From NCBI GenBank assembly GCA_041309505.1, contig JBFYZM010000195.1, positions 1-44,587 of the forward strand: 44,587 nucleotides of DNA, given 5' to 3'. This stretch comes from Candidatus Krumholzibacteriota bacterium (GTDB lineage Bacteria > Krumholzibacteriota > Krumholzibacteriia > Krumholzibacteriales > Krumholzibacteriaceae). Within the stretch, counting starts at the first letter, position 1, and each line of letters begins with the position of its first letter. The position numbers and the translations under genes were made by a program. The notes beneath the pieces are model-generated. The model saw only the letters and a program-made list of their open reading frames with translations, had not been told where the DNA came from and did no database searches. This document shows, piece after piece, positions 1 through 44,587 of this stretch.

Positions 1-1
1 A

Positions 2-838
2 CCCGTTCTGCGAATCACGCACGATGCCCTGACGCGCCTATTGGAGAGCGCGGGCATCGACGTCGCGACCGTCGAACGGGACCTCGAAACCGCATCGTCG
101 TCACGCGCGTTCGTCGTTCCCGCGGTCGAGGTCTCGATGAATATCGAGCTCGATCGCACCTACGCAGACGCAAGCAATATTCTGGGCCTGCTCGAAGGGC
201 GCGATACGACCCGGACGATCGTGATCGGGGCTCATTATGACGGCCCGACCTATAACGACAACGCGTCGGGCGTATCAGAAATGCTCGAGATCGCCCGTCT
301 CTGCGGCGAACGCGGTGCCTTCGACTGCAGCCTCCTCTTCGCCGCCTTCGGTCTCGAGGAGATGGGGCTCGTCGGCTCCAAGCGTTTCCTGAACGACATC
401 CCCCCGCGTGTCGGCGCAATCAAGGCGATGGTGAATTTCGACGTGATCGGAAGGATTCGCGGCGATACGCTCATCGTCGGCAATGTGCAGCCGGAAGGCG
501 AATGGGAAGAGATCGCATCGACTCTCGACAGCCGGGGACTCGTCGTCGAATCAGAACAACGGATCGGCGGCAGCGATTCGGACAGCTTCATAATGGCGGA
601 TATTCCGATATTTTGGCTTTTTGAAGGCTATCACGGGGACGTCCACGCGAGAGATTCGCTCTCTTCAATAAATTGGGACGGAATGGAACGTGCGCTTTAT
701 TACGCATTCGATCTCATCCGCAGAATCAGCGACGACGAGTCGAAGCTCGGCAGTCCCGTGCACGAAATGCCGCACGATCCAACACATGGAACCGGCGCCC
801 CCCGACCTGGGGCACGCATAGATTCGCTCGATCAATAA
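2..838 (+). CDS. M28-family zinc aminopeptidase, 5' end cut by window edge
   Basis: The frame is open from nt 2; the track start at 41 is an internal TTG. Blocks GAHYDG, NDNASGVSEMLE, FGLEEMGLVGS and GGSDSDSF resemble the M28 metal-ligand and catalytic blocks. Confidence 0.8.
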   Translation, partial: PVLRITHDALTRLLESAGIDVATVERDLETASSSRAFVVPAVEVSMNIELDRTYADASNILGLLEGRDTTRTIVIGAHYDGPTYNDNASGVSEMLEIARLCGERGAFDCSLLFAAFGLEEMGLVGSKRFLNDIPPRVGAIKAMVNFDVIGRIRGDTLIVGNVQPEGEWEEIASTLDSRGLVVESEQRIGGSDSDSFIMADIPIFWLFEGYHGDVHARDSLSSINWDGMERALYYAFDLIRRISDDESKLGSPVHEMPHDPTHGTGAPRPGARIDSLDQ

Positions 839-885
839 CCGATTCGATACCGAGAAATCATTCCATGCGACAATCGAATCATTTC

Positions 886-909
886 CCGAGGCAAGTCGAC
901 CTGCCTCGG
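886..909 (+). terminator. Possible terminator hairpin after the M28 gene
   Basis: CCGAGGCA-agtcgacc-TGCCTCGG is a perfect 8-bp stem 48 nt after the stop. It is followed only by a weak T tract (TTGTC). Confidence 0.3.
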
Positions 910-1351
910 TTGTCAAATATCGATTACGTAGTCGTCAAAACTGGACGATCCGCACCATTCGCTTTCCCTCCCGCACCCAAACCGGGATCGCCCTTCGCGC
1001 CGATCAAATTGCAGATTTTTCTCTTGCAAAAGCGGATCGTCGCCGTGCTATCATCCATGTACTCACTCGCTCATGACAGGCTCGGATTCACTGATTCTCG
1101 CCGCGTGCAGCTCTCGATCGAGCGGACTCATTCGAATCCTCTCGAGGGACGGACGTTTCCCCGATATTCGACCCGGACTATGATATTTCCGGTCTCGCAT
1201 CACTCTCGATGAAAGGAGGTTCCTTCCGACAGTCCCGAGTTACCGTTGACCGCCCGAACGGTCCGAGACCCCACCTGTCGAATGTCCGGATATACGTATT
1301 CAGCTCGGGCAGCACTATCCGGGCAGGCGACGCAAACCGTAAGGAGTGGCA

Positions 1352-4198
1352 ATGAAGAGCAAGTCGTTCATAGCGTCCATCTGCCTGTTGTTCGCTCTGC
1401 TTCCCCTTCTGAGCGCAGCGGCGATGCCGACGGACGAGTTCGGATTCGCACCCGTGCAGAAAGGTTTCGTCACGGCGGGCGAGAACGTTCAGCAGTATGC
1501 CCCCGCCAGAATCCTCGTCAAATTCAAGGAAGCGAGCCTTCAGAGCTCCCGATTGACGGTCGGCCTTAAGAAAGGGACGGAGGTGCCCAGCGCGACAACC
1601 GGTATCGCCACGGTGGACGCTCTCGGCATCGAGCTCGGCGTCGCGCGGATTTCGCGCCCGTACGTCGAGCTGAGAAACAAGGCAGAGGCCGCCCGGCTCG
1701 GCGTCGAGCGCTGGTACATGCTGGAGTTGAAGGACGGATCGGACGTCATGGAAGCGGTCTCGCGCTACGCGGCCGATCCGAGCGTGGAATCGGCGCAGCC
1801 CGATTATCTCGCCTTCCCCGCGGTCATCCCCACCGATCCCATGTACGACGATTCCTGGGGGCACAACAACACCGCCCAGCTCCCGGGCCTCGACTGGGGC
1901 GGGACTTACGACCACACGCTCTCGACGACGGTCGGCACGCCCGGCTTCGACGCCAACGCCGAAGCCGCATGGAACGGAGCCCAGGGCTTCGGAAGCGCGT
2001 CCGTGATCATCGCCATCATAGACTCGGGCGCCGATATCGACCATCCGGACCTGACCCTCGTCACCGGCTATGACTTCGGCGACAACGACGCCAATCCCGA
2101 CGACAACTCCTCGGGCGGCGGCCACGGCACCTGCTGCTCGGGCGTCGCGGCGGCCAAGGCCAACAACGGCCTCGGCGCCTGCGGCATTGCTCCCGGCTGC
2201 AAGGTGATGCCCCTCAAAGTCGCGAACAGCGCGGGCAGCATGTACTTCTCGGCGATCCAGAACGCGCTGTACTACGCCGCGGACAACGGCGCCCACATCA
2301 TCAGCATGAGCCTCGGCGCGGCGATCTCGAGCGACCCCGCGACCGACACGGCGATTCTCTACGCGTACAACGCCGGCTGCGTCATCCTCGCCGCGACCGG
2401 AAACGAGAACAAAACCACCATCAGCTATCCGGCGATCAACGCGAACGTTATCGGCGTCGGCGCCGCTTCCCCATGCGGCGACCGCAAGCGGAGCAGCAGC
2501 CTGAGCTCCGAGTGCAATCCCGGCGTCTCCACCGATCCGCGCGGCTACACCTGCGACGGCGAGCGCTGGTGGGGCTCCAACTACGGCACGACGACCGCGA
2601 ACGGCGCGGGCGCCGTGGACATCATCGCCCCGACGATCCTCCCGACGACGGATATCGCCGGCAGCGGCGGGTACCGCTCGGGCGATTACGAGCCCTTCTT
2701 CAACGGCACGTCGTGCGCGACCCCATACGCCGCGGGCGTCTGCGCCCTGATCAAATCGGCCAATCCGACCTGGACGAACGCCCAGATCCGCACGCAGCTC
2801 GTGAACACGGCGATCGACATCGTGAACGCCGAAGCGGGCGCAGGCTGGGATCGCTACAGCGGATACGGCATGGTCGACGCCGCGGCCGCCGTGGGCGGAG
2901 GCGGTCCGGTCGCTCCCGTCGCGGCTTTCACCGGCTCGCCGACGAGCGGCACGGTGCCGCTCACGGTGAACTTCACCGATCAATCCTCGGGCGCTCCGAC
3001 GAGCTGGAGCTGGGTCTTCGGCGACGGCGGCACGTCGACCGCGCAGAATCCGAGCCATGCATACACCGTGACGGGCACCTACACGGTGACGCTCACGGCG
3101 ACGAACGCGGCCGGCTCCGACGGAGAGACGAAGACGAATTACATCACCGTGAACGCATGCGCCGCGCCGGTGGCGGCCTTCGTCGGCTCGCCCACGTCCG
3201 GCAGCATGCCGCTCACCGTGAACTTCACCGATCAGTCGACGAACTCCCCCACTTCGTGGAGCTGGACCTTCGGCGACGGCGGCACGTCGACCGCGAAGAA
3301 CCCGTCGCATATCTACTCGGCGGCCGGGACGTACTCCGTGACGCTGACAGCCGCGAACGGCTGCGGCTCGGACCCCGAGACGAAAACCAACTACATCACG
3401 GTCTCGTCGGCCCCCACCTGGACCACGATCACTTCCGACAACTTCGAATCCGGCATGGGCAGCTACACCGACGGCGGCGTCGACATGTCGCGGTACTATA
3501 GCTCCACCTACGCCCACGCGGGATACTACTCCGCCGACATCCAGGACAACGGCGGCACCGCTTCGTCCTTCTACACGACGACCGGCAGGAACGTGTCGAG
3601 CTACAACACCCTCCAGATCGACTTCTGGTTCTACGCCGTGAGCATGGAATCGGGAGAGGATTTCTGGGTGCAGTACTACGACGGCTCCGCCTGGCGGACC
3701 GTGGCGACGTACGCGAGGGGCACGCACTTCAGCAACGGCGCCGACTACCACATGGTGGTGACGATTCCGAGGAGCTCGTACGCCTTCCCGACGAACGCCA
3801 AGATCCGGTTCATGTGCGACGCGAGCGGCAACGACGACGACGTCTTCATCGACGATATCGTATTCCGCGGCACGACGAGCGTCGTCGGATCGATTGCCGA
3901 GATCGAAGGTGCGGCGAAGGATCCGGTGACGCCGAGCCTGTTCTCGCTGTCGCAGAACTATCCCAACCCGTTCAATCCGAGCACGACGATCACCTTCAAC
4001 CTGGCCGAGCCTTCTTACGTCAGGCTCGAGGTCTTCAGCGCGGCGGGCGCGCGGATCGCGACCCTCGTGGATCGCCAGCTGGAATCCGGGGAGCATTCGG
4101 TGCCGTTCGTCGCGCGCGGATTGAGCTCGGGAATCTACTTCTACCGGTTGACCGCCGGCGACCGGATCGAGACGAAGAAGATGGTTCTTCTCAGGTAG
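1352..4198 (+). CDS. Secreted subtilisin-like serine protease (S8) with two PKD domains, a jelly-roll-like domain and a T9SS-type C-terminal sorting domain
   Basis: ATG at 1352 lies 5 nt after AAGGAG; the track's GTG at 1346 is less likely. There is a signal peptide (SFIASICLLFALLPLLSAAA). The catalytic triad blocks are IAIIDSGADIDHPDL (Asp), GGGHGTCCSGVAAA (His) and FNGTSCATPYAAGVCALI (Ser). Two PKD repeats are present (PLTVNFTDQS...WSWxFGDGGTSTAxNPSHxY). The tail is LSQNYPNPFNPSTTITF...GIYFYRL...KKMVLLR. Confidence 0.9.
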   Translation: MKSKSFIASICLLFALLPLLSAAAMPTDEFGFAPVQKGFVTAGENVQQYAPARILVKFKEASLQSSRLTVGLKKGTEVPSATTGIATVDALGIELGVARISRPYVELRNKAEAARLGVERWYMLELKDGSDVMEAVSRYAADPSVESAQPDYLAFPAVIPTDPMYDDSWGHNNTAQLPGLDWGGTYDHTLSTTVGTPGFDANAEAAWNGAQGFGSASVIIAIIDSGADIDHPDLTLVTGYDFGDNDANPDDNSSGGGHGTCCSGVAAAKANNGLGACGIAPGCKVMPLKVANSAGSMYFSAIQNALYYAADNGAHIISMSLGAAISSDPATDTAILYAYNAGCVILAATGNENKTTISYPAINANVIGVGAASPCGDRKRSSSLSSECNPGVSTDPRGYTCDGERWWGSNYGTTTANGAGAVDIIAPTILPTTDIAGSGGYRSGDYEPFFNGTSCATPYAAGVCALIKSANPTWTNAQIRTQLVNTAIDIVNAEAGAGWDRYSGYGMVDAAAAVGGGGPVAPVAAFTGSPTSGTVPLTVNFTDQSSGAPTSWSWVFGDGGTSTAQNPSHAYTVTGTYTVTLTATNAAGSDGETKTNYITVNACAAPVAAFVGSPTSGSMPLTVNFTDQSTNSPTSWSWTFGDGGTSTAKNPSHIYSAAGTYSVTLTAANGCGSDPETKTNYITVSSAPTWTTITSDNFESGMGSYTDGGVDMSRYYSSTYAHAGYYSADIQDNGGTASSFYTTTGRNVSSYNTLQIDFWFYAVSMESGEDFWVQYYDGSAWRTVATYARGTHFSNGADYHMVVTIPRSSYAFPTNAKIRFMCDASGNDDDVFIDDIVFRGTTSVVGSIAEIEGAAKDPVTPSLFSLSQNYPNPFNPSTTITFNLAEPSYVRLEVFSAAGARIATLVDRQLESGEHSVPFVARGLSSGIYFYRLTAGDRIETKKMVLLR

Positions 4199-4223
4199 GA
4201 AGCGGCTCTCTGAGCGAGCGAAT

Positions 4224-5054
4224 TTGACCCGCGACCCGGCCGTCGAGTCGATCGAAGACCCGGCGGCCGGGTACGTATTCTTCCCAAGAGGGTTCGATCA
4301 CATGGCGCATTATCAGCAGCTCCGATTCGTGGAAATCGCGTCGTCGCACCTGGCCCGCGGCTGGACCGGGCTCTCGGTGCTGGAAATCGGTTCGCACAAC
4401 GTGAACGGGTCGGTCAGGCCGTACTTCCTCGGCAGCGAGTACGTCGGCGTCGACCTGAGCGAAGGCAAAGACGTCGACGTGGTGGGTTCGGGGCACGAGG
4501 TCGCCTTCCCTGACGGGAGCTTCGATCTGACGATTTGCTGCGAGTGCTTCGAGCACAATCCGCGGTGGCTCGAAACGTTCGCCAACATGTATCGAATGAC
4601 GAAAGCCGGGGGCGTCGTCATCGTCACGTGCGCATCGAGGGGCCGTCGGGAACACGGCACGGCCCGGAGCTCTCCCGAGGAGTCGCCGGGCACCACGTCT
4701 CTCGGCTGGAACTATTACAGGAATCTGAACAGGCCCGATTTCGAGCGGCGGCTGGACCTGAGAGAAAAGTTCCAGGCTCATGCGTTCTTCAGCAACAGAG
4801 TGTCGAAAGACCTGTATTTCATAGGAACGAAGAAGGGGGATGGCTCATCGCGCCTGACTCTCGACGTCGGCTCCCTGAGAGCCGGGCTCTACGCCGCCAA
4901 CAGCCTCGTCGTCGCGGACGAACCCTTCCGGTTCAAACGGCTGCCGAAAGCGCTCTGGGAGCTGCCGTTGAAGATAGCCGAGCGTCTCCCCGACGGTTTA
5001 TACCAGGATTTCGCCATCTTCTGGACGAGAATGAAGAGGACGCTCCGGAAATAG
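4224..5054 (+). CDS. Class I SAM-dependent methyltransferase
   Basis: VLEIGSHN (motif I-like), YVGVDLSEG and FDLTICCECFEHNPRW...MTKAGGVVIV fit the Methyltransf_11/25 pattern. The start is uncertain: TTG at 4224 or in-frame ATG at 4302. Confidence 0.75.
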   Translation: MTRDPAVESIEDPAAGYVFFPRGFDHMAHYQQLRFVEIASSHLARGWTGLSVLEIGSHNVNGSVRPYFLGSEYVGVDLSEGKDVDVVGSGHEVAFPDGSFDLTICCECFEHNPRWLETFANMYRMTKAGGVVIVTCASRGRREHGTARSSPEESPGTTSLGWNYYRNLNRPDFERRLDLREKFQAHAFFSNRVSKDLYFIGTKKGDGSSRLTLDVGSLRAGLYAANSLVVADEPFRFKRLPKALWELPLKIAERLPDGLYQDFAIFWTRMKRTLRK

Positions 5055-5112
5055 CCGCCGGCCGCCGGCAAACGGGGCGGCAGGGGCAGACGATCGCCGC
5101 ATCATTTTGTGC

Positions 5113-5141
5113 TTGCATTTATCCCGAATAGCCCCATAATT
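5113..5141 (+). promoter_or_regulatory. Candidate sigma70-type promoter for the RRM gene
   Basis: TTGCAT (5113-5118), a 16-17 nt spacer, then CATAAT/ATAATT (5135-5141). This would give a 5' leader of about 150 nt in a locally AT-richer stretch. Confidence 0.3.
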
Positions 5142-5291
5142 ATGCATGTCGGACAGAGTTGGAGTTAATGTTGGGAATCCAGTTAAAGACGATAGACGGA
5201 GCCTGCCAGGTTGATCCTCTCTATTCGGGTCTTACGAGATTCCTTTCCAACAAAATCTGCGACGGGAATTTTTGACCGATAGGAGGTCAGC

Positions 5292-5585
5292 ATGAAGCTT
5301 TATGTGGGCAACATGTCTTTCGATTCGAGCGAGACCGAGCTCCGGAAAGCGTTCGAGGCTTTCGGCGCCGTCGATTCCGTGACGATCATCATGGACAGGG
5401 ACACCGGCCGTCCGAAGGGATTCGGGTTCATCGAAATGTCCAACGACGCCGAAGCCAAGAAGGCGATCGAGGGCATGAACGGCAAGGATTTCATGGGCCG
5501 CACGCTCAACGTCAACGAAGCTCGCCCCCGCACCGACGGCCCGCGCCGCGGCGGCAGCGGCGGCGGCCCCAGGCGCGGCTTCTAG
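5292..5585 (+). CDS. RRM-type RNA-binding protein with Arg/Gly-rich tail
   Basis: RNP-2 is KLYVGNM and RNP-1 is KGFGFIEM. The C-terminal tail is RPRTDGPRRGGSGGGPRRGF. AGGAGG lies upstream of the ATG. Confidence 0.9.
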   Translation: MKLYVGNMSFDSSETELRKAFEAFGAVDSVTIIMDRDTGRPKGFGFIEMSNDAEAKKAIEGMNGKDFMGRTLNVNEARPRTDGPRRGGSGGGPRRGF

Positions 5586-5644
5586 CACCCGCCCGGGAAA
5601 ACCATCGGCACTGAGTGGCAGGCTCCTGTGCTGATAATGAAAAC

Positions 5645-5671
5645 AAGGGAAGCCGATCGTCGGCTTCCCTT
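5645..5671. terminator. Strong hairpin between convergent genes; fits best as terminator of the minus-strand MscS gene
   Basis: AAGGGAAGCCGA-tcg-TCGGCTTCCCTT is a perfect 12-bp stem. On the minus strand it is followed by GTTTTCATTATC. On the plus strand the trailing tract is not T-rich. Confidence 0.6.
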
Positions 5672-5740
5672 GCATTATCCCCGTCCGAATGCGAGGGCCC
5701 CGGTCATCACGCGGCGTTCTCCGCGGCGCGACGCCCGCGG

Positions 5741-6796
5741 CTATTCCCTCTTTTCCTGTTCATAATTGATCGCGCGGATCGGATGCGGAATGACGATCCC
5801 TTCTTTCGCGAATCGGGCTCCGAGCCGCTTGATGAACTCGTGCCTCACGAGGAACTGGTCTGAGAATTCGCGCGCCCGCAGAATCGCCGTGAAATTGACG
5901 CTCGATTCGCCGAACTCGTTGTACCTGACGAGCGGCTCGAACTCCGGAACGGCCCCCTCCACTTCCCGCATCACCTCGCGCGCCACGTCCGCGACGACCG
6001 CCTCGACGCGTTCGAGATCGCTCCGGTAGTGGACGCCGATCTTGACGAGAACGGCGAGATCCCGCGACGGGAGGTGGTAGTTCGTCACGATCGATTTCGC
6101 GAGCTTGTCGTTCGGAACGAGGACGACGTTGTTCGCCAGCAGCCGGATTCGCGTCAACCGCCACCCGACGTCCTCGACGTATCCTTCTTCCCCCGATTCG
6201 AGACGAACGAAGTCTCCGACCCGGATCTGCCGCGCGAGGTTGATGTGGATCCCCGCGAAGAGGTTCGCGAGCGTGTCCTGGAGCGCCAGCGCCACGGCGA
6301 GCCCGCCGACGCCGAGCGTCGCGAGCATCGGCGTGATCGATATGCCGAGAGCGTTCAGAATGACGAGAATGCCGACGATGAAAACGACGACGCGCGCCAC
6401 GTTTTGCGTCAGCGACGTCACGGAGCGGGCCCCGTCATCCCTCGCGCCGTAGGAGCCGATGAGCCGGCCGACGAGGTTGGCGAGAGCGAGCGTGACGGAG
6501 AAGACAACAAGCACGAGAAGGGTCTTGTCGATCGCGCCGACGACGCTCTCGGGAACGGTCGAGATTTCGAGCGCCGCGTAGATACCGAGCATGACGAACC
6601 AGATCATCATCGGCGCGCGGATGGACGAGATAATGATGTCGTCGAGCCGCGACGCCGTCCGCTTCGACCAGGCGGTAAGCCTGCGAATGACGACGCCCCG
6701 GACGATGAATCCGCAGACGACGATCGCGAGGAACACGCCGAGCGGGACCGCGTACTCCATCGCGGATCGCGCTATCGCCGCAGTTCGTTCGTTCAT
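5741..6796 (-). CDS. MscS-family mechanosensitive ion channel
   Basis: N-terminal TM helices are followed by GGLAVALALQDTLANLFAGIHINLARQIRVGDFVRLESGEEGYVEDVGWRLTRIRLLANNVVLVPN, the typical MscS pore-helix/beta-domain signature. AGGAGA RBS is present. Confidence 0.9.
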   Translation of the reverse strand: MNERTAAIARSAMEYAVPLGVFLAIVVCGFIVRGVVIRRLTAWSKRTASRLDDIIISSIRAPMMIWFVMLGIYAALEISTVPESVVGAIDKTLLVLVVFSVTLALANLVGRLIGSYGARDDGARSVTSLTQNVARVVVFIVGILVILNALGISITPMLATLGVGGLAVALALQDTLANLFAGIHINLARQIRVGDFVRLESGEEGYVEDVGWRLTRIRLLANNVVLVPNDKLAKSIVTNYHLPSRDLAVLVKIGVHYRSDLERVEAVVADVAREVMREVEGAVPEFEPLVRYNEFGESSVNFTAILRAREFSDQFLVRHEFIKRLGARFAKEGIVIPHPIRAINYEQEKRE

Positions 6797-6826
6797 GATC
6801 CTCTCCTGTCGCCGCCGCTCACTATT

Positions 6827-7969
6827 CTACTTCCGCCACTTCACGTCCATGCCGCCCGACAGATACCGGTACAGGGCCACGACCGCCGCGGCGTTGAGAA
6901 CGCAGAACTCGTATGGAACGTAGACCGCCCGGAACACGCCCCGGAGCTTCGCATGAAATCTCTCGAGAACGAACCCCGCGCACGCCGCGCCGTAGAATAG
7001 AACCTGCGCGACGAGCGAGAGAAGATACGGGAGCCCGCGCCCGGCGAGGAAGGCGCTCAGAATAAAGAAGAGGACGAGAAAATACGAGAGCGTGAGCCTC
7101 AGGAGCTTGTGAGAGAAGAGCTGCCACGCGATCGAGCTCCGGAAAGGATTGAAGGCCGATCGGAAGAGGGAAAAGATCTGGAAGTTGCCGACGAGGGTGC
7201 GGACCTTGCGATTGAACTCCTTTTCCACGCTCGCGGACGCCGTGTCGAAAGCGCGCGCGGCGGGCTCGAGCACGCTCCTCTTCCCGGCCATGATCGCGTT
7301 CATCGGCGTGTAGACGTCGTCGAGGAGCACGTCGGCCGGCGCGTCGCGGAAGAACTCCCTGCGCAGCGCGTAGATCGCGCCGGTCGCCCCGAGCATCGAT
7401 CCTATGCCGCTTTCCATCTTGCGGAGCCACACTTCATATTTCCAGTAGAGCCCGACCCCGCGCCCGGCGCCGGATCCCCGCTCCTCGATGACCAGCTCGC
7501 CGCTCACACACCCGACCCGCTCGTCCCCGAAGCAGCGAACGAGCTCCCGTATCGCCGCGGGAGCGAAACGCTGGCGCGCGTCCGCGAAGACGAAGATCTT
7601 CCCTCCCGCCTCCCGCGCGAGCCCGTTGAGCATGGCGGGCTTGCCGATCCTCTCGGGCGAAACCCTGAAACGAATCGCGAGCGTTTCCGCGAGCCGCTCG
7701 ACGATCCGGACGGTCCCATCCGTGCACCCATCGCAGCCGATGAGGATCTCCATACGATCGCGCGGATAATCCGCCTCGAGGAGATTCTCGATTCTCCGCT
7801 CGATATGCGGTTCCTCGTTATGGACGGAAACGAGCACCGACACCGTCGGGAGAATGTCCTGTTTCGCCACGGGTTTGCCGGCGACGAGCTTCCAGGCCAT
7901 GAGGAGAACCGGATAGCCGAAGTACGTGTACAGAATGACCCCGAGACTGATAAAGAAAAGAATCGTCAT
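6827..7969 (-). CDS. Membrane-bound family 2 glycosyltransferase (processive-synthase-like)
   Basis: An N-terminal TM helix is followed by VSVLVSVHNEE, CDGCTDGT, FADARQRF and GATGAIYALRREFF, then C-terminal TM helices. This is the Glyco_tranf_2_3-like architecture. Confidence 0.85.
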   Translation of the reverse strand: MTILFFISLGVILYTYFGYPVLLMAWKLVAGKPVAKQDILPTVSVLVSVHNEEPHIERRIENLLEADYPRDRMEILIGCDGCTDGTVRIVERLAETLAIRFRVSPERIGKPAMLNGLAREAGGKIFVFADARQRFAPAAIRELVRCFGDERVGCVSGELVIEERGSGAGRGVGLYWKYEVWLRKMESGIGSMLGATGAIYALRREFFRDAPADVLLDDVYTPMNAIMAGKRSVLEPAARAFDTASASVEKEFNRKVRTLVGNFQIFSLFRSAFNPFRSSIAWQLFSHKLLRLTLSYFLVLFFILSAFLAGRGLPYLLSLVAQVLFYGAACAGFVLERFHAKLRGVFRAVYVPYEFCVLNAAAVVALYRYLSGGMDVKWRK

Positions 7970-7985
7970 ATGGGTTCTCCGCCGG

Positions 7986-8816
7986 TCATCCCCTCTGCGG
8001 CCTTTTCGCCCCGTATCTCAGGCTTCTGATACTATCATAGATCCGATAGCCGAGAAAGGTGCGCAATCCCGCGCGGAGGCGTTCGGCGGCGGCGATCGAT
8101 ATCGCCGGATGCCCCTCGACGATCGAGCGGAAAGAGCGGATATCGTAGTTTTGTCTCATCGTGAAACGCTTGAGCACGAACGGAACCGGTCCGGAAAAAT
8201 CGTTGTACCCCGCGTCTGACACGCACACGGCGGCGAACCCCGCGTTCCGCGCGGCGTTCACGACGCGCTTGTCGTAGAATCCGTGCGGCACCGACAGGGA
8301 ATCGACGCGCTTCCCCGTGCTCTTCTCGAGGATCCGTTTCGACATGACCATCTCGTCGGAGAGGGTTCGATCGTCGCGCGCCGGAAGAAACGTGTGGATG
8401 AGACCGTGCGAGCCGACCTCCATGCCGCTCGCGACGAGGTCGCGGACCATGCCCCAGTCCATCTGGCGATCCGCGCCGACGTCCTTCACCGTGATGAAAA
8501 ACGTCGCCGTGAAGCCGATCTTCCGCAGGAGGGGCAGAACGAATTCGTGATGGCTGATGTCGTCGTCATCGAAGGTCAGCACGGCCTTTCTCCGGGAAGC
8601 GGCGAGCTCGCCATCCGTTTTCTTCGGTGCCGCGAGATCCGCCGCGAGCCTTTCGAGGGAGATTCCTTCGAATCCGTTAGCCGAGAGGTAGTTCATCTGC
8701 TCCGCAAAGTCCTCGCGCGCCACGGCGAAATTGTTCAACGGAACTTCGTTCGGGGCGAAGAAGTCGTGATAGAGGAGCAAGGGTATTTTGTTTACATCCG
8801 CCATAACAGGGCGCAC
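7986..8816 (-). CDS. Polysaccharide deacetylase (CE4/NodB family)
   Basis: LTFDDDDISHHEFVLPLL, TFFI and MEVGSHGLIH are NodB-like motifs. The start is GTG at 8816 or ATG at 8804. Confidence 0.85.
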   Translation of the reverse strand: MRPVMADVNKIPLLLYHDFFAPNEVPLNNFAVAREDFAEQMNYLSANGFEGISLERLAADLAAPKKTDGELAASRRKAVLTFDDDDISHHEFVLPLLRKIGFTATFFITVKDVGADRQMDWGMVRDLVASGMEVGSHGLIHTFLPARDDRTLSDEMVMSKRILEKSTGKRVDSLSVPHGFYDKRVVNAARNAGFAAVCVSDAGYNDFSGPVPFVLKRFTMRQNYDIRSFRSIVEGHPAISIAAAERLRAGLRTFLGYRIYDSIRSLRYGAKRPQRG

Positions 8817-8838
8817 GGTTCGCCGGGTGACCGTCGGA

Positions 8839-11154
8839 TTATCTCATGAGAACAATTTTTCGTACGAAACTCGCGTCTCCGAGCCGAAGCTCCGCAAAGT
8901 ATATGCCGCTCGCGACGGGCCTCCCCCGAGCGTCGAGACCGTTCCAGGGGATCGCATATGCTCCGGGGGACATTTCGGCGCGTTTGACGACGACGACCGT
9001 TCGCCCCGATACGTCGTAGATCGCAAGAAGCACGGATGCTCTGCCTCCCCGCCGCGCGTCCGAGGAGCCGACAGTGAACCGAAGCGTCGTCGAGGGATTG
9101 AAGGGATTCGGGTAGTTCTGCTCGAGGCGCGATACAAGGGGAAGCGGCGTCGAGTCCGCAATCGCGTCGACCTGCCACACGGCGAGATCGCTCCGGGCGC
9201 TCGCGTTCGCCATCGCGTCGAAGGCCCGCACGTAATAGACAAAGCTCCCGACCTCGTCGGGCCAGCAGTGGAACGACGTCGAGCCGAGATTCGAAGCGAT
9301 CACGGAGCTTCGCTCGCAGCGCGTGACGGGATTCACGAGATCGACGTAGATGCCCTCGCCGTTTGTCGTACCGTCGGTATGATAGAGGAAGCGCAGGAGA
9401 ACGAAGCCCGACCCGCCCGTAACGAGGCTCGAGAGATCGAACGTCGCGCCGACCCACCCTCCCGAGGAGCCCGTGATCCCGTTCCCGCGGTTGGCCCCGT
9501 TCGGGTCGAGATTCGTCGTGCGGTTGCCGGGGAGGGTGACCCATGTGACCCCGTCGTCGAGGCTTCCCTCGAGATACGCGTAATCCCAGCCCTCTTCGAT
9601 AGCGTACCAGAGACGGCACGAGAGCGTCTGCGGCAGCCAGGCGGGATAGATGTTCGCCATGCCCAGCGAGCACACCAGATTGACGCCGCGCCCCGAGTAG
9701 AAGCTGCTCGAGCCGGCATACGCCCGGGCGCTTGACAGGGCGAAGCCGTTCGCCGTCCAGAGCGCGTCGGGTGCCTCGACGGAATCGACCGCGCCCTCGA
9801 GATTTTTGATCTCGGTGAGCTCGTACAAAACGGGAGGGTGCGGATCCTGCGGATCGACTCCCGACCAGCTGATATCGTACGCGGGCGGATCGTTCGAGGC
9901 GACGGGGTTCATCGCCGGGGGCCACGGACCCTCGTGGAGGCGCGGGTCGGCGGCGACCCTGAGGGCCGCCAGATTCAGGTCGAGCATCTTCTCGAACGTC
10001 GGCTGGATCAGGTTCTCGGGAGGAGAGTACTCCCCCTCCTCGTACGAATTGAGCTCGATAGTGAACCCGAAGACTTTGTTCTTCGTTTGGGTATCCCCGT
10101 AAAGCCAGTCGTCGCTGTCGCCGTTCGTCAGATAAATCGCCCCCGACGCTGAGTTGCCGACTTCGTAGCCGTTCCCCTGCTTGAGAGAATCCCCGATCGC
10201 GAAAAAGAGATCGTTGTCGGGAGTATTGATCGGCTCATATCCCCAGGGGAACAGTATCTGCTCGCCGTAGGAATGGTACGAAAGACTGATAATGAAATGC
10301 CGCCCCCTGCAAAGATTCCTCACCGCCTGCGTTTCGCGCTCGCTGAAGGGACCGGTGCCGCGATACTGCCAGCTTTCGGTATCGGGCGAGCTCCCTTCGT
10401 CGTCGTATCCCCAGTTGTAGCCGTAGTTCCTGTTCGGATCGACGCCGTAGCTTCCGTCGCCGTTCGGCCTGCGGTTCTTGTTCCACCAGTTGACCGAAGA
10501 GCCGTCGTGATTCTGCTCGACGTAGACATGCCCGTCGACGTTGACCATGGGGACGATCCAGACGGCGCGCGTATCGACGAGACCGGTCACGACGGGGTCG
10601 GTCCCGTAATTCGCGAGGAGATATTTCGCGAAAAGGAGCGGCACTTCGACCGACATGATCTCCCGCGAGTGGTGGGCGCCCATGATGAGAACTTCCGGCT
10701 CCCCCTCGTCCACGCCCGCGTTGTCCGATATCTCGATCGCCCGGATGGGGCGCCCAAGGAGGCTCATACCGATCGTGTCGATACGCGCGCGCGAAGGGTT
10801 GGCGAGCGCGAGGGAGTCGAGGAGCGCGTTCATTTCAGCGTAGGTATGGTATTGTCCGAGGTTCTCGTCGAGCGCCGACGGGGCCGCGAGATCGATCCTC
10901 TCGAGAACGGAAACGAGGGCGCCCCGGGATCCGATCCAGGCGAGCTGCTCGTCCGTGACGGCGAGATCCACGCGACCGTCCGAATAGACGTGCAGGATTT
11001 CGACGCCCCGCTCGACCAACGCCGTTTGCGTGATTTCCTTGGTGAGCCTCGTGCGGATGACAGACGACGCGGGCCGGGTCTGCGCGACCGATTCGCGGAT
11101 CGGGCATGCGGCGAGCATGCAGGCCGCGAGGATGATGAGGGTATTCTTTCTCAA
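8839..11154 (-). CDS. Secreted M14-family zinc carboxypeptidase with T9SS-type C-terminal sorting domain
   Basis: TTG start and signal peptide (LIILAACMLAAC). M14 blocks are GAHHSREIMS, VNVDGHVY, NRNYGYNWGY and SYHSYGEQILFPWGY. The tail is LEQNYPNPFNPSTTLRF...GIYFAELRL...RKIVLMR. Confidence 0.85.
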   Translation of the reverse strand: MRKNTLIILAACMLAACPIRESVAQTRPASSVIRTRLTKEITQTALVERGVEILHVYSDGRVDLAVTDEQLAWIGSRGALVSVLERIDLAAPSALDENLGQYHTYAEMNALLDSLALANPSRARIDTIGMSLLGRPIRAIEISDNAGVDEGEPEVLIMGAHHSREIMSVEVPLLFAKYLLANYGTDPVVTGLVDTRAVWIVPMVNVDGHVYVEQNHDGSSVNWWNKNRRPNGDGSYGVDPNRNYGYNWGYDDEGSSPDTESWQYRGTGPFSERETQAVRNLCRGRHFIISLSYHSYGEQILFPWGYEPINTPDNDLFFAIGDSLKQGNGYEVGNSASGAIYLTNGDSDDWLYGDTQTKNKVFGFTIELNSYEEGEYSPPENLIQPTFEKMLDLNLAALRVAADPRLHEGPWPPAMNPVASNDPPAYDISWSGVDPQDPHPPVLYELTEIKNLEGAVDSVEAPDALWTANGFALSSARAYAGSSSFYSGRGVNLVCSLGMANIYPAWLPQTLSCRLWYAIEEGWDYAYLEGSLDDGVTWVTLPGNRTTNLDPNGANRGNGITGSSGGWVGATFDLSSLVTGGSGFVLLRFLYHTDGTTNGEGIYVDLVNPVTRCERSSVIASNLGSTSFHCWPDEVGSFVYYVRAFDAMANASARSDLAVWQVDAIADSTPLPLVSRLEQNYPNPFNPSTTLRFTVGSSDARRGGRASVLLAIYDVSGRTVVVVKRAEMSPGAYAIPWNGLDARGRPVASGIYFAELRLGDASFVRKIVLMR

Positions 11155-11287
11155 TAAATCTCTCCCTTATGCCGGCGGCGCCCGCACACGCGGCGTCGCC
11201 GAACAAACCTCTCACAATTATATGCAGCGGGGACCGGAAAAACAAGCCGGCATTGACGCGCGAAGCGCGGCCGGCCCCGCGCGCGAC

Positions 11288-11316
11288 TTGACAGAATGCC
11301 GCGGCTCTCTTAAGCT
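11288..11316 (+). promoter_or_regulatory. Candidate sigma70-type promoter for the OPT transporter
   Basis: TTGACA (11288-11293), exactly 17 nt, then TAAGCT (11311-11316), about 64 nt upstream of the ATG. Confidence 0.4.
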
Positions 11317-11379
11317 CCGGCCGGTGTCGACGTCTTTCGGAAGCGCGCAATTCACCTTTCGCGATGAAAGCGGTGCGTC

Positions 11380-13439
11380 ATGACTGAACCGAAGAAATCC
11401 GGTCCGTTCGTTCCGGCGGAGACGAAAATGGCGGAGTTCACGTTCCGGGCGGTGTTCCTCGGAGTCCTGATGGCGGTGATGATGGGGGCCGCCAACGCAT
11501 ACCTCGGATTGCGGGCGGGCATGACGATCGCCGCCACGTACACGACCGCCGTCATCGGCATGGCCGTGCTCAAAACCATGAAGGGGACGCTCCTCGAGGA
11601 GAACGCCGCGCGAACGGTCGGCTCGATCGGCGGAAACGTCGCCACCGGCGCGATCTTCACGCTGCCGGCATTCTCCATCGCCGCGATCTGGAATCCGTTC
11701 TTTTCGCTCGAGCACTACATCCTGTCGACCGTCATGCTGGTCTTCGCCGGCATCCTCGGCATCATGTACGTGACGATCCTGCGCCGGGTGCTCGTCGAGG
11801 ATACCGAGCTTCCGTTCCCCGAATCGATCGCGGCGGCGGAGATCCACAAATCGGGACAGAGCGGCGTGCAGAATTCGCGCTTCCTGTTCATGGGCATGGG
11901 AGTCGGCGCTCTCTTCAGCGCTCTCGTGGAGTTCAAGTTCATCGCCGCCGGATGGCAGAAGATCGTGTCGCTCTCCAAAGGCGTTCTGCTGCTTCGGGCG
12001 CCGGGGATGAACCCGGCGTACTTCGGCGTCGGCTATATCATCGGCCCGAAGCTCGGCGCGATCAACTTCAGCGGAGGCGTGCTCGCGTGGGGCCTGCTGA
12101 CGCCGATGATTGCGTACTTCATTCACCGCGACGATCCCGGAGCGGTGACGAACTGGTCGTCGGAACTGACGATGGTATGGAAGAATTACGTCCGCTACAT
12201 CGCCATCGGCGGGATGCTTGTCGGCGCCTTCTACACGCTGTACAAGATGCGGAACAGCCTCTTCACGGGAATCGCCCGGTCGTTTTCCTACATGAAGAAG
12301 TCCGCCGCGGACGACACCGCGATCTCGCGCACCGACAAAGACATCAACATCCGCTGGTCGCTCCTCGTCATAGGTTTCATCGCGGTGGCGATGCTGTTCA
12401 TCTTCAATTATTTCACGCACAGCCTCGTGCCCGCGGCGGTCGCGGCTGTCGTGATGCTGTTCCTCGGCTTCGTATTCGCCGCCGTCTCGGGATATCTCGT
12501 CGGCATCATCGGCGTGAGCAACAACCCGACGAGCGGCCTCACCGTGTCGGTGCTCATCGTGGCGGCGTTTCTCATGGTGGCCATGGGGATGAAAGGGATT
12601 GGGGCGATGGCCGCGGTGCTCGGCGTGGCCGCGTTCACCTGCACGAGCGTCTCGGTCGCCGGAGAGATGATGCAGGACCTCAAGGCGGGGCATATCCTCG
12701 GCTGCACGCCGTGGCGGATGCAGGTTGGTGACATCTTCGGCGTGACCGCGGCAGCGGTCGTCATGTTCCTCTTCATCTCGCTCTACCACCTGGCGGACGT
12801 CAAACAGGTCGTCGGAAACGAGATCGAGCGTCTCGAAGCGAGCGGCGTCGTTTCGATCGAATACCGGGGACAGGATCCCGCGCTCGCGGGAACGGCTTAC
12901 ACGCTCGACGAGGTCAAGCAGGCCGCTCCCGAGCGGCAGAACGACATTCTCGGCACGCGCGCCGGCTTCGGCGGCGAGAAGTTCCCCGCGCCGCAGGCGA
13001 GCCTCATGGCGGTGGTCGCCCGCGGGATCGTCGAGGCGAAGACCGAATTCATCCTCATCATCGCCGGGATGCTCATGGGGGCCGCGTTCATCATGATGCA
13101 GGTGAAGAGCCCGATGCTATCGCCGTCGGGATGTATCTGCCGATCGACACGAGCTTCGCCATTTTTGTCGGCGGACTGATGAAGGGATTGCTCGACCGGT
13201 TCGCAGAAAAGCGGAAGATGGAAGCCGGCGCCAGGGAAAAGATGGGAAACGTCGGCGTGCTGCTCGCCTCCGGCCTGATCGCCGGGGAAGCGCTCCTCGG
13301 CCTTCTATTCGCGGGGCTCGCGTTCGCCGAGATCAAGCTGTTTCATATGTTCGAGTCGCCGTCGTACGTGCCGAGCCTGGTCTGCATCGGCATCATCGGA
13401 TTCCTGCTGATCCGGGCGCCGCTCAGGAACGCACGGTAG
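11380..13439 (+). pseudogene. OPT-family oligopeptide transporter interrupted by a -1 frame change near 13117-13119 (true pseudogene or assembly indel)
   Basis: Track ORFs 11380..13179 and 13131..13439 are the two halves of one polytopic OPT-like protein. Restoring one nt in the Leu codon after ATG 13114 gives ...VKSPML-IAVGMYLPIDTSFAIFVGGLMKG..., a continuous hydrophobic sequence. The frame-1 continuation (SPSGCICRSTRASPFLSAD) looks like junk. Confidence 0.8.
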
Positions 13440-13445
13440 CGGTTG

Positions 13446-13530
13446 ACGCGGGTCCTGTCGGCGATTGCACCCCGCACGTGCTCGCGCGATACGCGGGTCC
13501 TGTCACCGATTGCACCCCGCCCGTGCTCGC
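13446..13530. repeat. Tandem direct repeat, 2 x 40 nt (period 45)
   Basis: Copy 1 (13446-13485) is ACGCGGGTCCTGTCGGCGATTGCACCCCGCACGTGCTCGC. Copy 2 (13491-13530) is ACGCGGGTCCTGTCACCGATTGCACCCCGCCCGTGCTCGC. They differ at 3 of 40 positions. Confidence 0.9.
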
Positions 13531-13554
13531 TCGCAGGGCTCGCTGCGCAGCGGA

Positions 13555-13617
13555 CGGGGGCCCCATCGGTGCCACCCGCTAGTCGAGATGCGGGGACCCC
13601 ATCGCCGCCACCCGCTA
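13555..13617. repeat. Second tandem direct repeat, 2 x 27 nt (period 36)
   Basis: Copy 1 (13555-13581) is CGGGGGCCCCATCGGTGCCACCCGCTA. Copy 2 (13591-13617) is CGGGGACCCCATCGCCGCCACCCGCTA. Confidence 0.9.
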
Positions 13618-13628
13618 TAAGTGCCCCC

Positions 13629-14354
13629 CTAGAGTGCCGAGGCAATTGTGTCGCGAAGCCTCGCAAGCCAGGCCTCGTCGGATATGCCCTCCCACGTAGC
13701 CGGCCCCATGGGCGGGTGGATGGTCATTCTGATCGTGCCGGGGTGAATCTCCTTCGTTCGCGGCGGGTTCACCCGATTGCTCCCGGCGATAGTGATCGGG
13801 ACGACCGGGACGTTCGCCTCGCGCGCGATCCTGATGACCCCTTTCTGAAACGGCAGCATTCTCCCCTCGCGATCACCCCACGTGCCTTCCGGAAAGATAA
13901 CGAGATCGTGCCCCGTCTTCAGCGCCTCCACCGCCTCCTGCCAGGCTCCGCGAATCTCGCTGCGACTTCCGTGAACCACGCCAATCGCTTGCATATTCTT
14001 CAGGGCCCGTCCAATAAAGGGCCATGAAAAAAAGGCCCTCTTGCTCACCCAGCGGAAGCTCACCGGCATGAGGGCATGAAAGAGCGGAATGTCGAAGGCG
14101 CTCTGATGATTCGAGGCGAGGATGACGGCCCGATCGCTCGGTATATGCTTCGCGCCTTCGAGCGTGCAGCGGCTGCCGAGCAGAAACAGCTTCCCCCAGC
14201 GGCGCGCGAATCGAAAGTATAGATCCGGCCTGGCGCGGCGCGGCGCAAAGAGAGCGCACGCCTCCGCGCCGCCGACGCTCGCGGTCGTCGCAAGGCCTAT
14301 CCATAGCCAGCGGCAGCCATACTCGAGACGTTTCAGATGATTACGCAATTCCAT
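13629..14354 (-). CDS. plsC: 1-acyl-sn-glycerol-3-phosphate acyltransferase-like (LPLAT/PlsC family)
   Basis: Motifs are the HX4D block ASNHQSAFD, then FISKR-like WVSKRAFF, and VIFPEGTWG. The start is set to ATG 14354 (MELRNHLK...), 31 nt after the upstream gene's stop. The track's longer Arg-rich N-terminus overlaps the GT4 gene. Confidence 0.85.
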   Translation of the reverse strand: MELRNHLKRLEYGCRWLWIGLATTASVGGAEACALFAPRRARPDLYFRFARRWGKLFLLGSRCTLEGAKHIPSDRAVILASNHQSAFDIPLFHALMPVSFRWVSKRAFFSWPFIGRALKNMQAIGVVHGSRSEIRGAWQEAVEALKTGHDLVIFPEGTWGDREGRMLPFQKGVIRIAREANVPVVPITIAGSNRVNPPRTKEIHPGTIRMTIHPPMGPATWEGISDEAWLARLRDTIASAL

Positions 14355-14385
14355 GCGCAAAACGCGCCATCGCGCCTCCCGCGGA

Positions 14386-15627
14386 TCAGGTCTTCCCGGC
14401 GGCGTCGAAGTCCCTGCCGTGCTTGAATATTTTCTCGAAGAGCGCATCGAGGCGCGCGGGGTAGCTCTCCATCGAAATGTTCTCCTCCGCCCACCGGCGC
14501 GCACCCGCCCCGACGCGGCGCGCCTCGCCGTCCTCACGGAGCAGATGAAGAATGGCAAGCGCGATTTCGGCGCCCGTCTGGCCTTCGAGATAATCGTTTC
14601 CCGCCTCGAGCCCCATGCCTGCGACGCCTGCGGGAGTGCTCACGACGGGCGTCCCCATTGCGGCCGCCTCCATCATACGGATGCGCACCCCCCCGCAGAA
14701 CCTGAGCGGGAGCACCATCACCGAGCATGAACCCAGGTACGGCCTGATGTCCTCGACCCCGCCGGCGAACGAGACGCCCGGGCCCGCCGCGGCGCGGAGG
14801 CTCTCGCCCCCGCCGTGCCCGACGATCTCGAGGCGCGCATCCGGATTCCTCAACCGCACGACGGGGAAAACCTCGCTCGCGAAGAATCGAAGGGCGTCGC
14901 GGTTGAAATCGGAATGGAAGGCGCCTATGAAGAGGATCCTGTTTCGTTCGCGCTTGTACGGCACGGGGTTGAACTCGCCGAGGTCGAGCGCGAGCGGCAG
15001 GGCATAGACCGGTTTTCCAGCGGCGAGAGCGTGCCGCCCGAGCGTCTCCGCGTCCGAGGGGGTGACCGTGAGGATCGTGTCGTAGGCTTCGTAGGCCTTT
15101 CGCTCGATCCGCTCGAGCGCCTTGAGGCGTCTCGCGGCGAAGAATCGCGAGGCGCCGCTCGTCGCAGCCAGCCTCGCCGGATTCACGAGAAAATCGAGAT
15201 CGTGCGTGACGAGCACGAGCTTCGAATCCTTCACGAGCTCAGGCAGACGGTACAGGTGCCAGTACGACGCGAGAACGAGATCCGCCTTCCACTCCCGCGC
15301 CGTATCGGCGATGAGGCGCACAAACTCCCCGGGCGCGGCGTAGCTGACCTGCGCGGGAACGCCGGCAAAAACGGCCTTCAGGATGTTCATTTTCTTGTGG
15401 TAGATGCGATGAAATATGCTTCGCCTGTGGGGGGCGAGGATCGCGCGAACCGCGACGCGCGGCTTTTCCATCTCGCGCAGGCGCGCGAGATCCCCCCTGC
15501 TCAGCGCCATCGTGACGAGCGTGACCTCGTGGTTCGCGGCGAGCCCGTCGAGCAGGTTGAGAATGAGCCGGTCCGTGCCCTTCGTGACCGGCCAGGGGGC
15601 GAACGGCAGCGCGACGACGATTCTCAT
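14386..15627 (-). CDS. GT4-family (GT-B fold) glycosyltransferase
   Basis: N-terminal MRIVVALPFAPWPVTKGTDR and C-terminal RILFIGAF...LEIVGHG...VLPLRFCGGVRIRMMEAAAMGTPVVST match the Glycos_transf_1 pattern. Confidence 0.85.
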   Translation of the reverse strand: MRIVVALPFAPWPVTKGTDRLILNLLDGLAANHEVTLVTMALSRGDLARLREMEKPRVAVRAILAPHRRSIFHRIYHKKMNILKAVFAGVPAQVSYAAPGEFVRLIADTAREWKADLVLASYWHLYRLPELVKDSKLVLVTHDLDFLVNPARLAATSGASRFFAARRLKALERIERKAYEAYDTILTVTPSDAETLGRHALAAGKPVYALPLALDLGEFNPVPYKRERNRILFIGAFHSDFNRDALRFFASEVFPVVRLRNPDARLEIVGHGGGESLRAAAGPGVSFAGGVEDIRPYLGSCSVMVLPLRFCGGVRIRMMEAAAMGTPVVSTPAGVAGMGLEAGNDYLEGQTGAEIALAILHLLREDGEARRVGAGARRWAEENISMESYPARLDALFEKIFKHGRDFDAAGKT

Positions 15628-15735
15628 CTACGTGTCCTGGCTCTTCGAAAAATGCCGGTACAGGAGATACGTTATCGCGTACGAGAAAACGAAAACCGCC
15701 GCGGGAAAGATTATGCCGAGCGCTTTTCCACCCAT
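15628..15735 (-). CDS. 35-aa single-TM micro-protein (hypothetical)
   Basis: Read by hand: MGGKALGIIFPAAVFVFSYAITYLLYRHFSKSQDT. Its stop (15628-15630) directly abuts the GT4 start codon (15625-15627). Its ATG lies 1 nt after the previous small ORF's TGA. It is too short for the ORF track. Confidence 0.4.
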   Translation of the reverse strand: MGGKALGIIFPAAVFVFSYAITYLLYRHFSKSQDT

Positions 15736-15736
15736 G

Positions 15737-15859
15737 TCACTTCCCCGCTTTCCCGTCCCGATGATGCTTCCGGTAGGAATGGTACGCGAGGAGGAGCCCC
15801 GCGAAGGACGTCACGTACGCGAGCGACATCCCGATCACCATCTTGAGTTCGTTGCCCAC
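15737..15859 (-). CDS. 40-aa single-TM micro-protein (hypothetical)
   Basis: A GTG start lies 6 nt after GGAGGA (15865-15870 on plus). The sequence is MGNELKMVIGMSLAYVTSFAGLLLAYHSYRKHHRDGKAGK. An in-frame ATG alternative is at 15841. Confidence 0.45.
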   Translation of the reverse strand: MGNELKMVIGMSLAYVTSFAGLLLAYHSYRKHHRDGKAGK

Positions 15860-15860
15860 G

Positions 15861-16151
15861 CTAGTCCTCCCATTTGATCGTGCGTTCGAGCTCCTCGATG
15901 TATCCCTTTTGCTTCTTTTCGTACCCTTCGGAAACCGAGGAGAGTTTCGGATTGATGATCCAGATCATGACGAGCATGAGGACGATCCCCGCCGCGAGAA
16001 TCGCGAAGCCGGCCGGGATGAGAAGCATGCTCAGCGCGGTCCCGACCATCAGGAGGACGTAGACGATCGGCGAGATGATGACGGTAATCGTGTCCTCCCG
16101 TGTCCATTCATCCGCTTCCTTCGATGTCCATTGTCTTCGTATGAAGGGCAT
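15861..16151 (-). CDS. 96-aa two-TM membrane protein (hypothetical), downstream of the SSS symporter
   Basis: Only the last 96 codons of track ORF 15861..17630 look real: MPFIRRQWTSKEADEWTREDTITVIISPIVYVLLMVGTALSMLLIPAGFAILAAGIVLMLVMIWIINPKLSSV...ELERTIKWED. AAGGAA lies upstream of ATG 16151. Composition switches abruptly from Arg/Gly junk to hydrophobic. Confidence 0.6.
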   Translation of the reverse strand: MPFIRRQWTSKEADEWTREDTITVIISPIVYVLLMVGTALSMLLIPAGFAILAAGIVLMLVMIWIINPKLSSVSEGYEKKQKGYIEELERTIKWED

Positions 16152-16198
16152 ATGTTCCTTTCGCGCATGCGGCCCGCGAGCCGGGCCGGGCAACGCCT

Positions 16199-17764
16199 TT
16201 AGAGCAGCCCGCGCCGCTCCGCTTCCCTGCGCACCGGGCCCCACCATCCGACCGGCCGCGACATGACGTAGAATTTCACGAGCTTGTCCATGCTCTCGGC
16301 CTTCGTGAGGAGCGTCACCGGGATGAAGACGACCGCGCCGAGAAACATGAGCAGCCAGAACTGCTGATAATCCCTGAGGTGCGGGATCACGCCGAAGGCG
16401 GGGAGCACCCACACGACGAGCCACGAGAAAACGAGGTTGAATATCCACGCGGTGAGATAGCCCCACCCGTTGAAACGCCACCATATCACCTGGAGAATGC
16501 CGGGCAGCCACACGCCCGCCGCCATGATCCAGAGGGCGAAGATGAGCCACTCGGTGATGTTTTCCATGATCGAGCCGAATATGAACGACCCGACGAGGAG
16601 AATGACCGTGCCGACCCTGCCGACCCACACGAGCCTGCGTTGGTCGGCCTTCGGATTGATGTAATGGTGGTAGAGATCGCGCGTGATATAAACGGCGCCG
16701 AGATTCAGGTGCGTCGATATCGTCGAGAGGTGTATGGCGACGATCGCCGCGAAGAAGAATCCGATCATCCCGACGGGGAGCGTCTCGAAGCCGAGCCTGA
16801 ACCACGCCATCTCGTAGTCCTTGACCTGCGTGAGATCGGGGTACAGCACGAAGAACCCGAGAATGGCCGCCCCCCAGAGCGCGTTTCTCGTGACGACGAG
16901 CGCCTGCCCCGCCCAGATGCACCACGAGGCGTCCTTCACGGTCCGCGCCGACTGGATGCGCTGCGCTTCGGGGAACCAGTCGATCGCCGTCGCCATCCCG
17001 AGGCCCCCGAGTATGCCGATAAAGAGCATCGTGATGAACCACGCGACGGGAAAATCTCCCCCCGTGAAGCCCGAGAAGCTGAACGGGTTGAGCATGCGGG
17101 AGAGGCCCATCTCGTGGAGCTTCTCGACGATCGCGTGCGGGCCACCCGCGGCGTGCATTCCCCAGATCGACACGAACGCGATCGCGACGAACGCGATGAT
17201 CCCCTGCTGGAAGTCGGCCATCACGACGCCCCAATAGCCGGCCGCGAGAACGTACACGGCGCAGAGCGTCGAGAAGATCGTGAGCCCCATCCACGGCGGC
17301 CAGCCGAAGAGGAAATAACACACCTTGCCCATCGCGATCCCGACCCAGCCGAGGATGAACATGTTGAGAAACACCTGCCATCCCGCGACCCATCCGCGCA
17401 GGAGCTCCGCAGGCATGCCGCCGTAGCGGAGCGTCTGCCATTCGGCCTGGCTGTAGGCGAGCGAGCGGCGGAATATCTTTGTCGAAACGAACGCGCTGAT
17501 CGCGCACCACGCGGCGAAGAATCCGTACCAGAGCCCCGCGAGGCCGTGCTTGTACACGACGCCCGCCACCCACATCGGCGTGTCGGTCGCCGTGTGCGTC
17601 GCATAGACCGAAGAGGCGGGAAGCCACCACGGAAGCCCGCGTCCCGCGAGGAAGAAATCGGCTTCCGAGCGCTTCCCGAGGCGGTAGAAGAGGGCGCCGC
17701 TCCCGATCATGAGGAGGACGAACGCCACGAGCCAGAACCAGTCGAGGAACGCGAAATGAACCAT
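16199..17764 (-). CDS. Sodium:solute symporter (SSS) family transporter
   Basis: Start set to ATG 17764 (MVHFAFLDWFWLVAFVLLMIGSGALFYRLGKRSEADFFLAGRGLPWW...), which has the typical SSS N-terminus FxAGR. The protein is polytopic throughout. The track's 53-aa Arg-rich extension is rejected. Confidence 0.85.
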   Translation of the reverse strand: MVHFAFLDWFWLVAFVLLMIGSGALFYRLGKRSEADFFLAGRGLPWWLPASSVYATHTATDTPMWVAGVVYKHGLAGLWYGFFAAWCAISAFVSTKIFRRSLAYSQAEWQTLRYGGMPAELLRGWVAGWQVFLNMFILGWVGIAMGKVCYFLFGWPPWMGLTIFSTLCAVYVLAAGYWGVVMADFQQGIIAFVAIAFVSIWGMHAAGGPHAIVEKLHEMGLSRMLNPFSFSGFTGGDFPVAWFITMLFIGILGGLGMATAIDWFPEAQRIQSARTVKDASWCIWAGQALVVTRNALWGAAILGFFVLYPDLTQVKDYEMAWFRLGFETLPVGMIGFFFAAIVAIHLSTISTHLNLGAVYITRDLYHHYINPKADQRRLVWVGRVGTVILLVGSFIFGSIMENITEWLIFALWIMAAGVWLPGILQVIWWRFNGWGYLTAWIFNLVFSWLVVWVLPAFGVIPHLRDYQQFWLLMFLGAVVFIPVTLLTKAESMDKLVKFYVMSRPVGWWGPVRREAERRGLL

Positions 17765-17822
17765 GGCACCATCCTGTCGTCGAGCGATGAATTCCCCGGC
17801 GGCCGCTCCGCGATTCCGCCGA

Positions 17823-20774
17823 TCATTCGATGACGATCTCGTCGGCGAAAATCCAGGCCTTCCCCCCCGCGCCCCGGTGCCACGCGGGGCAGACGCCGAT
17901 GTTCTTCGCGAAAACGCGCACATAGCGCGCGCTCTTCCCGATCGCTCCCGACGCGAAATTCTCGATTCGCGCGCCCTGCTCCTGCGCCGGCAGGCCGGGC
18001 GCCAGTCTCGCCGCGGGAACGAAGACCTTCCCGTCGCTCGAGAGAGAATACTCTACCATCTCCGGAAGGAAAAGCCACGAATTTTGGTCCTGCAGGAAAC
18101 CCGCCGTCACGCGATGAACGCGCTGCACGCGCCCCAGATCGACGATCGCGTCGATATCGACCCCCTCGTAGCCCTGCCAGAGCCCCGTCTTGAAATCGAG
18201 CGGCCCCCGCAGGCCGTCGATGAGCGCGAGAGTTCCCCCCGCCGGGTACATCGCGCTGGGCGAGGTGTTCAATCGAATGCTTCTGTTGCCCGGGATCTTG
18301 CGGAATTCCGCCGTCACCACGGCGCTCGGCGGAAATCCCTCCTTCATGGCGACGGCCTTCAACGTTCCCGATTTCGTGAAGGGCAGAGGTTCGCGGTAAA
18401 GGCTCGACGCTGCGCCGGGCGCTCCCCCGTCGAGCGTAAAATATATTCGGGCGCCGTCCACGATCGAGGAAAGCGCCGTCTCGGTCGATCCGCTGAATAT
18501 CCTCGAGCCCGCGGCGATGAAGGGAACGGGGAGAATGAGACTGTCGGCGATCGCGCTCGCGGGGCGATCGGACTCCGCGGCGCCCCAGGAGGTATTCGGC
18601 TCCGCCCCCATGACGAACGCGAGCTCGCCGCCGGCCATGACGTCGCCGTGTCGCAGGTACGCCTTGCCGTAAGGCTTCGCGTCGAGCGTCGCCGATTGTA
18701 TATAGATGTTCTTCCGTGAGACTCCCTTCGCCTTGACGACGAAACGCTTCACGCCGCCGACGTCGATCGACGCCTCCCGGAAGAGCGGCGTCCCGATCAC
18801 GTAGACGTCCGAGCCGGGCGTGACCGGATAGAATCCGAGCGCGCTCAGCACGTACCATGCGGACATCTGCCCGCAGTCCTCGTTGCCGCACAGGCCGTCG
18901 CGGCCGTCGTGGTAGAGCCCGTCCATGATGCTCCGCGCGCGCTCCTGCGTTTTCCAGGGCCGCCCCGCGAAGCTGTAGAGATACGCCATATGATGGCTCG
19001 GCTCGTTGCCGTGCGCGTATTGCCCGATGAGCCCCGAGACGTCGGGGAGATCGAGGCCGCTCGTCTTCGGGCTCGTCGAGAAAAGCGAATCGAGCTTCGC
19101 GGCGAAACGCTCCTCTCCTCCCATGAGACCGATGAGCCCCTGCACGTCCTGCGGAACGTAGAAGCTATACTGCCACGCGTTCGCCTCGGTGTAGTTGAAG
19201 TTGATCTCGGCCGGATCGAACGGCGTCCACCAGGCGCCGTTCGTCTTCGCGCGCATGAGGCCGGTCGAGGGATCGAAGAGGTTCTTGTACGACTGCGCGC
19301 GGCGGATGTACGTCGCGTAATCGGCTTCCGCGCCGAGGGCCTTCGCCATCTGCGCGACGCACCAATCGTCGTACGCGTACTCGAGCGTCTTCGAGACCGA
19401 CTCCCCTTCCTTGTCCGAGGGGATGTATCCGAGCTCGCGGTAAAACGCGAGCCCGCGAAAATCGATCTCCGCGCTGTGCTTCATCGCCTCGAACGCCTTC
19501 GCGGCGTCGAAGCCGCGGATCCCCTTCATGTACGCGTCGACGATTACGGGCACTGCGTGGTAGCCGATCATGCAGTTCGTTTCGTTCCCGGCGAGCTCCC
19601 ACACGGGGAGCAGCCCCCCCTGCTCGTACTGCGCGAGAAACGTCTCGATGAAATCGACCGTTCGCTCGGGCTCGATTATCGTGAAGAGCGGGTGCTCGGC
19701 CCGGTAGGTGTCCCAGAGCGAGAACACGGTATAATTCGTGAAGTCCCCCGTCTGATGAATCTGAAGATCTCTTCCGCGGTATCTCCCGTCGATGTCCATG
19801 AAGAGATTCGGCGCGAGCATCGAATGATAGAGTGCCGTGTAGAAGGTCGCGCGCTGCGCCTTCGTGCCTCCCCTCACGTCGATCTTCCCGAGGGCGACAT
19901 TCCACGCCGCGTCGGCGTCGAGACGCGTCTTTTCGAAATCCCAACCGGGAATCTCGGCGTCGCGATTCCTCCGGGCACCCTCGACGTCGACCGCCGAGAT
20001 GCCGACCTTCACGAGAATCGCCTCGTTCGCCTCGGTTCTGAAGCTCGCGAATGCCTTGACGTTCTTCCCGGACGCCTCGATGCCGGCGATCGTATCGTCG
20101 GTCGCGACGCCCGCCACGTCGAAGGGCTTCGAGAACGTCGCCGCGAAATACACATACTGATCGTCGGCCCAATGCCGCGATCTTCTGAAGCCGACGATCT
20201 CGTTGCCGCCCGCAATCTCGGCGTGCGATTCGATTACCTCGTCGCGATGAGCGAGGTCGATGATGACGTTCGCGCTCTCGCTTTTCGGGAAGGTGTACCG
20301 GTGGAAGCCCGCTCGCTTCGTCGCGGTGAGCTCGACCGTGACGCCCCCCTCATCAAGCTTGACGCGGTAGTATCCCGGCGCGGCCTCTTCTTCCTTATGG
20401 CTGAATCTCGAACCGGATCCCGTTTCGGGAATCCGTTCGCCTCCGCGGTGGGACGGAAAGGCGCCGACTGTCGGAATGAAGAGAATGTCCCCGTAATCGG
20501 AGGCCCCCGTGCCGCTCAGATGCGTATGGCTGAATCCGTACACGACGCTGTCGGAGTAATGGTACCCGGAGCATCCGTCCCACCCCGTGAGCCTCGTATC
20601 GGGGCTGAGCTGCACGCCTCCGAACGGCACCGTCGCCCCCGGGTAGGTGTGCCCGTGCCCCGCCGTCCCGATGAACGGATCGACGAAGCTCGTGTACGAG
20701 GGCTTCTTCTCGATCGAACATGCGCCCAGGGCGAACAGGAGAACGAGGGACAGCGCGGCGGCGGTTCTTCGCAT
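17823..20774 (-). CDS. GH92-family alpha-mannosidase lipoprotein with C-terminal carbohydrate-binding (discoidin/F5-8-like) modules
   Basis: Lipobox-like LFALGAC is present. GH92 signatures are FVDPFIGTAGHGHTYPGATVPFGGVQLSPDT, GFSHTHLSGTG, CMIGYHAVPVIVDAY and GNEPSHHMAYLY. The C-terminus IYFTLDGG...ARYVRVFAKNIG...WIFADEIVIE suggests CHB_HEX_C and F5/8-C-like domains. AAGGAG RBS is present. Confidence 0.9.
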   Translation of the reverse strand: MRRTAAALSLVLLFALGACSIEKKPSYTSFVDPFIGTAGHGHTYPGATVPFGGVQLSPDTRLTGWDGCSGYHYSDSVVYGFSHTHLSGTGASDYGDILFIPTVGAFPSHRGGERIPETGSGSRFSHKEEEAAPGYYRVKLDEGGVTVELTATKRAGFHRYTFPKSESANVIIDLAHRDEVIESHAEIAGGNEIVGFRRSRHWADDQYVYFAATFSKPFDVAGVATDDTIAGIEASGKNVKAFASFRTEANEAILVKVGISAVDVEGARRNRDAEIPGWDFEKTRLDADAAWNVALGKIDVRGGTKAQRATFYTALYHSMLAPNLFMDIDGRYRGRDLQIHQTGDFTNYTVFSLWDTYRAEHPLFTIIEPERTVDFIETFLAQYEQGGLLPVWELAGNETNCMIGYHAVPVIVDAYMKGIRGFDAAKAFEAMKHSAEIDFRGLAFYRELGYIPSDKEGESVSKTLEYAYDDWCVAQMAKALGAEADYATYIRRAQSYKNLFDPSTGLMRAKTNGAWWTPFDPAEINFNYTEANAWQYSFYVPQDVQGLIGLMGGEERFAAKLDSLFSTSPKTSGLDLPDVSGLIGQYAHGNEPSHHMAYLYSFAGRPWKTQERARSIMDGLYHDGRDGLCGNEDCGQMSAWYVLSALGFYPVTPGSDVYVIGTPLFREASIDVGGVKRFVVKAKGVSRKNIYIQSATLDAKPYGKAYLRHGDVMAGGELAFVMGAEPNTSWGAAESDRPASAIADSLILPVPFIAAGSRIFSGSTETALSSIVDGARIYFTLDGGAPGAASSLYREPLPFTKSGTLKAVAMKEGFPPSAVVTAEFRKIPGNRSIRLNTSPSAMYPAGGTLALIDGLRGPLDFKTGLWQGYEGVDIDAIVDLGRVQRVHRVTAGFLQDQNSWLFLPEMVEYSLSSDGKVFVPAARLAPGLPAQEQGARIENFASGAIGKSARYVRVFAKNIGVCPAWHRGAGGKAWIFADEIVIE

Positions 20775-20789
20775 CGGTCGCTCCTTCTT

Positions 20790-23354
20790 TCAATACGTAT
20801 CCGCGAGGGACTTCAATCCGAGCGCTGCGTCGAAATCGCCGATATCCTCGTCCGTAACGAAGAAGACCGTCTCGCAGCTCCCCGGCAGCATATCGAAAAA
20901 ATTCCTGTCGAAGCAGCCTTCATACCCTTCGACGGACAGATAGAGATTCTTGACGAGAGCCCGGGCGCAGAGAGAGATCGCATACCCGTGCTCGACGCGA
21001 GAGATCGATCGCACCGAGAGATTCGTGCCTGGTTTGCTCTCGCCGGGGCGCGCCACCTCGATCGGCGGAAGGTCGAGCTCGCGCGGCGGTGCGAAGTAGA
21101 GGAGATTCCGCGATATGAGCTCGTCCGATTCCCAGAGCTCCGCGCAGAAAACGACCGTGTTCGCGGGGCGGCCGCGCAGGAGGAACTTGACGCCCGATCC
21201 GAAGAAGAAAACGCTCGAGTCCGGGCTCGTCGAGACCCGGCGGCTGTCTGACCAGAAGACGTTTCCGGAAAAGTCGAGGAGCTTCAGTATCGCCACGCCC
21301 TCGATCGCTTCTACCCAGTCCGATATCGCATAGACGGACAGGACGCCCTCCTCGACGACCGGCGAAACGAGCGCTTCGCCGAAGGCGTCACGCGCGAAAT
21401 AGTAGAGCGCCTTCGGGTCGCCTGCGTAGTCGACGCTCGACCACGACGCCGCGGGCCAGCAGTCGTCGAGCTGCCAGTAAAGCGAGCCCATGCAGAAGGG
21501 CTTCGCGCGGCGCTGCGCCTCGATGGCCGTTTTCATCCCCTCCGCCTGGAGGAGCTGGCTCACATAGACGAACGATTCGAAATCGCGCGGCGGGCGATAG
21601 TCGCGCTCCATATATGCACGGATGATCTCGTTGCCCCGCGGATGCTTCTGATGCGAGAGCATCGCGTCCGAGTCGATTCTGCGGTCTTCGGGGCTCGCGA
21701 ATAGCGCAATCGTCGCGAGCGACGGAAACGACTGGAATCCGAACTCGCTCATGAACCGCGGCACCTTTCCGCGGAACGCATCGAAGGCCTCGCCGTCGTG
21801 CCAGACGCCCCAGTAATGCGAATCTCCCTCCGTGAGGCTCCGCGGATCGGCCCGCCCGCGGGCAGGCGACGACGGCCAATAGGCCGTGCCCGAATCCAAC
21901 TCCGCCACGATCTCCGGAAGAAGCTCGTGGAAGAGCTTCGTATAGTCGTTCCAGATCTTCGCCGAATCGGCCGCCGAGTACCCATACTGGCGCTGCCAAC
22001 CCCAGTTGCGCCAGCCCTCGTCGATCTCGTTGTTGCCGCACCAGAGCGCGAGGCAGGGGTGGTTTCTCAGGCGCTTCACGACGCCGGCGGCCTCTTCCGC
22101 CACGTTGTCCAGAAACGCGGAATCGCCCGGATACATCCCGCAGGCGAACATGAAATCCTGCCATACGAGGATCCCGTACTCGTCGCACAGGTCGTAGAAA
22201 AGCTCGCTTTCGTAAGCGCCGCCGCCCCACACGCGCAGCATGTTCATGCCGGCGACGGCGGCTTTCGAGACGAGCGATTCGTACCGGTCCGCCGTCACGC
22301 GGGGAATGAAGCTGTCCATCGGGACGAAATTCGCTCCTTTCATGAAAACGGGGAAACCGTTCACGCGGAAAAAGAAGCTCTCCCCTTTTTCGTCCTTATC
22401 CCGGACGAGCTCGATCGTCCGGAGACCGACTCGCCGCTCGGCCAGATCGACGACGAGCTTTCCGTCCCTCATCTCGCCGAGGAAATCGTAGAGATACGGC
22501 TCTCCGAGACCATTCGGCCACCAGAGCTCCGGCTTGCTCAGATAGAAATCGATCGACACGACGTTCGTCCCCGGGACGAGCTCCGCGCCGGCGCTCGCGA
22601 CGATCCGGTCCTCGAGAAATACCGAGAGAACGACATGCATCCGCGTGGAAGCGTCGATCTCGAACACGGCGGCGAGCTCCGCCGATTCCCCGGTGACGCG
22701 CTTCTGGACGATCCGGAGATCGGCGATTATCGCCGCGTCCCAGGCGCGCAGGCGAACGGGGCGCCATATCCCCGAGGTCACGAACCGCGGCGCCCAGTCC
22801 CATCCGTACTGGTACGCGGCTTTTCTCGTGAGGACGCGCGCGCCGCCGGGAAGCTCTCTCCCGAGCGAATCCCACCGTGCCCGCACCGCGTTCACCGGCG
22901 AATGAAAATAGACGCGCAGCTCGTTGTGCTTATCGCGCAGGACGCCCGCGCACGGCGCCTTCCACTCGCGGAACATGTTATCCGCCCTGAACAGCAGCGA
23001 ATCGTTCAAGAAAACGTCGGCGTAGGTGTCGAGCCCCTCGAAATCGATCTCGATATGATCCCGCGCCAGGAACGCGGGCGCCGCGTCGAATACGACGCGA
23101 TACTCCCAGTCCTCCTTTTCGATCCACTGGAGATCCTTCTCGTTCGTCCCGAAGAAAGGATCGTTGATGATGCCCGCCGCGAGGAGATCGGTGTGAACGC
23201 AACCCGGAACGCTCGCGCCGCGCCAGGCGCCCTCGGCGGCCCGTCGAAACTCCCACCCGCGATCCAACTCGATCGTCGAGCGACCGGAAGGCTCGTTGCA
23301 CGATGATACGAGGAGCTGAAGAGAAAGCGCGACGAGAAGAGCCGGGCGATTCAT
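20790..23354 (-). CDS. GH2-family beta-mannosidase lipoprotein
   Basis: Lipobox-like LLVSSC is present. The N-terminus is LDRGWEFRRA...VPGCVHTDLLAAGIINDPFFGTNEKDLQWIEKEDWEY. WCGNNE carries the acid/base Glu and FMSEFGFQSFP the nucleophile Glu. GGGAGGA RBS is present. Confidence 0.9.
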   Translation of the reverse strand: MNRPALLVALSLQLLVSSCNEPSGRSTIELDRGWEFRRAAEGAWRGASVPGCVHTDLLAAGIINDPFFGTNEKDLQWIEKEDWEYRVVFDAAPAFLARDHIEIDFEGLDTYADVFLNDSLLFRADNMFREWKAPCAGVLRDKHNELRVYFHSPVNAVRARWDSLGRELPGGARVLTRKAAYQYGWDWAPRFVTSGIWRPVRLRAWDAAIIADLRIVQKRVTGESAELAAVFEIDASTRMHVVLSVFLEDRIVASAGAELVPGTNVVSIDFYLSKPELWWPNGLGEPYLYDFLGEMRDGKLVVDLAERRVGLRTIELVRDKDEKGESFFFRVNGFPVFMKGANFVPMDSFIPRVTADRYESLVSKAAVAGMNMLRVWGGGAYESELFYDLCDEYGILVWQDFMFACGMYPGDSAFLDNVAEEAAGVVKRLRNHPCLALWCGNNEIDEGWRNWGWQRQYGYSAADSAKIWNDYTKLFHELLPEIVAELDSGTAYWPSSPARGRADPRSLTEGDSHYWGVWHDGEAFDAFRGKVPRFMSEFGFQSFPSLATIALFASPEDRRIDSDAMLSHQKHPRGNEIIRAYMERDYRPPRDFESFVYVSQLLQAEGMKTAIEAQRRAKPFCMGSLYWQLDDCWPAASWSSVDYAGDPKALYYFARDAFGEALVSPVVEEGVLSVYAISDWVEAIEGVAILKLLDFSGNVFWSDSRRVSTSPDSSVFFFGSGVKFLLRGRPANTVVFCAELWESDELISRNLLYFAPPRELDLPPIEVARPGESKPGTNLSVRSISRVEHGYAISLCARALVKNLYLSVEGYEGCFDRNFFDMLPGSCETVFFVTDEDIGDFDAALGLKSLADTY

Positions 23355-23484
23355 CGATCCTCCCTCGAAAGCGGCGGCGCGGCCAGTATATCATGCGCGG
23401 CTCGTCCTTGGAGACCCGTTTTTGGATCGGCTCTTTTGGAACGGCTCACGGGAAAGTTCCTCCCGCCCCGCTTCTTTTTCCCCC

Positions 23485-23513
23485 TTGACGAAAAGGAGCT
23501 TTCCTTGTATAAT
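23485..23513 (+). promoter_or_regulatory. Near-consensus sigma70 promoter for the 4Fe-4S gene
   Basis: TTGACG (23485-23490), exactly 17 nt, then TATAAT (23508-23513). GAGGAGG RBS precedes ATG 23558. Confidence 0.6.
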
Positions 23514-23557
23514 GGTATAAAGGTACTTGATTACTGTATTATGAGGAGGGGCGCTGC

Positions 23558-24430
23558 ATGAAGAGACAGATAATAACGATCGACGAGAGCCTGTGCACCG
23601 GCTGCGGCCTGTGCATCCCGAACTGCCCCGAGGGGGCGCTCCAGATCATCGACGGCAAAGTTCGGCTTGTGAGCGACCTCTTCTGCGACGGGCTCGGCGC
23701 GTGCATCGGGCACTGCCCCGAGGGGGCGATCGCGACCGAGATCCGCGACGCCGAGCCGTACGACGAGAGCAAGGTCATGGAAAATATCGTGCGATCGGGG
23801 CCGAACGTCATCAAGGCCCATCTCGCGCACCTCAGGGATCACAAGCAGGACGAATATTTCCGGGAGGCGCTCGCCTACCTTGTCGATCGCGACATCGAGA
23901 TACCGGCGGAGTTCTTCGAGCCGGCGTGCCGGTGCGGCGAGAACGATCCTTCGGCTCCCGCGTTCGCCGGCTGCCCCGGATCGAGAGTCGTGAATTTCGA
24001 AGCGGACGCGGCGTGCGCTTCGGACGCCCCTGGATCCCCTCCTCCGGGCGTCCCGGCGGAGCGCCCGTCGCGCCTCCGCCAGTGGCCCGTGCAGATCATG
24101 CTCGTGCCGCCGGATGCGCCGTTCCTCGACGGCGCCGATCTTCTCGTCGCCGCCGACTGCGTCCCCTTCGCCTGCGCCGGGTTCCACGAGAATCTTCTCG
24201 CCGGCAAGGCGCTCCTCGTCGGCTGCCCGAAGCTTGACGACGCGGAGCATTACCTTGAAAAGCTCACGGCGATGTTCAAAGGCAACGACGTGCGATCGGT
24301 CACCGTCGCCCACATGGAGGTCCCCTGCTGCACCGGACTCGTGCGGCTCGTCGAGCGGGCGATACGCGATTCGGGAAAGAACATACCCTTCGAGGCGCGG
24401 ATGATCGGCATCAGGGGAAACGAGATGTAA
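23558..24430 (+). CDS. 4Fe-4S dicluster domain protein with Cys-rich C-terminal domain
   Basis: Two ferredoxin motifs are present: CTGCGLCIPNCP and CDGLGACIGHCP. The C-terminal part has conserved-looking Cys residues (ADCVPFACAGF, VGCPKLDD, MEVPCCTGL). Confidence 0.85.
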   Translation: MKRQIITIDESLCTGCGLCIPNCPEGALQIIDGKVRLVSDLFCDGLGACIGHCPEGAIATEIRDAEPYDESKVMENIVRSGPNVIKAHLAHLRDHKQDEYFREALAYLVDRDIEIPAEFFEPACRCGENDPSAPAFAGCPGSRVVNFEADAACASDAPGSPPPGVPAERPSRLRQWPVQIMLVPPDAPFLDGADLLVAADCVPFACAGFHENLLAGKALLVGCPKLDDAEHYLEKLTAMFKGNDVRSVTVAHMEVPCCTGLVRLVERAIRDSGKNIPFEARMIGIRGNEM

Positions 24431-24556
24431 TCGGCGGCCTATGGAGCGTTCGCCTCGTATAATGGCCCGACGCGACCGCGCGCGGCGGCGATGGATTCGG
24501 CTCTGGCCGTCGCGAAAACGCGGTGAGGCGCCGGCCGGTGCGGCTTCCGGCGGCGA

Positions 24557-25003
24557 TTATTTCTTGAGATCCCACCAACCGTACCAGTTCACGTAGATGG
24601 CCACCTTCTGCGCGGTTTCGTCGAACTGCGAGGCTTCGTCGAGACCGAGATACCGGTCCCAGATATACTCGACGCCGATCGCGGCGACGATCCCCCTCGG
24701 CGAGTACGCTTCGAGGGATATTCCGAGGCCGGGGCCGACGGAGTTATTGTAATCGAGGCCTTCCGTATCCGCCTGGTACCGCAGGGTGGCGTACGTGTTG
24801 AGCGTCACGTTCCCCCACTTCGCCCAATCCACTCCCTGCTTGATCCAGCCGTTCAGGAGCAGATTGCTGTCCCCGTCCTTCGGTATCTCCCCTCTCAAAT
24901 CACCCCACGTCGAGCCGCGAAAGCCGACGATCGCCTGTGCGCTTCCCGAGCAGAGAACGAGACACGTGAGCGCGAGAGCAATTCCGAACGCGTGACGTTT
25001 CAT
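24557..25003 (-). CDS. Small secreted protein, probable 8-strand outer-membrane beta-barrel (hypothetical)
   Basis: Signal peptide is MKRHAFGIALALTCLVLCSGSAQA. The mature part of about 124 aa has alternating hydrophobic/aromatic beta-strand patterns (VTLNTYATLRYQA, GLGISLEAYS, VAAIGVEYIWD, VAIYVNWYGWW). It lies 4 nt downstream of the GT-C gene. Confidence 0.55.
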   Translation of the reverse strand: MKRHAFGIALALTCLVLCSGSAQAIVGFRGSTWGDLRGEIPKDGDSNLLLNGWIKQGVDWAKWGNVTLNTYATLRYQADTEGLDYNNSVGPGLGISLEAYSPRGIVAAIGVEYIWDRYLGLDEASQFDETAQKVAIYVNWYGWWDLKK

Positions 25004-25006
25004 GTC

Positions 25007-26410
25007 TTATCTCCTTCCGTAAATCAGGGCGTCTGTTTTGCCCCACGAGTGTTCGATCGTGAATTTCTTGAGCAGAACGAAGCCGTCTTCGAAATAGGGC
25101 TCGAACTGGCTGCAGGGAGACATCTTCCCGTAGAAAAGGTCCTCGCACACCACAAAATGCACCGGCTCCGCGAACGCCGGCCCCGGCGAATCAGTCTTCC
25201 GGATCTCGAACATATTGAGGAAACGCGCGTTGGGAAACCGGTCCCCGAGCACGTACTCGTAGATGACCCCGTCCCAGCCGTTGAACGCGACGGTCATCCC
25301 GTCGAAACCCTTCGTCTCGAGGAACTCGATCACCGGGGTCACGTCGGGATACTGCCGCTCGAGCCATCGCAGGTTGAAGAGCCCGTACGCCCAGAATATG
25401 GCGACGATCGAGACGGCGAAAAAACCGCGGACGATCCGGCTCTTCGCGCCGAACGAGAAAATCTTCACCAGGTGCTCCACCCCGAGGGCCGCGGCGGGCG
25501 CGAGAAAGATAATCGCGAAGATCATGTTCTTGTTCACCGACTGCTCCGCGCGCGTCACGAGATGGAGAATGATGATCGGCGACGAAAGCGCGATGAGGAC
25601 GATCGCCTTCTTCCCATGCCGCTCGTGAAACACGCCGAAGACGGCCAGCAGAAGTATGAACGCCACCCACCGGAACGCCCACTCGAACATGGTCGCGAGC
25701 GGCACTTTGATGTTCGCGTAGGTCTCCACCTGCCCGAGGACCTGTACACGGGGCGCGTATTGGTCGAATCCCAGATAGAGCGCGCCGAGAACGGCGAGCG
25801 GAAGGACGCAGAAGAGCGCGGTGCGTTTGATTCCGTGCGTGAACAGAACGTAGAGCACGAGCGACGGCACGAACACGGGGAGGAGATACTTCGTGATGGC
25901 GGCGAGAAACAACGCCGCCGCGCCGAAAACGATCGCGAGATTCCGGTGCCACGGCGCCGCGGTCGAGGCGGAAACGACGAACATAAAAAAGGAGGCGCCG
26001 ATGAAGAACGCGGCGATCATGTCGTACGTGCCGAGTTTCATGAGATAGAGGGCCTGCCCCGAGCACATGAAGAGCGCCGCCGCGATAAGCCCCACGCTTC
26101 CGCCGAACAGCGTCGCCGCCGTCGCGTACACGATCACCGTGAGGGCGAGCCCGATGAGCACGGTCAGGATCCGGACGGCGTGAATGCCGCCGACCGAATC
26201 CGCCAGCGCCGCGAGCGCCGGCCAGATCATCACCGAGCCGGTGTGGTGCGGACACCCGAGGCACGGCTCTCCCCCGATGATCTCCTGCCCCATCGTGATC
26301 TGAAACGCCTCGTCGATGAAGACGGAGTTGTAATCCAGATCGGTCAGGCTGATGACCAGCCCATAGAGAAGGATCGCGAGAAGCAGCAATCTCCGATGCG
26401 AACGTTTCAT
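25007..26410 (-). CDS. GT-C fold membrane glycosyltransferase (GT39/GT83, ArnT/PMT-like)
   Basis: There are about 10 or more TM helices. A DE motif sits in the first external loop (SVFIDEAFQITMG). A C-terminal soluble domain of about 110 aa follows. Confidence 0.6.
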   Translation of the reverse strand: MKRSHRRLLLLAILLYGLVISLTDLDYNSVFIDEAFQITMGQEIIGGEPCLGCPHHTGSVMIWPALAALADSVGGIHAVRILTVLIGLALTVIVYATAATLFGGSVGLIAAALFMCSGQALYLMKLGTYDMIAAFFIGASFFMFVVSASTAAPWHRNLAIVFGAAALFLAAITKYLLPVFVPSLVLYVLFTHGIKRTALFCVLPLAVLGALYLGFDQYAPRVQVLGQVETYANIKVPLATMFEWAFRWVAFILLLAVFGVFHERHGKKAIVLIALSSPIIILHLVTRAEQSVNKNMIFAIIFLAPAAALGVEHLVKIFSFGAKSRIVRGFFAVSIVAIFWAYGLFNLRWLERQYPDVTPVIEFLETKGFDGMTVAFNGWDGVIYEYVLGDRFPNARFLNMFEIRKTDSPGPAFAEPVHFVVCEDLFYGKMSPCSQFEPYFEDGFVLLKKFTIEHSWGKTDALIYGRR

Positions 26411-26417
26411 AGAGTCA

Positions 26418-28658
26418 TCACCACAGCGTGACCATCGCGTCCGCGATCGCGAGCACGCGGTTCACCGCGCCGATATCCGCCCGGTCAAAAACGACGCCCG
26501 CGAGGCATTCGGGAAAATCCTCCGAAGGTTGGCGCACGACGCGCGCGACGATCCCCGGGAGCGGGACGTTCCTGTCTCCGACGACGACTTCGACTTCCGC
26601 CCGGTCCCCTTCGGCCAGATTCTCGCGCGCGGCGAGGAGATACCCGCTCCGCGAGATGTTCCGGATCACTCCGTACGAGACGCCGCCCCCCTTCCCGTGG
26701 ACGACGGCCGGCAGATACACGCGGGCGCGGCGCGCCCGCGCCGTGCGCTGCGGTCTCGGTCCGCGCCGGCTCTCGATGTACGTGAGGTACCGCGTCGCGT
26801 ACCCGGCGAGGAACTTCGAAACGGCGGATTCGTGGAGATAGCGCGACATCACATCCACCTCGCCCGAAGCCCCCGTGACGGCGACGCCGGCGCGCGCGAT
26901 CACGTCCGTTCCCGAGCTCACCGTCTTCACGTGCCTGACGTGCCCCTTGCAGGCGAGCGTCTTGCGCGGGAGCATGATCTCGAGCTCGAGATCGCAGTCG
27001 GCGGGGATCGGCCCCGCGGCGACGAGCGATATGCCGGTCTCCGTCGCGTCATCCGCCGCGGCGACCCGGCGTACCGGTTTCCCGCCGTCGCGATAGGAGA
27101 AGAAGACGGGAACCGCGTCCTCGATGCGGAAATCTCCTCTCCGCTGATAGAATTTCGATCTCGCAAAGAGAATGATCGCCACGGCGAGCCCGCTGTTGAA
27201 AAGCGCCCAGAGGCTGTTCACCGCGATGATGAACTCGTCGCCGCGCAAGCCCAGCAGAAGCTGGAATATCGCCCATATAATCGCGATGACGCTCCCCGCG
27301 AACACGAGCGCCTGCGGGACGACGAGCGGGTACGGGGTCGATGTCTCCAACCCCTTCGGCGTCACCTTGAACTGTCTCGCCCGGCGCGGGAGAAACAGGG
27401 AAAAGAACGATTCGAGATAGGTGAAGAACTTGCCCATGCTGAACTGCTCGAGCAGGAGATACCCCGCATATCCCCGTCCCATCTCGTTGAAGGCGAAGAG
27501 CGAGAGCGCATAGTACGGAACGAAGTGAAGGAGATACGTGATGTCGATGGCGTTCATCGGAAGAATGCCGGTGAAGAGCACGATCGGGGGAGTCACGTAG
27601 AAAACGAGCTTCTGGAATCCCTCGATCGGATAGATGAGGCTCCCGAGGTAGCAGAGCCGCTGCGGAAAGCTGAGCCCCCGCACGAAGAACGGATTCGCCT
27701 TGAAGAATACCTGCCAGCCCCCGAGCCCCCACCGCTTCCGCTGAATATGGAACGGATTGATCGTCTCGGCCGCGAGACCGTAGGCGAGCCCTTCGTTGTG
27801 ATAGACGGACGACCATCCCTTCGCGTGGATGCGGATCGAAGTCAGCATGTCCTCCGTAATAGAGCTCGTCGCGAAGCCGTCGACGTCGTCGAGCGCCGCG
27901 CGCCTCATGAGGGTGCAGCTTCCGACGAAGTAGGCCGCGTTCCAGCGGTCGCGCCCCGGCTGGATGAGGTTGTAGAAGAGCCCCTGCTCGGTCCAGACGT
28001 ACTTCTTTTCGTGGTCGGCGCGGTGCTGGAACGAGTCGATGTTGTAGAACTCCTGCGGCGCCTGGGCGAAGGCGACCTTCTCGTCCTTGAAATAGCCGAT
28101 GAGGCGATCTATGAAATACGGAAGCGGCGCGTGGTCCGCGTCGAAGATGGCGACGAACTCGGCGGTCGAATGCTTCAGCCCGAAGTTGACGTTGCCCGCC
28201 TTCGCGTGCTCGTGGCTCTCCCGCGCGAGGTAGACGCACCCGAGCTCCTCGCAGAGCGCCTTGACCTCGGGACGGTTCCCGTCGTCGAGGAGAAGAGTCC
28301 GGTGCGGATACTTGAGATCGTTGCAGGCGAGGAGCGTTTTCCGCAGAATGGACACCGGCTCGTTCTTCGTCGGGATGAGGACGTCGACGGTGCGTCCGGG
28401 AAGCGGTTCGAGAGCGACGCGCGACAGGGGGCGCCATACCGCAAAGAAGAAAAGAAAGGTCGTCAACGTGCCGAAGCATTCCGCGACGAAGAGCGCCCAC
28501 GAGAAGAAGAGCGCCGATTCGTTGAAAGTCGCCGTGACCCTCCAATAGAGGTAATAGAGGGTCACGATCATGGAGGCGACGGCGACGACGCGGCGAAGTC
28601 CCTCCCCTTTGAGATTTTTAAAATCTTCCACCAATCTACCTTCCTTGTGTGAAGGCAT
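26418..28658 (-). CDS. Processive GT2 synthase (cellulose-synthase-like) with two C-terminal PilZ domains
   Basis: GT2 blocks are VDVLIPTKNEP, LLLDDGNRPE, AKAGNVNFGL, IFDADHAP, TEDMLTSIRIHAKGW and QRKRWGLGGWQ (QxxRW). PilZ-1 has RGDFR plus DATETG. PilZ-2 has an Arg-rich RTARARRARV plus NISRSG. Confidence 0.85.
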   Translation of the reverse strand: MPSHKEGRLVEDFKNLKGEGLRRVVAVASMIVTLYYLYWRVTATFNESALFFSWALFVAECFGTLTTFLFFFAVWRPLSRVALEPLPGRTVDVLIPTKNEPVSILRKTLLACNDLKYPHRTLLLDDGNRPEVKALCEELGCVYLARESHEHAKAGNVNFGLKHSTAEFVAIFDADHAPLPYFIDRLIGYFKDEKVAFAQAPQEFYNIDSFQHRADHEKKYVWTEQGLFYNLIQPGRDRWNAAYFVGSCTLMRRAALDDVDGFATSSITEDMLTSIRIHAKGWSSVYHNEGLAYGLAAETINPFHIQRKRWGLGGWQVFFKANPFFVRGLSFPQRLCYLGSLIYPIEGFQKLVFYVTPPIVLFTGILPMNAIDITYLLHFVPYYALSLFAFNEMGRGYAGYLLLEQFSMGKFFTYLESFFSLFLPRRARQFKVTPKGLETSTPYPLVVPQALVFAGSVIAIIWAIFQLLLGLRGDEFIIAVNSLWALFNSGLAVAIILFARSKFYQRRGDFRIEDAVPVFFSYRDGGKPVRRVAAADDATETGISLVAAGPIPADCDLELEIMLPRKTLACKGHVRHVKTVSSGTDVIARAGVAVTGASGEVDVMSRYLHESAVSKFLAGYATRYLTYIESRRGPRPQRTARARRARVYLPAVVHGKGGGVSYGVIRNISRSGYLLAARENLAEGDRAEVEVVVGDRNVPLPGIVARVVRQPSEDFPECLAGVVFDRADIGAVNRVLAIADAMVTLW

Positions 28659-28819
28659 CGTTCATGCAGCGAGAGCGAAGTGCCGTGTGGCGCTGAATAC
28701 GATCGACCATAGCACGGCCGAAACCATACCTTCAACCCTCGAAAACCGACCCTTTATGGAAGAACCGTACCAACCGGAGGAGGAAACGCGCAATTATTTG
28801 AAATTAATACAAATAGAAA

Positions 28820-28843
28820 GGGGCCCGGCGCGGCCCGGGCCCC
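28820..28843 (-). terminator. Rho-independent terminator of the flavin-reductase-like gene
   Basis: GGGGCCCGG-cgcggc-CCGGGCCCC is a 9-bp GC stem. On the minus strand it is followed by TTTCTATTTGTATTAATTT. Confidence 0.6.
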
Positions 28844-28874
28844 AACGAATCTCGGAGCGGACGCTCTCCCGCGG

Positions 28875-29540
28875 CTACTTCTTGAGCCCTTTCCCCTCTT
28901 CCTTGCCGTCGCCGATAGAAGCGCCGATACCATAGAAATCGGCGTTCCCCGGAGCGAAGACGAACGGCTTGAGCTTCGCGACGTCGGGCATGCCGTTCGC
29001 GCCGAGAACAGACTCATCCGCCTTCACGTCGACGATCTCGCCGATGAACATCGTATGCAAGCCGAGCTCGATCGTCTTCACGAGCTTGCATTCGAGCACG
29101 AGCGGGAATTCCTTGATGTAGGGCGCGTTGACGAGCTCGCTCTTCACGGGCGTGAGACCGCTCGCCGCAAACTTGTCGACGTCCTTTCCCGAAACGCTGC
29201 CGTAATAGGCCGCTTCCTTCACGAATTCCTCGGAAGGGACGTTGACCGTGAACGCCTCGCTCGCCATGATGCTGCCGTACGTGTAGGTCGCCTTCCTGAG
29301 CGAGACGGTCACCATCGGGGGCTGCGAGCAGCAGATGGCCGCCCACGATGCCGTCATCACGTTCGGTTTTCCCGCCGCGTCGTAGGAGCCGATGACCCAC
29401 ACGGGGCACGGCTGCGCGATCGTTTTCGCGCCGAGCGACTTCATCGCTCCGCCGCCGGCCGTTTCCCCGGCGGCGAGCGGGGCCGCCGCGAGGACAATCG
29501 CGCACGCGAGCAGCGACGTCACGGCATGAGAAAAACGCAT
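28875..29540 (-). CDS. Flavin reductase-like (FMN-binding split-barrel) protein with N-terminal signal peptide
   Basis: The core PVWVIGSYDAAGKPNVMTASWAAICCSQPPMVTVSLRK...FTVNVPSEE...VNAPYIKEFPLVLECKL resembles the Flavin_Reduct domain. ATG 29540 has AGGAGG 5 nt upstream. The N-terminus is MRFSHAVTSLLACAIVLAAAPLAAGE. Confidence 0.75.
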   Translation of the reverse strand: MRFSHAVTSLLACAIVLAAAPLAAGETAGGGAMKSLGAKTIAQPCPVWVIGSYDAAGKPNVMTASWAAICCSQPPMVTVSLRKATYTYGSIMASEAFTVNVPSEEFVKEAAYYGSVSGKDVDKFAASGLTPVKSELVNAPYIKEFPLVLECKLVKTIELGLHTMFIGEIVDVKADESVLGANGMPDVAKLKPFVFAPGNADFYGIGASIGDGKEEGKGLKK

Positions 29541-29583
29541 ACCATCCTCCTCTCTCGTCGCCGAGGCGCCCGGAAGCGCCCGT

Positions 29584-32313
29584 TTACTTGACGCTCGCGA
29601 GATCGATCGCGATCGTCCCTCCGCCCATCTGCGGCGGCAGCTCGAACGTGCCGCGGATCATGCAGCGCTCCTTCTCGCTCACGTAGATCCTCGATGCGCC
29701 CGATTCGTCCCCGATCGGCCTGATCTCGACGTTGAAGCACGCATAGGTCCCGGCGGGCACGGTGACGCTTTCCGTGCCGACGACCTTGAGCGACATCGAA
29801 CGCGTCTTCTGCATCTGGAAATCGAACACGCGGAGCGTCGTCTCGTATCCCGCCGCGAGCGGGAGCGCGCCGATGATCGTCTCGAGCGATGAGCCGTCCC
29901 CGAAGGCGGGGGCCGCAAGCGCGACGTCGATCGGCATTTCCTGAGCGCCCATTCGCACGGCGCCCTTGACCGTTGTCCCGGTGAAGTTGATGACAACCGT
30001 CGCGGTGCCCTGACGGACGCCCCAGCGAATCGGCATGAGGGTCGTCGCGTCGAGGTCGAACGTATCGACCGCGCTCTCCCCGCCGCTCGACTGGCTCGTC
30101 GCGACGCGCCACGTCGCCGCGCCCCCCAGCGAACCCTTCACGAGGCTCCGGACGATGTCAATGGGCACTTCCTGGCCGCCGGCGCGGACGTTCCCTTTGT
30201 ACGCGAGGGTCATCGGCTTGAGGAGACTCGCGTCCACCGCGGGCAGCGGCGCCGCCACGGCGTCGTCCGCGGCCTTCGGAGGAGCGGCGAGAACGACCGT
30301 CTTCACATCGACCGTGAGAGCGTCGAGCCGGGTCCGCACCTTCTCGTTCATGGTCTCCTGGTAACGCCCGCCGAGATGCTTCGCGAGGAACTTCTCGGCG
30401 GCCACGGAGAAGGCCGTCCGGTTATCGACTCCCGCGAAACCGTGCCCTTCGTCCGGCGCGACGATATACTCGACGTCGCGGCCGAGGTCCCTGAGCGCGA
30501 CGACGATCTGATCCGATTCGGCCTTCTTCACGCGCGGATCGTTCGCCCCCTGCACGACGAGGAGCGGCGCCTTGATCTTTTCGGCGGAGAAGAGCGGCGA
30601 CTGGCGTTTGAGCATCTCGGCGTCCTCGGGCTTCGACGGATCGCCGACGCGCTCGTTGAATACCGTCTTCAGAACGGCCCAGTAGGGCGGGATCGAGTTC
30701 AGGAGCGTGATGATGTTCGAGGGTCCCACGTACGAGATGCCCGCGGCATAGAGATCCGGCGTGAACGCGAGTCCGGCGAGCGTGGCGTACCCGCCGTACG
30801 AGCCGCCGAAGATCGCGATCTGTTTCGGATCGGCGATCCCCTTCTTGACGAGATACGCGACACCGTCCGTGATGTCGTTCTGCATCGCGTCTCCCCACTG
30901 CTTGTTGCCGGCGTTGAGAAACGCCTTGCCGTAGCCGGTCGAGCCGCGGAAGTTCATCTGAAACACCGCATAGCCGCGGTTCGCGAAGAACTGCGAGTAC
31001 GGATCGTAACCCCATTCGTCGCGCGACCAGGGGCCGCCGTGCACCATGCAGAGAACGGGAAGGTTCTTCTCCTTGACCCCTTTCGGCACGGTGAGATAAC
31101 CGTGAATATCGAGGCCGTCGCGGCTCTTGTACACGATCGGCTTCATCGGGGCGAGATCCTTCGAGGGAAGATCCGGATACGGCCGGTACAGGAGCTCGGC
31201 CTTGCCTGTCGCGCGCGTGTAGAGATAGGTCGCCCCCGGATCGACGTCGCTCGTGACGCCGACGAGCCACAGGCGCTCGTCGCTCGTCGAGGAGCCGAGA
31301 TACACGTCGCCTTCGGGAAGCTGCTTCTGAATGCGCCGGTAATCCTTCTCCCATTCCTTGTCCCGGAAATAGACGCGAAGCCTGTCGCCCACGTAATAGG
31401 TCGCGACGAGCTCGTCCGTTTCCTGCGAGAACTCGGCGCCGCCGAAATCGACCTGATTCAGGGGATCGGCCTCGACGAGCTCTTCCTTGAGCGTCGCCGG
31501 ATCGAAGAGGATGAGGCGCTGGAAATTGATCTCCTTCCCCTTGTCCGACGCCAGGTACACGCGCTGTCCGTCCTTGTGGAAGCGGATCGGGTCGACCGTC
31601 TCGTCCTTGCTGCACGAATAGACGACGATCGCCGTGTCGGGATCGACGCGGAGGATCTCGGTGCCGCCGTCGGCGGTCTGCTTCGACGCGAGCCTGAGGA
31701 TGCCCTGGATGTCGAAAATCCAACTCGAGATCTCGTTGTCGTTTTGCTTCACGAGCGTCCGCTCGCCCGTCGCGATATCGAGCCGGTACGCGTCATGGTA
31801 GCGTTCGTCGCGGTCGTTGAGCCCCACGAAGATGGCGCCGGGCATACCCTTCGGCAGCGCGTATATGGTCGCCGCGACTTTCTCGTACGGGGTGAGATCG
31901 CGCGGCGGAGGCACATCCTGGCCCGCTTCGAGCTTCGCTCTCGGATCCACCGCGTAGACATGGTAGTTCTCGTCTCCGCCCTTATCCTGGATGTAGAGGA
32001 TGTACTTGCCGTCCCGGGTCCAGAAATATCCGCGCACGGGGCGCGTCGTATCGGCCGTCACGGGACGCGCCGCGGCGAAAGGCTCGCTCGCGCCCTTGAC
32101 CCAGATATTCAGGACGTTTTTATACGGTTTGAGGAACGAAATGTGCGAGCCGTCGGGGGAAAGCTGACCGCTCGCGATCTGCGGATCGCCGAAGAGCACG
32201 TCGCGATCGATGATCGGCGGGAGCTTCGCGAGATACTCCCGGTCGATCGCCGCACCCGCGATGCCGGTCAGCACGAGGAGCGCCGCCAGCGTGAAAAGCA
32301 CTCTCTTCATCAT
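29584..32313 (-). CDS. Secreted S9-family prolyl oligopeptidase/dipeptidyl peptidase with an extra C-terminal domain of about 255 aa
   Basis: Start at [22 protein letters not shown] (32313). An N-terminal beta-propeller region is followed by [11 protein letters not shown] (Ser), [10 protein letters not shown] (Asp) and PDEGHGF (His). The sequence continues about 255 aa past the usual end. Confidence 0.9.
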
Positions 32314-32457
32314 CGAATACCCTCCTTGGTAGAGAAACGGGCGGATTTTAAACCCGGCCGACGGCAAAAGCAACCGCTAAATACCTCCGGCCCTGCCCCC
32401 CGCTGCGACTCACATTCCATATTGCGGGAGCGAGACGATCTGTTTTATGCTGACGAC

Positions 32458-33069
32458 ATGAAACACAAATACCTCTATTGTGCGATCTCCGTAAGCGGCG
32501 CTTCGGTGCTCGCGATCGAAATCCTCGGCACGAGAATTATCGGCCCGTATTATGGAGTGAACCTCTTTCTCTGGTCGGCGCTCATCAGCGTTACGCTCGC
32601 CGCGCTCAGCATAGGATACGTCATCGGCGGAAAGTGGGCCGACCGAAAACCTGCGTTTTCGCGCTTCGCATGGATCCTCATCGCGGCCGGCATCTGGATC
32701 GCCCTCGTCCCGCTCATGAAAGGATCCATCGCAGCCGCGGCGAGGCCCGCCGGGCCTCGAGCCGCGCTGCTGATCGCCTCCTTCGTGCTGTTCTTCCCTC
32801 CGCTCGCCGTGCTCGGCATGGTGAGCCCGTACGCATTGAGGCTCCGGGCGCGAACAATCGGAGATGTCGGCCGCTCGGCCGGCGATCTCTACGCGATCTC
32901 GACGCTCGCGAGCGTCGCGGCGGCGCTCCTCACCGGTTTCTTACTCATTCCGAGCTTCGGCGTGAGCGGCCTGACCGCGGCCATCGGAATCGTTCTCGCG
33001 GCGACCGGGATAGTCGGCCTTGCCGCGGCCGCCGTCAAGCGTCCCGGCCTCGCGGGAGGCGATGCATGA
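32458..33069 (+). CDS. Stand-alone membrane module, paralogous to the N-terminus of the next gene
   Basis: Only the last 203 codons of track ORF 30376..33069 are credible: MKHKYLYCAISVSGASVLAIEILGTRIIGPYYGVNLFLWSALISVTLAALSIGYVIGGKWADR... This aligns residue-for-residue with the N-terminus of 33066..34586. Its stop overlaps the next start (ATGA). Confidence 0.7.
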   Translation: MKHKYLYCAISVSGASVLAIEILGTRIIGPYYGVNLFLWSALISVTLAALSIGYVIGGKWADRKPAFSRFAWILIAAGIWIALVPLMKGSIAAAARPAGPRAALLIASFVLFFPPLAVLGMVSPYALRLRARTIGDVGRSAGDLYAISTLASVAAALLTGFLLIPSFGVSGLTAAIGIVLAATGIVGLAAAAVKRPGLAGGDA

Positions 33070-34586
33070 ACAAGCGCCGCTATATCGGTCTCGCCGTCAT
33101 CGTGAGCGGCGGCGCCGTCCTCGCCGTCGAGATTCTGGGGACGCGACTTATCGGGCCGTTCTACGGGACGAGCCTCTACCTCTGGTCCGCCCTGATCGGC
33201 GTCACGCTCGGCGCGCTCAGCCTCGGATACGTGCTCGGCGGACGGCTCGCCGATCGCGGACCACGGCTCGGCATGTTCGCCGCGCTGATCGCCGGCGCGG
33301 GACTCTGGATCGCCGCGATCCCATGGCTCCGGTACCCGATGCTCGCCGGCGCCGAACCGTTGGGGCTTCGAACCGCCGTGCTCTTCGCGGCCGTGGTCCT
33401 CTTCTTCGCGCCGTTCACGCTGCTGGGAATGACGACCCCGTACGCCGTTCGCCTGAGAGCGGCGAGCGTCGAGACCGCCGGGCGGGCGGCGGGTGAGAGC
33501 TACGCGCTCTCGACGGTCGCGAGCCTCGCCGCCGCGCTTCTCACGGGCTTCATCCTGATTCCACTGACCGGCGCGAGCCGGCTCGCTTTCCTGACCGGCG
33601 CCGCGCTCATCGTCACCGCGCTCGCCGGACCCGCGCGGTCGAAAGGGAGAGGTATTCCCGCCATGGTCGCGATCGCCACCGTCGTCGCGGCAGCCGTTTT
33701 CACGGCTCCCGGCGGGCGGCCGAATCCGGACACGGGTCTCGTCGCCGTCGTCGAGAGCCCCTACGCGGAGATCCGTGTCGTCGACGGAGACGGCACGCGC
33801 CTCATGCTCATCGACGGCATGGTGCACGCAGAAATCGACACGATGACAATGGATTCTCCCCCGTCATACATCGACGTGCTCGAGCTGGCGGCGGATTTCT
33901 ACGAATATCCCGGCACGACGCTGCTCGTCGGGCTCGGGGGAGGCACACTCGCGAATCGGTTCACCCGGAAGGGTTGGAACGTCGACGTCGTCGAGATCGA
34001 TCCGGAAGTGACGCGTGTCGCGGAGGACTACTTCGGATTTCAGCCCTCCCATGCGCGGATATTTCATCGGGACGGCCGCGAATTCATGATCGAGCACGAC
34101 GAGAAGTACGACCTCATCATCCTGGACGCCTTCGGCAGCAGCTCGATCCCCTTTCATCTCGTCACAAGGGAAGCGTTCGCCCTGTGCAAGGCCCGGCTCG
34201 CCCCGGGCGGAGTGCTCGCGCTGAACGTCATCGCCGTCGGCTGGCGCGACAAGCTCGTGCGTTCGCTCGCCGCTACGCTGCGGCAGGAGTTCTCGAAAGT
34301 GCTCGTTCTCCCCATGGCGGAGCCGCCGGATCAGATCGGGAATCTGACCCTGCTCGCGTCGAACGAAGATCTCGAGATCAAGCGAGAGCCGCCGGTGCCG
34401 ACGGACCGCTTCTCCGCCGAGTACAACCGGGCTCACGCCTGGGACAACCGCTTCGAGATAGACCCGACCGGCGAGCGGGTGATCACCGACGACCGGAATC
34501 CGGTCGACCTCTGGGCCGAGCGCATCAATCTGGCGAACAGGAAGGTACTGCACGAATATTTCGGATCGCGCGGGATCGGGTGGTGA
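33066..34586 (+). CDS. Fused membrane module / spermidine-synthase-like (class I MTase fold) protein
   Basis: The N-terminal part of about 200 aa is polytopic (GGAVLAVEILGTRLIGPFYGTSLYLWSALIGVTLGALSLGYVLGGRLADR). The C-terminal part has YAEIRVVD, LLVGLGGGTLA, VDVVEIDPEV and DLIILDAFGSSSIPFHLVTREAF, which is spermidine-synthase-like. Confidence 0.8.
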   Translation: MNKRRYIGLAVIVSGGAVLAVEILGTRLIGPFYGTSLYLWSALIGVTLGALSLGYVLGGRLADRGPRLGMFAALIAGAGLWIAAIPWLRYPMLAGAEPLGLRTAVLFAAVVLFFAPFTLLGMTTPYAVRLRAASVETAGRAAGESYALSTVASLAAALLTGFILIPLTGASRLAFLTGAALIVTALAGPARSKGRGIPAMVAIATVVAAAVFTAPGGRPNPDTGLVAVVESPYAEIRVVDGDGTRLMLIDGMVHAEIDTMTMDSPPSYIDVLELAADFYEYPGTTLLVGLGGGTLANRFTRKGWNVDVVEIDPEVTRVAEDYFGFQPSHARIFHRDGREFMIEHDEKYDLIILDAFGSSSIPFHLVTREAFALCKARLAPGGVLALNVIAVGWRDKLVRSLAATLRQEFSKVLVLPMAEPPDQIGNLTLLASNEDLEIKREPPVPTDRFSAEYNRAHAWDNRFEIDPTGERVITDDRNPVDLWAERINLANRKVLHEYFGSRGIGW

Positions 34587-34617
34587 GGCGGGCGCCGGGC
34601 GAGCGGCCGCCCTTCTC

Positions 34618-34944
34618 TCAGAGCGGCTTGATTACCCCGGAAACCACGACATCGACCGGATGCCCCTCCAAAATCTTCGGGATCTTCCGGCGCAGCTCGC
34701 GTGTCCCTTCGACAACGAGCACCTGAATGCAGGGAGTGCCGTCCTTGAGCTCTCCGATCGCCACTCCCACGACGCCGGGAATCGCCATGAGCTCGTCGAC
34801 ATGAGCCTCCATCACTGGCGTGATATCGCGGCTTGGTGTCGACGATCCGCTCCCGTTTCCCGATCGGCAGCCGATCAGAATCGAAGACAGCACAAGCAGA
34901 GACAGCCTGCACGCCGCGGCAAACGAACCCCCGAATATTTTCAT
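34618..34944 (-). CDS. Small lipoprotein homologous to the pro-region of the adjacent S1 protease
   Basis: Lipobox is LSSILIGC. ELMAIPGVVGVAIGELKDGTPCIQVLVVEG...VDVVVSGVIKPL aligns with KLMADPDVIGTATTIGEDGKPAIMVLVLTE...VNTVVVLTDRIVAM of the 35032..36132 product. Confidence 0.65.
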   Translation of the reverse strand: MKIFGGSFAAACRLSLLVLSSILIGCRSGNGSGSSTPSRDITPVMEAHVDELMAIPGVVGVAIGELKDGTPCIQVLVVEGTRELRRKIPKILEGHPVDVVVSGVIKPL

Positions 34945-35031
34945 CGCGTGCTCCCTCAGGAAAATGCCCGCCCCCGGATCGGTCCGGGGACGGGCATATG
35001 AAACGGATCGAAGCGCTTGGCGCTCGACCGA

Positions 35032-36132
35032 CTAGATCCCAACCATCGTTGCGCCGAAGAAGGACAGCACCGAGTTGATCGGGTTCGCGATAGCGAGCGA
35101 GGTGCTGCCGGCGAAGAGAAGGCCAATGGCCTTCGGATTCGTCGTTACATCCTGGACCATGAGCGATCCCGAGTCGCCGCTCCCCAGGAACGAGCTTCTC
35201 TTCTGATAGACCAGGATCTGCCCCGTGAACGTCTTCGTGAAGGCATCGCCGCCGGCGCACTCGTTCTCGTACGCAATGCTGACGGTGCCGTTCAAACCGC
35301 TGACGTAGCTGCGGGTGAGACCGGTCGTACGACCGCTCTTCTTGACCAGCTGGCCCACGGAAGCGGCAATCGTCGAGGATGAGAGCACCCCAACCTCGAG
35401 AATCGCGCCGTCATCCCTGACCATGCCGCTGATGATCGTCGCGCTCGAGCAGTCCACGTTGTTGTTCGGAAGGCTGCTCGTCTTGACGAGGGTCGCCACA
35501 TTCTGAGCGCTCGTGGCGACGCAGCCCACATCGATCAGACCGGGCTGAATGATGTAATCGCCCGTCGCGGCCACCTTGCTGTTGCCGCCGGCCACGATAT
35601 CGGCCTCGAACACGTGGTAGTTGCTGAGGATGCGCTTCTGACCGCCCACGCTGATGAGCGAGCCGAGCGTCCCGCCGCAGCAGTACCCGTTCGCGAGATC
35701 ATAGCGCCAGCCGCCGGAGGTCCCGAGCTGGATGGGCGGAGTCTGCTTCGCCGTGTGGCTCGTGCCGCTCGGCGGTTTGCCCATGGCTACGATACGGTCG
35801 GTCAGAACGACCACCGTGTTGACGTCGTCGAGCTTCGTCGGCACGCCGAGCTTCGCCTTCTCGGTCAGAACGAGCACCATGATGGCCGGCTTCCCATCTT
35901 CGCCGATTGTGGTCGCGGTGCCGATGACATCAGGATCGGCCATGAGCTTCGCCGTGTTCTTGTCCTGGATCGCCATCGCTTTCTGGAACAGCGGACTCGA
36001 CGCGTTCATCAACAGATCGGTCTGTCCGCTCGGGGGCGCCGTCGCCGACTCGTCCTTCGAGCAGCCGACGAAGCTCCCAAAGGCCAGAGCCGCGATGAAG
36101 AGAACCAGCAGGACACTGAAGGAGCGCTTCAT
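35032..36132 (-). CDS. Chymotrypsin-fold (S1) serine protease lipoprotein with N-terminal pro-region
   Basis: Lipobox is FGSFVGC. The catalytic blocks are GGTLGSLISVGGQKRILSNYHV (His), NNNVDCSSATI (Asp candidate) and LGSGDSGSLMV (Ser). It resembles alpha-lytic/streptogrisin-like proteases. Confidence 0.8.
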   Translation of the reverse strand: MKRSFSVLLVLFIAALAFGSFVGCSKDESATAPPSGQTDLLMNASSPLFQKAMAIQDKNTAKLMADPDVIGTATTIGEDGKPAIMVLVLTEKAKLGVPTKLDDVNTVVVLTDRIVAMGKPPSGTSHTAKQTPPIQLGTSGGWRYDLANGYCCGGTLGSLISVGGQKRILSNYHVFEADIVAGGNSKVAATGDYIIQPGLIDVGCVATSAQNVATLVKTSSLPNNNVDCSSATIISGMVRDDGAILEVGVLSSSTIAASVGQLVKKSGRTTGLTRSYVSGLNGTVSIAYENECAGGDAFTKTFTGQILVYQKRSSFLGSGDSGSLMVQDVTTNPKAIGLLFAGSTSLAIANPINSVLSFFGATMVGI

Positions 36133-36310
36133 AAGGACCTCCTGCGCTGGTGGGGAAAGGGTGGATTTAGTCTTATTATTTTACCATAATCCGGCGGAAG
36201 GATGGCAAGCGAAATTTCTATTCTTGAATAAGATAGCCGGATTCGGCCGTCAAAAACGCTTGACAGGAATGATCGACATTCTTACCGGGGCCCGGCCGCG
36301 CTTTCGCACC

Positions 36311-36339
36311 TTTACATTCGGGCCAAACAGGGCTATATT
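36311..36339 (+). promoter_or_regulatory. Candidate promoter of ssrA
   Basis: TTTACA (36311-36316), exactly 17 nt, then TATATT (36334-36339), about 30 nt upstream of the mature tmRNA 5' end. This is consistent with a processed precursor. Confidence 0.5.
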
Positions 36340-36368
36340 ATCGAATAGCTTATCCAGGTCTTCTTGTG

Positions 36369-36725
36369 TGGGGGCGAATGGATTCGACGGGGATGATAGA
36401 GGCCAGGGAAGCGTGCCGAGGATGCCATCAACCTCGTAAATCAGGTGGCGAACCACAAATGCCGACAACCAGTTGGCAATGGCCGCCTAATTAATTAGGT
36501 GACCCGTCCGCTCCGGCTGCGCCGACGGGGCCGGAATCCGGGCGTCGATAACCGATGGCTAGCGTGTCGACCTGCTCTGGGTTCGCACGCGAAAAGAACA
36601 AGAGCTAGTCCTGTGAATCCCCTGCCTGTTGAGGCTTCACGGGGCGAACAAAACTCGACAGGATACGCACGTAGACGCCCTCGCGGAAGCATCTTCGGAC
36701 GCGGGTTCGATTCCCGCCGCCTCCA
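36369..36725 (+). ncRNA. ssrA: tmRNA (transfer-messenger RNA)
   Basis: The 5' end GGGGGCGAATGGATTCGACGGGG pairs with the 3' end GGACGCGGGTTCGATTCCCGCCGCCTCCA. This gives an acceptor stem with a G3:U wobble and a T-arm GCGGG-TTCGATT-CCCGC; CCA is not encoded. The conserved GTGCCGAGG...CCTCGTAAA helix is present. The tag frame GCC GAC AAC CAG TTG GCA ATG GCC GCC TAA (36461-36490) encodes ADNQLAMAA. Confidence 0.9.
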
Positions 36726-36792
36726 ATTTTCCATCCATGCATGGGGACGGCTTCTGTTTCTATGCCCATCCGGATCCATATCATCATTCCTC

Positions 36793-36821
36793 TTGACACA
36801 ATGTCATATTGTCACTATAAT
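36793..36821 (+). promoter_or_regulatory. Perfect-consensus sigma70 promoter with embedded palindromes upstream of the AAA ATPase gene
   Basis: TTGACA (36793-36798), exactly 17 nt, then TATAAT (36816-36821). The spacer contains TGACA-caa-TGTCA and ACAAT-gtcat-ATTGT. The region is locally AT-rich. Confidence 0.55.
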
Positions 36822-36831
36822 CTGTAATAAT

Positions 36832-38061
36832 ATGACACCCTACTTCAACAGAGATATCTCGTCGGCAGTGAACGACGCTCTCATCGACATGCCGGTTGTC
36901 GTCCTGACGGGGATGCGTCAGACCGGAAAGAGCACATTTCTTCAAAAGGAGCCCGGGCTCAAGCGGCGCCGTTACATCAGTTTCGATGACTTCGCTCAAT
37001 TGGCCGCCGCCAGAGAGGATCCCGACGGGTTCGTGGCGACGGACGAGCCGATTACCGTCGACGAGGCGCAGAAATGCCCCGAGATACTCGGAGCCATCAA
37101 GCGCAGCGTGGACCGCAATCGAATCCCGGGGCGATTCCTGCTGTCCGGGTCGGCGAACTTCTCCATGCTCCGGGGGATTTCCGAATCGCTCGCAGGACGA
37201 GCGGTGTATTTCGTCCTGCACCCGTTTACTCGGCGTGAAATGTCCAAGGCCACAAGGCGCCGGCCGTTTCTGAAGACCTTCTACGACTCCCCTCGCGCTG
37301 CGCGGATGTCCGGGACATATGCGCCGATCAAGCCGGACGAGATCCTGTCGGGCGGAATGCCGTCCGTTTGCCTCGGTGAAGTGAAGAACCGAGCCCTGTG
37401 GTTTCGCGGTTACGAGCAAACATACCTGGAGCGGGATATTCGCGAACTGAGCCAAATCGGCGATATTATCTCATTCCGCAACCTCATGGGTCTCGCGGCG
37501 CTTCGCACGGGACAGCTGCTGAGTCCGAGCCAACTCGGCAGGGACGCGAAGCTCAACGTCGCGACTACGTCGAGGTACCTATCGCTGCTCGAAACTTCCT
37601 ATGTGGCGTACCGGCTGAGCCCCTACTTGCGCAACCGTGCATCAAGACTCATTAAAACCCCAAAGTTGTATCTGGGCGACGCCGGGCTGGCGTGCCATAT
37701 GGCGGGTGTAGGCGGATCGGGAGCCGTATTGCCGGAGCCCTTCAGGGGCGGCGTGTTCGAAACATACGTCGCGCAGAATCTGATGGGGATCTTGGGTGCC
37801 CGATGGCCTGAAGCACGGCTCCATTTTTGGAACGTGCAGGGCCGGCATGAGGTCGATTTCGTCATCGAAGCCGGCCGCTTTTGCATCGCGATCGAGTCGA
37901 AATCGGGAACACGATGGACGGACCGCGATCTCGCCGGTCTCAGAGCGTTCCTATCCGCCACCCCTCACTGCCAAGCGGCGATACTCGCCTACAACGGTAC
38001 CGAGGCCGTTTCTTTGGGAGGAAAGCTCTGGGCGCTGCCGCTGGGAATGGTTCTCTCTTGA
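36832..38061 (+). CDS. AAA-family ATPase with DUF4143-type C-terminal domain
   Basis: Start at ATG 36832 (MTPYFNRDI...). Walker A is LTGMRQTGKST and Walker B is ITVDEAQK. The C-terminal HFWNVQGRHEVDFVIEAG...IAIESKSG has the restriction-endonuclease-like pattern typical of AAA_14 + DUF4143 proteins. Confidence 0.85.
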   Translation: MTPYFNRDISSAVNDALIDMPVVVLTGMRQTGKSTFLQKEPGLKRRRYISFDDFAQLAAAREDPDGFVATDEPITVDEAQKCPEILGAIKRSVDRNRIPGRFLLSGSANFSMLRGISESLAGRAVYFVLHPFTRREMSKATRRRPFLKTFYDSPRAARMSGTYAPIKPDEILSGGMPSVCLGEVKNRALWFRGYEQTYLERDIRELSQIGDIISFRNLMGLAALRTGQLLSPSQLGRDAKLNVATTSRYLSLLETSYVAYRLSPYLRNRASRLIKTPKLYLGDAGLACHMAGVGGSGAVLPEPFRGGVFETYVAQNLMGILGARWPEARLHFWNVQGRHEVDFVIEAGRFCIAIESKSGTRWTDRDLAGLRAFLSATPHCQAAILAYNGTEAVSLGGKLWALPLGMVLS

Positions 38062-38401
38062 CCTTCCCTCGCTAGATGGGCGGGCACCGGCGCCGCATCC
38101 AGAATCGCCGCCTCGAAGGGGATCGCCGAAAAGGTTCGAATTCTGTGCGACAGTGTCCACCATTTCTTTGTCAGCTGCCATGGCGAGCATGCGCAGTACG
38201 CTTGGCCCAATCCCCCTGAACTGATTTCGCCAGAGAGATTGAGCCTCGCCCGTGGGGGAGTCTAGTGGGGGAAGGTCAGACGGTCACAGGATCCAGGGAT
38301 CCTCGGATGTATTCATGCCGTTGGCGCCCCGCCATTTGCGTGAACGGCAGGCTTGTGCTCCCGAATTCCATTGGCGGTCTTGATTCCGTCCGCTGGAGGA
38401 T

Positions 38402-39106
38402 CTAGCGAAGATCAATGGAGGCAGGATCTGACGAGCCAATCTCATCGCCCCTTTGGAGGGCGTAGACTCGCCAGATCAATCGATCGGGTTTTTCAGCGGG
38501 GAGCATTGATCGATCGATAGTCAAGGCGGTCTCTCGTGTCGGCTCGAGGCGGGCGATCTCTTTGAGCTCTTTATCGTAGAAGCGAACCTGGTAGGAGTCG
38601 ACGCCGGCCATCGGTGTCCACTCCAACCGGATGCTGCCTTCCGAAAGTATCTGCGGCGCGCCCAACGTGAGAGGCTGCGAGGCGCTTTCTCGCGGCGTAC
38701 CCCGCAGCACGATTCGATCGGGTGTCCATGGGCGCCACAACAAGACGAGGGCGGCGACCATCACCAGCAGAACGGTGGCCAATGCAGGGCGCATAGGGAA
38801 GATCCCCATGATGCGCGATATGAATCCCACGCGGCCGGGGGCTTTTTCTCCGACCTCAAAAGGGGTTCTCTCCTGCGGTGTTCCGACTTCGGACGCCACA
38901 AACGCCGTCAGTCGCTCGCGCGCGTCATCCGGATTGGATCCCGCGACGAACTCCTCTTTCCTAAAGGATTGATACGATGCCAATATGGCGCTGCAGCGGG
39001 GGCATGTCTCTACGTGCCGGCGCCCGGGATCGCCGGCCGGAAGCTCCAGCACTTTCGGAATACGTTCGATATCGAAACAGTCGTCGCTTATTTTTCTGTC
39101 GCTCAT
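38402..39106 (-). CDS. Membrane anti-sigma factor (zf-HC2/ZAS-like) with FN3-like external domain
   Basis: Start ATG 39106 overlaps the sigma stop (ATGA). It has HVETCPRC (HxxxCxxC) with an upstream Cys (DDCFD). A single TM helix (ALATVLLVMVAALVLLW) is followed by about 115 aa containing LEWTPMAGVDSYQVRFYD. Confidence 0.75.
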   Translation of the reverse strand: MSDRKISDDCFDIERIPKVLELPAGDPGRRHVETCPRCSAILASYQSFRKEEFVAGSNPDDARERLTAFVASEVGTPQERTPFEVGEKAPGRVGFISRIMGIFPMRPALATVLLVMVAALVLLWRPWTPDRIVLRGTPRESASQPLTLGAPQILSEGSIRLEWTPMAGVDSYQVRFYDKELKEIARLEPTRETALTIDRSMLPAEKPDRLIWRVYALQRGDEIGSSDPASIDLR

Positions 39107-39696
39107 CCCTCCGCCTCCCCCAACGCATTCAATAGTTTTCTCCGCGCTCTCTGCAGCAGGCCTCGAGCTCCCGAGGCCGATTGAATCCCGAGAACACGGG
39201 TGATTTCGTCCACGGGCATGCGCTCGAAACACCGCATCCAGATCACTCTCTGCTCCTCCGGCTCCAGCTTCGAGCGAATCAGGGAGAGAATGCGCTCTTC
39301 GTCTTCGCGCTCCTCGAGCCGCCGCGCGTGATCGGAAGCCGGCGCCTCGATGGTATCGCAATCCGGATCGCCATCCTCGAAAAGGGACACGCGCTCCATT
39401 TCGTTCAAGCAACGGTTTCGGGCGATCACGAACAGCCACGACGAGAACTTCGACCTCCCGCTGAAAGAATCGAGCGCCTGCCAGGCTTTGAGCAATACAT
39501 CCTGACTCATGTCGAGCGCCTTCTCATGCTCCCTGACGTGCCGATAGCACCATAGGTAAACGGTCCTCTGGAACCGGTCGAGCAACTCCGTCGCGGCGAC
39601 CCGTCCGGCCTCGGATTCCCGCGCCGACTGCGCGATCTGCACGAGCGCTTCGTCCGCGAGCTCCGCGAGCTCCTTCTTCCTATGGGACAGATTCAT
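39103..39696 (-). CDS. ECF-type (group 4) sigma-70 family factor
   Basis: Region 2 is YLWCYRHVREHEKALDMSQDVLLKAWQALDSFSGRSKFSSWLFVIARNRCLN. Region 4 is MRCFERMPVDEITRVLGIQSASGARGLLQRARRKL. Confidence 0.9.
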   Translation of the reverse strand: MNLSHRKKELAELADEALVQIAQSARESEAGRVAATELLDRFQRTVYLWCYRHVREHEKALDMSQDVLLKAWQALDSFSGRSKFSSWLFVIARNRCLNEMERVSLFEDGDPDCDTIEAPASDHARRLEEREDEERILSLIRSKLEPEEQRVIWMRCFERMPVDEITRVLGIQSASGARGLLQRARRKLLNALGEAEG

Positions 39697-39706
39697 CGTT
39701 CTTGAA

Positions 39707-42559
39707 TCACGTGACGGATTCGCCTTCTTGTAATTTCTTTCGTCGAAGGGAGAATACTACACCCGCCAGAATCACTACGCCAGCCCCCGCCAGCCAAATG
39801 GAATTGATGAGACGGGCCCCACTCCTCTCCAGCCGGACCCCGAGGTTCCCGTCCCCCACGACCACGAAGCCCGCCCAATAAAACGGGTGACTCGTTCGAG
39901 GCCGAGACCGGATCGCACGTTGCGCCTCCCGCAGGGCGGCGGCCGCCGGCAGACCCGCATCGAGCGACTTGTAAAACTCCTTCATCAGATCCGCCGTCAC
40001 GCGGTCGTCCACCGGCCACAGCGTCGCCACCGTCACGGGCACACCCGCGCTGAGAAACGCGGAGGTCAAGCCGCTCACGCCTTCTCCGACGTTCAACTGC
40101 CCCAGGGCCGATTCGCAGCCTGATAAAACGACCATTGTCGCGCGCATCCGTCCGCCGGTGATGTCTCCCGCGCGGAGGTACGGATCGCCCTGCATTGTCG
40201 AGTCCCCGAGGAGTATGCCGGAGTGCCACGGCCGTTCGTTGTTCACTTCGATGTGGGAGGCCACATGAACGACGTCGAATGCGGCAACGGTATCGTCGAT
40301 CGCAGCCTTGGCGGCCTCGCCTTCGGCCACCGAGACGCGAGCGTAGCGCCGCTCGAGAAATTGCACTTCCCTGTCGGCACCGGCGAGTTTGGCGCTGCGT
40401 GAAGGCACGAGCGCCAGAACCGCGCCCTGTCGCAGCTCAACGCCCGCACGCGGCTTGGCACCCTGCTGTGCATCAGCATCGACGGGCCGGTTCTTCGCGC
40501 GGAGCCACAGGAGAACCGTCGCGGAGGGAACGTAGTGGATCGTCTTCGATTCAAAGAGCGCCGTTCCCGGCTTCCCTTTATGCGAAACGGTGAGCGCCCC
40601 AAAAGGCAGGCTCCAAAAATATAAGTCCGGCGCGATGAGCAGCCGGGATGCTCCCGTAACGAGATCGCTCACATTGCCCAGAATCGCCGTTCCCAGAGAT
40701 GCCTGAAGCTCCATTGCATTGAGATCGGCGGAAGATCCGCTCGATCGCGGCGGCTTGCCGATCGCCCTCCGGTAGAGATCCACGCGCTCGGGAAGATCGG
40801 AGTGCAGCCCGGGAAGCATCGACACGCGGCAACTGTCTCGCGTCACCGCAAACAGGTAACACGACTGATATCCCACGACGAAGTCGAGAAACAAGTCGCC
40901 CGGCTCGAGGGCTTCTCGCTGCAGCCGCGGGAGCGTGGCGATCGGCAGATCGGCGACTTCGGGCGCCGGTTCCGCCTGGCGACGCGGCTCCGTGATTCTA
41001 TCGAGGAGCGTGCGGGCCTTGAGGCGCTGAAATATATCGAACAACGCTTCGACCTTTTTCGGCCCGGCAGTCTCGGGCGGATGCTCGAGAACGATGCCGC
41101 TCGCGTCGACGAGGTCGCGCGTGCCTCCGCTTGCCTCGCGCCACACGAGCGATTGGGTGAATCGACGGCGACCTTCCATGCGGTCCACGGCAAGCATGAA
41201 TGCATCCAGCGCTTCGCTGCTTCTCCCCAGCTCCCGATAGCAGGAGCTGAGCTCCGCCGCCGTCGCCGCCGCCCTCGATCTTTCCTCCTCCGCGGCCATC
41301 CTCCGTTCGATCTCGAGCAGGTATCCCAGCGCTTCGTGCGTTCTCCCCAGTCGCCGCAAGCACTGCGCCATCAATAACTGCATGCGAGCTGCGGAAGCGG
41401 GGAGCGGCGATTTCAGGCCTTGGCTGAGGAGCTCGGCCGCGGCTTGCGTGCTATCCATCGACGTGAGCGCCTGCGCGAGACCTATTACGGCTTCATCGCG
41501 GTCCTTCTTCAGCAGCGCATCGCCGAGCGAGAGGCTCTCGCGATACAGCACGTCTGATGCGTGGAACATCTTCTGCTGATATCGCATGTCACCGAGCAAC
41601 ACCAGCACGCTTCCGAGCAGGCTCCGGAAATTTCCCTCCCTGCATGTCTCGGCCGCCCGGTTCAATATATCGGCCGCTTCACTGTATTGACCCAGGTAAT
41701 TCCGAGCCAGGGCGACGTTGGTTGCCGGCGTGATGGCGCCCTGCGGGTCCCCGACGGCGAGACGCAGCTGATACGCCTGCTCGAAATATTGCGCCGCGAT
41801 GGACATATCGCCGTAAACGAACTCGAGCGTCCCTAGATTGTTGATCGCGTCCGTCTCCTGAGCGCGATCGCCGATATCGCGAGCCAGGTCCCGCGCGCGC
41901 GTATACGCTTCGCGCGCCGAGTCGATATCTTCCAGCATATTTAAAACACGTCCGAGGCCGATGAGCGGCATCAGCTCCGCCTGCCGCAGCTTCTCGGCGC
42001 GGAACAATTCAATGGCGGTCGTGTATTCGGACTTGGCCTCATCGAGATTCCCGCGCAGCAGGTGGACGTAGCCGAGGCCGGTGCGGGCCCATGCCTCGCT
42101 CACGCGGTTGCGGGTCAGGCGGGCGAGCTCGAGGCGCGCGCGGTTGAGCTCCACGCACTCGTCGTATCGTCCCTGCCAGGTGACGGCCAGGCTCTTGTAT
42201 CCCAATGCGGTCATCCAGACGGTCGTATCCCGCGCCGAACGCGCGAGGGCTATCGAGGCGTCGAGCGACGCATATCCCTCGGCGAACTTTCCCGTCATGA
42301 TCTCCGCTCGACCTTTGGTCGCCAGCAATCCGGCGGCGAGCGCGGAGTCCTTCTTCGCCTCGGCGGCCGCGAGAAAGCGAGGAATGACCGCGAGGACGGA
42401 GTCGAACGCGCCGGCATTTGTCAGCGAATCGATCGACGCCAGAGCGCGCGGATCTATCGATGCGGAGGGCGCAGCGAGACTCACGGCCGCTCCAATAGCA
42501 GCGAGGCAAACGGCAATGAACAGAAGGCGTCGAATAGCTCTCTGGCTATTGATGCTCAT
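39707..42559 (-). CDS. Exported TPR-repeat / CHAT-domain (caspase-like) protein with C-terminal TM anchor
   Basis: Start ATG 42559 gives the signal peptide MSINSQRAIRRLLFIAVCLAAIGAAVSLAAPSA. About 450 aa of TPR-like helical repeats follow. The CHAT blocks are FDVVHVASHIEVN (His), MVVLSGCESALG (Cys), ATLWPVDD and HPFYWAGFVVVGD. The terminal TM is IWLAGAGVVILAGVVFSLRRKK. Confidence 0.85.
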   Translation of the reverse strand: MSINSQRAIRRLLFIAVCLAAIGAAVSLAAPSASIDPRALASIDSLTNAGAFDSVLAVIPRFLAAAEAKKDSALAAGLLATKGRAEIMTGKFAEGYASLDASIALARSARDTTVWMTALGYKSLAVTWQGRYDECVELNRARLELARLTRNRVSEAWARTGLGYVHLLRGNLDEAKSEYTTAIELFRAEKLRQAELMPLIGLGRVLNMLEDIDSAREAYTRARDLARDIGDRAQETDAINNLGTLEFVYGDMSIAAQYFEQAYQLRLAVGDPQGAITPATNVALARNYLGQYSEAADILNRAAETCREGNFRSLLGSVLVLLGDMRYQQKMFHASDVLYRESLSLGDALLKKDRDEAVIGLAQALTSMDSTQAAAELLSQGLKSPLPASAARMQLLMAQCLRRLGRTHEALGYLLEIERRMAAEEERSRAAATAAELSSCYRELGRSSEALDAFMLAVDRMEGRRRFTQSLVWREASGGTRDLVDASGIVLEHPPETAGPKKVEALFDIFQRLKARTLLDRITEPRRQAEPAPEVADLPIATLPRLQREALEPGDLFLDFVVGYQSCYLFAVTRDSCRVSMLPGLHSDLPERVDLYRRAIGKPPRSSGSSADLNAMELQASLGTAILGNVSDLVTGASRLLIAPDLYFWSLPFGALTVSHKGKPGTALFESKTIHYVPSATVLLWLRAKNRPVDADAQQGAKPRAGVELRQGAVLALVPSRSAKLAGADREVQFLERRYARVSVAEGEAAKAAIDDTVAAFDVVHVASHIEVNNERPWHSGILLGDSTMQGDPYLRAGDITGGRMRATMVVLSGCESALGQLNVGEGVSGLTSAFLSAGVPVTVATLWPVDDRVTADLMKEFYKSLDAGLPAAAALREAQRAIRSRPRTSHPFYWAGFVVVGDGNLGVRLERSGARLINSIWLAGAGVVILAGVVFSLRRKKLQEGESVT

Positions 42560-42630
42560 ATCTCCGATTCCCAATCGATTGCCGCGGAAGTCTATCTGAT
42601 AGTATACCATGCAGATACTCCCTTCACGGC

Positions 42631-42662
42631 AAGTAATAATGTCTAGAGTGTGATTATTACTT
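42631..42662. promoter_or_regulatory. Perfect 10-bp inverted repeat in the divergent CHAT / RCC1 control region
   Basis: AAGTAATAAT (42631-42640), 12 nt, then ATTATTACTT (42653-42662). It sits inside the AT-richest stretch of this part of the window. Confidence 0.3.
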
Positions 42663-42755
42663 CCTCCGCCTGTCTAATGGAGTAAAGTAGTGATCTCCAA
42701 CATACAAATAATACTGTGGCGAAGCTCTTATCTAACCTTTCAAAGGAGGGGGATC

Positions 42756-44587
42756 ATGAAACGGTTCTCGGTAGTGTTTTGTCTCGTCTGCTTCGGTGTG
42801 CTGTGCCTGGGCACAGGCGCCGTGCGCGGGGAGGCTACCGGATCCATCGTGGGATGGGGCACTCGGGTCCTCCCGGAAAAGTCAGCGCTTGAAAATCTTG
42901 TCGCGATCGACGCGGGCAGTCACGTCGTAGGTCTGAAGTCCAACGGGACAATCGTGGCCTGGGGACGAAACGACTATGGGCAGTGTGACATCCCCATTCC
43001 GAATGCCGACTTCGTAGCTATATCCGTGGGGGGAGAGCACAGTCTGGCATTGAGGTCTAACGGGACAATCAAGGCCTGGGGGCGGAATAATGATCGTCAG
43101 TGCATCGTCCCTGCGCCGAATGCTGACTTCGTGGCGATGTCCGCGGGCGGTTATCACAACCTTGGTTTGAAGTCCGATGGGACGATCGTCGCTTGGGGAG
43201 ACAGCACCCACGGTCAATGCGACGTCCCCGCGCCGAATGCTGACTTTATTGTGGTCGAGGCGGGGGCCAATTTCAGCATCGGTATCAAGTCTGATAGCAC
43301 GATCGTGGCCTGGGGGGATAACAGCGGAGGCCTGTGCGATCCCCCGTGGCCGAACTCAGATATTGTGGCGGTCGCCGCAGGTTATAGTCATTACCTGCGC
43401 CTTAAATCCGACGGGACAATCTATGCCCGGGGATCCAACTACTATGGCCAATGCAACGTCCCCACGCCGAATGCCGATTTCGTGGCGGTCGCCGCGGGCG
43501 GCTATCACAGCCTGGGACTGAAGTCAGACGGGACGATCGTCGCCTGGGGGCATAATGGCTTTGGCCAGTGCACTGTCCCCGCGCCGAACGCCGATTTCGT
43601 GGCGGTCGCCGCGAACCAATATCACAGCATAGGTTTCAAATCCGATGGAACGATTATCATGTGGGGGACAGAGAACTACTGGGGGCAGCAGGTCGTACAA
43701 TCAAATGTTGACTTTGTTGCGGTCGCCGCGGGCTATGCTCACACCCTGGGTCTCCAATATGATGAAACTATCGTCGCCTGGGGGGCCACGGCCGAAGGTC
43801 AGTGCGACATCCCCGCGCCCAACGCTGACTTTGTGGGTGTCGCTGGCGGTCATGCTCACAGCTTGGGTCTCAAATCCGATGGGACAATTGTTGCCTGGGG
43901 AGATAGCAGCTACGGCCAGTGCGACGCCCCCGAGCCCAACACCGACTTCATGGCGGTCGCAGCAGGCTGGAATCACAGTCTCGGTTTGAAATCCGACGGG
44001 ACAATCGTAACTTGGGGGGACAACACCTATGGCCAATGCAATGTCCCTGCGCCGAATGCCGGCTTCGTGGCGATAGCCGCAGGCTCGGGAAGCTATGGGT
44101 TCAGCCTAGGTTTGAAGTCCGACGGGACGATCGTCGCCTGGGGGCATAATGGCTTTGGCCAGTGCACTGTCCCCGCGCCGAACGCCGATTTCGTGGCGGT
44201 CGCCGCGGGCGGCTATCACAGCCTGGGAGTGAAGTCCGACGGGACGATCGCCGCCTGGGGGCACAATTATTCTGGCCAGTGCGCTGTCCCCGCGCCAAAT
44301 GCCGACTTTGTGGCCGCCGCTGGGGGCTCTTATCACAGCCTGGGTCTCAAGTCCGATGGAACGATAGTGGCCTGGGGGGAAAACTACTACGGTCAGTGCG
44401 ACGTCCTAGAACCAAACACAGACTTCGTGGCGATCGCCGCGAACCAATATCACAGCATAGGTTTGAAAAGCTCAGATGCGATCCCCGGGGGGGTATGGAA
44501 CACCAACGACAGCGGAGTAGGTTCGCTACGCCAGGCGATCATCAACGCCAATGCTGCCCCTGACACGAGCCTGATCGCGTTCGCCAT
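42756..44587 (+). CDS. Secreted RCC1-like beta-propeller repeat protein (about 14 blades of 39 aa), 3' end cut by window edge
   Basis: It is not in the ORF track because no stop occurs before the window end. I translated it by hand: AAGGAGGGGG RBS, ATG 42756, signal peptide MKRFSVVFCLVCFGVLCLGTGAVRG. Then come 13 full blades plus 1 partial blade of consensus VAVAAGxxHSLGLKSDGTIVAWGxNxxGQCxVPAPNADF, with no stop through 44587. The last residues (GSLRQAIINANAAPDTSLIAF) look like the start of a CSLREA-type/beta-helix region. Confidence 0.85.
   Translation, partial: MKRFSVVFCLVCFGVLCLGTGAVRGEATGSIVGWGTRVLPEKSALENLVAIDAGSHVVGLKSNGTIVAWGRNDYGQCDIPIPNADFVAISVGGEHSLALRSNGTIKAWGRNNDRQCIVPAPNADFVAMSAGGYHNLGLKSDGTIVAWGDSTHGQCDVPAPNADFIVVEAGANFSIGIKSDSTIVAWGDNSGGLCDPPWPNSDIVAVAAGYSHYLRLKSDGTIYARGSNYYGQCNVPTPNADFVAVAAGGYHSLGLKSDGTIVAWGHNGFGQCTVPAPNADFVAVAANQYHSIGFKSDGTIIMWGTENYWGQQVVQSNVDFVAVAAGYAHTLGLQYDETIVAWGATAEGQCDIPAPNADFVGVAGGHAHSLGLKSDGTIVAWGDSSYGQCDAPEPNTDFMAVAAGWNHSLGLKSDGTIVTWGDNTYGQCNVPAPNAGFVAIAAGSGSYGFSLGLKSDGTIVAWGHNGFGQCTVPAPNADFVAVAAGGYHSLGVKSDGTIAAWGHNYSGQCAVPAPNADFVAAAGGSYHSLGLKSDGTIVAWGENYYGQCDVLEPNTDFVAIAANQYHSIGLKSSDAIPGGVWNTNDSGVGSLRQAIINANAAPDTSLIAFA
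43527..43613 (+). repeat. 87-nt exact intragenic repeat, copy 1
   Basis: Identical base-for-base to 44121-44207 (GACGGGACGATCGTCGCCTGGGGGCATAATGGCTTTGGCCAGTGCACTGTCCCCGCGCCGAACGCCGATTTCGTGGCGGTCGCCGCG). Confidence 0.95.
44121..44207 (+). repeat. 87-nt exact intragenic repeat, copy 2
   Basis: Identical to 43527-43613, at an offset of 594 nt. A further 45-nt exact match links 43473-43517 with 44184-44228. Confidence 0.95.

Follow-up and report, generated by a model that had tools for sequence, protein, structure and literature searches.

A TPR-CHAT gene conserved beside an ECF sigma/anti-sigma pair: a possible envelope-to-cytoplasm signalling module

Canonical regulated intramembrane proteolysis is exemplified by three anti-sigma factors: Escherichia coli RseA, cut by DegS and then RseP; Bacillus subtilis RsiW, by PrsW; and Pseudomonas aeruginosa MucA, by AlgW. 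Closer to the locus considered here is Myxococcus xanthus DdvA, described in 2024, in which a CHCC anti-sigma and a periplasmic TPR-CHAT share one polypeptide (PMC11506125). DdvA that lacks TPR-CHAT becomes a substrate of RseP; self-cleavage, with CHAT as the site-1 protease, was proposed in 2024 but is unproven, and mutants in the catalytic dyad had no phenotype under the conditions tested (PMC11506125). The concept of CHAT as a site-1 protease thus is not unprecedented. In addition, the conserved neighbourhood of the actinobacterial group ECF54 includes genes for CHAT, subtilase or carboxypeptidase proteins (PMC8999054, PMC7826278).

The locus lies on the minus strand of the window (the whole 44.6-kb stretch of DNA that was analysed) and forms one tight cluster: a TPR-CHAT gene (39707-42559); a gene for a stress-type ECF (group IV) sigma factor of the sigma-70 family (39103-39696); and a gene for a single-pass anti-sigma factor (38402-39106). 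Between the CHAT stop codon (TGA) and the sigma ATG lie 10 nt, and the sigma stop and anti-sigma start overlap as ATGA, an arrangement for translational coupling. The CHAT product has 950 aa counted from MSINSQ (the longest ORF extends to 42610), the sigma 197 aa, and the anti-sigma 234 aa counted from MSDRKI. A preliminary description of this DNA had reported these ORFs, the gap, the overlap, the domain types and the topology, and all of its sequence-level statements were reproduced.

Upstream of the CHAT gene is a divergent intergenic region (42560-42755), presumed to contain the promoter and operator of the operon. Alignment with the closest orthologues (L006, L008 and L009) reveals a common block, including the inverted repeat GTAATAAT (42660-42653) and ATTATTAC (42640-42633). 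This block is not recognisable at more distant loci, and no sigma-70 consensus was found in the region. The gene divergently encoded beside CHAT contains RCC1 repeats; in L006, L008 and a JGI contig, its place is taken by LVIVD or beta-helix genes with FlgD_ig domains.

The TPR-CHAT protein is predicted to be exported, membrane-tethered and caspase-like (clan CD-like fold). Its AF2 model (pLDDT 90.5, pTM 0.85) finds its best Foldseek matches in separase, Csx29 and DdvA, with E about 1e-16. A predicted Sec-type signal sequence, MSINSQRAIRRLLFIAVCLAAIGAAVSLAA (42470-42559, minus strand; translation checked), includes a hydrophobic segment at residues 12-30 (KD 2.59), the equivalent of which is present in all complete orthologues. 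Its RR pair varies among orthologues, so a Tat signal is unlikely. Helical repeats follow at residues about 37-530 (40970-42451; helix pairs H37 to H523 in the model), of which about 126-417 match TPR families in Pfam (TPR_12, TPR_MalT and related); the PDB sequence matches of this part are to LGN/Pins TPR. This superhelix presumably is the sensor or protein-binding part. The CHAT domain (residues 624-903; 39851-40690) matches PF12770 at E=3e-53, over model positions 9-289 of 289. Codon checks place the catalytic residues at His769 (VVHVASH; 40253-40255) and Cys815 (LSGCES; 40115-40117), and phmmer aligns the latter segment with the GCSS segment of separase. The dyad, described from the outset as apparently intact, is retained by 112 of 114 homologues and by every trio orthologue, a degree of conservation suggesting that catalysis matters. 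Finally, a transmembrane anchor with a short basic cytoplasmic tail (…IWLAGAGVVILAGVVFSLRRKKLQEGESVT; 39710-39817; KD 2.19-2.28; AF2 helix 915-946) ends the protein.

Both the signal sequence and the C-terminal transmembrane segment with its Arg/Lys tail occur in all ECF-linked CHATs, in line with the predicted secretion and anchoring; two CHATs unlinked to ECF genes (L003 and L005) have neither. Among the ECF-linked orthologues, moreover, the tether that joins the final CHAT strand to the transmembrane segment is constant, at 18-24 residues. This architecture places CHAT and the anti-sigma ectodomain in the same predicted compartment, the extracytoplasmic one, as first proposed.

The second gene is an ECF sigma, as had been stated: its only Pfam domains are Sigma70_r2 (E=7e-16) and r4_2 (E=8e-6); with the NCBIfam model TIGR02937 (sigma70-ECF) it reaches 84.6 bits, where the cut-off is 42.9; and its PDB matches are ECF sigmas. 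The anti-sigma was assigned earlier to the zf-HC2 class. It matches no Pfam or NCBIfam profile, and the assignment therefore has as its sole basis a conserved zinc-binding CHCC motif, C10…H31-x3-C35-x2-C38 (38993-39079, minus strand), in the helical cytoplasmic domain. These four residues are invariant in 17 close relatives; among 150 distant representatives, conservation is 97% for the Cys positions and 89% for H31. The family is large and lacks a Pfam model: it comprises about 1,000 clusters at E<=1e-10, and its profile retrieves 3066 relatives, all of about 215-250 aa.

Three further elements complete the anti-sigma. The transmembrane helix (residues 107-123; 38738-38788) is seen in the AF2 model and as a hydrophobic column block conserved family-wide. 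Beyond it, residues 124-142 have pLDDT below 50, indicating a disordered periplasmic linker, and this linker contains a juxtamembrane motif, V133-L134-R135-G136 (38699-38710). Among 150 family representatives the Arg is present in every one, the Leu in 123 and the Gly in 104; its median distance from the transmembrane end is 13 residues (range 11-17). The ectodomain (residues 145-234; 38405-38674) is modelled as a beta-sandwich with pLDDT about 90. Its best Foldseek matches in the PDB are FN3 domains and monobodies (E about 1e-4), and profile matches to FN3 chains are weak, in agreement with the FN3-like ectodomain originally noted.

The CHAT, sigma and anti-sigma trio occurs at more than 20 independent loci, an arrangement far beyond chance. 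Judged in those related contigs with enough flanking sequence, it is kept in every one. Of the three computational results that the preliminary description had named as fatal to its hypothesis (a dyad that is not conserved, CHAT and the anti-sigma ectodomain on opposite sides, a three-gene context lost in relatives), none was obtained. Carriers belong to Krumholzibacteriota, Eisenbacteria and unassigned metagenome contigs; the adjacent trio is found in L001, L006, L008, L009, L011, L012, L013, L016, L018, L019, L021, L025, L027-L030, L032, L037, L040 and L043. Flanking genes vary between loci, and in L020 and L034 the order is permuted to sigma, anti-sigma, CHAT. The permutation argues that the linkage is under selection, beyond inherited synteny alone. 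Looser versions, with CHAT genes beside ECF/anti-sigma pairs, exist in Gammaproteobacteria (L004 and L042); in L042 other enzymes separate the sigma pair from CHAT. A distant anti-sigma homologue in Corallococcus keeps an IRG motif with no adjacent CHAT gene, and L039 is a distant sigma/anti-sigma pair without CHAT, so a V-L-R-G-type motif can occur without a CHAT gene beside it. In the trio neighbourhoods examined, CHAT is the only conserved protease gene. Together, these observations support the reading of the trio as one conserved functional module.

What might the module do? One answer, which we favour tentatively and at somewhat less than an even chance, is that it carries a signal from envelope to cytoplasm, with CHAT as a signal-gated site-1 protease for the anti-sigma: a two-protein, trans-acting analogue of DdvA. 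The anti-sigma (N-in, one transmembrane helix, FN3 outside) would keep the ECF sigma at the membrane via its zinc-binding cytoplasmic domain. TPR-CHAT, exported through Sec, would be anchored on the outside of the cytoplasmic membrane through its C-terminal helix, and the short fixed tether (about 22 residues) would put the caspase-like active site near the membrane surface. CHAT would be activated by a signal, probably some protein or other ligand caught by the ~490-residue TPR superhelix, and would then cut the anti-sigma within the disordered linker next to the membrane, most likely at Val-Leu-Arg-Gly or beside it, about 13 residues above the membrane. With the FN3 plug lost, an RseP-type site-2 protease could cut within the membrane, and cytoplasmic proteases would clear the remaining fragment, freeing the sigma to act on its regulon.

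Several features fit this scheme. The universal R135, the disordered linker 11-17 residues from the membrane and the 18-24-residue CHAT tether together make V-L-R-G a candidate site-1 cleavage or recognition site. (Arg at P1 suits clan CD proteases: separase, gingipain R and metacaspases.) The DdvA fusion supplies a precedent for partnership between CHAT and an anti-sigma. On the other side, the Arg could be conserved for a role in structure or at the membrane interface. Moreover, operon linkage is equally expected for a protease merely produced from the sigma's autoregulated operon.

This last point introduces the strongest competitor, namely that CHAT is output rather than regulator: the sigma would autoregulate its operon, the protease would act on other envelope or foreign proteins (processing secreted repeat proteins, for example, or degrading damaged or invading ones), and an unrelated site-1 protease or stimulus would inactivate the anti-sigma. 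Target genes indeed are common in ECF operons, and, as those who drew up the ECF classification emphasise, a neighbouring gene may be either a regulator or a target. Several close loci have a large secreted beta-propeller or beta-helix protein divergent from CHAT, and the intervening enzymes of L042 also suit an output. However, the more distant trios (L001, L011, L012, L013 and L040) do not conserve the divergent secreted gene, whereas CHAT is always kept. DdvA demonstrates that TPR-CHAT can be a physical part of an anti-sigma, and a membrane tether with a fixed short linker better suits a membrane partner than soluble substrates. We regard the output role as unlikely, though deserving of real weight.

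Catalysis might alternatively be dispensable to signalling. TPR-CHAT could be a co-sensor or protector on the FN3 ectodomain, much as RseB is for RseA or TcpH for TcpP, and gate the access of another site-1 protease; its catalytic centre would then serve self-processing or have no use in the pathway. TPR arrays are protein-binding scaffolds; both CHAT and the anti-sigma are predicted to be anchored, next to each other, in one membrane; and the DdvA periplasmic domain at least sterically blocks RseP, and its dyad mutants were silent. The near-universal dyad nevertheless points to selection for catalysis, and the neighbourhoods offer no other conserved protease to be gated. This role seems distinctly unlikely.

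Given the CHCC motif, control could also be purely cytoplasmic: the sigma would be freed mainly by thiol oxidation of an RsrA/ChrR-type ZAS domain, and the periplasmic parts would be secondary at most. The strong conservation of the motif accords with this, and a redox contribution has been discussed for DdvA too. Yet many ZAS-motif anti-sigmas, such as RslA as against ChrR, are not redox sensors; in L043 the anti-sigma (as called) has no zinc motif at its N-terminus and retains the transmembrane helix, VLRG, FN3 and the CHAT neighbour; and the conserved CHAT gene, FN3 domain and linker motif would go unexplained. Redox control as the main switch is improbable. A degenerate or remote type III-E Craspase-like CRISPR accessory module (Csx29/Csx30/CASP-sigma) is effectively refuted: beyond the common TPR-CHAT class, the linked ECF-type sigma, the Foldseek match and a weak NCBIfam Csx29 match (E=9e-4; 18 bits against a cut-off of 300), the 44.6 kb and all related loci contain no cas genes (as first reported), Csx30 or CRISPR array, PADLOC assigns no defence system to the locus, and the protein is predicted to be exported and anchored, whereas Csx29 is cytoplasmic and Cas7-11-bound.

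If the protease-gated reading is true, a switch that converts an outside signal into gene expression recurs in many uncultured bacteria. Craspase had been put forward as the established comparator. In Craspase, and on the proposed reading here, a TPR-CHAT of the same fold class (Foldseek E=4.4e-16 to 8EEY_B) is functionally tied to the freeing of an ECF-type sigma from its inhibitor. However, Craspase (Cas7-11/gRAMP, Csx29, Csx30, CASP-sigma/RpoE) is activated in the cytoplasm by RNA-guided target binding, and its inhibitor is Csx30 rather than a classical transmembrane anti-sigma. ECF54 is likewise a catalogued association of ECF sigma and CHAT genes for which proteolytic control has been suggested, but it is without an anti-sigma, whereas the sigma here is translationally coupled to a dedicated one. 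With RseA, RsiW and MucA the locus shares a single-pass anti-sigma that holds an ECF sigma and bears a periplasmic plug domain, and the same order is expected: a site-1 cut in the ectodomain, then a site-2 cut in the membrane. The candidate site-1 enzyme here would be a cysteine protease of clan CD from the operon itself, instead of a serine protease or metalloprotease encoded elsewhere, and the sensor would be a TPR array instead of a PDZ domain.

DdvA/DdvS is the closest known system, and a better comparator than Craspase. In both it and the present locus, a single-pass anti-sigma whose cytoplasmic part is a CHCC zinc domain holds an ECF sigma; a TPR-CHAT of separase/craspase type, its His-Cys dyad intact, lies in the periplasm beside a flexible juxtamembrane linker; and the proposed logic is CHAT as site-1 protease, followed by RseP. 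The model of the present TPR-CHAT protein matches DdvA at E=8.5e-16 (Foldseek; TM-score about 0.45), with dyad spacings of 46 residues here and 45 in DdvA (H862/C907). At the sequence level, no similarity is detected between the anti-sigma domains, and a search with the present CHAT domain does not retrieve DdvA. The hosts also differ, FCB-group candidate phyla against Myxococcota, and no CBASS or CRISPR neighbourhood accompanies the present locus. In DdvA, which has no FN3 domain, an N-terminal anchor precedes TPR-CHAT, which forms the C-terminal portion of the anti-sigma; here TPR-CHAT is encoded on its own, begins with a signal peptide and is anchored C-terminally (type I), and the anti-sigma carries an FN3 ectodomain. 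The proposed cleavage accordingly would differ in geometry: within a homodimer in DdvA, and in trans between two different proteins at this locus.

The TPR-CHAT, ECF sigma, and anti-sigma genes constitute a real, conserved, and widespread module. In the window they are three co-directional genes on the minus strand, an arrangement on which the ORF listing and direct reading of the sequence agree, as first described. The TPR-CHAT gene (39707-42559, minus) encodes 950 aa beginning MSINSQ, with GGAGA upstream of the start; an in-frame ATG at 42610, upstream of MSINSQ, is a less likely alternative start. The ATG of the ECF sigma gene (39103-39696, minus; 197 aa) lies 10 nt past the TPR-CHAT TGA, and the start ATG of the anti-sigma gene (38402-39106, minus; 234 aa) overlaps the sigma stop as ATGA. 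No second copy of the trio is present in the 44.6-kb window.

The same gene order (CHAT, ECF, anti-sigma) recurs in a relative from the genome collection (locus L001) and in a 4.1-Mb MAG chromosome (L006); in loci L008 and L009/L010 and one JGI contig; in two Candidatus Krumholzibacteriota MAGs (L011 and L012) and locus L013, with CHAT identity down to 33%; and in a Candidatus Eisenbacteria MAG (L040) and a locus at 29% identity (L043). Metagenome contigs, scanned with the anti-sigma alignment and scored with local HMMs, add eleven further loci in this order. Two others (L020 and L034) carry the permuted order sigma, anti-sigma, CHAT. Where CHAT was not detected, the contig ends too near the sigma gene to judge, except in two very distant sigma/anti-sigma pairs, L039 and L041 (Corallococcus). 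TPR-CHAT and anti-sigma are separate genes in the window and in all relatives. Flanking genes vary between loci, and the trio is therefore the conserved unit. Trios are plentiful in Krumholzibacteriota, Eisenbacteria, and uncultured lineages related to these, and Gammaproteobacteria have looser versions. For example, Thalassomonas sp. RHCl1 (NZ_CANDNZ010000008.1; locus L004, 5350-9992) encodes an exported CHAT protein without a C-terminal TM, then an ECF sigma factor, and then a single-pass 228-aa protein.

A second loose version is a variant cluster in a marine gammaproteobacterial MAG (L042, 1631-8279). Between its genes for an ECF sigma factor and a TPR-CHAT protein lie, in this order, those for a single-pass protein of 219 aa, a homologue of animal haem peroxidases, and a protein of 174 aa; after the CHAT gene comes one for a giant LRR protein exceeding 3700 aa. 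Additional enzymes can therefore intervene between linked CHAT and ECF genes. An 8265-bp JGI metagenome contig (L014, Ga0105105_10002061) contains the same trio, its anti-sigma 100% identical to that of the window, and its CHAT protein is the same as protein sequence P0019. That public metagenome therefore contains the organism of the window or a strain nearly identical to it.

Residues 624-903 of the TPR-CHAT protein match positions 9-289 of the 289-position Pfam CHAT profile PF12770, scoring 181.5 bits where the gathering cut-off is 24 (E=3e-53); several TPR families also match. An AlphaFold2 model from 68 homologues (pLDDT 90.5, pTM 0.85) begins with a hydrophobic helix, continues through residues 37-530 as about 25 paired helices and from about 555 to 905 as an alpha/beta domain, and ends in a helix at 915-946. 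This predicted architecture, an N-terminal TPR superhelix followed by CHAT, is of the separase/craspase/DdvA type, and Foldseek finds its closest PDB structures in human separase (1.5e-16), Csx29 of the type III-E Craspase (4.4e-16), and Myxococcus xanthus DdvA (8.5e-16). DdvA was recovered by this fold search only. Sequence searches of the PDB gave weak separase matches alone for the CHAT domain and nothing relevant for the anti-sigma profile, and the full-length TPR-CHAT profile was swamped by TPR proteins.

The predicted catalytic dyad is conserved: of 114 aligned homologues, 112 have H769, 112 have C815, and all have H765. All trio orthologues keep both dyad residues in the pattern H-[VAI]-A-[AST]-H … L-[SA]-G-C-E-S, and the Cys segment aligns with the GCSS segment of separase. 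Profile and dyad together point to a CHAT-domain, caspase-fold (clan CD) peptidase.

By hydropathy, residues 12-30 form a signal-like segment, and near the C terminus a TM precedes the residues RRKK. Both end features are found in every complete orthologue and also in distant ECF-linked relatives, permuted gene orders included; the unlinked CHAT homologues L003 and L005 have neither. A constant 18-24 residues separate the TM from FYWAGF, the last CHAT strand. From hydropathy and the positive-inside rule, we infer that the entire TPR-CHAT body is exported across the cytoplasmic membrane and that its protease domain is kept near the membrane surface. The intact His/Cys dyad of the preliminary description is borne out, and the prediction from hydropathy agrees with the exported, membrane-anchored topology proposed there. 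Tat export is unlikely, because the RR pair is not conserved. Likewise, a sorting signal (PEP-CTERM, LPXTG, or GlyGly-CTERM) is rejected for the C-terminal TM and RRKK, because the orthologues have no conserved pre-helix motif and the window protein has no NCBIfam sorting-domain match.

The 197-aa protein matches Sigma70_r2 and r4_2 in Pfam (regions 2 and 4 only) and the TIGR02937 ECF superfamily model in NCBIfam (84.6 bits against a cut-off of 42.9). These profile matches assign it to the ECF (group IV) sigma factors, as it had been called on inspection.

The identity of the third protein as a zinc-finger anti-sigma stands in part. It contains the Hx3Cx2C motif and a predicted helical bundle; it matches no Pfam or NCBIfam family at E<=0.1, the zf-HC2 and anti-sigma profiles included. 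Residues C10, H31, C35, and C38 are invariant in 17 close relatives, and across 150 distant representatives the Cys positions are retained in 97% and H31 in 89%. This is the putative CHCC zinc-ligand set of the DdvA-type anti-sigma domain. The AlphaFold2 model predicts helices forming a bundle (13-74), disorder (75-106), a TM helix (107-123), a disordered linker (124-142), and a well-predicted beta-sandwich (145-234) that Foldseek identifies as an FN3 domain; the single TM helix and FN3-like ectodomain originally proposed are thereby recovered.

An exhaustive HMMER search over 1.84 billion representative proteins (clusters at 50% identity) found 3066 profile relatives of the anti-sigma at E<=1e-3, 1017 at E<=1e-10, and 171 at E<=1e-30. 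Word-indexed protein searches badly undercounted this family, returning 18 and 43 matches. The best 150 of the 3066 relatives measure 164-253 aa, and essentially all of the matches listed are full-length, at about 215-250 aa; the anti-sigma therefore represents a large family without a curated model. Traceable members come mostly from uncultured FCB-group phyla, and named members carry only the annotation "hypothetical protein."

Within the predicted disordered juxtamembrane linker, this family has a short conserved motif, V-L-R-G (38699-38710, minus). Among the best 150 representatives, R135 is present in all 150, L134 in 123, and G136 in 104; position 133 is V or I in 107, and the surrounding positions are free to vary. 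R135 lies a median of 13 residues past the TM helix (10th-90th percentile, 11-17). For a putative RseA-like control, in which successive site-1 and site-2 cuts would release the sigma, what the locus shows is the predicted single-pass topology and the conserved juxtamembrane motif. The barely related Thalassomonas anti-sigma carries "ELRG" outside the membrane, and the Corallococcus anti-sigma homologue, which has no CHAT neighbour, carries "IRG."

Upstream of the CHAT gene, motif enumeration found no bipartite promoter motif common to more than three of nine loci, and a consensus scan found neither a sigma-70 promoter nor a minus-strand terminator. A conserved intergenic block (42633-42680, minus; ATT[A/G]GAC … ATCACA) includes the inverted repeat GTAATAAT-N12-ATTATTAC. 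It is confined to the four closest loci (the window and its three nearest orthologous loci), and may be a promoter/operator or may just reflect recent shared ancestry. The divergent gene (42756-44587, continuing past the window end; plus) encodes a secreted protein with signal peptide MKRFSVVFCLVCFGVLCLGTGA and at least 11 RCC1-type repeats (117-nt period, 11.4 copies). It is possibly a regulon member or the signal source. In close relatives (L006, L008, and the JGI contig), the divergent slot holds other large secreted beta-propeller or beta-helix proteins with FlgD_ig/T9SS-type C-terminal domains. More distant loci have no such divergent gene.

The remainder of the window is ordinary chromosome: GH92 and GH2 glycosidases, glycosyltransferases, an OPT transporter, MscS, and an S9 peptidase, among others. 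An S8 subtilase with two PKD domains and a Por_Secre_tail (1346-4198, plus) and an M14 carboxypeptidase with a FlgD_ig domain (8839-11154, minus) look like T9SS-type cargo, judging from their C-terminal domains. Such cargo, together with the named trio relatives, fits an FCB-group host (Krumholzibacteriota/Eisenbacteria-like). A cellulose-synthase-type family-2 glycosyltransferase (26418-28658, minus) has a C-terminal PilZ domain, which suggests c-di-GMP-controlled exopolysaccharide synthesis. Closer to the trio, the stretch of lowest GC in the window (0.578) holds a tmRNA gene (36370-36728, plus; Rfam 192.8 bits) and, immediately after it, a gene for an AAA_14/DUF4143 ATPase (36820-38061, plus). 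Because tmRNA genes are frequent integration sites, this stretch may be what is left of a small island separating the trio from the remaining chromosome. A lipoprotein gene about 2.3 kb downstream of the anti-sigma gene (35032-36132, minus; LAFGSFVGC lipobox, GDSGS serine-protease motif, weak Nal1_C match) is probably unrelated to the trio, as it is not conserved beside it in other loci. Long antisense ORFs (1178-4096, minus; 30376-33069, plus; 24992-26431, plus; and others) have no family matches and are rejected as typical shadow ORFs at about 62% GC.

How might the trio work? The most likely mechanism is a signal-gated site-1 cut of the anti-sigma linker by the tethered CHAT protease, which would be followed by intramembrane cleavage and then by release of the ECF sigma factor. 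Several features make this the most likely mechanism: the strict linkage, permuted gene orders included; selection on the catalytic dyad; the predicted compartment shared by the CHAT body and the anti-sigma ectodomain; the two short tethers of fixed length; and the invariant Arg-containing motif in the disordered linker. Several clan CD proteases (separase, gingipain R, and metacaspases) prefer Arg at P1, and the conserved linker Arg is compatible with this preference. The preliminary description, which proposed CHAT as the site-1 protease, had named three computational tests: of the dyad, the topology, and the gene context. None came out against the mechanism, which is plausible.

The main rival explanation makes the CHAT protease simply a co-expressed output of the ECF sigma factor. 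It is also possible that TPR-CHAT acts as a protector or co-sensor of the anti-sigma with which it shares its predicted compartment, or that control is exerted from the cytoplasm, through redox effects on the zinc domain with its putative CHCC ligands. Membership in a defence system is rejected, since a PADLOC scan returned only generic TPR matches and a weak BovA match.

Cleavage by CHAT can be stated in a stronger form, to which we give rather less than even weight. The trios would then constitute a large new family of three-protein envelope sensors, in which a Sec-exported, tethered TPR-CHAT protein serves as a dedicated, ligand-gated site-1 protease, freeing the ECF sigma factor by a cut in the ZAS-TM-FN3 anti-sigma at the invariant juxtamembrane sequence Val-Leu-Arg|Gly. 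To our knowledge, it is established for only a few of the many ECF groups how the sigma factor is switched on, and what is usually missing is the site-1 protease; a caspase-like protease has been proposed as the trigger just once (DdvA, 2024). If true, this would be the first clan CD cysteine protease shown to initiate regulated intramembrane proteolysis. Confirmation would add a new protease class to that process and give definition to an anti-sigma family that has about a thousand clusters but no Pfam model. Sigma release by a TPR-CHAT protease would then be a theme not only of CRISPR immunity but also of general envelope sensing.

Among known systems, type III-E Craspase is excluded: the NCBIfam Csx29 model NF041237 scores 18.2 bits against a cut-off of 300, and the characteristic linkage to Cas7-11/gRAMP, Csx30, and a CRISPR array is absent. 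As initially noted, there are no cas genes (no cas-related Pfam match among ORFs of the 44.6-kb window, and none among called genes of related loci), and the window holds no CRISPR-like array. The actinobacterial group ECF54 has CHAT, subtilase, and carboxypeptidase genes nearby (PMC8999054), but it is described as having no anti-sigma and therefore does not fit. CHAT is absent from the main text of the 2021 ECF re-classification. None of the literature searched describes an operon in which an ECF/anti-sigma pair is accompanied by the gene for a separate, exported CHAT protein.

The concept of CHAT as trigger does have a 2024 precedent, which the preliminary description lacked. DdvA, the anti-sigma of the ECF factor DdvS, consists of a CHCC zinc anti-sigma domain, a single TM helix, a flexible linker, and, in the periplasm, a TPR-CHAT whose His-Cys dyad is H862/C907; DdvA becomes an RseP substrate when the TPR-CHAT is removed (PMC11506125). 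Its authors propose signal-induced CHAT autoproteolysis, in trans across a dimer, as the site-1 step; demonstration failed, and dyad mutants are silent without the unknown signal (PMC11506125). DdvA-like fusions were reported solely in Myxococcota and one Comamonas (PMC11506125).

The DdvA fusion serves as a "Rosetta stone," showing that a zinc-motif anti-sigma and a periplasmic TPR-CHAT can act as one machine. Both anti-sigmas have the CHCC ligand set. However, DdvA is one polypeptide, whereas the window locus has two genes; the two TPR-CHAT proteins are anchored at opposite ends; the window anti-sigma has an extra FN3 domain; and the anti-sigma domains have no sequence similarity. Because of the opposite anchors, the added FN3 domain, and the dissimilar anti-sigmas, the trio looks less like a simple split of DdvA than like an independent solution of the same kind, built from two proteins. 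One difficulty in the DdvA study was reportedly that enzyme and substrate are in the same polypeptide, with the signal unknown. In the window trio they are separate proteins, and the candidate cleavage motif, with its invariant Arg135, is sharply defined; if the proposed cleavage is real, the trio would offer a clean two-protein (trans) system in which to test the DdvA hypothesis.
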